From Methanopyrus kandleri AV19 (GTDB lineage: Archaea; JAADCQ01; Methanopyri; Methanopyrales; Methanopyraceae): a DNA stretch of 32,000 nt. Below, in pieces: positions 1 through 32,000 of the stretch. Positions within the stretch are counted from its first letter, which is position 1, and each line of letters starts with the position of its first letter. The notes below the pieces were generated by a model, which searched no databases, had not been told where the DNA came from, and saw only the letters and a program-made list of their open reading frames with translations. A program made the translations under genes and the position numbers. Location: contig NC_003551.1 of the NCBI RefSeq assembly GCF_000007185.1, forward strand, positions 690,001 to 722,000, given 5' to 3'.

Positions 1-1000
1 GGTCGAGGTCCCGGAATACGAACCACCGGTTGAGGAGTACGAAGGCTGTGTGGCCGAGGTGCAGATCGGGGCGACGCGGTCCGACGGCGGTTCTCGGGAT
101 CGGGTCGTCGTCCTGGGTGGTGAGCGCGCCTACTTCCCGTTCGAAGAACCACGACCGAACCCTCCCGTGGTCACGTTCGACGTGTTCGACACCCCGGATG
201 TGGGTATCCCCGGACCTATTCGGGAGGAGCTGGGCGACGTCATCGAAGACCCCGTGGACTGGGCAAGAACTGTCGTCAAGCGCTACGGCGTCGATATCGT
301 CACCGTCCATCTGGTCAGTACGTCCCCCAAGCTCCATGATGCTCCTGTCGAGGAGGCTATGGAGACACTGGAGGACATCCTCGATGCCGTGAAGGTCCCG
401 ATCATCGTGGGCGGATCCGGCGACCCCGAGAAGGATGTGGAGGTGTTCGTGAAGGCGGCCGAAGTCTGCGAGGGAGAGCGGGTGATGCTATCCTCGATCA
501 ACGAGGACATGGACTTCGAGCGGGTGGTTGAGGCGGCCAAAGAACACGGTCACGTGGTACTGACCTTCGCCCCGGTCGATGTGAACCTCATGAAGTCCCT
601 GAATAAGAAAGTACTGAATAGAGGCCTCTCGAAGGAAGACGTCGTCATGGACCCGACGACCTGCGCTCTGGGTTACGGTATCGAGTACACGATCGACGTT
701 ATGACCAGGATCAGGCTCGCCGCGCTGAAGGGTGATGAACACCTGCAGATGCCGATCTCCAGCGGTTCCACCAACGCGTGGGCCGCGCGGGAGGCTTGGA
801 TGAAGGAGGAATCTTGGGGACCGCGTGAGTACCGCGGACCGCTGTGGGAGGCGGTAACGGCGACCACGGTGGCACTCTGCGGTGCCGACCTGTTGATGAT
901 GTTCCACCCGTGGGCCGTGCAAGTGGTTATGGAGGCTATGGAGTACATGGCCGAAGGACGCGTCACCGGAGACGCGTACGTGACCGACGTGATCGCCTGA
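1..1000 (+). CDS. cdhD: CODH/ACS (acetyl-CoA decarbonylase/synthase) delta subunit, corrinoid/Fe-S protein small subunit; 5' end outside window
   Basis: The frame of the listed 50..1000 ORF stays open back to base 2 (VEVPEYEPPVEEYEGC...), so the gene is cut by the window edge. CdhD-type sequence is present (DIVTVHLVSTSP, MDPTTCALGYGIEYTIDVMTRIRLAALKGDEHLQMPI, GPLWEAVTATTVALCGADLLMMFHP). cdhE follows after 13 nt. Confidence 0.85.
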   Translation, partial: VEVPEYEPPVEEYEGCVAEVQIGATRSDGGSRDRVVVLGGERAYFPFEEPRPNPPVVTFDVFDTPDVGIPGPIREELGDVIEDPVDWARTVVKRYGVDIVTVHLVSTSPKLHDAPVEEAMETLEDILDAVKVPIIVGGSGDPEKDVEVFVKAAEVCEGERVMLSSINEDMDFERVVEAAKEHGHVVLTFAPVDVNLMKSLNKKVLNRGLSKEDVVMDPTTCALGYGIEYTIDVMTRIRLAALKGDEHLQMPISSGSTNAWAAREAWMKEESWGPREYRGPLWEAVTATTVALCGADLLMMFHPWAVQVVMEAMEYMAEGRVTGDAYVTDVIA

Positions 1001-1013
1001 GGGGGAGACGCTC

Positions 1014-2402
1014 GTGGCCCAGCTCAGCGCGATGGACGTGTACAACCTGCTACCCAAGGCCAACTGCGGGGCGTGTGGCTGCAAGACCTGCATGGAATTC
1101 GCTACGAAGCTCGTCAATCGGGAGGCGAAGCCCGAGGATTGCCCGAAGCTCGACGATGAGAGCCTAGAGAAGCTTCAGGAGCTGCTAGCGCCGCCAGTCA
1201 AGGAGCTGACGATAGGGGAAGGGGACCGCGAAGTCACCGTCGGCGGCGATGAGGTGATGTTCCGACACGAGCTCTCGTTCTTCAACCCACCGCCGGTGTT
1301 CGTCACCGTTTACGACGACATGGAGGAGGACGAAATCGCCGGAAAGACGGAGGAAATTCAGGAGTTTCAAGTCGAACGCGTTGGAGAGGTCCTGAAGCTT
1401 GACGGCGTCGCGGTGGTATCCCGAACGGGGGACCCCGAGAAGTACGCTCGGGCGGTTGAGATCGCGGTGGAGCGCTCTGAGGACCTCGCCGTGGCGTTGA
1501 TCACCACTGATCCTAAGGTGATGGAAGCTGGTCTCGACGTTTTCGACGAACGTCCGCTGCTTTATCCGGCGACCGAGGAGAACGTCGAGGACCTAGCGAA
1601 GCTAGCGGCCGATGGGGACTGTCCCCTGGGACTTCACGCCCGTGACGTCGAAGACCTCGTACCCCTGGTCGTCGAGGCGCAGCAGTACACGGACGATCTG
1701 CTCCTGGACCCGGGTACGGAGTTCGGTCCCCACGACGTGGTTTCTACCACGGACAAGCTGGCGGAGATCCGCAAGGCGGCTATCGAGGAGTTCGAGAGCT
1801 TCGGTTACCCGACCCTCGTTACGACGTTTCCCTACGCGTTCCTCGAAGATGATCCCGTAAAAGCCGCTAGACGGGAATCGTACCTAGCGTCCGCCTGTGT
1901 GCTAAGGTACGCCGACATCCTTATCATGGACACCGTAGAACCTTGGGCGCTCCTTCCGGTGCTAACCCAGCGTCAGTGCGTGTACACCGACCCACGGGAG
2001 CCTCAGGAAGTAGAACCCGGCCTGTACAGGATCGGTGACCCGGACGAGAATTCTCCTGTGTTAGTCACGACGAACTTCACGCTGACGTACCACTGTGTGG
2101 CCGGCGACCTCGAGAGCGCCGACATCGACTGTTGGCTGCTGGTCATCGATACCGGCGGACTAGCCGTAGACGTCAGCGTTGCCGGCGGTCAGTTCACGGG
2201 GGAGGCCGTGAAGGAAGTCATCGAGGAGACGGACATCGAGGACAAGGTCGAACATCGTGTCCTTGTGATCCCGGGCAAGGCCGCCGCCGTGAAAGGGGAC
2301 GTGGAGGACGCCACCGGCTGGGACGTGATGATCGGTACTCAGGACTCGTCCGAGCTGCCTGAGTTTCTGGAGAAAGAAGGTCTACTGAGGATTGAGGAAT
2401 GA
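1014..2402 (+). CDS. cdhE: CODH/ACS gamma subunit, corrinoid/Fe-S protein large subunit
   Basis: 462 aa. N-terminal 4Fe-4S Cys cluster (KANCGACGCKTCMEF...DCPKL) is typical of CdhE/AcsC. Length and position right after cdhD agree. Confidence 0.9.
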   Translation: MAQLSAMDVYNLLPKANCGACGCKTCMEFATKLVNREAKPEDCPKLDDESLEKLQELLAPPVKELTIGEGDREVTVGGDEVMFRHELSFFNPPPVFVTVYDDMEEDEIAGKTEEIQEFQVERVGEVLKLDGVAVVSRTGDPEKYARAVEIAVERSEDLAVALITTDPKVMEAGLDVFDERPLLYPATEENVEDLAKLAADGDCPLGLHARDVEDLVPLVVEAQQYTDDLLLDPGTEFGPHDVVSTTDKLAEIRKAAIEEFESFGYPTLVTTFPYAFLEDDPVKAARRESYLASACVLRYADILIMDTVEPWALLPVLTQRQCVYTDPREPQEVEPGLYRIGDPDENSPVLVTTNFTLTYHCVAGDLESADIDCWLLVIDTGGLAVDVSVAGGQFTGEAVKEVIEETDIEDKVEHRVLVIPGKAAAVKGDVEDATGWDVMIGTQDSSELPEFLEKEGLLRIEE

Positions 2403-2409
2403 CCGGCGA

Positions 2410-2417
2410 CTTTATCC
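2410..2417 (+). promoter_or_regulatory. Putative archaeal TATA element upstream of the epimerase gene
   Basis: CTTTATCC sits in the 54-nt spacer, about 45 nt upstream of the TTG start at 2457. A near-identical element (CTTTAATCC) precedes the next transcription unit at 3389. Confidence 0.35.
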
Positions 2418-2456
2418 TTCCCCAACCCTGGCGCTAGGGACCTCGGGGATGAGCTG

Positions 2457-3386
2457 TTGATCCTGGTGACCGGAGGAGCCGGGTTCATAGGTTCGCACGT
2501 CGTGGAGGAGCTCGTCGATCGAGGCCACGACGTGGTGGTTTTGGACAACTTCAGCGTGGGTTGTGAGGAGAACCTCCGTGAGGTCCGGGACGATATCGAG
2601 ATCGTACGTGCCGACGTGACGGATCCTAGGGCCGTGGAGCGAACGTTTCGGGAGTACCGACCGGAGGCCGTGATTCACCTGGCCGCCCAGGTCAACGTAC
2701 GCTACTCCATGGAGTCGCCCTTCGTCGACGCCAGGATCAACGCATTGGGTACCCTGAACCTCGTCTCGTTGGCCGCCGAGCACGACGTCGAGAGATTCGT
2801 ATACGCGTCCTCGGGTGGGGCGGTGTACGGGGAACCGGAGTACTTACCCGTGGATGAGGAACATCCCACGCGACCGATATCGAACTACGGCGTCTCGAAG
2901 CTCGCAGGTGAGTACTACGTCCGTGTGTACGCCGAGCGGGACGGGTTCGAGTACGTCATCCTACGATACGCTAACGTTTACGGTCCTCGGCAGGATCCCA
3001 GGGGCGAGGCAGGGGTTATCCCTATCTTCCTATTACGGGCCGCCCGAGGTGAGCCGCTCACGATCTTCGGGGACGGTGAGCAAACCCGTGACTTCGTTTT
3101 CGTCGAGGACGTAGCTCGGGTCACGGCCGAGGCGGTGGAGCGTGGTGATGGTGTGTACAACATAGGTACCGGCCGTGAGACCTCCGTGAACGACATCGTG
3201 AACGCCGTGAAGGCGGTCACAGGGGTCGACGTGGAAGTAGTGTACGAGGATCCGCGGCCGGGCGAGGTTCGTCGGATATACCTCGACCCGAGCCGCGCCC
3301 GGGAGGAGCTGGGGTTCGAGCCACGCGTCGACCTAGAGGAGGGGATCGAGCGAACCTGGGAGTGGATCCGTCGGAAAATCGCGTAG
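2457..3386 (+). CDS. NAD-dependent sugar-nucleotide epimerase/dehydratase (UDP-hexose 4-epimerase-like, extended SDR)
   Basis: 309 aa. N-terminal Rossmann motif ILVTGGAGFIGSH and catalytic YxxxK (YGVSKLAGE). The overall layout is GalE-like. Confidence 0.85.
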   Translation: MILVTGGAGFIGSHVVEELVDRGHDVVVLDNFSVGCEENLREVRDDIEIVRADVTDPRAVERTFREYRPEAVIHLAAQVNVRYSMESPFVDARINALGTLNLVSLAAEHDVERFVYASSGGAVYGEPEYLPVDEEHPTRPISNYGVSKLAGEYYVRVYAERDGFEYVILRYANVYGPRQDPRGEAGVIPIFLLRAARGEPLTIFGDGEQTRDFVFVEDVARVTAEAVERGDGVYNIGTGRETSVNDIVNAVKAVTGVDVEVVYEDPRPGEVRRIYLDPSRAREELGFEPRVDLEEGIERTWEWIRRKIA

Positions 3387-3388
3387 CC

Positions 3389-3397
3389 CTTTAATCC
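3389..3397 (+). promoter_or_regulatory. Putative TATA element upstream of the ferredoxin-cooC-kor-suc unit
   Basis: CTTTAATCC lies about 35 nt upstream of the TTG start at 3426, with GGAGGT/GGGGGTG Shine-Dalgarno-like strings between them. Confidence 0.35.
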
Positions 3398-3425
3398 CCA
3401 CCTCGGAGGTCCTGGGGGTGCCGAG

Positions 3426-3929
3426 TTGCCGGACGTTTTCGTCCTGGTCGTCGCCCCGGACAGGTGCACGGACTGCCGTAAGTGCGTCAACGCGTGCGAG
3501 CGCACCCACGGTCACGCCCGGATTTACAAGATCTCCGAGGATGCGCCCCCCGTCACGTGTCTTCAGTGTGACGACGCACCCTGCGCGAACGTCTGCCCGG
3601 TGAACGCGATCGTGGAGGAGGGCGACTCGTGGATCGTCACCGAGGACTGCGTCGGCTGCGGTTTGTGCGCCGTCGCGTGCCCCTTCGGCGCCATCGAAAT
3701 GGTGAACGGCCGGGCCGACAAGTGCACCCTCTGCGTGGACGCCCCCAAGAAAGTGCCCGCGTGCGTGGAGGCGTGTGATCGGGGCGCGCTGAAGTTGGTC
3801 TCGAAGTCGCAGGTCGCGGAGGAGAAACGCGAACGGTTCGCCATCGAGATGGAACGGATATACCGGACGCTCGCGAAGCTCGAATCGGAGGAGGGGTCCC
3901 TTCGGGGTGAAAGTGGGAGTCGTGGGTAA
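3426..3929 (+). CDS. Polyferredoxin-type 4Fe-4S protein (CooF-like electron carrier)
   Basis: 167 aa with four Cys clusters (CTDCRKCVNAC, CLQCDDAPCANVCP, CVGCGLCAVACP, CTLCVD...CVEAC). It overlaps cooC by 23 nt. Confidence 0.75.
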   Translation: MPDVFVLVVAPDRCTDCRKCVNACERTHGHARIYKISEDAPPVTCLQCDDAPCANVCPVNAIVEEGDSWIVTEDCVGCGLCAVACPFGAIEMVNGRADKCTLCVDAPKKVPACVEACDRGALKLVSKSQVAEEKRERFAIEMERIYRTLAKLESEEGSLRGESGSRG

Positions 3930-4650
3930 AGGGGGCGTCGGCAAGACCACCGTAGCCGCCGCTCTCGCCAAGGCTCTCACGGACGTAGGGTACGAGGTGC
4001 TGGCCGTAGACGCCGATCCCGACCCCGACCTGGCTTACTCCTTGGGCCTCCCTGAATCACCCACTCCGATCGTCGAACGGCGCGAGCTCGTCCGGGAACG
4101 TACGGGTGCGGAACCGGGCACGACCTACGGCCCTGTGTTCAAGGTCAATCCGCGGGTCTCTGATCTCCCCGACGAGCTCGCCGTGAGGGTCGCGCCCGGT
4201 CTCCGACTCCTGGTGGTCGGAAGCGTTGAGAACCCCGGTGAGGGTTGCTTCTGCCCGGCCGCCGCGTTGGCACGCAGGTTAATCCGTTACGTCATCGCCG
4301 ACAGGGACGAGTCCGTAGTGGTGGACACCGACGCGGGTCTGGAGCACTTCGGAAGGAGGGTACTGGAGTCCGTCGACTGGGTAGTGGTGGTGTGCGAACC
4401 CTCTGTTAAGTCCATGAAAAATGCCCGAGAGTCGGTGCGCCTCGCCCGTGAGATGGGGATCGAGAGGGTAGCCCTCGTCAAGAACAAGTGGCGGGAGGAC
4501 GCTCCGGAGCCCGATCTCGACGTCGACTTCGAGCTGACGGTCCCGTACTCCGACAAGCTCGTGGAGCTGGAGATGGAGGGGAGACCGGTATGGGAGGATC
4601 CGGTGGTGAGGAAGGCGGGAGAGGAGCTGGCAAGACGTCTTACGAGGTAG
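3907..4650 (+). CDS. cooC: CO dehydrogenase nickel-insertion accessory ATPase
   Basis: 247 aa. Deviant Walker A at the N-terminus (VVGKGGVGKTT). CooC-type metal-binding CxC motif (EGCFCPAAA). MinD/Mrp-like length. Confidence 0.85.
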   Translation: MKVGVVGKGGVGKTTVAAALAKALTDVGYEVLAVDADPDPDLAYSLGLPESPTPIVERRELVRERTGAEPGTTYGPVFKVNPRVSDLPDELAVRVAPGLRLLVVGSVENPGEGCFCPAAALARRLIRYVIADRDESVVVDTDAGLEHFGRRVLESVDWVVVVCEPSVKSMKNARESVRLAREMGIERVALVKNKWREDAPEPDLDVDFELTVPYSDKLVELEMEGRPVWEDPVVRKAGEELARRLTR

Positions 4651-4850
4651 TAATCCGCGAGGAGCACTGCAAGGGATGCTTCCTCTGCTCCTGGGTCTGC
4701 CCGATCGACGCGCTGAAGAGGTCGAACCGGAGGAACGAGCGCGGTTACCTGCTCCCGGAATGGAACGGCGAGTGCACCGGATGTCGACAGTGCGAGCTCA
4801 TTTGCCCCGACCTCGCGATCGAGGTGAGGGAGGTGGAGGGAGATGGGTAA
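4590..4850 (+). CDS. korD: 2-oxoglutarate:ferredoxin oxidoreductase delta subunit (2x[4Fe-4S] ferredoxin-like)
   Basis: Two CxxCxxCxxxCP motifs (CKGCFLCSWVCP, CTGCRQCELICP). ATG 4590 is the first in-frame start after the track's GTG at 4488, the only one before the first Cys cluster, and is preceded by GGAGGGGA. The track's 4488..4589 extension lies inside cooC. The gene overlaps korA by 8 nt. Confidence 0.7.
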   Translation: MGGSGGEEGGRGAGKTSYEVVIREEHCKGCFLCSWVCPIDALKRSNRRNERGYLLPEWNGECTGCRQCELICPDLAIEVREVEGDG

Positions 4851-5961
4851 GGTCGACTTCCTGCAAGGTAACGAGGCCTGCGCGGAAGGAGCGATCGCCG
4901 CGGGTTGCCGGTTCTTCGCCGGCTACCCGATCACACCATCCACCGAGATCGCGGAGCGGATGAGCGCACGACTTCCCGAGGTCGGCGGCGTGTACGTGCA
5001 GATGGAGGACGAGATCGCCTCGCTCGCAGCGGTGATCGGTGCTTCTTGGGCCGGCGTCAAGGCCATGACCGCGACCGCGGGACCGGGTTTCTCGTTGATG
5101 CAGGAGCACATGGGCTACGCGGTGATGGCGGAGACGCCCTGCGTGATCGTGAACGTGCAGCGCGGTGGACCCAGTACAGGGCAACCTACTAAGGCATCGC
5201 AGTCGGACGTCATGCAGGCACGCTGGGGCTCCCACGGAGATTACGAGATCGTCGCGCTATCCCCCTCCACGGTGCAGGAGATGTACGACCTCACGATCGA
5301 GTGCTTCAACTGGTCGGAGCGTCTCCGCGTGCCCGCAGTCCTCCTCACGGATGAAGTCGTCGGACACATGCGGGAGCGTGTGGTACTGCGGGACGACGTC
5401 GAAACGGTCGAGCGGGAGCTACCGCCCGAGGGTGAGGAGATCGAGAAGCCATTTCCGATGGAGCCCGACGATCTCGTTCCCCCGATGCCGGTGTTCGGCA
5501 GAGGGCACCGAGTCCACGTGACCGGGCTCACCCACGACGAGCGAGGATATCCGGCTACGGACGACCCCGAGGTTCATCGCAAGCTCGTCATGAGGCTGTG
5601 CAACAAGGTCAGGAAGCGGGCTCGAGAGATCCACGAGGAGGTAGGGTACGACTTCGAGGAGCGCGAGTCCGACGTCGCCCTAGTGGCCTACGGAGGCTGC
5701 GCCAGGACCGTGATCGAGGCGGCCGAGGAGCTCGGGGTCACCGTCTTCCGCCCCAAGGTTGTCCACCCGTTCGACCCCGATATGATCCGTGACTTACTCG
5801 ACGGCTACGAGGTCCTAGTCGTCGAGATGAACTTGGGTCAGTACGTCGAGATGGTCGAGCGTGCCCTGGATCGCGAGTGCGTGCACCTGCTCGGCTATCC
5901 GGGTGGCTATCCACCGACCCCAGAGCGCGTAATCCGTGAGGTGAAGAAGCTCTCGGGGTGA
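4843..5961 (+). CDS. korA: 2-oxoglutarate:ferredoxin oxidoreductase alpha subunit
   Basis: 372 aa. N-terminus GNEACAEGAIAAGCRFFAGYPITPSTEI is the hallmark of OFOR alpha subunits. A GTGA stop/start overlap joins it to korB. Confidence 0.9.
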   Translation: MGKVDFLQGNEACAEGAIAAGCRFFAGYPITPSTEIAERMSARLPEVGGVYVQMEDEIASLAAVIGASWAGVKAMTATAGPGFSLMQEHMGYAVMAETPCVIVNVQRGGPSTGQPTKASQSDVMQARWGSHGDYEIVALSPSTVQEMYDLTIECFNWSERLRVPAVLLTDEVVGHMRERVVLRDDVETVERELPPEGEEIEKPFPMEPDDLVPPMPVFGRGHRVHVTGLTHDERGYPATDDPEVHRKLVMRLCNKVRKRAREIHEEVGYDFEERESDVALVAYGGCARTVIEAAEELGVTVFRPKVVHPFDPDMIRDLLDGYEVLVVEMNLGQYVEMVERALDRECVHLLGYPGGYPPTPERVIREVKKLSG

Positions 5962-6773
5962 CCGTCGTGGATTGGAAGGAGCTCGTACGCTGGGACCGCA
6001 TGCCGCACATCCTCTGCCCCGGTTGTGGGAACGGCACCATCCTGAACGCGCTGGTTCGCGTCCTGGCGGAGAAGTTCGAGGAAGGGGAGCTCGATCCGGA
6101 TAAGACGGTGCTGGTCTCCGGCATCGGTTGCTCGTCCAGATTACCGGGCTACGTGAAACTGGACTCCCTTCACACTACCCACGGTCGTCCACTGGCCTTC
6201 GCGACTGGAATCAAGCTGGCGAACCCCGACCTCGAGGTCATCGTGATCACCGGTGACGGTGACGCGGCCGCCATCGGTGGGAACCACCTGATCCACGCCG
6301 CCCGCAGGAACTTGGACGTCACGGTGATCTGTGCCAACAACTACATTTACGGAATGACGGGCGGCCAGGTCAGCCCCACGACGCCCAGAGGTGCCAAGTC
6401 GACCACGACTCCCTACGGGAACCCGGAGCCACCGTTCGACCTTTGTGAGCTCGTTATGGGGGCCGGAGCCCCTCACGTGGAGCGGTGGACCACGGCTCAT
6501 CCCGCCCAGTTGAAGGCCGCGATCGCCCGTGCCCTCGAGCGCGAAGGTTTCTCCTTCATCGACGTGCTCTGTCAGTGTCCCACGAACTACGGCCGGAGGA
6601 ACGACATGAGGGACCCTCGAGAGATGGTCGAGTGGCTCCGGGAGAACACCTCCACGCGGGAGGAGGAAGGCAAGATCCGGATCGGAATCCTCCGCGATGA
6701 GGAGCGCGAGCCTTTCCACAAGCGCATGTACGACATGATCGAGGAGGTGAGAACGGGTGAGGAAGGAGATTAG
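5958..6773 (+). CDS. korB: 2-oxoglutarate:ferredoxin oxidoreductase beta subunit (TPP-binding)
   Basis: 271 aa. CPGCGNG and GIGCSSR Cys motifs, plus the TPP-binding GDGDAAAIGGNHLIHAARRN. Confidence 0.9.
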   Translation: MTVVDWKELVRWDRMPHILCPGCGNGTILNALVRVLAEKFEEGELDPDKTVLVSGIGCSSRLPGYVKLDSLHTTHGRPLAFATGIKLANPDLEVIVITGDGDAAAIGGNHLIHAARRNLDVTVICANNYIYGMTGGQVSPTTPRGAKSTTTPYGNPEPPFDLCELVMGAGAPHVERWTTAHPAQLKAAIARALEREGFSFIDVLCQCPTNYGRRNDMRDPREMVEWLRENTSTREEEGKIRIGILRDEEREPFHKRMYDMIEEVRTGEEGD

Positions 6774-7287
6774 GATCAGCGGGTTCGGCGGTCAAGGGAT
6801 AGTACTCGCCGGCGTGGTTCTGGGCCGGGCCGCCGCGGTTTACGAGGGGTACAACGCCGTGCAGACGCAATCCTACGGGCCGGAGGCCCGGGGCGGTGCC
6901 TCGCGCTCGGACGTGATAGTATCCGACGAGGAGGTCATGTACCCGTACGTACGCCGACCCGACTTCCTCGTGACTATGTCGCAAGAAGCCTACGAGAAGT
7001 ACGTGGGGAGCGTTCCCGAGGACGGTCTCGTCGTCTACGACTCGACGCTCGTCGAACCCTCCCGCGAGGACGTCGAGCACGTGGGCGTCCCCGCGACCGA
7101 GCTCGCCGAGGAAGAGCTCGGGCTCAGGATCGTCGCTAACATGGTCATCTTAGGCGCGTTGCGTGAGCTCACCGGGATCGTCTCGTTCGACTCACTACGA
7201 AAGGCCGTCGAGGATTCCGTACCGCCCGGGACGGAGGACGTCAACGTCCGGGCCCTCAAGCTCGGAGCCCGGGAGGTGAGGGAATGA
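6757..7287 (+). CDS. korG: 2-oxoglutarate:ferredoxin oxidoreductase gamma subunit
   Basis: 176 aa. IRISGFGGQGIVLAG N-terminal motif of OFOR gamma subunits. It overlaps korB by 17 nt and sucC by 4 nt. Confidence 0.9.
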   Translation: MRKEIRISGFGGQGIVLAGVVLGRAAAVYEGYNAVQTQSYGPEARGGASRSDVIVSDEEVMYPYVRRPDFLVTMSQEAYEKYVGSVPEDGLVVYDSTLVEPSREDVEHVGVPATELAEEELGLRIVANMVILGALRELTGIVSFDSLRKAVEDSVPPGTEDVNVRALKLGAREVRE

Positions 7288-8363
7288 TCAGGCTGTTGGA
7301 GTACCAGGCTAAGCATCTGCTCAAGGAGGCCGGGGTGCCGATTCCAGAAGGCGACGTCGCCCGCACCTCGGCGGACGCGGCCCGGATCGCCGCCGAACTC
7401 GGGGGACCGGTGGCCGTCAAGGCGCAGGTGCCCGTCGGGGCCCGTGGTAAAGCCGGGGGTATCCTGTTCGCGGACGACCCGGAAGGGGCCAGAAAGGCCG
7501 CCCGGAAGCTGCTCGGCTCGCGGATCCGGGGTGAGACCGTCAGGAAGGTGCTCGTGGAAGAGAAACTGGACATAGCCGAGGAATGGTACGTGTCCATAAC
7601 GCTCGACCGTGCGAAGCGTAGGCCCGTACTCCTCGTCTCCCGCGAAGGTGGAGTAGATATCGAAGAGGTTCCGGACGAGAAGATCGCCCGCAGGTACCTC
7701 GACCCGATCCTAGGATTACGCCCCTTCGAAGCTCGAGAGGCGATCCTCGAGGCGGGTATCCCGAAGGAGCACCTGCGGGACGTCGAGGAAGTGATCACAT
7801 CCATGTACGAGGTGTTCGAGAGCTACGACGCTCACCTCGTGGAGATCAACCCGCTAGTTCTTACGGAGAACGGGGAGGTAGTGGCCGCGGACGCTGTCGT
7901 GAACCTGGACGAAGACGCCGCCAATATCCGGCACCCGGAGTTCGCCGAAGAGACCCGCGATTTCCCCTTCGTCGAGCTCGACGGTGACATCGGTATCATC
8001 GCCAACGGTGCGGGTCTCACCATGGCCACCATAGATCTCGTTAAGGATCTCGGTGGTAAGCCCGCCAACTTCTTGGACGTAGGTGGTGGGGCTTACCCGA
8101 CGCTCATCCGTAGAGCCATCCTCACCGTGGCCGAGCTGGACGTGAAAGTGATCCTCCTCAACATCTTCGGTGGCATCACTCGGTGTGACGAGGTGGCGGA
8201 AGGTATCGTTCAAGCCCTCGACGACGTGGACGTCCCGCTCGTGGTGAGGCTCGTGGGGACGAACGAGGAGGAAGGTCATCGCATACTCCGCGAGCACGGG
8301 GTCGACGTCTACACCGAGCTTAAGGAGGCGGTCGAACGCGCGGTCGAGTTAGCGGGGGCTTAG
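7284..8363 (+). CDS. sucC: Succinyl-CoA synthetase (ADP-forming) beta subunit
   Basis: 359 aa. ATP-grasp N-terminus ([20 protein letters not shown]). C-terminal CoA-ligase region ([30 protein letters not shown]). Confidence 0.9.
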
Positions 8364-8366
8364 CCC

Positions 8367-9230
8367 TTGTTAGACTCAGACACGCGCGTCCTCGTGCAGG
8401 GTATCACGGGCCGGCACGGAAGTTTCCATACGAAGCTAATGCTGGAGTACGGGACCGAAATCGTCGCCGGCGTAACCCCCGGCCGGGGCGGCCAGGAGGT
8501 TCACGGGGTCCCGGTCTACGACACCGTCGAAGAAGCCGTCGAAGAGACCGACGCCGAGGCTTCCGTCATATTCGTTCCAGCTCCGCAGGCACCCGACGCG
8601 GTCATGGAAGCCATCGAGGCGGGGCTCGATCCCATCGTCGTGATCACCGAGCACATACCGGCTCACGACACCATGCGGTTCGTCGAGCTAGCCCGGTGGG
8701 AAGGTATCCGCATTATCGGCCCTAACACTCCCGGAATCATCGTACCGCCGGAGCGGGTGAAGCTGGGGATCATGCCTCATCAAGTGTTCACCGAGGGTGA
8801 AGTGGCCGTAGCGTCGAGGAGCGGTACCCTCACGTACGAGATCGTTCAGGCGATGACCGAGGCCGGACTCGGTCAGTCCCTCTGCGTGGGACTCGGGGGC
8901 GACCAAATCGTCGGAACTACCTTCATAGACTTCTTGGAGTACGTCCGGGAAGATGATCGCACCGAGGCCGTGGTTCTCATCGGGGAGATAGGTGGAAATG
9001 CGGAAGAGCTCGCCGCCGAGTACATCGCGGAAACCGACTTCCCGAAGCCCGTCGTCGCCTACATCGCCGGCCGTCACGCCCCACCCGGCAAACGTATGGG
9101 CCACGCCGGGGCCATCATCGAGAGAGGTCGTGGAACCGCGGAGTCCAAGATCGAAGCTTTCCGAAAGGCAGGAGTCGATGTAGCCGAGAAGCCGTGGGAA
9201 GTGCCGGAGCTGCTTCGGGAGTACCTCTAG
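8367..9230 (+). CDS. sucD: Succinyl-CoA synthetase alpha subunit
   Basis: 287 aa. [14 protein letters not shown] CoA-binding N-terminus. Phosphohistidine loop ([10 protein letters not shown]). Confidence 0.9.
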
Positions 9231-10091
9231 TTGAAACTCTCCGTCCCCGGTGCCCTGACGGGCTTTTTTCACCCGCAGCCCGGTAAGACGCCGAAAGACA
9301 CAGGATCGCCCGGCTTCGGCCTAGCCGTCGATTCCGTTGTGATCGTACGTGTCCGACGCCTTCGGGCTGAGCGTCTCAGAGTTCGCGCAGATCATCCAAT
9401 CGACTCTCGAATAGCCCGGAAGTGCTACGAAGTGCTCGATCCCGATGGGGGCCTCAGCGTTCGTTACGAATTCTCCGTACCCCCTGGTTGCGGCTTAGGG
9501 ACCAGTGCGGCCTCCGCCCTGGGAACGTTGGCGGCCGGGGCCGCCGAGATAGGTCTCGAGGTGAGCCCCGAGTGGATCGCACGTCGCGCTTACGAGATAG
9601 AGCTAGAGCTAGGTACGGGCATCGGTGACGTGGTAACGATCTGGCACGGCGGAGCCGTCCTCCGGGTCGGACCCGGGTACCCGGACGAGGTTCTCATCCA
9701 CCGAATACCAGTCGAACCGGACCTCCGTGTCCTGATCTATGAGCCCCGACCTATCGAGACTCGCGAGGCACTCGATGGACTTTCGGGCACCGAGGTAGCC
9801 CTCAGGTACCTGAAGGAACTCGAGAGGCACCCGGATCTCGAACTCGCGCTCCGTAGGTCGTTGGAATTCGCCGAACGGCTCGGATTCTCCGAGGAAGTTA
9901 AGCTCGCCAAGGAGCTCTCCCACAAGCACCTGGGAGCTTCGATCGCCATGCTCAGTCGAACGGTTTTCGCGGTATCGTGGGAACAGGATCCACAAGCCGA
10001 CGTCGAGCTCCCTGTATCCTGCAGCTCCTTCCCGGAAATCATTTCAGGAATTTCCGAAATTCAGTGTGAACGGGGACTGAGAGATGTGTGA
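9231..10091 (+). CDS. GHMP-family kinase, most like archaeal pantoate kinase (CoA biosynthesis)
   Basis: 286 aa. GHMP motif PPGCGLGTSAASALG. N-terminal ALTGFFHP...GSPGFGLAV and the later GTGIGDVVTIWHGGAVLRVGPG resemble pantoate kinase rather than archaeal shikimate kinase. The TTG start directly follows the sucD stop. Confidence 0.6.
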   Translation: MKLSVPGALTGFFHPQPGKTPKDTGSPGFGLAVDSVVIVRVRRLRAERLRVRADHPIDSRIARKCYEVLDPDGGLSVRYEFSVPPGCGLGTSAASALGTLAAGAAEIGLEVSPEWIARRAYEIELELGTGIGDVVTIWHGGAVLRVGPGYPDEVLIHRIPVEPDLRVLIYEPRPIETREALDGLSGTEVALRYLKELERHPDLELALRRSLEFAERLGFSEEVKLAKELSHKHLGASIAMLSRTVFAVSWEQDPQADVELPVSCSSFPEIISGISEIQCERGLRDV

Positions 10092-10260
10092 GTTCACTGT
10101 CAAACTAGGTGGTGAGGTGATCGCGGAGGACGTCCTGTACCTGGAAGTGACGGAGGAGGGTGTCGTACTGCGCGACGTGATGGGGGAGGAACAGGTGATC
10201 GAAGGTGCCCAAGTCAAGCGCATCGACATGGACGAGCACGTGGTGGAGCTCGAGCGCTGA
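10084..10260 (+). CDS. CooT-family small protein (putative nickel-binding, formerly annotated as predicted RNA-binding); below the ORF-track length cutoff
   Basis: My own translation gives MCEFTVKLGGEVIAEDVLYLEVTEEGVVLRDVMGEEQVIEGAQVKRIDMDEHVVELER (58 aa). The ATG overlaps the upstream stop by 8 nt (ATGTGTGA). The invariant Met-Cys2 start and alternating beta-strand pattern match CooT. Confidence 0.6.
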   Translation: MCEFTVKLGGEVIAEDVLYLEVTEEGVVLRDVMGEEQVIEGAQVKRIDMDEHVVELER

Positions 10261-10293
10261 CCCCCAGTTCAGGTCCCGACCCCGGGCACCGAG

Positions 10294-10318
10294 GATCGTT
10301 ATGGACACCATAACGGTC
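10294..10318. terminator. Perfect-core stem-loop in the convergent spacer between the CooT-like ORF and pyrF
   Basis: CGTTATGG-ACA-CCATAACG forms 8 perfect bp with a 3-nt loop. It extends to 11 bp with one G-U pair. It lies between two convergent stops, so a terminator or processing role is inference. Confidence 0.3.
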
Positions 10319-10348
10319 ATGAGTGGGGCTCGGCGCTCATGGGACTCG

Positions 10349-11005
10349 TCACCGTTCGGCCGGCCTGGAAGTCCTCATCGCCCGAGTCAAATCCTTCGCC
10401 GCTTCCACGGGGTCGTGCGCTTCCGTGATCGCCCGACCGACTATCTCGAAATCCGCACCAGCTCGCACCGCGTCACCGGGCGCCGCTCCCTGAGCTCCTA
10501 CACCGGGGCTGGCGATGAGCTTGTCGGTGATCTTCCGGACCTCCCGGACTCTCTCGGGTCTCGTCGCCGGGGCCACGTACCCGACAACACCGTCGATGTC
10601 GTCGCATGCTTTAACGATGTCCCGGCAAGCTCGATCGTAGAACTCCCGCGCCCCCGGGTGACTCATCGTAGCTACCACGAACACCGGTAGCACCTCAGCG
10701 CATTCCTCGACGACGTCCGGACCTACGAACCCGTGAACTATGGCGGCGTTGGCGCCGGCCTCGCTCACACGCTCGACGATCGACCGCGATATCTCCGGAA
10801 TGTCCGCCGTTTTCAAATCCACGAGCAGGAACGATTCTTCTAGCACTTCGGCGACCCGCTCTATCCCCGCCGCCCCTTCGGCCAGCACCACTTCGTACCC
10901 TACTTTGAACCCGTCGACGTATCCGTCAAGTGTTTCCGCGATCTCCACCGCGCGATCCGGTGACACGTCCAGCGCAACGATCAGGCGCGTATCGGGTTCG
11001 AGCAC
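10349..11005 (-). CDS. pyrF: Orotidine 5'-phosphate decarboxylase
   Basis: 218 aa. LIVALDV, VDLKTADIPEI and FEIVGRAI motifs of OMP decarboxylase. Confidence 0.9.
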   Translation of the reverse strand: MLEPDTRLIVALDVSPDRAVEIAETLDGYVDGFKVGYEVVLAEGAAGIERVAEVLEESFLLVDLKTADIPEISRSIVERVSEAGANAAIVHGFVGPDVVEECAEVLPVFVVATMSHPGAREFYDRACRDIVKACDDIDGVVGYVAPATRPERVREVRKITDKLIASPGVGAQGAAPGDAVRAGADFEIVGRAITEAHDPVEAAKDLTRAMRTSRPAER

Positions 11006-11478
11006 CTGATCGCCCCCGTCAACAGTTCCGCAGCGTGGTACCCGAGGTCGAAGGTTATGACGGCGAGTGCCGTGATACCGTCCAGGACCCCAAATGCCCA
11101 GCCCACCACGGCTCCGATCTTGAGTACGGGTCGTAATCCCGTGGGTTCGACGGGGTGAATGATCTCGTCGAGGGTCGCTAAGACCGTGATGACCAGCAAG
11201 GTGAGCGGGGTTACCTCGGGGCGCGTGATCAGGACGCCGAGCGCTACGATAGCGGCGGCCGCGAGGTGGGGAATCTCGTCGATCTTACCGGCGACGGCGT
11301 TGCCGAGGATCAGTCCCAGGTATAAGTCCGGCCTTACCCCGGTGGCCACGGAAGCTAGGGCCGCGGCCGCCGCCACGAGCCCGCACGGTAACGCCCACTG
11401 CGGCCGGCTCAACTCATCTACCAAGTCGTCCGCGATCTTCAGCGCGAACCCGGACACCGCCGCCAGCTCAGGCCCCAA
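10981..11478 (-). CDS. Small integral membrane protein, unknown function
   Basis: 165 aa with about 5 hydrophobic helices rich in A/G/L/V. The TTG start directly abuts the dys stop, and the 3' end overlaps the pyrF start by 25 nt. I recognise no family. Confidence 0.55.
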   Translation of the reverse strand: MGPELAAVSGFALKIADDLVDELSRPQWALPCGLVAAAAALASVATGVRPDLYLGLILGNAVAGKIDEIPHLAAAAIVALGVLITRPEVTPLTLLVITVLATLDEIIHPVEPTGLRPVLKIGAVVGWAFGVLDGITALAVITFDLGYHAAELLTGAIRCSNPIRA

Positions 11479-12372
11479 TCATACGATCCCCAGCCGCTGC
11501 ATGACGCCGGATGCGAGCAGTGGGAAGATTATCAGGTAGTCCCCCACGATGGTGGCCACCTCGGCGTCTTCTCGCACCTTCTCCCACGATTTACCTTCCT
11601 CCAGAGGCGCACCACTGAGGCTTCCCGTTTCGGGCCTATCCATCGTGATCTGAACGGCGTAGTCCAGACCACCTCGAAGCATCGCGGCCCCCATCGCGAA
11701 GTGCTTCGGCACGCTCCCGCCTAAGATGATGGCTCCTAACTCCTCGGCTTCGAAAACGAGGTCCGCGAGATGGTGCATATCGTCCACAAGGTCCAGGTGA
11801 AAGTCGTGATCCTGTGAGTGTATCCACACGTGCAGGCCGACCATCGAGTCCAGTATTCCCGGCGAGTATATCGGCACTCCTTCGTCGGCTGCGGCCCTGA
11901 GGAAGCCGCTCTCGAGCCTCTTCCCCATTTCCCACAGCAGCTCTCGGCAGGATACGCGCCCCGAGAGATCGGAGAGGACTTCCCGCATGAAGTGCTCGAA
12001 CTTCTCGAACGCTTCCGTCGGTATGTGCGTATCATGAACCCGACCGTACCCATCGACGTTGCGCTCTCCCAAGCACACGTGGATACCGCCGAGGGCGTCC
12101 AGGGCGTCGTGAACTACGTTAGCGCCGGACGTGATCACGGCGTCGACGAGGCCTTCACGGATGAGCCGCTCGAAGAGCTCGCCGAGTCCACCCGCTACCG
12201 CAGGGCCGGCTACGGTGAGGAGGACCGTGACGTCGTCCGAAGACCACATCTTCTCCAAGATCCGTGCCGCTCTACCCAATCTTCCGGCGCCTAACGCGCC
12301 GACGCGTTCCATCTCTCGCAGGAACCCGTCGAGGTCCATGTCGCCTCGATACCTGAACGTTTCACGCTTCAC
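11479..12372 (-). CDS. dys: Deoxyhypusine synthase
   Basis: 297 aa. DHS-type sequence (LTVAGPAVAGGLGELF...LVDAVITSGANVVHD, GGSVPKHF). It overlaps the agmatinase stop by 4 nt. Confidence 0.9.
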   Translation of the reverse strand: MKRETFRYRGDMDLDGFLREMERVGALGAGRLGRAARILEKMWSSDDVTVLLTVAGPAVAGGLGELFERLIREGLVDAVITSGANVVHDALDALGGIHVCLGERNVDGYGRVHDTHIPTEAFEKFEHFMREVLSDLSGRVSCRELLWEMGKRLESGFLRAAADEGVPIYSPGILDSMVGLHVWIHSQDHDFHLDLVDDMHHLADLVFEAEELGAIILGGSVPKHFAMGAAMLRGGLDYAVQITMDRPETGSLSGAPLEEGKSWEKVREDAEVATIVGDYLIIFPLLASGVMQRLGIV

Positions 12373-13082
12373 CTTTCAGCCACTCCCTTGAGGTATTCGC
12401 CCACCAAGCGGGCGGCCGTCACCGGCGACACGTGGCTTTCGACCGTGGGACAGAGCTCGACTACATCTAGGTGAGCACGCTTCCGACCGGCCCATCTCAA
12501 GATGTCGGCGCAGAGGCGGTACGGGAGTCCCCCCGGTTCTGGAGTGGTTACACCCGGGACTACGGACGGATCCAGGACGTCGAGGTCTAGCGACACGTAG
12601 TCCACGTCGTCGATTACCTCGGTTATATCTCCGTGATCGACGGAGACCACGTGCTCGTGCTCGCGGAACACGTCGTACTCTTCCCGGGACCAACACCTGA
12701 CGCCTACCAAGAACACCTCGTCGACGATCTCCAGGCAGCCCCGTAGGGCCCCGTCGTGACGTTCGGATCTACGGAGGTCCGGGTGCGCGTCCAGCCAGAG
12801 CAAACGCCGTGGGGTGAGTTCTTGAACGATTTCGGGCGTGATAGAGTGATCGCCGCCGAGCACCACGAATATCTCGGGCTCGCTTTCAGGCTCGAACGTC
12901 CTGAGGTTCCCCTCATCTACCAGGGTCAGGATTTCCAGCGGGTCACCGACCTCCGGGTCGTAAAAGTCCAGGGTGGAAGCCGCCGACCTCACGGCGTTCG
13001 GAGCCTCGGCTTGTCCGGTCGGGTACTCTGGGAGCACACGCTCCCTGGGAAGTCCGACTACGGCTACATCCGGGGATTTCAC
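12369..13082 (-). CDS. speB: Agmatinase / ureohydrolase (arginase family)
   Basis: Arginase-family Mn ligand motifs (LGGDHSIT, WLDAHPDL, SLDLDVLDP, TPEPGGL). The maximal ORF reaches a TTG at 13193, but that W/R/S-rich extension overlaps aIF5A by 77 nt. The in-frame GTG at 13082 gives MKSPDVAVVGLP, a typical family N-terminus, so the start call is inference. Confidence 0.8.
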   Translation of the reverse strand: MKSPDVAVVGLPRERVLPEYPTGQAEAPNAVRSAASTLDFYDPEVGDPLEILTLVDEGNLRTFEPESEPEIFVVLGGDHSITPEIVQELTPRRLLWLDAHPDLRRSERHDGALRGCLEIVDEVFLVGVRCWSREEYDVFREHEHVVSVDHGDITEVIDDVDYVSLDLDVLDPSVVPGVTTPEPGGLPYRLCADILRWAGRKRAHLDVVELCPTVESHVSPVTAARLVGEYLKGVAER

Positions 13083-13116
13083 GTCGTCGGATGAAAACGA
13101 GAGTGGGAAGCGGGGT

Positions 13117-13521
13117 TCACTCTTCCTCCTTGATTCCCACAATTTTACGCTTGCCCGCTGCCTCCATGTACTCCACCATGGTTCCCGGTTCAAGCTGCGA
13201 GGCGAGTTCCTCGTCCTCCGGCTTCTGAACTTCGAATGTCTCGTAGGTTTCCATATCCATCAGCTGCACCGTATCACCCATATCGGAGACTACCTGGGCT
13301 GTCTTCCGCTCGATCACCGGTACATCCACCTTCGCGTCCACCGGTTTAGTAAGCGTGCGCTTCTTACCGTCGAACAGCCCTACCGCTACGATCCGCGCCT
13401 TCGCCGAACCGTGCTTACCCGGTGAGGACGTGGTGTACTCCACAATCTTACACGGCTCGTCGTCGATCATGATGTACTTGCCCTTCTTAAGCTGCCGCAC
13501 CTCGACTTTCTTCACGGCCAC
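13117..13521 (-). CDS. eif5a: Translation initiation factor 5A (aIF5A)
   Basis: 134 aa. Hypusination loop [16 protein letters not shown]-fold C-terminus. GAAGGGGG Shine-Dalgarno-like string before the GTG start. Confidence 0.95.
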
Positions 13522-13568
13522 GTCCAGAACCCCCTTCCCGGAGTGTCACGGCGCGAGCGAGATCCCTC

Positions 13569-13576
13569 CTAATAAG
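13569..13576. promoter_or_regulatory. Only AT-rich element in the divergent aIF5A/pdaD spacer (possible shared TATA)
   Basis: CTAATAAG / CTTATTAG lies in the 74-nt spacer, about 50 nt from the aIF5A start and about 20 nt from the pdaD TTG. Direction and use are not determinable from sequence. Confidence 0.3.
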
Positions 13577-13595
13577 CTTCGCGAGGGGGATAGGA

Positions 13596-14051
13596 TTGCT
13601 GGGAGTACCTAAGAAGTACGCCCTAGTATCCGGAACCGGCGAGGCAGATACGTCCCTAGCGGCCTTCGACGCCGCGCTGATCGATGCGGGGATAGGTGAC
13701 TGCAACCTCGTGGAGCTGTCCAGCATACTTCCCCCGAACGCTGAGGAGGACGACCTTCCGGAGTTCCCACCCGGGTCCATAGTGCCGGCCGTAGTAGCGA
13801 AGGCCGTGGGACGCGGCCTGGTGTCGAGCTGCATCTGCGTAGGAAGGCTGGAGTCCGGTCTCGGGATCGTTTCGGAACGGGCCGCCACCGATAGCGTAGA
13901 AACGGTTCGGAGGCTCGCTAAAAGGGACGTCGAGGAGATGGCTAGACTCCGCGGTGAGAAGCTCGTGGAAGTGCGCACGGTCACGGCTTCTACCGAGCCC
14001 GAGGACGCGGAATGGGCGGCGGCGGTAGCGGCGGTGGTCTTCTGGGGGTGA
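13596..14051 (+). CDS. pdaD: Pyruvoyl-dependent arginine decarboxylase
   Basis: 151 aa. AFDAALIDAGIGDCNLVELSSILPP contains the Ser-Ser self-cleavage site of PdaD. The length is typical. Confidence 0.9.
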   Translation: MLGVPKKYALVSGTGEADTSLAAFDAALIDAGIGDCNLVELSSILPPNAEEDDLPEFPPGSIVPAVVAKAVGRGLVSSCICVGRLESGLGIVSERAATDSVETVRRLAKRDVEEMARLRGEKLVEVRTVTASTEPEDAEWAAAVAAVVFWG

Positions 14052-14057
14052 TCTCGA

Positions 14058-15071
14058 GTGAGAGAGACCGTCGAGAAGATCGTCAAGGAGCGGGTTTTAC
14101 CGGAGGTATCCAAGGTACGTCGTGGTTGGGTCGAAGTCGGTAGGGGTGCGGACGGAACTCCGACGATGCGGGTGGACGAGGTAGCGGAGCGGGAGTTCCT
14201 CCGCGGGTTAGAAGAGGAGGGCGTGGACGCGAGGGTAATCAGCGAGGAATCCGGTGAGATGCGTGTGGGTGAGGCCCCCGAGGTAACGCTGGTCTTAGAC
14301 CCGCTCGACGGCTCACACAATGCCAGTCGCGGTCTTCCGTTCTACTGCGTTTCAGTCGGTATCGCCGATCCGGAGGCCGAGACTCTGGATGACGTGGAAG
14401 AGGGTTTGGTGGTTTCGGAACTGCTGACCTTCGGTCCCGGTGACGTCGAAGAGAAGCCGGTGGTGGAACGCCCGCTGGTTTCGGCGTACTACTACGGATC
14501 GGACCGGATGCCGGTTGAGTTCTCCCGGGGTCGTTTCAAGCTCCGTTGCTTGGGGTCAGTGGCCTTGGAACTGGCTTTAGTGGGGAAGGGAGCTCTGGAC
14601 GGGTTCGTAGACGTTCGGGGCAGTCTGCGCCCTACGGACGTAGCGGGGGCATTCGGAGCTGCGCGAGGTGAGCTAGCCTTCATATTCGCGCGGAACGGTC
14701 GGGAGCTGGATCCTTCTGAGATACCACTGCGACCGGACTTCCGCTTCGAACTGGCAACGGCCCGGAGCGAAGATGAGGCTCGGGAGCTCTTCGAGGCCCT
14801 GAAGGAGGACGTGGGTATCCGTGTGGCGCAGCGTCTGTTCGGTAAGCATCCCGAAGGACTCTCGGAACACGCTCTGTGCGGTAAGTTAGGTGAGGAATGC
14901 TGCGAACTGGCTCACGCCGTGGGTAAGGAAGAGGGGTACGGGGAGGAGCTCGCGGACGTGTTCGCTCTCGTCATGAACCTAGCGAACGAGCTCGACGTGG
15001 ACGTTTTGACGGAACTGCGGCGTAAGTTTCGGAGGGTGTTCGGATGTTCCGACCGCAGGTCGTCGGTGTGA
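14058..15071 (+). CDS. Inositol-monophosphatase-family phosphatase (likely NADP/FBP/IMP phosphatase) fused to a C-terminal MazG-like NTP pyrophosphohydrolase domain
   Basis: 337 aa. IMPase motifs VISEESGE, LVLDPLDGSHN and PTDVAGA lie in the first ~245 aa. The last ~80 aa (LCGKLGEECCELAHAV...EELADVFALVMNLANELDVDV) match the MazG all-alpha EExxE...ExxD pattern. Confidence 0.75.
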   Translation: MRETVEKIVKERVLPEVSKVRRGWVEVGRGADGTPTMRVDEVAEREFLRGLEEEGVDARVISEESGEMRVGEAPEVTLVLDPLDGSHNASRGLPFYCVSVGIADPEAETLDDVEEGLVVSELLTFGPGDVEEKPVVERPLVSAYYYGSDRMPVEFSRGRFKLRCLGSVALELALVGKGALDGFVDVRGSLRPTDVAGAFGAARGELAFIFARNGRELDPSEIPLRPDFRFELATARSEDEARELFEALKEDVGIRVAQRLFGKHPEGLSEHALCGKLGEECCELAHAVGKEEGYGEELADVFALVMNLANELDVDVLTELRRKFRRVFGCSDRRSSV

Positions 15072-15874
15072 CCGGCAGAACGGACCTGGGTAGAGCAGTG
15101 CGGGTCGCGGAGAGAGTGTGTCGTCTTTGCGACCGGGAAGGGTTCGAAGTCCTAGTGGACGATTCGCTGGGGATCGGCGAATACCCCCGGGTTAACTTGA
15201 AAGACATGGGCAAAGAGGTCGATATGATCATCACGATCGGCGGTGATGGGACCATACTCCGCGTCTCGAGGATTACGTCAGAGTATGAGGTGCCGATCTT
15301 GGGTGTGAACCTAGGAAAGTTCGGATTCCTAACCGAGGTGAGTGAGAGTGGCCTGAAGGAAGCCGTATCTCGGCTCGCTCGGGGAGATTTCAACCTAGAA
15401 GAACACCGAAAGCTCAGGATAAAGATAGGGGGATCCGACGAAGGAGACGCTCTCAACGAGGTCACCGTGATCACGAGTCGACCTGCTAAAATGATCAGGT
15501 ACCGGCTGTCCATCGACGGGTTCGAGTTGGAGACCACGTGGGCGGACGGTGTACTAGTGGCGACCCCGACGGGTTCCACCGCCTACTCCCTCTCAGCCGG
15601 AGGTCCAATCGTGGAGCCACAGGTGGAGTGTTCCATTATTACTCCTCTGAACCCGTTCAAGCTGGAGGCACGGCCTATGGTGGTTTCCATGGACCGACGC
15701 GTGGAGATCGACGTGGACGACCCTGAGCGTGCCGAGGTCGTCGTCGACGGGCAGGAGTACATGAATCTCGACGGCACGGTGTCCGTTACGCGATCCCCGA
15801 ACGTGGCGCGGTTTATACGGTTCGGGTCGACGTACTTCGAGCGGTTGAAGGAAAAGTTCCTGAGGTGGGATTGA
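15044..15874 (+). CDS. nadK: NAD kinase
   Basis: 276 aa. GGDGTILR, NLGKFGFLTE and ATPTGSTAYSLSAGGPIV motifs. The ATG is preceded by GGAGGGTG and overlaps the upstream gene by 28 nt. Confidence 0.9.
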   Translation: MFRPQVVGVTGRTDLGRAVRVAERVCRLCDREGFEVLVDDSLGIGEYPRVNLKDMGKEVDMIITIGGDGTILRVSRITSEYEVPILGVNLGKFGFLTEVSESGLKEAVSRLARGDFNLEEHRKLRIKIGGSDEGDALNEVTVITSRPAKMIRYRLSIDGFELETTWADGVLVATPTGSTAYSLSAGGPIVEPQVECSIITPLNPFKLEARPMVVSMDRRVEIDVDDPERAEVVVDGQEYMNLDGTVSVTRSPNVARFIRFGSTYFERLKEKFLRWD

Positions 15875-15967
15875 TGTCGCTACGCGACACGATCAAGGAA
15901 ATCGGTGAGGCGATCTTCCGGGCGTTTCTAGTGGGACCACTGCCTAGGCTCCTAGCGTGCGTGTGTT

Positions 15968-16243
15968 TCACCCTCTGGATCCACCTCTACCGCGAGGGTC
16001 GCGAATGGAAGAGATCACATCGAGAGTAGCTGCCGCTAGCTCGACGTCTTCCGCCTTTACGGTCTTCCTGCCCGCGTGACGGGCCGCGAGAACCGACAAC
16101 TCCGCCAGTGCTAGGCTGAGGGACTCGATCACCCGATAGTACTCCTTCTTGGCACTCATCCTGACGCCGAGGACTCCGTCGGCGGATCGGGCCGACTTCT
16201 TGAGTATCTCTTCCAGAACGTTCGTCGGGAGATCGGGGTCCAA
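15968..16243 (-). CDS. Histone-fold protein (archaeal HMf-family-like singlet with extended L1 loop and C-terminal tail)
   Basis: 91 aa. ARHAGRKTVKAEDVELA matches the alpha2-L2-alpha3 signature of archaeal histones (HAGRKT[IV]KAEDIELA). The N-terminal DLPTNVLEEILKK corresponds to alpha1. GGGGAGGGG precedes the TTG start. Confidence 0.7.
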   Translation of the reverse strand: MDPDLPTNVLEEILKKSARSADGVLGVRMSAKKEYYRVIESLSLALAELSVLAARHAGRKTVKAEDVELAAATLDVISSIRDPRGRGGSRG

Positions 16244-16279
16244 GCTTTCCCCTCCCCTGGGGTGCTCGGGGGGACTCAG

Positions 16280-16693
16280 TTGACCACCTACGTCCTCGAT
16301 ACATCAGCATTAATCAAGGGTGTGCCTCCGGAGCTCCTGGACGGTCCCGCTTACACGGTTCCGGAGGTTATCGAGGAGCTTAAGGATGATCTTTCCCGCG
16401 TGAGGTATGAGGTTGCGTCGGTAAGGGTCAAGGAACCCGAAGACTGGGCGGTTCGCCGCGCGCGCAGGCGCGCTAAGGTCACGGGTGACCTACCTCGGTT
16501 GTCGAAGACGGACCTGAAGGTTCTCGCGCTCGCCATCGAGTTGATGGAAGAGCAGGACGTAGTCCTAGTCAGCTCCGATTACAGCGTCCAGAACGTGGCG
16601 CTTACACTGGGTATTCGGGTGTACGGGCCCGTCCACGGCGAGGTGGACGAGGTAATCGGGCCGGGGGGACGACGTTGGAGACCGTCGGTGTAA
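16280..16693 (+). CDS. nob1: Nob1-type PIN-domain endonuclease (pre-16S rRNA 3'-end processing family), no zinc ribbon
   Basis: YVLDTSALIKG, YTVPEVIEELKD, TGDLPRLSKTDLKVLALAIEL and VSSDYSVQNVALTLGI align with archaeal Nob1 PIN domains. The maximal ORF starts at GTG 16262. TTG 16280 has GGGGGGA 6-7 nt upstream and gives a family-typical N-terminus. Confidence 0.8.
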   Translation: MTTYVLDTSALIKGVPPELLDGPAYTVPEVIEELKDDLSRVRYEVASVRVKEPEDWAVRRARRRAKVTGDLPRLSKTDLKVLALAIELMEEQDVVLVSSDYSVQNVALTLGIRVYGPVHGEVDEVIGPGGRRWRPSV

Positions 16694-17529
16694 CGACAGT
16701 CGTGACGGTGTCGGGGTTGACGGGGTCGAAGCGTGTAGCAGCCCGTGTGGATACCGGTGCCGAGAACGACTCGATCGACCTGAAGCTGGCGTCGGAAATA
16801 GGCGCCGGCCCCGTCATCGGGGTGAAGAAGGTCCGCTCCGCTTCCGCTTCGCGGTTACGCTCCGAGCGTCGGCCCGTGGTTCACGTCACTTTGGAGCTGG
16901 CCGGAAGATGTCTACCCTCGGAGGCCACGCTGGCGGATCGCCGGGATATGCGGTACCCGATGATCGTTGGGCGTAAGACGCTACGCCGGGCGGGGGTCAC
17001 GGTCGACCCGTCCCGTGAGGAGGAACCGGAGGGGGACGAAGTCGATCCACGTCGCGTAGTCGGTACCTTAAAGCTTCACAAAAGACTCCTGAGGACCGTC
17101 GGAGAGAAGCGCGCGGTGACCCCTGCCGTCCTGGCACTTCAGCACGGGGGAGCGTGGTCGTACCGCGACGGTGATGTATCGTCGGTGGCCGTTCCTATTC
17201 GGAAATTGTCGAACGGTGTAGTGCGTGAAGATCTCTACCTGCTTCTCAACCCCGAGATCGAGCGCGCCGAGGGTACGTTAACTAGACTCGAGAAGTGTGG
17301 TCGCGAGAGAGTTCGGCGCGTCGCGAAGCGTCCACGGCGGCTTGAAGTACGACATGATGGTGGCGCCATCATCCGCGTCGATCCGGGGCGTAGACGCATC
17401 CGTGTTCGGGAGCTCGACCCGGGAACGCTCCGACTTGAAGGCATTCCCGCCGCCAACCTTCACCACGAGCTCTCTCACCTCATGGGGGACGACCTGGGCC
17501 CCAGCGTGCTGGAGTTCGAGGTCGAGTGA
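16675..17529 (+). CDS. Two-domain protein: N-terminal retropepsin-like domain (DUF785 / RimK-associated Zn_protease-type) and C-terminal peptide-deformylase-like metallohydrolase domain
   Basis: 284 aa. N-terminal VAARVDTGAENDSIDL...TLADRRDMRYPMIVGRKTL fits the DTGA retropepsin-like family. The C-terminus carries LALQ, LLLNPEIERAEGTLTRLEKCG and HHELSHLMG. These parallel PDF motifs GxGLAAxQ, EGCLS and HExDHLxG with Gln, Cys and both His retained. Confidence 0.6.
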   Translation: METVGVTTVVTVSGLTGSKRVAARVDTGAENDSIDLKLASEIGAGPVIGVKKVRSASASRLRSERRPVVHVTLELAGRCLPSEATLADRRDMRYPMIVGRKTLRRAGVTVDPSREEEPEGDEVDPRRVVGTLKLHKRLLRTVGEKRAVTPAVLALQHGGAWSYRDGDVSSVAVPIRKLSNGVVREDLYLLLNPEIERAEGTLTRLEKCGRERVRRVAKRPRRLEVRHDGGAIIRVDPGRRRIRVRELDPGTLRLEGIPAANLHHELSHLMGDDLGPSVLEFEVE

Positions 17530-18443
17530 AGGGGGACACCATTACCGTGTCGGAGACGATCCGAGTCGCCACTCGATCCAGCCGTCTGGCGATTATCCAG
17601 ACCCGGGAGGTAATCGAGCTGCTGGAGCGGGAATCCCCGCGTGACGTCGAGGTTGAGATCGTGAAGACGAAGTCACGTGGGGACGTCGTTCGGGATCGAC
17701 CCCTCCACAAGCTGGGTGAGAAGGGTGTGTTCGTGAAAGAGGTTGACAGGCTGGTACTCGAAGGTAAGGCCGATATCGCCGTTCACAGCGCCAAAGACGT
17801 TCCTTCCGTCGTAGATTATCCCGTGGATGTGGCGGCTGTGCCTCCCCGGAGGGACCCCCGAGAATGTCTGGTGTCGCGACACGGCGGACTCAAAGAACTT
17901 CCGCGGGGAGCTACCGTGGGGACCAGCAGTCCTAGACGGCGCGCGCAGATCCTCCTAGAAAGACCTGACTTGAAGGTGGAGCCGATGCGCGGGAACGTAG
18001 ACACCAGGGTCTCCAAGGTGAGGCGGAGGGAGTACGACGCCGCCGTTCTCGCCAAAGTCGGGTTGGACCGGCTCGGGATGACATCCGAGGTTTCCGAGGT
18101 GTACGACCCGGAAGAGTTCGTGCCGCCGGCGGGCCAAGGGGCCCTGATGATCACCTGCCGCAAGGACGACGATCGCGTTAAACGCCTTCTGGAAGTCGTG
18201 GACGACGAGAAGAGTCGGGTGGAAGTCGAGACGGAGAAGGCCGTCGTGAGGGAGCTCGGAGTGGGTTGCTCGGAGCCTGTAGGAGTCCACGTGCGAGCTC
18301 GCGACGGTGATCACGTGAGGTTGGTGCTGGGACTGTTCGAAGAAGACGGCTCTTGCGGCCACGTACTCAAGATGCGGGGCTCGCCTGAGGACGTCGTCCG
18401 TGAGGCGGTGTCTCAGGCTAGGGAGGTGTTATCGGATGGGTGA
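17526..18443 (+). CDS. hemC: Hydroxymethylbilane synthase (porphobilinogen deaminase)
   Basis: 305 aa. IRVATRSSRLAIIQT, AVHSAKDVP and GTSSPRRRAQ motifs. A GTGA overlap joins it to the upstream gene. Confidence 0.9.
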   Translation: MKGDTITVSETIRVATRSSRLAIIQTREVIELLERESPRDVEVEIVKTKSRGDVVRDRPLHKLGEKGVFVKEVDRLVLEGKADIAVHSAKDVPSVVDYPVDVAAVPPRRDPRECLVSRHGGLKELPRGATVGTSSPRRRAQILLERPDLKVEPMRGNVDTRVSKVRRREYDAAVLAKVGLDRLGMTSEVSEVYDPEEFVPPAGQGALMITCRKDDDRVKRLLEVVDDEKSRVEVETEKAVVRELGVGCSEPVGVHVRARDGDHVRLVLGLFEEDGSCGHVLKMRGSPEDVVREAVSQAREVLSDG

Positions 18444-19227
18444 GCTGTACCTGGTCGGAGGGGGTCTCTCCGACGTTCGAGATCTCACGCTGCGGGCCCT
18501 TGAAGTGCTAGCTAGCGTGGAGTTGGTGCTGGTCGACACCTACACCAGCGTGTACGACGTAAGCGAGGGCGACCTGAAACGGTTGCTCAACGGGTTCGGA
18601 GGTGATCCTGAAGTACGTATGTGCTCGCGGCGGGACCTGGAGGAGCGCTTCTTCGACCTGTGTGAGGGGTACGATCGCGTCGCCCTGCTCTCCCCGGGCG
18701 ACCCGATGGCAGCGACCACTCACGTGGCGCTGGTGGTCGAGGCCGCCGACCGTGGGTGGGACGTCGAGATAATCAACGGCGTATCGGTGTTCACCGCGGC
18801 ACCATCCAAGTCGGGGCTGGAAATGTACCGGTTCGGACGTACCGCCACGATTCCGTTGAACGTGCGCTCCGTGTATCCCTACGATGTGCTCGAATCGAAC
18901 CGGCAGGCCGGTTTACACACCCTCTTCCTGCTGGAAGTTGCTGAAGACGGGGAGTTCGTCTCTGTCGCTGACGCCGCCCGCTACCTATTGGAAATTGAGA
19001 GGGAAGAAGGTCGCGGAGTACTCGACCCCTCGGATCTCGCGATCGCCGTAGTGAGGCTGGGGTTCGAGGACGAGTTGGTGGCTTGGGGAACCCTCGAAGA
19101 ACTCTCCGACTGGGAGCCCGGTGAACCTCCGCAAGCTCTAATACTGCCCGCCTCCCGACTCCGTGAAGCGGAGCGCGAATACATCCGCCGCGTCCTCCCA
19201 CACATCCGAGATGTGCGTGGGGTCTAG
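18436..19227 (+). CDS. dphB: Diphthine synthase
   Basis: ELYLVGGGLSDVRDLTLRALEVLASVELVLVDTYTS is the Dph5-type tetrapyrrole-methylase N-terminus. ATG 18436 is preceded by GGGAGG and overlaps the hemC stop by 8 nt. The track's 18400 start lies inside hemC. Confidence 0.9.
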   Translation: MGELYLVGGGLSDVRDLTLRALEVLASVELVLVDTYTSVYDVSEGDLKRLLNGFGGDPEVRMCSRRDLEERFFDLCEGYDRVALLSPGDPMAATTHVALVVEAADRGWDVEIINGVSVFTAAPSKSGLEMYRFGRTATIPLNVRSVYPYDVLESNRQAGLHTLFLLEVAEDGEFVSVADAARYLLEIEREEGRGVLDPSDLAIAVVRLGFEDELVAWGTLEELSDWEPGEPPQALILPASRLREAEREYIRRVLPHIRDVRGV

Positions 19228-19230
19228 CCT

Positions 19231-19587
19231 TTGGGTGAGGAGACTGGCGGTGACTATCACGTCGTGCTCGAGGCCGCGTGGATCGTGTACAACGTCGACG
19301 ACGAGGACGACGCTATCAACATCGCCATTGCCGAGGCGGGTAAGCGCTTGAACCGACACGGCCTCGATTACGTGGATATCGATGTCGGGTTTTACGAGTG
19401 TCCTGAATGTGGTAATGAAATCGAAGGTGTGTGGATAGTAGCAGGTACAGCCCTCGTCCGACTGATTCTATCGATGCGAGTGTTCAACGCGGAAAGCGAG
19501 GAACACGCCATTCGCATCGCTAAGTACGAGATCGGTCAAGCGCTGGAGGATGTACCCTTAGGTGTCGTTGAAGTAACTCCGCTCTGA
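19231..19587 (+). CDS. UPF0212/DUF555-family protein (conserved archaeal, unknown function)
   Basis: 118 aa. [14 protein letters not shown]...[12 protein letters not shown]...[28 protein letters not shown] parallels the methanogen UPF0212 family. Confidence 0.75.
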
Positions 19588-19591
19588 CCAT

Positions 19592-20701
19592 TTACTTACC
19601 CCTTACGAGATGCGCCCATATTAGCGCCGAGAGCAACGTGAACGTAGCCAAGGCGAAGGAGTTCATCGCCCTAGAGAACAGGAATACTCCTATCAGTGAT
19701 TGGACTGAGAACGCGATCAGACAACCGAAGAGCATGGCCTCTCTCGCCAGGAATCTCGCCGTCATCCTACGCCTTCGTAGTTTTATGTACTCCGAGAGGC
19801 ACCTCGATCCCACGTATAGTGTGGCCGCGACCCATATGGACAGTAATACCGCCCCGATGTACCCGAAGTCGAAGGCCCAGGTGAACAAGCCAGGCAGCAT
19901 GTAATCGAGAAGGTCCTTTTTAACGACGAGTGCTCCATGTAGTGTAGGTACGTCGAGCCGGAACATCATGAGATATCCGACAGGCAGTGTGACGAACCCG
20001 TCACCGAAGCCCCGCCACTCGTATCCGGCGGGAAGCGCCTTCGTGGAGTGACCGATGATGTGCGTGTTCTTCGCCACGAACTCGAGTCCCGGTACGGTGT
20101 ATTCCGCGAATCGCTTGATACGGAGTGTCGGGCTGAACACGGGCTTATTCAGGACGTAAGCGAGCAGTTCCAGGAGACCGAGGAAACCTATGGCCATCAG
20201 CGTGGCCATCACGATCGACCTTTTGCTCATCTTAGCTGCTCGGGCGGCAAAAGCGCGGAATCTCGACTCCACTTTCAAGTACTTCGCTATGAAATGCTCC
20301 GTAAGCGCCCAGCATAGGAACCAGGAGAGTAGGAAGTCACGATGCATAATTCCTCCGACCATTCCCACGTACACCCATAGGAGATTGAAGTATGGCCGAG
20401 TACGTCGGGCCGCCGTGATACCACGGGTTTCGAGCAGTTGCAGGAGGTACCTCGAGGTCGCCCAAGCGGCGAGTGCCAGTGGGCCGAACGGGTGCGTAAA
20501 CTCGTGGCGTGATACGGGGAGGAACAGCGAGAAAGCGTCCACGGTGAATAGAAGGGCCAGCACTCCCAGTGTGAAGAGGGACAGTGAGAGGACCCTCTGT
20601 ACCGTTACCGAGGAATAGCTCAGGGCGAACGGTATCGTCAGGTGGGTGATCACGAAGAAGTCCAGGAGGGCTTCACCCGTGTTATAGGGGACCACGTACA
20701 A
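19592..20701 (-). CDS. Polytopic membrane protein (about 9-10 TM with one large loop), unknown function; last gene of the wall cluster
   Basis: 369 aa. I count six hydrophobic segments, then a ~90-aa hydrophilic loop (res ~185-275), then three more segments. The TTG start is 1 nt after the upstream stop. Confidence 0.7.
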   Translation of the reverse strand: MYVVPYNTGEALLDFFVITHLTIPFALSYSSVTVQRVLSLSLFTLGVLALLFTVDAFSLFLPVSRHEFTHPFGPLALAAWATSRYLLQLLETRGITAARRTRPYFNLLWVYVGMVGGIMHRDFLLSWFLCWALTEHFIAKYLKVESRFRAFAARAAKMSKRSIVMATLMAIGFLGLLELLAYVLNKPVFSPTLRIKRFAEYTVPGLEFVAKNTHIIGHSTKALPAGYEWRGFGDGFVTLPVGYLMMFRLDVPTLHGALVVKKDLLDYMLPGLFTWAFDFGYIGAVLLSIWVAATLYVGSRCLSEYIKLRRRRMTARFLAREAMLFGCLIAFSVQSLIGVFLFSRAMNSFALATFTLLSALIWAHLVRGK

Positions 20702-20702
20702 G

Positions 20703-21953
20703 TTACCACGCCCGCAGCCTCCGATTTACGAGCTCTCTGATTCCTCCGAGCACGATCAGCGCAACTCCTACGGCGGAGCTGATTAGACCGAGGGAGTGTA
20801 GTGTCTCAGGGGAGATCGGGGTCTTCAACGGCGGCTTTTTGTACCCCTCCGGTAGCGGACGCATGTAGATAGTGATCAGGTTGGCCTCGGGTTCCACTTT
20901 GACATCACCCGGTAGTATGTAGTCGTACCCCAACAGTGTGTTGTTGTCTATGTCGGAGTCGATCGCGCGGGCGATGTCCTCCGGCTGCTTCTTCCCGGCT
21001 TGGACCAGCGTCTGGACGGTCTCGACTATCGACACTTTATCGTACACGCTCTTGATCCCGTAGACCCGGACGATCGGCTGGTCCTTCCTTACCGTGATCA
21101 TGTCTCGGGCAACCTGCCAGGCGTACTCCGTTCGGAGGGAGGACCCACAGACGGGACACCGCGAGTACTTGGAGGCCGCCGGGTAGGCGACGCTCCATCC
21201 ACATTTGGGGCAGACTTTACGGTAGGCTGTGTCCATCGGGATGCCGCGCGCGTTGAGCTTGGGCGGGACGAAAGTGTCACCCGTCGACAGACCGGCGGTG
21301 ATGTTGACTACACCACCTCCGTACTTCTCTCCGGACTTCTTGGCCACGTAACCCATGATCCTCGTCACTATCTCCGTCGCGGGTAGACCGTCCCTGATCA
21401 TCCTGCCGGCCATGATGGCGGCCTCTATTCGGACCTTCGTAGCGGTGCCGTACATAGGGTTGCCCGGCGTGTTACGCAGGTGGATTACGGCGCACTTGAC
21501 GTTCTTGGGTATACGGACGATGTTAGGGCCTCCGCTGCTGTGGTACTGCTTGATGATGATCTTGTTCCCTTTCACGATCACCACGGCGATATCGTAGCTT
21601 CCGCCCACCGCAACGCCCTTCCCGGGGCCTCCGACCAGAAGTCGGTCCGTGGGTGACCGGCTGATACCGGCCCTCACGGCACTTTCTATGTCCTCACCCA
21701 GCTCTAACGCCCGTATACACGCCAGGATAGCCTCCAGGCGTGCCGTACCCTTGCTCAGACCTCCCGCTAGGACGGCTACGTGTAGCTTCTTGGACACTAG
21801 GAACGTCGACTGGAACATGTTAGGAGCGAAGGACATCGAGGCTGCGGCTGCACCGTTGGGATCCTTGCCGCTGGGGTCCGTGATCACGATCATGTTGAAG
21901 GTAGCGGACGCCCCGGAGACCAGTGCCAGGAGCGCGATCAGCGGGATCAGCAC
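20703..21953 (-). CDS. Exported, C-terminally anchored protein with an Ntn-hydrolase/DUF1028-like N-terminal domain and an internal Cys4 ribbon
   Basis: 416 aa. Signal-like N-terminus MLIPLIALLALVSGASA followed by TFNMIVITDPSG...GAAAAS. Compare the DUF1028 start MTFSIVARDPxTGxxGVAVAS. CPKCG-x14-CPVCG at res 248-269. C-terminal TM segment LGLISSAVGVALIVLGGI. Confidence 0.65.
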   Translation of the reverse strand: MLIPLIALLALVSGASATFNMIVITDPSGKDPNGAAAASMSFAPNMFQSTFLVSKKLHVAVLAGGLSKGTARLEAILACIRALELGEDIESAVRAGISRSPTDRLLVGGPGKGVAVGGSYDIAVVIVKGNKIIIKQYHSSGGPNIVRIPKNVKCAVIHLRNTPGNPMYGTATKVRIEAAIMAGRMIRDGLPATEIVTRIMGYVAKKSGEKYGGGVVNITAGLSTGDTFVPPKLNARGIPMDTAYRKVCPKCGWSVAYPAASKYSRCPVCGSSLRTEYAWQVARDMITVRKDQPIVRVYGIKSVYDKVSIVETVQTLVQAGKKQPEDIARAIDSDIDNNTLLGYDYILPGDVKVEPEANLITIYMRPLPEGYKKPPLKTPISPETLHSLGLISSAVGVALIVLGGIRELVNRRLRAW

Positions 21954-21972
21954 ACGGATCGCGGGGTCCCCC

Positions 21973-22422
21973 CTACCTCGGCAGTCCGTAGTCTTCGATC
22001 ACCCGGACCACGACGACCCCTGATCGTTTGATCGTGATCTGGACGGATCGAATGGGTTTGATCTTCGTTCCCGGGATCACGCTCCTCATCGCGTATATCC
22101 TCGCCCTCCTGATCGCCTCGTGCAGCGGGATTTTCTTGCCTTCCGGGGTGATGAGGGTTCCGCCCTTGATAACCGAACCGGGACGCAGGCCCGACGCCAT
22201 CACGTTGCTACGTATGACCTCTTCCGGCAGGAAATCGCAGCCGACTACGTCGATACCTATGATCCTGAGTCCCTCTTGCTTGGGTACCGGACGTGCCGCC
22301 CACGCTGTGTACTCCGCGATTCTTCCGATGCTGAGGAGTAGAGCACCCATCAGCATGATCGCCAGGTTACGCCGGGAAACGGGCCACGGTTTGATCCACT
22401 TCCTCTTCCTTTCCTCTTCCAC
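21973..22422 (-). CDS. N-terminally anchored small protein with a POTRA/FtsQ-like domain
   Basis: 149 aa. Basic N-terminus plus TM segment (LAIMLMGALLLSIG). LRIIGIDVVGCDFLPEEVIRSNV...GLRPGSVI ... IRSVQITIKRSGVVVVRVIEDY follows the beta-alpha-alpha-beta-beta pattern of FtsQ/DivIB POTRA domains. The start is 2 nt after the upstream stop. Confidence 0.55.
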   Translation of the reverse strand: MEEERKRKWIKPWPVSRRNLAIMLMGALLLSIGRIAEYTAWAARPVPKQEGLRIIGIDVVGCDFLPEEVIRSNVMASGLRPGSVIKGGTLITPEGKKIPLHEAIRRARIYAMRSVIPGTKIKPIRSVQITIKRSGVVVVRVIEDYGLPR

Positions 22423-22424
22423 CG

Positions 22425-23855
22425 CTAGATCGCCCCCATATCGCGCAGGACCTCTCGAGCAGGTTCCATTCCTTGGGCTCCTCCCAGTAGAATCACGGTG
22501 TCGTCGTCCGCCAAGTCCAGTGCGCGCTCCAAAGCGTCTTCTAACCGATCGTAGTGCTCGTAGTCGATGCCGGAGCGCTCCAGTTCCTCCAGGAACGCCC
22601 TCCGCTCCTCAGGCCGCACTACGTTAGCATCGTCCACGAGGCCCTCTGATGAGGTCGCGATCACGTGGACGTGGATTCCCTCGTCCTGTAGATCCTTCGC
22701 GCCTTCAGCCAGCGCCCGAGCGATTTGACGGTTAATGTCGACGCCACGCGACCCGCGGATCGCGAACACAACAATCACCTTGGAGCGACCCAACCGTCGC
22801 AGGGCGCGAACAGTGGCGAGTACTCCGTCGGGATTGTGGCAGAAATCGTCGTAAATCAGCGGGTCGTCGCACAGGCGTTCGAACCTCCGCTTCAAGGGTT
22901 GGTACGTCCTCAAGCCTTCGGCGATATCCTCCCGATCTATTCCTAGAGCTCCCGCGGCGGCTACGGCGGCCAACGCGTTGTACAGGAAGTGGTCCACCGG
23001 TAGGGGGAACTCCCGGACGGGTATTAGGGGTTCTTCGTCCAGTACTATCCACTCCTCCCCGTCGCGTTCCTCAATGTGGGAGTATCCTTCGTCCCATCCG
23101 TACCATACCGTCTCCACACCTTCCCTGGTCATCCGCCGTACGTACCGATCGTCACGGTTGAGCACCGCGATACCTCCCTTTCGTAGGGCCCGCACGACAC
23201 CGTATACAGCGTCAACCATCTCTTCCAGAGAGGAAACCAGGTTCGTGTGGTCCACCCCGACGTTCGTCACGACCGCCAGCTCGCATTTGAGGGCCTTCGC
23301 CATCCGGTAGGCGTGGTCCTCCATTATTCGACCCGTAGGTAAGCCTTGTACCTCAGATACCTCCACGCACAGGTAATCTTCCGGCCGTTCCTCGCGCAAC
23401 TCCATCGCGACCACGGGGTCTATGAGGGTGTTCTTCTCGGAACGGAAATCCGTGTTGCAGTAAGCATCGAAGCCGGCGGTATCGAGGATGTGGTGAAGCA
23501 AGTGATTCGTAGTCGACTTACCGTTAGTTCCCGTCACGCAGATCGCGGTAGCGTCAGGGGCGCACTTCTCACGGGCTACGCGCAGAGCGTACTCGTTCGC
23601 CCGATCCACCTCCGTCAGGATCAAGGGGATTCCGAGCTCGTCGCATCTCTCGATCAGCTTGCCGCGCGGGTGTTCAGTCACCAGACATGCCACGCCTCTC
23701 TCCGACGCGATCTCGGCACCTTTATCGTCCAACCACCATCGGATCACTACATCTCCTTCTTTCGCCCTTCCTAACGTGGAGAACCATCCGGCGATCATAC
23801 TATCCGGGTCGCCTGAGCGTATTTCCCCTTCCACATTCTCAGCCAGCTCCCTCAC
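22425..23855 (-). CDS. Mur-ligase-family peptide ligase (MurE/MurF-like architecture), presumed pseudomurein peptide ligase
   Basis: 476 aa. P-loop VTGTNGKSTT. Central-domain VTNVGVDHTN. C-terminal DDFCHNPDG (compare DYAHNP/DxAHTPD). N-terminal domain of the MurE/F type. Confidence 0.85.
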   Translation of the reverse strand: MRELAENVEGEIRSGDPDSMIAGWFSTLGRAKEGDVVIRWWLDDKGAEIASERGVACLVTEHPRGKLIERCDELGIPLILTEVDRANEYALRVAREKCAPDATAICVTGTNGKSTTNHLLHHILDTAGFDAYCNTDFRSEKNTLIDPVVAMELREERPEDYLCVEVSEVQGLPTGRIMEDHAYRMAKALKCELAVVTNVGVDHTNLVSSLEEMVDAVYGVVRALRKGGIAVLNRDDRYVRRMTREGVETVWYGWDEGYSHIEERDGEEWIVLDEEPLIPVREFPLPVDHFLYNALAAVAAAGALGIDREDIAEGLRTYQPLKRRFERLCDDPLIYDDFCHNPDGVLATVRALRRLGRSKVIVVFAIRGSRGVDINRQIARALAEGAKDLQDEGIHVHVIATSSEGLVDDANVVRPEERRAFLEELERSGIDYEHYDRLEDALERALDLADDDTVILLGGAQGMEPAREVLRDMGAI

Positions 23856-23876
23856 CGTGAGCTTCAGCAGCGCCCC

Positions 23877-24947
23877 TCACCCCACGGAGATCCAGAGTGC
23901 CACGGCGGCGAACACCGCTCCGGCGGTCCAATGGAGCGCCACAACCACGGGTTCGGGTAGGTCGTACTTGTACTGGATATGGTGGTGGAGAGGTTCCACA
24001 GCCAACCGGATCACGCCGGCTCGGTGAAGCAAGCTGATGAGCGTGGACAGTACTGGGACTCCTAAGGCGATCATAGCAGGTATCTCGATCTTGTAATATA
24101 GTGCTCCTGCCGCGTAAGCCGCCCCTAAGAAGCAACTCCCCGTGTCTCCCATGAAGATCTTAGCCGGGTATCTGTTATGGAACAGGAAACCCAGGGACGC
24201 TCCGGCAAGTGATGCGAAGAAGGCAGCACCCGGAAGCTGGCCCTGTCCCAGGCATACGCCGGAGCAAGCCAGTGAGGCCAGGAACAGCAGCCCGGCGGCC
24301 AGACCGTCCATCCCGTCGATGAGGTTCACGGCGTTGGTAGCGCCGACAATTCCGAACACCGCGACCGGATAGAAAAGGTACGAGAGGTTCCAAACGCCGA
24401 CCTTGGGTATCCAGAGCCATGTGGCGGGGACGATAGGAAGAACGAAGAGGGCGGCGCCAGTCTGTAGTGCGAGTTTCTCACGTTCACTCAATTCTTTCTT
24501 GATAGGCACCTCACCGACGATCTCGATGGCATCCGGGTCCTCTTCGAGTATCCTCTTCAGATCACGTTTCGCTTTCTCCGTGGCTACACGTGCCTCCTCG
24601 CCCGGTTGTAGTATGAGTCTTCCCAGCTCGATCGGTCGATTCGAGACGTTCCGTACGACCTTCTGGAACTCTTCCACCTGCAATCCGAGCAGGTCGTCCA
24701 CTATTCCTAGCACCATCATGGGGAGCGCTGAAGCTATAGGAGGGAGCGCCTGGATGGAAGCTAGGAGGGGGCCGGACGCCGTTCCCAGTAAGATCCCCAG
24801 ACCTCCCATGATGGGCATGCCGGACTTATGCGCGTGTTCCGTTACGATCGGGCGGTCTACCACGTTAGCTTCCCGCATGTACTTGCGGAGTAATCCAACC
24901 GTTACGGCCGAGGTTACTGTGGAGAGTGTAAACGTCTCGATGATCAT
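23877..24947 (-). CDS. MraY/WecA-family (GT4) polyprenyl-phosphate sugar-1-phosphate transferase
   Basis: 356 aa, multi-TM. Motifs GIVDDLLGL (DD), NAVNLIDGMDGLAAG and FMGDTGSCFLG. GGGGAG precedes the ATG. Confidence 0.85.
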   Translation of the reverse strand: MIIETFTLSTVTSAVTVGLLRKYMREANVVDRPIVTEHAHKSGMPIMGGLGILLGTASGPLLASIQALPPIASALPMMVLGIVDDLLGLQVEEFQKVVRNVSNRPIELGRLILQPGEEARVATEKAKRDLKRILEEDPDAIEIVGEVPIKKELSEREKLALQTGAALFVLPIVPATWLWIPKVGVWNLSYLFYPVAVFGIVGATNAVNLIDGMDGLAAGLLFLASLACSGVCLGQGQLPGAAFFASLAGASLGFLFHNRYPAKIFMGDTGSCFLGAAYAAGALYYKIEIPAMIALGVPVLSTLISLLHRAGVIRLAVEPLHHHIQYKYDLPEPVVVALHWTAGAVFAAVALWISVG

Positions 24948-24963
24948 CGTCCGCTCCCCACGG

Positions 24964-26103
24964 TCATAAGTACTCCTCGATTTCCCTCAGCCTCCGTCGA
25001 TACTCACGTTCGGCCCGCTTCACGTCCGCTCCTGCAGCCTTGAGCGCTGAGCGGAGCCTCGTGAGGGCTTCTTTAAAAGAGTCCCCCCTCACGGTGACAC
25101 GACCACCTACGTCGAAGCGTCCATAGTACTCGTAGAACACGTGGTACACTCCGCCGTCGAACATCTCACGCAGGGGATCCTTGTCCGTAGGGCGCCAAAC
25201 GGGACACTCGATGGCGCACCATAATTTCCTTATCTTCGGTGGCCTCCATCGATCGGCCGCCATATCGACCAGCTCACGGAGCGGCCATATTCCCGTGCAT
25301 CCGGACGTCATGTACCTGGTGCCGCTGGGTCTCGGGTTGAACTCGAGGAACCAGAACTCGTTCTCCCGGACTACCACGTCGAAGTCCACGTTGCCCTCCA
25401 GTCCCAGATGTTCCACGACTCTTACCGCGCACCTTCTTATCTTGCGCTCCACGGACGGGTCGATCGGGGCCGGGCTCATCCGCATACGATCGATCGGATG
25501 ACGACGGTCCGCCGTGGATCCTTTGAACACCGGAACCAGCGGCACCACCTCACCGTCCCAGGATAGAACTTCGATCGAAACTTCCGCACCTTCGATGAAC
25601 TCCTCTACCAGCTTACGTCCCGATACTCTCGGCTTGTGCGTCTCGTGGACCGTGACTCCGAGCCCCGCCTGTGACCGTGGATCCTTCACGACTACCGGTG
25701 GACTGATCGATGGCCTTTCGTTCTCGACGACTTCCCATTCAGGCGTCGGTACGTTCAGTTCTTCGAAGGCGCGTTTCGTTCTCACTTTATCGATCCCGAT
25801 TTCAACGCTCTCGCGATCAGACGCCACAACCCGGATACCTTCGGCTTCCAGCTCTTCTTTCATCTCCCCCACTGCCGGTAGCGGATCGTCTACACCGATG
25901 AGTGGTACTACACCGTCTACGTGCCGCTCGCGGGCGATTCTCGTGGGATGTTCCATACCGCGCGGTACGAAGTGCACCTCATCCGCCAGCTCCCAGTCCC
26001 TGCTCCTCGGGTTCGACTCGGTGAGTATACGGTACACTCCCGTGGAGCCGGCGTACTCCGCCACGTCCCGGAGTAGCCTCGCGCCGACGAAGAGTACCTT
26101 CAC
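24964..26103 (-). CDS. ATP-grasp ligase (carbamoyl-phosphate-synthase-like / Ddl-analogous)
   Basis: 379 aa. Pre-ATP-grasp Rossmann-like N-terminus, then KVRTKRAFEELNVPTPEW, VVVKDPRSQAGLGV, EEFIEGAEVSIEV and FLEFNPRPSG. A GTGA overlap joins it to the upstream Mur ligase. Confidence 0.8.
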   Translation of the reverse strand: MKVLFVGARLLRDVAEYAGSTGVYRILTESNPRSRDWELADEVHFVPRGMEHPTRIARERHVDGVVPLIGVDDPLPAVGEMKEELEAEGIRVVASDRESVEIGIDKVRTKRAFEELNVPTPEWEVVENERPSISPPVVVKDPRSQAGLGVTVHETHKPRVSGRKLVEEFIEGAEVSIEVLSWDGEVVPLVPVFKGSTADRRHPIDRMRMSPAPIDPSVERKIRRCAVRVVEHLGLEGNVDFDVVVRENEFWFLEFNPRPSGTRYMTSGCTGIWPLRELVDMAADRWRPPKIRKLWCAIECPVWRPTDKDPLREMFDGGVYHVFYEYYGRFDVGGRVTVRGDSFKEALTRLRSALKAAGADVKRAEREYRRRLREIEEYL

Positions 26104-27638
26104 CTTTCGTCCCCCAGCACTCGCTCGACTTCTTCAGAGATCTCTTCCCGGTACTTCAGCGGAGCCTCTCCGAACAACACTACCACTTCGCAGTCCGAGC
26201 GGAGCGCCTCCTTGAGACCGTCCAACACCTGCTCCCGAGAGGCACCCAGTGTACCCTTCTTCTCGAACGGCTTGGTGGCGCTCTCCGCTGCGATCACGTT
26301 GTCGGCGTCGACGCGGTCCATGACTTCGTACGCCGCGTACGATGCCACCACCACTAGGTCGGCGAGATCCGCAGCTCTTCTGAGTATCTCTTCGTCTCCT
26401 TCCGGTCCCAGCTCCGAAGCTACGGCGATTACCGCGCAGACGCGCCGCTCCCGGTAAGCCTCCTTCACGCATCTCAACGTCGCGTCCACGCCGGCGGGAT
26501 TATGGCCGTAGTCTAAGATCACGACTCGCTCGCCGTCGTCCCAGAGTACTTCTAACCTGCCCTCGACTCCTTCGAAGGACTGTAGCGCCTCTACCACGTC
26601 CTCCACATCAAGTCCCAAGAACTCGGAGCAGACGGCTATCGCCGCGAGGGCGTTGTAAGCGTTGTGGAGCCCCATCACGGGTAGTCGAACCTCGTACTCC
26701 CCATCGGGACAGATCAGTCGGAACCCGGACAAGTCAACGTCCGTAGCTAGGTAGTCCGGCTCGGGAGATCGCAGGCCACACTCCCGGCACTTGAAGGGAC
26801 CGACCCAAGGGAGGATCTCATGGACTTCAACGTGTCCGCCGCACCAGCACTCTTTTTCCGAGGTATCGAACGGTTCCACGTCCAACCCGTAGTACACGAT
26901 ATCGCCGTTGAAATCCACCACCTCGGGGGCACCAACTACCAACGGGTCTTGAGCGTTCAGCACGGCTAGCTCGATGGTGTCCGGCTCCAACAGTTCGGCC
27001 TCACATCTGGCGTACGTCAGGAAATCGCCCGCCTCGTTCAGATGGTCCGGGGTGATGTTGGTAACGCAGACGCACTCCACCTGGGATAACTCCGCGGCTT
27101 CCAGGATCTCCCCTCTCTTCCCGAAAGTTGCTATCTCTAAGACGCTGACGTCCCCTGGGAGACGCGCCTGAAGTGGGGGGAGTAATCCGACGTTCCCTTG
27201 CATGCCCGGCAAACCGTGGTGCGGGGCCTCGAGCCCGAGTTGCTCGCACACGTGCCTGATCATCGCCACAGTCGTGGTCTTCCCGTTGGTCCCACCGACT
27301 CCGATCACCGGTCGTGTGGGCGGTAACATGTCGAGGAGCTCCTTCACTTCCACGATTTCGCAGCCGTGATCCTCGGCCAGTCGGTACGGCTTAGCATCGC
27401 GTGATAGGCTCGGAGGAGGTACCACAACTTCGGCTCGTTCGAAGATCTCGGGTGGGTGGCCTCCCAATACGAGCTCCACGTTACTGTATTCGAGAAGCGT
27501 CTCGGCGAACTCGCACTCATCCCGGAGATCCGACGCGATCACATCGTATCCGCGCTCCGCGAGGACCCGGGCCGCTAGATTGCATACGGGCCCACAGACC
27601 CCGATCACGAGAACGGTCGACCAGGGAAGTTCGGCCAA
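26100..27638 (-). CDS. Mur-ligase-family enzyme with MurC/D-like Rossmann N-domain and a MurT-type Cys4 ribbon insertion
   Basis: 512 aa. VLVIGVCGPVCNLAARVLAERGYDV (N-domain). GVGGTNGKTTT (P-loop). VTNITPDHLN. LNAQDP followed by ECWCGG-x17-CRECGLRSPEPDY. LDYGHNPAG. Confidence 0.85.
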   Translation of the reverse strand: MAELPWSTVLVIGVCGPVCNLAARVLAERGYDVIASDLRDECEFAETLLEYSNVELVLGGHPPEIFERAEVVVPPPSLSRDAKPYRLAEDHGCEIVEVKELLDMLPPTRPVIGVGGTNGKTTTVAMIRHVCEQLGLEAPHHGLPGMQGNVGLLPPLQARLPGDVSVLEIATFGKRGEILEAAELSQVECVCVTNITPDHLNEAGDFLTYARCEAELLEPDTIELAVLNAQDPLVVGAPEVVDFNGDIVYYGLDVEPFDTSEKECWCGGHVEVHEILPWVGPFKCRECGLRSPEPDYLATDVDLSGFRLICPDGEYEVRLPVMGLHNAYNALAAIAVCSEFLGLDVEDVVEALQSFEGVEGRLEVLWDDGERVVILDYGHNPAGVDATLRCVKEAYRERRVCAVIAVASELGPEGDEEILRRAADLADLVVVASYAAYEVMDRVDADNVIAAESATKPFEKKGTLGASREQVLDGLKEALRSDCEVVVLFGEAPLKYREEISEEVERVLGDER

Positions 27639-27690
27639 CCGCGCACCCCGCCGAGGGGCTGGGGACGCGGTGAGTTGAACCTGTCGGGGA

Positions 27691-28695
27691 TCACGGCCGC
27701 GCTCCCGGTATCGTTCGGCCGTACTCGGCCAGTATCGACCTCATGAGCTTTTTAACGTCGCGAAGAAGGCGTTCGGCTTCCTCCCTGTCACCGGTCGCTA
27801 ACCGTACGAACGCTTCGATATCGAGGTGTTCCACCCGGTCGTCGATCTTTCCGTACTCCGACATTACGAAGTACAGTTGCGTGAACCTCTCCCTCCGCTC
27901 GACCCTGTTGAGGGTTCCGCGTACCAGCGACCTCAGGGCTTGACGTGCGTACATGAGCAGCCGGTACGTGAGGTCTCGGATGATTTCATCCTCATCTCTC
28001 GGTCCGTCCGGGATACCGTTTGGGAACGCTGCTTTCTCTTCCAACCCCAAGATATCCAGCACGCGTTCCGGATCCTCCTCTGGGGTCTCCGTCTCCCGGA
28101 GGTACGCTAGGGCCTCTTGAGGTGTTGCCACACCTTCCAGCATGATGGTACATGCGCGACCTGTCAGAGGGTTGTACCCGACCTCCTCTATGAACCTGTG
28201 CACGCCGTACGGACGGATCGGACACGTGTACTCGGGATTGAACCAGCCCAGACTGCTCACGATATCGCGGATGTCTTCCCACGTCCACCGACGGAGTGCC
28301 GGGTACCGGACCACGGTGACTCCTGGAGGGTAGGGGTGGGTAGTGCGTCTCCCGAACTTCCCGCGGAGCTCGTGACCGGTGAGGACTGTTGCGCATCCTA
28401 GTTCACGGGCGCGAAGGCACGCGGCGGTTAGGACGCTTCTACCACACTTCGTACATATCGGGCGTCCTTCCTTCAGAGCCCGCGCGAACCATTCTCGAAG
28501 TCGTAGCTTGACCACCTCGTGATCCACGCCGACGTGTTCCGCGGCTTTCCGGGCGTTCTCTAAACATGTCTTATCGGTGAACTCGTGGACTACTGTTACG
28601 GCTACCTTAACATTCCACCTATCGGCGGCGTCTATCAGCGTGGCTACACTGTCCTTACCGCCGGAAAGTGCTATGCTGGAGGGAGGGCTAGTCAT
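27691..28695 (-). CDS. PP-loop (N-type ATP pyrophosphatase) superfamily enzyme with an uncharacterised C-terminal helical half
   Basis: 334 aa. SGGKDS PP-loop at res 10-15. RPICTKCGRSVL...LGCATVLTGHEL resembles the TilS/TtcA/Ncs6-type core. Res ~190-334 match nothing I recognise. The ATG overlaps the gltX stop by 8 nt (ATGACTAG). Confidence 0.7.
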   Translation of the reverse strand: MTSPPSSIALSGGKDSVATLIDAADRWNVKVAVTVVHEFTDKTCLENARKAAEHVGVDHEVVKLRLREWFARALKEGRPICTKCGRSVLTAACLRARELGCATVLTGHELRGKFGRRTTHPYPPGVTVVRYPALRRWTWEDIRDIVSSLGWFNPEYTCPIRPYGVHRFIEEVGYNPLTGRACTIMLEGVATPQEALAYLRETETPEEDPERVLDILGLEEKAAFPNGIPDGPRDEDEIIRDLTYRLLMYARQALRSLVRGTLNRVERRERFTQLYFVMSEYGKIDDRVEHLDIEAFVRLATGDREEAERLLRDVKKLMRSILAEYGRTIPGARP

Positions 28696-30403
28696 GCGCG
28701 TACACAGCCCTTACCCCACCGCTGGAGACCTCTTCGAGTCGCACGAAGTACAGCCGTTCGAACTGGACGGTGCTGCCGGCCTGTTCGCGCTCGACGTTAA
28801 TTTCGGCGTATCCACTCTCAACGCTACCGTCCGGGCGGACGACCTCGCACCGTACTGCCTGGTCGGGCGGTACCCAGTGGACGATTTGAGCACCTTCCTC
28901 TTTCGCGATTCGGTAGTCGTCGCTGTGATACCTGCCTCGCAACCATCCGTCTCCGACTTCCTCGATCTCGACGTTGACGGCGTTCATCAGCCGAACTACG
29001 TCGCCCTCCCACAGGTCTTCTGCGTCTTCACCGTCCAACAGTGCTCGGGCCACGCCGTTCTCAGGATGTAGAATTAAGACCCTCTCTCCCTCATCCCGAT
29101 CGGGGTGTAGAGGCAGTCGGGCCAGGACCGACTCCTTCATCCCTTCGATCCGTAATTCGACAGGATCACGGACGAAGAAGTACCGGTGAGACTCAGGGTC
29201 GATCATCTTACGGTTCCGAGCGTAAAGATGCTCCCAGCTGAACGTCGCGTCCACGTCGGTCAGGCCGATCTCGAGGATAGTCTCACGTATTGCTTCCGGC
29301 TTAATACCCCGGCGTCGGAGGGCGCGTAAGGTAGCCACTCGGACGTCGTCCCACCCTGTGTACTCTCCTGAATCGATTCCACGGCGGATCTCGGAAGTGC
29401 TTAGCACGGCACCTTCAACCTTCAGAATCCCGTAGTGAACGTATTCCGGAGTGTCCCACCCCAGATGCTCGAACACGTACTTCTGACGCCGTGTGTTGGA
29501 CTCATGATCCTTCCCACGAAGTACGTGCGTGATGTTCATGAGATGGTCGTCCACAGCGACGGCGAAGTTCATCGTCGGCCACACAAGGTACCGAGAACCC
29601 GTCATCGGGTGCTCTTCTTCGACGATCCTGAACGCTATCCACTCCCTCACCGCGGGATCCGGGTGATCAACTTCGGTCTTGACACGTACGACGGCTTCTC
29701 CTTCTGAGAAAGTACCGTCCAACATCTCCTCCCAGAGCTCGAGGTTCTCCTCCTTATCCCGAGAGCGGCACGGGCAGGCTCGCCCCACGTCGCGGAGTCT
29801 CCGGAACTCGTCTGGATCACAGGTACAAACGTACGCCCCTTCCCGCTCCAGCAGCTCCTCGCAAACCATGTAATACAGTTCTATCCTGTTAGACTGCACG
29901 TACCGTTCGTCGATGTTGACTCCGAGCCACTCCAGATCCTCTTCGATCATGTCGTAGGCCTCAGGGTCCACGCGACGCGGGTCGGTGTCTTCAATGCGGA
30001 GGACTAAGGTGCCGTCGTACCTTCTAGCGTATTCGTCGTTAAGTACTGCGGCACGGGCGTGACCTATGTGGAGGGGACCCGAAGGGTTCGGTGCGAACCG
30101 AAGGCGAACGTTCCCCGGTTCAGCTCCGGGAAGGGGTTTGAGCCCTTCTTTGTCCCGGGCTACGTCTTCGCGCGGTCCTCCGAGTTCTTCCAGCTCGCGT
30201 CTGATTTCCTCTCCGGACATCTTGTTAACTTCGCGGACCACCTCTCTGACGGTCTTCAGGACTTCTTTCGCCCTAGGACGTAGCTCTTCGTGTTCCTTCA
30301 TGATCTTCTTCATCACCGCGTTGGGATTCGCCCTCCCACCGTATCGGGCCGCGTTCTCCAGAGCGTACCTGCGGACGAGATCTCGAAGTTCCTTCTCCTC
30401 CAC
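28688..30403 (-). CDS. gltX: Glutamyl-tRNA synthetase (archaeal type)
   Basis: 571 aa. Class I HIGH motif (PSGPLHIGHARAA). RIEDTDPRR. Archaeal/eukaryal-type anticodon-binding C-terminus. GTG start preceded by GGGGAG. Confidence 0.9.
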   Translation of the reverse strand: MEEKELRDLVRRYALENAARYGGRANPNAVMKKIMKEHEELRPRAKEVLKTVREVVREVNKMSGEEIRRELEELGGPREDVARDKEGLKPLPGAEPGNVRLRFAPNPSGPLHIGHARAAVLNDEYARRYDGTLVLRIEDTDPRRVDPEAYDMIEEDLEWLGVNIDERYVQSNRIELYYMVCEELLEREGAYVCTCDPDEFRRLRDVGRACPCRSRDKEENLELWEEMLDGTFSEGEAVVRVKTEVDHPDPAVREWIAFRIVEEEHPMTGSRYLVWPTMNFAVAVDDHLMNITHVLRGKDHESNTRRQKYVFEHLGWDTPEYVHYGILKVEGAVLSTSEIRRGIDSGEYTGWDDVRVATLRALRRRGIKPEAIRETILEIGLTDVDATFSWEHLYARNRKMIDPESHRYFFVRDPVELRIEGMKESVLARLPLHPDRDEGERVLILHPENGVARALLDGEDAEDLWEGDVVRLMNAVNVEIEEVGDGWLRGRYHSDDYRIAKEEGAQIVHWVPPDQAVRCEVVRPDGSVESGYAEINVEREQAGSTVQFERLYFVRLEEVSSGGVRAVYAHD

Positions 30404-30610
30404 GGTCCATTCTCCCCGAGATAATCAGTGAGGGGGTGTCCCCCGTCCTCCGGCCCCGGGATCATCGACAGGCGACGGCCTTCTCCCCCGGGGGACCCAG
30501 ACGGGAGTCATCTTTTGCGAAGTCTGGCCCCGGACGCCGCCGACTCATTAGCCCCTTAATTACGTTCTCCCCGCTACGGAGAGGCGCAGTACCGGGCCCG
30601 ACCCAGACCC

Positions 30611-30626
30611 GAAATTTCTATATAGA
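30611..30626 (+). promoter_or_regulatory. BRE/TATA promoter of tRNA-Lys
   Basis: GAAATTTCTATATAGA contains a purine-rich BRE-like GAAA plus TTTCTATATA. It is centred about 30 nt upstream of tRNA position 1, the canonical archaeal spacing. Confidence 0.55.
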
Positions 30627-30652
30627 TCCTCGAGGGTAGTTCGGTTCGGGTC

Positions 30653-30730
30653 GGGCCGGCAGCTCAGTCTGGCTAGAGCGCGGGACTTTTAATCCCGTGG
30701 TCCCGGGTTCAAATCCCGGCCGGCCCACCA
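30653..30730 (+). tRNA. tRNA-Lys (anticodon UUU), CCA encoded
   Basis: Folded by hand. Acceptor GGGCCGG/CCGGCCC. D-stem GCTC/GAGC with a GG loop. Anticodon stem CGGGA/TCCCG with loop CTTTTAA. V-loop TGGTC. T-arm CCGGG-TTCAAAT-CCCGG. Discriminator A plus CCA. Position 8 is C. Confidence 0.9.
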
Positions 30731-30737
30731 AAATGCT

Positions 30738-30825
30738 CAATTGTTATGAAGATCATAACATTCGAACGGTTCGGGGTAAACCTTGTGTGGGTCGAGTTCA
30801 ATCGTTACGATTTCCATAACAATTG
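30738..30825. repeat. AT-rich spacer with nested inverted repeats built on GTTATG/CATAAC
   Basis: The local hairpin TGTTATGA-AGA-TCATAACA (30742-30760) has 8 bp. An 11-nt long-range inverted repeat pairs CAATTGTTATG (30738-30748) with CATAACAATTG (30815-30825). Confidence 0.5.
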
Positions 30826-30848
30826 GGTTGGAGGAAGGAGTTGACACA

Positions 30849-32000
30849 TTACATCCGCTCCAGCGTCGGAATTCCGAGGAGATTCATCAGGTTCTCCGCC
30901 ACGATCGTGAATGCCTCTACGAGCTTCAGTCGCGCCTCCCGTACTTCATCGTCCTCAACGTGCAGCACGGGAACCTCCTCGTAGAACGTGTGGAACGTCT
31001 TCGCCAGGTCGTACGCGTACTCGGCGAGGATGTCCGGGCGCCGCTTGCGCACGCACTGGGCTACGTGGCGTGGGAACTTCGACATCTTGAGGATCAACTC
31101 GAACGAGTGATCGTCGTTCAAGTATGCCGCATCGAAGCGGTTCACCTCCTCGTCTGCCTTCCGGAGGATCGACTTGGCCCTCGCGTAAGCGTACTGGATG
31201 AACGGTCCACCACGACGGAAGTCGAGGGCTTCGTCCCAGTCGAACTCTATCGGTTTGTTGGGACTCACTCTGGCGATAGCGAAGCGTACGGCCCCTATGG
31301 CGATCTCCTCCGCGATCTTCTCTCGCTCCTCGTCGCTCAGTTCCTCCGCTACGCCCGCTGCCTTCATCTTCTCGAGTGCGCGCTTCTTGGCTTCCTCCAG
31401 GAACTCGTCGAGCGTCACGTATCTACCCTTCCTAGTAGACATCGATCCTTCCGGCAGATGGATGAACTCGTAGAACACCACGTCGATACGGTCGGGGTTC
31501 TCCTCGAGCATGTCCAGTACGGCCCGTAGCTGTTCGACCGCTAACTTGTGATCCGCTCCTAGCACGTCTACCACGAACGTGGCTCGTCCGAGCTTCCAGA
31601 GGTGATAGGCGATGTCACGGGTGGTGTACAGCGTAGTGCCGTCGCTGCGCGTGAGTACGAGCTCCTTGTCGATTCCGTAGTCTTCCAGGTCGACTACCAC
31701 GGCTCCATCCTCGCGCTCCTCCGCGACTCCCATGTCCAGCAGCTTCTCCACGATCTCCAGTGCATCGCGCGCGAACTCGCTCTCGTACACGAATCGGTCA
31801 TGCGCCACCCGGAGGCGCTCCAGCGTTTGGATGTGCCCTCTCAGACACTCCTCCACTACGGTCTGGAACGCGTCGGCGATGCGCTCCGCTCGAGATTCTT
31901 CCTCCACTAGGTAACGTTCGTACGATCTCAGGAACCTCTCGACTACTTCCTCCAGCTCGGGATCTTCCTCGATCTCACGCGCGGCTTCAGTGTACAGCTT
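30849..32000 (-). CDS. argS: Arginyl-tRNA synthetase, C-terminal ~380 aa; 5' end outside window
   Basis: The frame stays open from the listed GTG at 31907 to base 32000 (KLYTEAAREIEEDPELEEVVERFLRSYERYL...). ArgRS catalytic-core and DALR anticodon-binding sequence is present (FVYESEF, TRDIAYH, GADH, MSTRKG, and a C-terminal ...LLGIPTLERM). Confidence 0.9.
   Translation of the reverse strand, partial: KLYTEAAREIEEDPELEEVVERFLRSYERYLVEEESRAERIADAFQTVVEECLRGHIQTLERLRVAHDRFVYESEFARDALEIVEKLLDMGVAEEREDGAVVVDLEDYGIDKELVLTRSDGTTLYTTRDIAYHLWKLGRATFVVDVLGADHKLAVEQLRAVLDMLEENPDRIDVVFYEFIHLPEGSMSTRKGRYVTLDEFLEEAKKRALEKMKAAGVAEELSDEEREKIAEEIAIGAVRFAIARVSPNKPIEFDWDEALDFRRGGPFIQYAYARAKSILRKADEEVNRFDAAYLNDDHSFELILKMSKFPRHVAQCVRKRRPDILAEYAYDLAKTFHTFYEEVPVLHVEDDEVREARLKLVEAFTIVAENLMNLLGIPTLERM

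Follow-up and report, generated by a model that had tools for sequence, protein, structure and literature searches.

The nine open reading frames at positions 19592-30403 of the window (the whole 32,000-nucleotide stretch of DNA analysed), all co-directional on the minus strand, represent the published pseudomurein cluster as it occurs in Methanopyrus kandleri AV19, with two genes linked to translation joined to its front. These two, gltX and the PP-loop gene, are probably passengers, and the last three genes may encode an assembly machine. The original prediction had seen in the array a nine-gene counterpart of the bacterial dcw cluster. Its wall-cluster core and its POTRA and Ntn calls stand, but its novelty, the inclusion of gltX, the wall role of the PP-loop gene and the mirroring of dcw do not. 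The coordinates, overlaps and gaps that it gave for the nine frames and every junction all match: gltX (28688-30403) shares 8 nt with the PP-loop gene (27691-28695), from which a 52-nt spacer leads to pMurC (26100-27638); the end of pMurC runs 4 nt into the ATP-grasp gene (24964-26103); and spacers of 16, 21, 2, 19 and 1 nt then lead in turn to the MraY-like gene (23877-24947), pMurE (22425-23855), the Mfer763-family frame (21973-22422), the Mfer764-family frame (20703-21953) and the polytopic frame (19592-20701). All coordinates given below are likewise on the minus strand. The domain calls (GluRS, an SGGKDS PP-loop, two Mur ligases, ATP-grasp and Glycos_transf_4) were also confirmed. Along the 11 kb of the array the coding strand contains no stretch of five T or longer, and all the internal gaps are free of TATA-like motifs; this is compatible with a single transcription unit, although it does not prove one.

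Six of the genes, encoding pMurC, the ATP-grasp ligase, the MraY-like transferase, pMurE and the Mfer763- and Mfer764-family proteins, make up the pseudomurein 'Gene Cluster 2' (Subedi 2021; Mfer760-764), also called 'cluster A' (Lupo 2025). M. kandleri carries the same ATP-grasp, MraY-like, pMurE, Mfer763-family and Mfer764-family genes, with pMurC inside the cluster as in some of the other species, and directly downstream lies the polytopic gene, OG0000796 of Lupo et al., as they report for Methanopyrus sp. KOL6. There is no essential difference from the published cluster, except that the Methanopyrales add gltX and the PP-loop gene upstream, a linkage of which no mention was found in the available portions of Subedi 2021 and Lupo 2025. 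All nine genes occur in the same order in 5 other Methanopyrales genomes; since their proteins are just 60-83% identical to those of AV19, the arrangement is not due to chance. Across about 77 Methanobacteriales loci the conserved part is only ATP-grasp-MraY-pMurE-(pMurC)-Mfer763-Mfer764, so that the synteny expected with that order holds for these genes but not for gltX, the PP-loop gene or the polytopic gene. Homology, synteny and published assays show that these six genes form a conserved core in both pseudomurein orders. NCBIfam holds curated (equivalog) models for all six, with cut-offs passed by five (pMurC, MraY_archaea, pMurE, Mfer763_fam and Mfer764_fam), and models, synteny and literature agree that the core is a wall-synthesis cluster. 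The six models also count against the cluster being a new recognition: Mfer763 and Mfer764 were already presented in 2021 as members that the cluster never lacks (PMC10117817), and it was noted in 2025 that the polytopic gene adjoins the cluster in Methanopyrus (PMC11915815). What goes further are the fold-based readings of the three envelope proteins, none of which was found in the literature searched.

The pMurC peptide ligase (26100..27638) has a MurC/D-type N-domain and scores 641 bits against NF053645 (cut-off 560); it bears a P-loop, GGTNGKT (27276-27296), and the archaeal Zn-ribbon insertion CWCGG...CRECG (26775-26849), which the report on the Mfer336 crystal structure describes (PMC10117817). 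Its addition of Ala/Thr to UDP-Glu has been assayed, as has the activity of pMurE (PMC12996149), the lysine-adding ligase at 22425..23855 (NF053648, 603 bits, cut-off 600). The ATP-grasp ligase (24964..26103), of the Mfer760 / 'Ddl_archaea' / small-CPS type, is matched by Pfam ATP-grasp_3 (E 2e-17); at 319 bits it lies under the cut-off of 500 for NF053643, and it has a syntenic orthologue in Methanobacteriales at 34-43% identity. The MraY-family transferase (23877..24947) reaches 452 bits against MraY_archaea NF053644 (cut-off 450) and matches Pfam Glycos_transf_4 (E 3e-33). Homology, synteny and published assays show that these four enzymes have precursor roles: the UDP-Glu-linked peptide is extended by pMurC and pMurE, the ATP-grasp enzyme acts at some early step, and the MraY-like transferase passes the phospho-sugar-peptide precursor to undecaprenyl phosphate.

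The 149-residue Mfer763-family protein (21973..22422; Mfer763_fam, 171.5 bits, cut-off 170) is bitopic, with a basic N-terminus, a TM helix (22324-22365) and a single extracytoplasmic POTRA-like domain (21991-22269). Its family profile matches BamA POTRA domains exclusively in the PDB, if weakly (best E 9.1e-5), and POTRA is the sole Pfam family touched, with matches under the gathering score. The FtsQ beta-domain is absent. In 78 of the 80 loci of the genome scan a homologue lies directly upstream of an Mfer764 homologue, and the protein may be an FtsQ-style bitopic POTRA scaffold that holds the polytopic protein and Mfer764 together.

The 416-residue Mfer764-family protein (20703..21953; Mfer764_fam, 571 bits, cut-off 560) is exported. 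After the signal peptide its predicted mature N-terminus, TFNMIVITDPSGKDPNG (21852-21902), begins at the signal-peptidase +1 position with Thr18, which is found in 63/63 sequences after [VAS][AS]A. A predicted Ntn-hydrolase-like alpha-beta-beta-alpha domain (about residues 18-235) is followed by a 4-Cys ribbon (21144-21212), a small alpha/beta domain and a C-terminal TM anchor (20742-20792). With the AF2 model (pLDDT 84, pTM 0.74) the best Foldseek match is a circularly permuted taspase-1 (E 6e-7), then the asparaginase beta-chain, Anbu, proteasome and PurO; it is these taspase and asparaginase matches, with the invariant Thr, that support the Ntn call. There is no Pfam Asparaginase_2 match, and hhalign against the Asparaginase_2 alignment was not significant (P 0.03-0.09). 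Mfer764 would share with type-2 asparaginase and taspase-1 the alpha-beta-beta-alpha sandwich and a catalytic polypeptide that starts with Thr, and gamma-glutamyltranspeptidase may serve as a further mechanistic comparison. It differs from them in that the Thr is proposed to be exposed by signal peptidase rather than autoproteolysis, in its smaller domain (about 220 aa) with an order like that of the circularly permuted construct, and in the added Cys4 ribbon, C-terminal domain and membrane anchor. Mfer764 may thus be a membrane-anchored Ntn-type enzyme whose catalytic Thr18 is uncovered without self-cleavage. Reaction of such an enzyme with the stem peptide could yield an acyl-enzyme; acyl transfer to a lysine or glutamate amine would give a cross-link, and transfer to water would give trimming. 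Against a role as cross-linker, the published proposal is that transglutaminases carry out this step.

The 369-residue polytopic protein (19592..20701) has a predicted SEDS (FtsW/RodA)-like fold. Its AF2 model, a single one made from 16 sequences (pLDDT 79, pTM 0.78), matches FtsW in Foldseek (8p1u_A, E 8.8e-3, prob 1.0, TM 0.47; 8bh1_A, prob 0.98); the remaining matches all have prob <= 0.13, and RodA structures are absent among them. Nine TM helices are predicted, with K/R-rich inside loops and a large outside loop (residues 185-270; 19892-20149) before the last three, a topology that fits a SEDS protein without TM1. SEDS proteins likewise have a large extracytoplasmic loop at this point that carries conserved acidic residues; the motifs conserved here are HEFTHPFGP (20480-20506), MHRDF (20333-20347), KKDxxDYMLPG (19889-19921) and AFDFGY (19859-19876). 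However, the protein differs from SEDS proteins in having 9 rather than 10 predicted TM helices and no detectable sequence similarity, and any equivalent of the catalytic Asp is putative. Pfam, NCBIfam and profile-versus-PDB searches gave no SEDS sequence support, and of 30 block-shuffled controls 7 equalled or beat the hhalign score of 21.8 obtained with 11 aligned SEDS sequences. As a SEDS-like polymerase it would assemble undecaprenyl-PP-linked disaccharide-peptide units into glycan strands, the product being a beta-1,3 GlcNAc/GalNAc-talosaminuronic acid glycan.

These models suggest that the three envelope genes resemble a bacterial trio of FtsW-type polymerase, threonine-nucleophile enzyme and FtsQ-type POTRA anchor; as with SEDS, bPBP and FtsQLB, the neighbours of the polytopic gene encode single-pass envelope proteins. 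Judged by predicted folds, the last three genes may therefore encode an extracytoplasmic machine, a divisome-like pseudomurein synthase. Alternatively, and rather unlikely, the trio could act on pseudomurein in another way, with Mfer764 a PP2C-like phosphatase or a hydrolase (an isopeptidase or amidase that serves turnover or maturation), and the polytopic protein either a flippase or an enzyme of the Wzy/WaaL type that polymerises or ligates a different lipid-linked glycan. Known taspase and type-2 asparaginase members are hydrolases of Asp/isoAsp-type bonds, and PP2C phosphatases are the next-best Foldseek matches of Mfer764 (3pu9, E 1.6e-3, TMt 0.46). Furthermore, the polytopic protein has one homologue in Methanothermobacter with the source name 'Oligosaccharide repeat unit polymerase', one family member touches TIGR04370 (E 1.7), and in Methanobacteriales the gene adjoins DUF1002 or DUF354 genes and no Mur gene. 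However, no WaaL/Wzy structure is among the Foldseek matches of the polytopic protein, where FtsW ranks first and second, and the literature reports no other candidate glycan polymerase for the pathway. The polytopic family occurs in Methanopyrales and Methanobacteriales only; it and the Mfer764 family are confined to pseudomurein lineages and near-universal there (see also PMC11915815).

The resemblance to the dcw cluster is limited. Both arrays are co-directional and tightly packed with Mur ligases, MraY and an ATP-grasp ligase, and by predicted fold the SEDS-like, POTRA-bitopic and exported catalytic proteins recall ftsW, ftsQ and ftsI. From the M. kandleri array, however, murG, the murD-ftsW pairing, ftsI/PBP, ftsL, mraZ/W and ftsA/Z are missing, and its gene order is different; the putative cross-linker would have an Ntn rather than a penicillin-binding fold, and the SEDS-like gene is tied to the pseudomurein cluster in Methanopyrales only. 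Subedi et al. likewise state that the cluster does not mirror dcw.

It is highly doubtful that the whole set of nine genes works together as a single dcw-like unit in which the PP-loop enzyme adenylates glutamate or a peptide, as the missing activation step, and gltX supplies or senses glutamate. The tight or overlapping junctions, the order kept in every Methanopyrales genome examined and the array's freedom from internal promoter-like and terminator-like signals would suit such a unit; PP-loop enzymes adenylate carboxyl or carbonyl groups, and Glu activation, the first step, has no assigned enzyme, PMurA having yielded no Glu-P. Yet gltX (28688..30403; NF003169, 790.8 bits, cut-off 516) encodes a standard archaeal glutamate--tRNA ligase. 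It is placed after argS and eRF1, with argS and tRNA-Lys(UUU) just upstream, and in the roughly 77 Methanobacteriales loci it is never <=10 kb from the cluster; gltX is a housekeeping gene joined to the array in Methanopyrales only. The PP-loop family has no member in Methanobacteriales, whose peptide is the same and also starts with Glu. Close homologues of the PP-loop protein (n=8) are confined to Methanopyrales, as is its synteny with Mur ligases, and its next relatives (31-34% identity), annotated DUF7411/QueC, are in Thermococcales and Methanothermococcus (Methanococcales). These are S-layer-only archaea, and the prediction of a wall gene fails on this point.

The motifs of the PP-loop protein (27691..28695), an ATP pyrophosphatase of TtuA/NcsA/LarE-like type, also point away from the wall and to Fe-S sulfur insertion. 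SGGxDS (SGGKDS at 28648-28665), C81-x2-C84 (28444-28455) and C158 (YTC, 28222-28230) are invariant, and the family profile matches TtuA PH0300 (E 5e-9), with the CxxC aligned to that of TtuA, and NcsA (E 5e-7). The protein shares SGGxDS, CxxC with the distal Cys and TGHEL with TtuA/NcsA/LarE and DUF7411 proteins, from which it differs by a helical C-terminal extension of about 110 aa, specific to Methanopyrales; in contrast to the Thermococcales relatives it has no N-terminal Zn ribbon. Although below all NCBIfam cut-offs, it is probably a TtuA/NcsA-like ATP-dependent enzyme, a putative [4Fe-4S] sulfur-insertase. Phyletic pattern and motifs together indicate that gltX and the PP-loop gene are probably passengers, the latter most likely the end of the upstream eRF1-argS-tRNA-Lys-gltX translation string. 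Counting against the passenger reading, another Methanopyrales lineage has a 4-nt overlap between the PP-loop gene and pMurC; the PP-loop gene is therefore taken to be truly co-expressed with the wall genes, and co-transcription with them would be peculiar to the Methanopyrales. Furthermore, M. kandleri pseudomurein was reportedly found by Kurr et al. in 1991 to be chemically unusual, with ornithine present and GlcNAc absent, and the PP-loop protein may therefore have a lineage-specific wall role.

The nine minus-strand open reading frames at 19592-30403, namely gltX, the PP-loop gene, pMurC, the ATP-grasp gene, the MraY-like gene, pMurE, Mfer763, Mfer764 and a polytopic gene, were found as originally predicted, as were all eight junctions between them (in that order an 8-nt overlap, a 52-nt gap, a 4-nt overlap and gaps of 16, 21, 2, 19 and 1 nt); the array has a G+C content of about 60% throughout. 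The domain calls (GluRS, PP-loop N-terminus, two Mur ligases, ATP-grasp and Glycos_transf_4/MraY) were borne out by Pfam and NCBIfam, and what had been read as a MurT-like ribbon is the Zn-ribbon insert of pMurC, known from the Mfer336 crystal structure. NCBIfam holds curated equivalog models named after the pseudomurein pathway. The cut-offs were passed for pMurC (641 bits against 560), MraY_archaea (452 against 450), pMurE (603 against 600), Mfer763_fam (171.5 against 170) and Mfer764_fam (571 against 560); the ATP-grasp protein scored below the cut-off of ‘Ddl_archaea’ (319 bits against 500), although it is the syntenic orthologue. The gltX product is an archaeal GluRS, passing both NF003169 (790.8 against 516) and TIGR00463 (677 against 402).

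It is clear that the array is a known pseudomurein cluster, with a six-gene core conserved across both pseudomurein orders. Gene Cluster 2, as described by Subedi et al. 2021 (PMC10117817), comprises Mfer760 (ATP-grasp), Mfer761 (MraY) and Mfer762 (pMurE), sometimes with pMurC or pMurD1, and has two unknowns, Mfer763 and Mfer764, invariably downstream; the same cluster is named cluster A by Lupo et al. 2025 (PMC11915815). The window has this arrangement: its ATP-grasp, MraY-like and pMurE genes adjoin, and members of the Mfer763 and Mfer764 families come next. Directly downstream of cluster A in Methanopyrus sp. KOL6, Lupo et al. 2025 (PMC11915815) also place OG0000796, a further pseudomurein-specific polytopic protein, and the PMurC and PMurE activities have been assayed by Cha et al. 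2026 (PMC12996149). Because of these papers and the NCBIfam models, the cluster and three of the four flanking genes put forward in the original prediction as lacking assigned roles count as published candidates; their functions are indeed unpublished. The observation is confirmed and its interpretation only partly supported: the finding as first stated is already known, and its remaining value lies in testable hypotheses based on fold.

Phyletic profiles and synteny were examined, the latter by tblastn of all nine window proteins against 82 loci. All nine genes are colinear in five Methanopyrales loci. In the roughly 77 Methanobacteriales loci the recurring block is limited to ATP-grasp-MraY-pMurE-(pMurC)-Mfer763-Mfer764, and neither gltX, the PP-loop gene nor the polytopic gene was found within 10 kb in any of them by tblastn. 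The six-gene core is common to both orders, and linkage to the other three genes belongs to Methanopyrales only. A divergent Methanopyrales genome, whose PP-loop homologue is 60% identical, has the same nine-gene array, with the PP-loop gene overlapping pMurC by 4 nt and with eRF1 and argS upstream of gltX. When 185,579 species genomes were scanned with the Mfer764 alignment, 223 proved to encode a relative; among the 80 loci listed, the labels were those beginning Methanobacteri, or Methanobrevibacter, or a generic archaeon, the exception being one MAG labelled as Methanomicrobiales. Restriction to Methanobacteriales and Methanopyrales holds for Mfer764, among the listed loci, and for the named members of the polytopic family. 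The Mfer763 homologue lies directly before Mfer764 in 78 of the 80 loci. Eight of the loci (L025, L029, L039, L050, L051, L057, L065 and L068), from a Methanobrevibacter subgroup including an M. olleyae MAG, carry the adjacent Mfer763-Mfer764 pair away from the ligases, with no ATP-grasp, MraY or pMurE gene within 7-10 kb upstream. The exceptional MAG (JBNGDB010000017.1, ‘Methanomicrobiales archaeon’) has the whole pseudomurein cluster in its Methanobacteriaceae form, the proteins being about 44% identical to those of the window; this bin has probably been given a wrong label or been contaminated. A conserved third gene after Mfer764 was also sought in Methanobacteriales; the genes that follow, for a small cytoplasmic protein, an MBF1-like protein and PAN, are all unrelated.

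The PP-loop gene (27691-28695, minus strand) had been proposed as a candidate part of the pathway, with wide occurrence in wall-less or S-layer-only archaea taken to speak against such a role. Eight close homologues of its product were found among 5.8 billion proteins, all in Methanopyrales; the next relatives, 31-34% identical over about 60% of the length and annotated DUF7411 or ‘QueC’, are in Pyrococcus, Thermococcus and Methanothermococcus. Since these are S-layer-only archaea, the gene is not pseudomurein-specific by the measure that the original prediction itself had set. In the alignment, SGGxDS (S11-S16), C81-x2-C84, TGHEL and C158 do not vary, either within Methanopyrales or in the distant relatives. 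At the N-terminus the Thermococcales relatives carry an additional CxxC...CxxC ribbon, and at the C-terminus the Methanopyrales proteins have an extension of 110 aa that is unique to them. The family profile matched the PP-loop protein 8cnz (E 2.7e-9), TtuA PH0300 (E 4.6e-9), with the CxxC motifs of the two aligned, and the [4Fe-4S] U34-tRNA thiolase NcsA (E 5e-7). The sequence has the SGGxDS motif and three cysteines of the TtuA/NcsA type, which would be ligands of a putative [4Fe-4S] cluster. Curated family cut-offs for TtuA, QueC and LarE were not reached (26 bits against 150 for LarE, 22.6 against 450 for TtuA), and the Pfam QueC match (22.4 against 22) covers the N-terminal 70 residues only. 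The genomic context of one DUF7411 relative held no informative neighbours. The string upstream of the PP-loop gene is eRF1, argS, tRNA-Lys(UUU) and gltX, and the simplest reading makes the protein a sulfur-insertase that belongs to the translation apparatus, its gene riding on the wall-gene transcript. Alternatively, the PP-loop gene may serve a wall modification specific to Methanopyrus. We favour, with moderate confidence, gltX (28688-30403, minus strand) and the PP-loop gene being lineage-specific passengers, which would remove a false lead.

The remaining candidates are the three envelope proteins; searched as one concatenated 934-aa query, they gave no matches. Mfer764 (20703-21953) is a 416-aa exported protein whose AF2 model, built from 64 sequences (pLDDT 84, pTM 0.74), begins with a signal peptide, continues with an alpha-beta-beta-alpha domain (about 18-235), a Cys4 ribbon and then a small alpha/beta domain, and ends in a C-terminal TM helix. 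Foldseek returned eight matches with E ≤ 1e-3, all of them circularly permuted taspase-1 (best E 6e-7, prob 1.0), and the model also matched the Ntn folds of the plant asparaginase beta-chain 4pu6_B (TMt 0.54), Anbu, the proteasome, PurO and bile-salt hydrolase. PP2C phosphatases were a weaker alternative (E about 1e-3). As modelled, Mfer764 has the alpha-beta-beta-alpha sandwich of Ntn hydrolases. An N-terminal-nucleophile enzyme needs its nucleophile at the mature N-terminus. All 63 sequences have Thr18, which in 62 of them directly follows a [VAS]-[AS]-A signal-peptidase motif, so that the predicted cleavage site would make it the first residue of the mature protein; the threonine would then be exposed by signal peptidase and not by autoproteolysis. 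No Pfam match to Asparaginase_2 was found in any of the 64 family members, nor did the Mfer764 profile match any PDB sequence. Comparison by hhalign with an 8-sequence Asparaginase_2 alignment, whether native, beta-only or circularly permuted, was not significant (P 0.03-0.09) and gave inconsistent registers. The modelled fold suggests that Mfer764 could be an Ntn-type cross-linking or trimming enzyme.

An exhaustive HMMER search through 1.84 billion representatives yielded only 30 relatives of the polytopic protein (369 aa, 19592-20701), the named members being from Methanopyrales, Methanothermobacter, Methanosphaera and Methanobacteriaceae. No Pfam or NCBIfam match to the SEDS model PF01098 (FtsW/RodA/SpoVE) was seen at E ≤ 10 in any of 16 family members, and the profile had no match among PDB sequences. 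An AF2 model from the 16-sequence alignment (pLDDT 79, pTM 0.78) was compared with the PDB by Foldseek; the two leading matches were both FtsW from divisome structures, 8p1u_A (E 8.8e-3, prob 1.00, TM 0.47) and 8bh1_A (prob 0.98), and the remaining matches had prob ≤ 0.13 and TM ≤ 0.23. Hydropathy, the model helices and the positive-inside rule together predict nine TM helices, the last three of which follow an 86-residue outside loop (185-270); this layout would be that of a SEDS protein without TM1. Conserved polar residues in the outside loops are E67, H70, H120, R121, H218, D234, D263, D266 and D277, among which D234, D263, D266 and D277 are candidate counterparts of the FtsW/RodA catalytic residues. 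Motif pairs noted by eye between the polytopic and SEDS families (HEFTHP/QPSE, HRDF/QPDLG, LRIxR/RIxxF, DGYxTLP/YLPE and KKDxxDY + FDxGY/HTDFIF + EExG) were reproduced by hhalign against an alignment of 11 SEDS sequences (E. coli and plasmid-borne genes), in a colinear, motif-matching alignment. Its score was 21.8, and of the 30 block-shuffled controls 7 did as well or better; because the score does not rise above the reversed or block-shuffled controls, the motif pairs are not counted as evidence, and the SEDS similarity is a fold-level lead only. At that level the polytopic protein appears to resemble a SEDS polymerase.

In Methanobacteriales the polytopic gene adjoins DUF1002 and sucC/kor genes, or DUF354, and not Mur genes. 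A DUF1002 protein gene lies immediately before it in Methanothermobacter-like genomes, and in Methanosphaera a DUF354 protein gene precedes it (the loci concerned being L094 9140-9979, L106 4812-5696 and L105 4687-5727). One contig has a sortase/RcpC-like gene pair (Pfam Sortase, RcpC, DUF515) about 4 kb away that resembles ‘cluster C’ of Lupo, and L106 encodes a faint pseudomurein-binding-repeat (PMBR) protein nearby; the products of these DUF1002, DUF354, sortase/RcpC-like and PMBR neighbours could be further partners of the polytopic protein. In the window, genes for a 2-oxoacid:ferredoxin oxidoreductase (POR_N, TPP_enzyme_C, POR) and succinyl-CoA ligase lie at 4843-9230 on the plus strand, about 10 kb from the polytopic gene, and the same set is directly beside its homologue in Methanothermobacter and Methanobacteriaceae (L094 11081-14748 and L106 7425-9995). 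This shared setting may be left over from an earlier gene neighbourhood.

Mfer763 (149 aa, 21973-22422) is like FtsQ in layout, with a basic N-terminus, a single TM helix and a putative POTRA domain. Its 25-member alignment gave six matches to PDB sequences, all BamA/YaeT POTRA domains (best E 9.1e-5), one of which covers a whole POTRA (39-120 against 71-149). The only Pfam family touched was POTRA (PF07244), by 5 of the 25 members and below the gathering score (best E 0.0085). These matches point to a likeness to the POTRA scaffold. Unlike FtsQ/DivIB, Mfer763 ends at residue 149, leaving no room for the C-terminal beta-domain, and hhalign against E. coli FtsQ was not significant (P 0.09); it is FtsQ-like in layout and not an FtsQ orthologue.

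These likenesses bear on the suggestion that the array mirrors the logic of bacterial dcw clusters. In gene order it does not: taking E. coli as the reference, Pfam and NCBIfam found among the nine ORFs no counterpart of the murD-ftsW and ftsW-murG pairs, ftsI, ftsL, mraZ/W or ftsA/Z, and Subedi et al. (PMC10117817) likewise conclude that there is no bacterial dcw cluster. The same paper, like other recent work, reports no orthologue of FtsW or FtsQ and no candidate transglycosylase or transpeptidase, and no link of SEDS or FtsW to pseudomurein was found in the literature searched. By analogy of parts, the fold likenesses of the last three genes make the comparison more apt than this literature allows. 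It is possible, though on balance doubtful, that a divisome-like machine, overlooked in earlier sequence searches, carries out pseudomurein assembly on the outer side of the membrane. The SEDS-fold polytopic protein would be its glycan polymerase; the membrane-anchored, Ntn-type Mfer764, its catalytic threonine exposed by signal peptidase, would cross-link or trim the isopeptide-rich stem, and Mfer763 would be an FtsQ-style bitopic POTRA partner. If so, the published absence of such counterparts and candidates from pseudomurein archaea would be overturned and the bacterial ancestry of the pathway would reach its extracytoplasmic steps. How the strands are polymerised and cross-linked has been a standing question since the pathway was sketched around 1990. 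The fold assignments turn three ‘hypothetical’ genes into specific hypotheses open to mutation and testable in the genetically tractable Methanothermobacter: in Mfer764 the residue of interest is Thr18, in the polytopic protein the aspartates of the loop, and in Mfer763 the putative POTRA domain. The three surface-exposed proteins are also candidate targets for inhibitors that would act on methanogens of the gut and rumen.

No T5+ run or TATA-like element was found in any internal gap of the array, and no recognisable promoter element within 220 nt upstream of gltX. The tRNA-Lys(UUU) gene (30653-30730, plus strand) lies on the opposite strand between gltX and argS (30849-31907, minus strand, truncated at the edge of the window); the only strong TATA is a palindromic TATATA at 30619-30624, about 30 nt upstream of this divergent tRNA gene. 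A C/D-box sRNA upstream of gltX, suspected by eye, was dropped because Rfam matched only the tRNA.

Elsewhere in the window, an NAD-dependent sugar epimerase/dehydratase gene (2457-3386, plus strand; Pfam Epimerase, E 1.6e-69) is flanked by two CdhD-like ORFs (50-1000 and 1014-2402) and a CooC/MinD-type ATPase (3907-4650); the pseudomurein glycan requires nucleotide-sugar epimerases. Deoxyhypusine synthase and arginase-family (agmatinase-like) genes adjoin co-directionally at 11479-13193 on the minus strand. At 16675-17529 on the plus strand, 2 kb from the cluster end and on the opposite strand to it, is a gene for a 284-aa protein with two stretches matching PF05618 (‘putative ATP-dependent zinc protease’). 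A divergent Methanopyrales genome (L001) has a UppS-type prenyltransferase gene (1-472; PF01255) some 8 kb upstream of gltX and on its strand, within the one long co-directional gene string that also contains the wall cluster.

Follow-up and report, generated by a model that had tools for sequence, protein, structure and literature searches.

An ORF in the pseudomurein operon of Methanopyrus kandleri encodes a protein for which modelling predicts an Ntn-hydrolase-type fold beginning at an invariant threonine, and this threonine would become the first residue of the mature protein upon removal of a signal peptide. The ORF lies on the minus strand at 20703–21953 of the window (the whole stretch of 32 000 nucleotides of DNA that was analysed); its presence there was confirmed, and with its GTG start it codes for 416 aa, a product 100% identical to a hypothetical protein of M. 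kandleri. We propose the protein as a candidate exported Thr-Ntn catalyst, anchored C-terminally and acting on pseudomurein peptide, a proposal to which we give about an even chance. That it is the cross-linking transpeptidase of pseudomurein is a narrower candidacy, which we put forward tentatively and with the balance of our judgement against it.

In an NCBIfam equivalog search the ORF product matched the Mfer764 family (NF053642) with an E-value of 9.3e-172 and a score of 571.3 bits against a curated cutoff of 560, the match covering residues 17–412. With a full-length match and a gene that likewise follows pMurE and Mfer763, the window protein shows no difference from this family; judged by sequence, the gene is a member of an already named, uncharacterised family and not a new family. 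Subedi 2021 lists Mfer764 in Gene Cluster 2 under the label ‘Con Pro’ and describes it only as a conserved transmembrane protein without homology to annotated proteins (PMC10117817). Lupo 2025 has it as OG0001472 of cluster A, one of whose proteins shares a 90% cluster with the window protein (PMC11915815). Neither paper assigns it a fold, an active site or a function (PMC10117817, PMC11915815).

Species-representative genomes contained 223 loci of the family. The 80 loci listed among them all belong to pseudomurein lineages, with the exception of one MAG labelled Methanomicrobiales, so that the co-occurrence which the initial annotation had proposed to check is seen with a single exception. 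Overall identity between homologues from Methanopyrales and Methanobacteriales is only ∼45%. A profile search of the N-terminal domain against 1.84 billion representatives produced 38 matches and revealed no relatives outside pseudomurein methanogens; the matches are family fragments apart from two repeat adhesins, which hit a G-rich stretch of 37 residues many times and are spurious.

The gene is embedded in the pseudomurein operon, in agreement with the pseudomurein context assumed from the start, and the order is pMurC, ATP-grasp, MraY, pMurE, Mfer763 and then the Mfer764 gene. This core order is the same in Methanobacteriales and in three further Methanopyrus-clade contigs. The neighbouring features are:

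26100–27638, minus strand: pMurC
24964–26103, minus strand: Ddl-like ATP-grasp protein
23877–24947, minus strand: MraY-type transferase
22425–23855, minus strand: pMurE
22425–27638, minus strand: these upstream operon genes as a block, with NCBIfam equivalog matches NF053648, NF053644, NF053643 and NF053645
21973–22422, minus strand: Mfer763-family gene, 149 aa (NCBIfam NF053641, E-value 1e-50)
19592–20701, minus strand: polytopic membrane protein, 369 aa, starting 1 nt past the Mfer764 stop codon

The Mfer763 gene was situated directly upstream of the Mfer764 gene in every locus examined. Its product has a TM helix at the N-terminus followed by a POTRA-like ectodomain; when a profile of 19 sequences was compared with PDB, all six matches were POTRA domains of BamA/YaeT (best E-value 2.7e-4), and by its sequence the protein looks POTRA/FtsQ-like. 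The polytopic protein downstream belongs to a family specific to pseudomurein methanogens, and its gene adjoins the Mfer764 gene only in the Methanopyrus clade, not in the Methanobacteriales loci examined. Its assignment to polymerases of the SEDS or Wzy type was rejected: profile searches of Pfam and PDB gave no match at all, the one point in favour being the automatic UniRef label ‘Oligosaccharide repeat unit polymerase’ carried by the orthologue from M. fervidus.

Within the Mfer764 protein itself the following features were delineated, from the N-terminus on:

21903–21953, minus strand: Sec-type presequence, residues 1–17, MLIPLIALLALVSGASA, ending A-S-A (-3/-1 pattern, hydrophobic core)
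21900–21902, minus strand: codon ACC of Thr18, predicted mature residue 1 and candidate nucleophile (invariance, start of strand beta-1)
21240–21902, minus strand: predicted Ntn-hydrolase-like ectodomain, residues 18–238 (AF2 model and Foldseek)
21123–21224, minus strand: zinc-ribbon-like knuckle pair, residues 244–277, C248-x2-C251 ... C266-x2-C269 (weak Pfam matches, DZR E-value 0.006)
20859–21122, minus strand: C-terminal alpha/beta domain of no known family, residues 278–365 (AF2 secondary structure)
20739–20795, minus strand: C-terminal TM anchor, residues 387–405 (hydropathy 2.15 over 19 residues; AF2 helix 382–415)
20706–20738, minus strand: Arg-rich cytoplasmic tail after the anchor (sequence)
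20703–20705, minus strand: stop codon (sequence)

The N-terminus reads MLIPLIALLALVSGASA/TFNMIVITDPSGKDPNGAAAAS, with the slash at the predicted cleavage point. We observed that in the 118 homologues whose N-terminus was intact, with a median presequence of 25 aa, position +1 was T and position +3 was N without exception, position -1 was A in 116 and P in two, and position -3 was always V, S or A. The same reading at the DNA level in 76 species-representative genomes gave T at +1 and A at -1 in all 76, with a hydrophobic presequence in 75. On average, column identity is 0.49 in the presequence and 0.88 at residues 18–55, the best-conserved block of the protein, with a sharp rise at A17/T18. 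On this evidence the pattern of [V/A/S]-x-A followed by Thr is far from chance. The signal sequence ending in AxA and the threonine codon after it, both claimed in the initial annotation, are thus present, and the conservation of Thr18 on which that annotation had staked its case is complete.

Published SignalP 5 results contain a Sec/SPI call with one TM for WP_088335890.1, the KOL6 orthologue, which falls into one 90% cluster with the window protein, and ‘OTHER’ for the entries from M. smithii and M. fervidus (PMC11915815), whose annotated N-termini may be truncated. Together with the presequence pattern, the first of these calls agrees with the export of the protein proposed earlier; on the question whether the N-terminal helix is cleaved or remains as an anchor, it points to cleavage, and the two ‘OTHER’ calls point the other way. 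A bacterial lipoprotein was rejected, as a lipobox needs Cys at +1; here Cys stands at +2, next to Thr, and 15 of the 118 homologues have M, L, F or T in its place. The annotated start deserves a remark: an ATC two codons upstream of the GTG, at 21957–21959, is conserved and follows a G-rich Shine-Dalgarno-like motif at a distance of 9 nt, and it may be the true start.

The ribbon described in the initial annotation as CPKCG-x14-CPVCG is there, but with a spacing of x13. In the window protein it has two CxxC knuckles, C248-P-K-C251 and C266-P-V-C269, of which only the first Cys of each (C248 and C266) is invariant, while C251 and C269 swap with Asp; the patterns of second residues across homologues were CC in 85, DD in 18 and CD in 16. 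Because Asp often takes the place of the second Cys in both knuckles, a C4 zinc site is, to judge from these alignments, not a family-wide feature. The next domain, earlier estimated at ∼130 aa, was found as well, its size being about 90–110 aa; the AF2 model shows strand, helix, helix, strand, strand at residues 294–363, and no match by sequence was obtained in Pfam or PDB. The C-terminal anchor was recovered as described, hydrophobic residues 387–405 being followed by the Arg-rich tail. For the same-cluster orthologue published TMHMM gives one TM (PMC11915815).

One could speculate that the protein is instead cytoplasmic and tail-anchored, its hydrophobic stretch being a propeptide cleaved off by self-processing, as happens in proteasome beta, with the ribbon and the Ntn domain acting on nucleotide- or lipid-linked precursors near MraY and pMurE. 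Zinc ribbons are usually cytoplasmic, Pro, a poor residue for signal peptidase, stands at -1 in one Methanopyrus-related lineage, and the GTG start in the window leaves the presequence without a charged n-region. Still, tripartite signal peptides are canonical in most homologues, with an n-region of net positive charge in 77 of 97, a core of 10–15 hydrophobic residues and small residues at -3/-1; other Methanopyrus sequences have Arg-rich n-regions; and the Cys-to-Asp swaps in the ribbon are consistent with an extracytoplasmic metal site. With the Sec/SPI call added, we consider a cytoplasmic location very improbable.

The domain that follows the presequence is predicted to have the four-layer alpha-beta-beta-alpha sandwich of Ntn hydrolases, starting at Thr18, according to AF2 modelling and fold search. 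The full-length model had pLDDT 85, the domain model pLDDT 87 and pTM 0.88, with mature residues 1–20 at pLDDT 95; in both, strand beta-1 begins with Thr18, and the elements follow in the order four strands, two helices, four strands, two helices, one strand. Foldseek against PDB placed Ntn hydrolases first for the domain, as the earlier suggestion of an Ntn-like fold would have it: eight chains of circularly permuted Taspase1 (E-values 1.6e-6 to 2.6e-5), then Anbu (5.7e-4) and HslV (2e-3), all with probability 1.00; over the PDB fold searches as a whole, DUF1028, EgtC and a class-II amidotransferase followed. These Ntn matches are moderate, with TM 0.4–0.6 and rmsd 6–7 Å. Among the matches listed, Taspase1 is represented by permuted entries only; the permuted construct presumably begins at its nucleophile Thr, which would fit an alignment of Thr18 with it.

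PP2C phosphatases, also four-layer sandwiches, were interleaved with these matches from E-value 5e-4. A PP2C-like metal-dependent phosphatase could act outside the cell, e.g. on a lipid carrier or precursor with a pyrophosphate linkage, and the N-terminal Thr would then be irrelevant. Such matches recur (5.4e-4 in PDB, and the top match in BFVD at 5.4e-3), and the protein has invariant acidic residues at D26, D31, D188, E209 and D226. They are nevertheless about 300-fold weaker than the top Ntn matches and have rmsd of 10–14 Å compared with 6–7 Å; there was no Pfam match at E-value ≤10; in our own comparison, the strand-end position of the metal-binding ‘DG’ reads S/A-G-G in Mfer764; and the invariance of Thr at the point of cleavage is left unexplained. 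We hardly expect the protein to be a phosphatase. As for viral analogues, the BFVD fold search gave nothing below E-value 5e-3. Separately, an ‘NTN-hydrolase’ of the M. smithii virus MSTV1 is mentioned only in a figure legend.

Kinship to a particular Ntn family was not detected at the sequence level. Pfam searches with 20 family members at E-value ≤10 gave no match to any Ntn family, and a PDB profile search returned nothing. In hhalign comparisons with Taspase1, EcAIII, ASRGL1, HslV and proteasome-beta, taken as single sequences, P was at least 0.005 in all cases and the aligned regions were mutually inconsistent; a comparison of the two domain halves with each other for internal duplication gave P 0.61. 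The relationship to DUF1028 (PF06267) suggested in the initial annotation failed: Pfam gave no match for the full protein at E-value ≤1 or for the 20 members at E-value ≤10, hhalign against an alignment of 117 sequences, rebuilt from the sequence of 2IMH, gave P=0.14 and a probability of 0.4%, and the DUF1028 structure 2IMH was of middle rank (E-value 0.016) and not among the best 50 for the domain model. Nor did the proposed link to gamma-glutamyl transpeptidase (PF01019) survive, this family being absent from the Pfam matches and from the best 50 Foldseek matches. Membership in Asparaginase_2/Taspase (PF01112) was rejected as well (no Pfam match; hhalign P 0.015–0.28 with inconsistent regions; a signal peptide, not an alpha subunit, precedes Thr), and a likeness of the second half to Taspase, ‘SGGLA..PG..G’, was not reproduced with EcAIII or ASRGL1.

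The lack of any catalytic motif recognisably common with an Ntn family would fit a non-catalytic role: the protein would be an Ntn-like pseudo-enzyme (cf. proteasome alpha) organising, together with Mfer763, a complex for synthesis or division at the outer face, with Thr retained for structure or processing only. Inactive Ntn-fold subunits exist, the POTRA-like ectodomain of Mfer763 is of a type typical for scaffolds, and it is the entire N-terminal block, beyond Thr alone, that is highly conserved. The pattern of invariance speaks against such a role: T at +1 and N at +3 persist across Methanopyrales and Methanobacteriales despite the divergence noted above, and the invariant polar and Gly residues in loops (S39, S41, G64-G65, H158, N161, R187-D188 and E209) are more like those of an active site. 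We regard a pure scaffold as unlikely, and return to an exported Thr-Ntn catalyst.

Such a catalyst could hydrolyse or transfer. Ntn enzymes are mostly hydrolases, not transferases, and the nearest folds, Taspase1, HslV and Anbu, belong to hydrolases. A strictly hydrolytic Thr-Ntn peptidase or amidase would trim stem peptides (e.g. of terminal Ala) or open cross-links for growth or separation, while cross-linking would be left to transglutaminase- or sortase-like proteins. The location of the gene argues for a different role, as in all lineages examined it lies within the precursor-synthesis operon and its product is membrane-tethered; such a placement is closer to the one that ftsI has in the dcw cluster of bacteria than to that of autolysins. 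Also, a transglutaminase needs a Gln donor, and pseudomurein has Glu. Exported transglutaminases are the cross-linkers favoured in the literature, and the earlier statement that pseudomurein lacks a known PBP-type transpeptidase agrees with the same papers, in which no transpeptidase of this or another type is identified (PMC10117817, PMC11915815). A sortase-like OG is given in Table 1 of Lupo 2025, in cluster C, which its authors think is probably unrelated to pseudomurein synthesis (PMC11915815). Overall, purely hydrolytic action seems to us improbable.

The mechanism that we propose for the exported catalyst is as follows. The protein would belong to the machinery that assembles pseudomurein, as a type-I membrane protein. 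Its Sec signal peptide, as the presequence pattern and published SignalP suggest, would be removed after the conserved [V/A/S]-x-A, leaving Thr18 as residue 1 of the extracytoplasmic domain. By analogy with the proteasome/HslV, Taspase/isoaspartyl peptidases and gamma-glutamyl transpeptidase, the hydroxyl of Thr18, activated by its own free alpha-amine, would attack the stem peptide of pseudomurein at an amide or isopeptide bond, in lipid-linked or nascent wall material. The resulting acyl-enzyme may be resolved by an amine on an adjacent stem peptide, giving a cross-link, or by water, giving a trimmed peptide. A stalk could consist of the metal-binding ribbon together with the small alpha/beta domain, with the C-terminal helix holding the enzyme at the membrane beside the POTRA-like Mfer763 and, in Methanopyrus, the polytopic protein encoded just downstream. 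Should cross-linking be the outcome, the protein would represent a third mechanistic class after the Ser-PBPs and Cys-LD-transpeptidases, with an N-terminal Thr unmasked by signal peptidase and working in an outer-face complex with FtsQ-like POTRA Mfer763 and the polytopic candidate glycan polymerase; we offer this as a speculative possibility, more doubtful than probable.

We are aware of no enzyme for the extracellular steps by which pseudomurein is made (polymerisation and cross-linking), nor of another peptidoglycan-like wall in Archaea. The combination of a predicted Ntn-type fold with an invariant Thr that signal-peptide removal would expose yields a concrete and mutable active-site hypothesis and suggests Thr-directed warheads as a class of inhibitors. 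The target would be specific to Methanobacteriales and Methanopyrales, including rumen and gut methanogens of interest for methane mitigation. If the transpeptidase reading is true, wall cross-linking would have arisen independently, based on a third type of nucleophile, and the POTRA-like partner would add to the case for a shared organisational ancestry of pseudomurein and murein gene clusters.

Among known systems, the closest structure is that of Taspase1 in its permuted form (TMq up to 0.59). Taspase1 and the type-2 (plant-type) asparaginase/isoaspartyl peptidase, a group that cuts side-chain-linked amide bonds, have in common with the Mfer764 model the four-layer fold with Thr heading the first strand. 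Their Thr is freed by internal autoproteolysis of a soluble precursor, whereas that of Mfer764 is predicted to be freed by signal-peptide removal, and Mfer764 has in addition a ribbon, a further domain and a membrane anchor. HslV, Anbu and proteasome beta have the same single-chain order of four strands, two helices, four strands and two helices (TMt 0.57–0.60 between HslV and the Mfer764 models) and an N-terminal Thr that appears after leader removal. Unlike Mfer764 they form cytoplasmic rings, and they are without sequence similarity to it; the position that we take to match proteasome Lys33 by number is an invariant Thr in Mfer764. With DUF1028 the protein has in common the local N-terminal motif T-F-x-I-x-x-x-D-P-x-x-G...G-x-A-A-A-x-x-S and an Ntn fold (TMt 0.53 to 2IMH), while membership is not demonstrable. 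Gamma-glutamyl transpeptidase provides a chemical precedent, as a Thr-Ntn acyl transferase that passes its gamma-glutamyl-enzyme to an amine, and differs from Mfer764 in being an autoprocessed two-chain enzyme.

Class B PBPs (FtsI/PBP2) and LD-transpeptidases are functional analogues only, with unrelated folds and Ser or Cys as nucleophiles; no homology of Mfer764 to them was detected by Pfam or PDB profile search. They are single-pass membrane-tethered proteins encoded beside a mur ligase and mraY in the dcw cluster, and their acyl-enzyme is resolved by a peptide amine; their anchor is N-terminal, that of Mfer764 C-terminal. If Mfer764 is a transpeptidase, the pseudomurein operon would mirror the logic of dcw, with mur ligases, mraY, a transpeptidase and a POTRA protein, around a catalytic module that is non-homologous.

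The gene considered here (20703-21953, minus strand, GTG start) codes for a protein of 416 aa, which a hypothetical protein of Methanopyrus kandleri matches at 100% identity; the AV19 copy carries the GenBank label 'Uncharacterized protein conserved in archaea, Zn-ribbon domain containing'. It is gene number six in a tightly packed operon of the window (G+C ~61%), with the following members, the first four of which match NCBIfam pseudomurein equivalog models:

26100-27638, minus strand: pMurC
24964-26103, minus strand: Ddl-like ATP-grasp protein
23877-24947, minus strand: MraY-type transferase
22425-23855, minus strand: pMurE
21973-22422, minus strand: Mfer763-family protein, between pMurE and the target
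20703-21953, minus strand: target, Mfer764 family (NCBIfam NF053642)
19592-20701, minus strand: polytopic membrane protein, 369 aa, after the target

As the match to NF053642 ('Mfer764 family protein', E 9e-172) exceeds the curated cutoff, the gene family has already been catalogued. In Subedi et al. 2021 (PMC10117817), Mfer763 and Mfer764 are described as highly conserved transmembrane proteins without homologues among annotated proteins, always situated downstream of pMurE. The target family is also orthologous group OG0001472, listed without domain or function (Lupo et al. 2025, PMC11915815); this mapping is secure because a member of the group, WP_088335890.1, shares a 90%-identity cluster with the window protein.

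The expected co-occurrence with pseudomurein lineages was borne out. All 277 source-named protein matches and the 80 genome loci listed of 223 found came from Methanobacteriales or Methanopyrales-type genomes, a single MAG labeled Methanomicrobiales being the sole exception. The block of ATP-grasp, MraY, pMurE, Mfer763 and Mfer764 genes is kept in Methanobacteriales and in three other Methanopyrus-clade contigs.

At the borders of the operon we observed the following. A protein of 334 aa whose N-terminus is of the PP-loop ATPase type is encoded on the same strand 52 nt upstream of pMurC (27691-28695, minus strand; weak matches to QueC, E 1e-4, and LarE, E 5e-6); a gene of similar size is found at this position in Methanopyrus-clade loci L003 and L005. 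The 334-aa protein may be part of the pseudomurein cluster in its Methanopyrus form. A DUF555 gene (19231-19587, plus strand) converges on the operon end in Methanopyrus; in Methanobacteriales a co-directional DUF356 gene follows the target (8321-8668 in locus L001, 8309-8743 in locus L002).

Inspection of the sequence showed the presequence MLIPLIALLALVSGASA followed by TFNMIVITDPSGKDPNGAAAAS, with the Thr18 codon at 21900-21902, just as the initial annotation described. This junction is conserved: among 118 homologues with intact N-terminus, the position of Thr18 (+1) is Thr and position +3 is Asn in every case; at -1, 116 have Ala and two have Pro, and at -3 only Val, Ser or Ala occurs. The presequences have a median length of 25 residues, and 77 of 97 carry an n-region with net positive charge. 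Gene callers often begin genes of this family at an internal Met; for this reason the count was redone on raw DNA of 76 species-representative genomes, where Thr at +1 and Ala at -1 appeared in 76/76 and a hydrophobic presequence in 75. Mean column identity of the alignment is 0.49 over the presequence and goes up to 0.88 over residues 18-55, where the protein is conserved best. The cleavage-site pattern is thus conserved well beyond chance.

In the SignalP 5 results tabulated for OG0001472 (Lupo supplementary Table S1, PMC11915815), the Methanopyrus KOL6 protein and a further member were called Sec/SPI plus one TM segment, and the entries of M. smithii and M. fervidus 'OTHER' plus one TM segment. 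Many database entries of the family start at an internal Met and have no presequence (P0002, P0003, P0028, P0030, P0031 and others, e.g. in 396-aa and 402-405-aa forms). Truncated annotated starts may explain the 'OTHER' calls of these two of the four members.

In one Methanopyrus-related lineage (L003 6040-6056; proteins P0004 and P0102) the presequence is weakly hydrophobic and the junction reads V-S-P|T; Pro at -1 is poor for signal peptidase, and here the Thr may be freed by autoproteolysis. This Pro gives some support to the idea that the target is cytoplasmic and tail-anchored and that its propeptide is autoprocessed, which we consider very improbable; autoproteolysis in place of signal peptidase in this one lineage could explain the Pro equally well. 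As to the start codon, all five Methanopyrus-clade sequences (the window, L003, L005, L006 and L007) have an in-frame ATC (21957-21959, minus strand, in the window) 9 nt after a G-rich Shine-Dalgarno-like motif and closely preceding the hydrophobic core; in L006, ATG, GTG and TTG are all absent from the stretch that separates the upstream stop codon from the Thr. The sequences suggest a conserved non-canonical ATC start in this clade; if used in the window, it would give the presequence an M-R n-region.

The C-terminal anchor proposed earlier was seen as a hydrophobic helix (residues 387-405) followed by RELVNRRLRAW, which implies that the protein has type-I topology and that its N-terminal bulk lies outside. 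The ribbon (21147-21212, minus strand) has the CPKCG and CPVCG knuckles attributed to it, with a spacing of x13 rather than x14. Only C248 and C266, the first Cys of each knuckle, are invariant; the second is replaced by Asp in many Methanobacteriales, the pair reading CC in 85 family sequences, DD in 18, CD in 16 and DC in none. This pattern suggests a structural metal site with Cys/Asp ligands that tolerates carboxylates, and in view of it the ribbon is less surprising in an extracytoplasmic protein.

AlphaFold2 gave a full-length model with pLDDT 85 and pTM 0.71 (43-sequence alignment) and a model of residues 18-238 with pLDDT 87 and pTM 0.88 (20-sequence alignment), the first 20 mature residues having pLDDT 95. 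The modeled domain opens with a strand headed by Thr18 and continues in the order four strands, two helices, four strands, two helices, one strand; this is the element order of single-chain Ntn (N-terminal nucleophile) hydrolases, e.g. HslV and proteasome beta subunits. In the Foldseek search of the domain model against PDB, circularly permuted human Taspase1 ranked first (eight chains, E 1.6e-6 to 2.6e-5, probability 1.00, TMq 0.46-0.59), followed by Anbu (5.7e-4) and HslV (2e-3, TMt 0.57); the full-length model added DUF1028 protein 2IMH (E 0.016, TMt 0.53), EgtC, bile-salt hydrolase and class-II amidotransferases. The Ntn fold anticipated by the initial annotation is thus supported, with moderate TM scores and rmsd of 6-7 Å. 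PP2C phosphatases, also four-layer sandwiches, were interleaved from E 5.4e-4, with rmsd of 10-14 Å; we regard a PP2C-like phosphatase as highly unlikely. The Taspase entries among the listed matches were all permuted, none having a wild-type description. In the permuted constructs the nucleophile Thr is the first residue, and this indirectly suggests that Thr18 aligns with the nucleophile.

Sequence comparison detected no kinship. For the full protein Pfam returned only weak zinc-ribbon matches, and none of its Ntn or PP2C families was matched at E<=10 by 20 sequences of the domain; a PDB profile search with the target family gave nothing relevant. A search of the domain profile against 1.84 billion representative proteins produced 38 matches, all family fragments except two spurious repeat adhesins. 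For DUF1028, the 2IMH sequence was recovered, 117 DUF1028 proteins were collected and hhalign was run (P 0.14, probability 0.4%). Thus, the likeness of the N-terminus to the DUF1028 motif is visible by eye and lacks statistical support, and membership in DUF1028 is rejected; membership in the gamma-glutamyl transpeptidase (GGT) family is equally unsupported by the Pfam search. Single-sequence hhalign runs against Taspase1, EcAIII, ASRGL1, HslV and a proteasome beta subunit were non-significant and mutually discordant. The best local matches to two unrelated Ntn families, DUF1028 (P 0.14) and ASRGL1 (P 0.005), both non-significant, overlap in the helix-1/helix-2 region 'LE-G----A' (mature residues 43-88, about 21637-21774, minus strand); their roughly co-linear placement with a Thr1-to-Thr1 register is a weak hint. 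With sequence kinship undetectable, the target represents an orphan family with an Ntn-like predicted fold.

The partner upstream, Mfer763, has an N-terminal TM helix and an ectodomain of ~100 aa. Nothing was found for it in Pfam; in PDB, its 19-sequence profile matched BamA/YaeT POTRA domains in six of six cases (best E 2.7e-4), one alignment covering a whole POTRA unit. By these profile matches and the TM helix Mfer763 looks POTRA-like, with an FtsQ/DivIB-like architecture within a mur-ligase/mraY cluster; the literature searched made no mention of this likeness. In the target itself, residues 294-363 (20859-21074, minus strand) are modeled as strand, helix, helix, strand, strand, the element order of a POTRA unit; sequence support for a POTRA-like C-terminal domain was not found. 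The polytopic protein begins 1 nt past the target stop codon; five of its segments exceed the hydropathy threshold (the number of helices may be higher), and a large loop lies around residues 185-270. Its family, OG0000796 of Lupo 2025, is specific to pseudomurein methanogens; its gene adjoins the target in the Methanopyrus clade only. Pfam and PDB profile searches were empty, and the M. fervidus orthologue is labeled 'Oligosaccharide repeat unit polymerase' in UniRef; we consider it a candidate glycan polymerase or flippase.

The target is best classed as an orphan, membrane-anchored Ntn-type protein with a candidate nucleophile that signal-peptide removal would unmask. The reading that the evidence favors most, to which we give moderate confidence, is an exported enzyme anchored at its C-terminus. 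Signal-peptide cleavage would expose Thr18; as in other Thr-Ntn enzymes, to go by analogy, the Thr hydroxyl, activated by its own alpha-amine, could form an acyl-enzyme with a stem-peptide carbonyl of pseudomurein, the putative substrate. Its resolution by a peptide amine would give a cross-link, and by water trimming, so that the reaction might be transfer or hydrolysis. A non-catalytic scaffold seems to us unlikely.

While the gene family and its pseudomurein association were already known, the predicted Ntn-like fold, the invariant Thr at the signal-peptide junction and the resulting catalytic hypothesis appear to be new with respect to the literature searched. The earlier observation is confirmed and its reading supported in part: the Ntn fold, the exposed Thr and the pseudomurein role are plausible, and DUF1028 or GGT membership is unsupported. 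The long-standing question of which enzyme builds the extracellular part of pseudomurein is now open to direct experiments.

That the target is a pseudomurein transpeptidase is a tentative proposal by analogy, doubtful yet somewhat more probable than a scaffold. Exported transglutaminases are the published cross-linking candidates (PMC10117817, PMC11915815), and a sortase-like group was also listed by Lupo (PMC11915815), its cluster deemed probably unrelated to pseudomurein; both count against it. The fact that no PBP-type enzyme was found for pseudomurein (PMC10117817) counts in favor, as does the membrane tethering of the target protein. A purely hydrolytic enzyme is as improbable in our view as a scaffold. 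Ntn enzymes are mostly hydrolases, which argues against transpeptidation; GGT is a precedent for a Thr-Ntn transferase and transglutaminase chemistry would need a Gln donor, which pseudomurein is not known to have, and both points argue for it. Also in its favor, in every lineage the gene lies within the precursor-synthesis operon, and in the bacterial dcw cluster ftsI is similarly placed beside murE and mraY.
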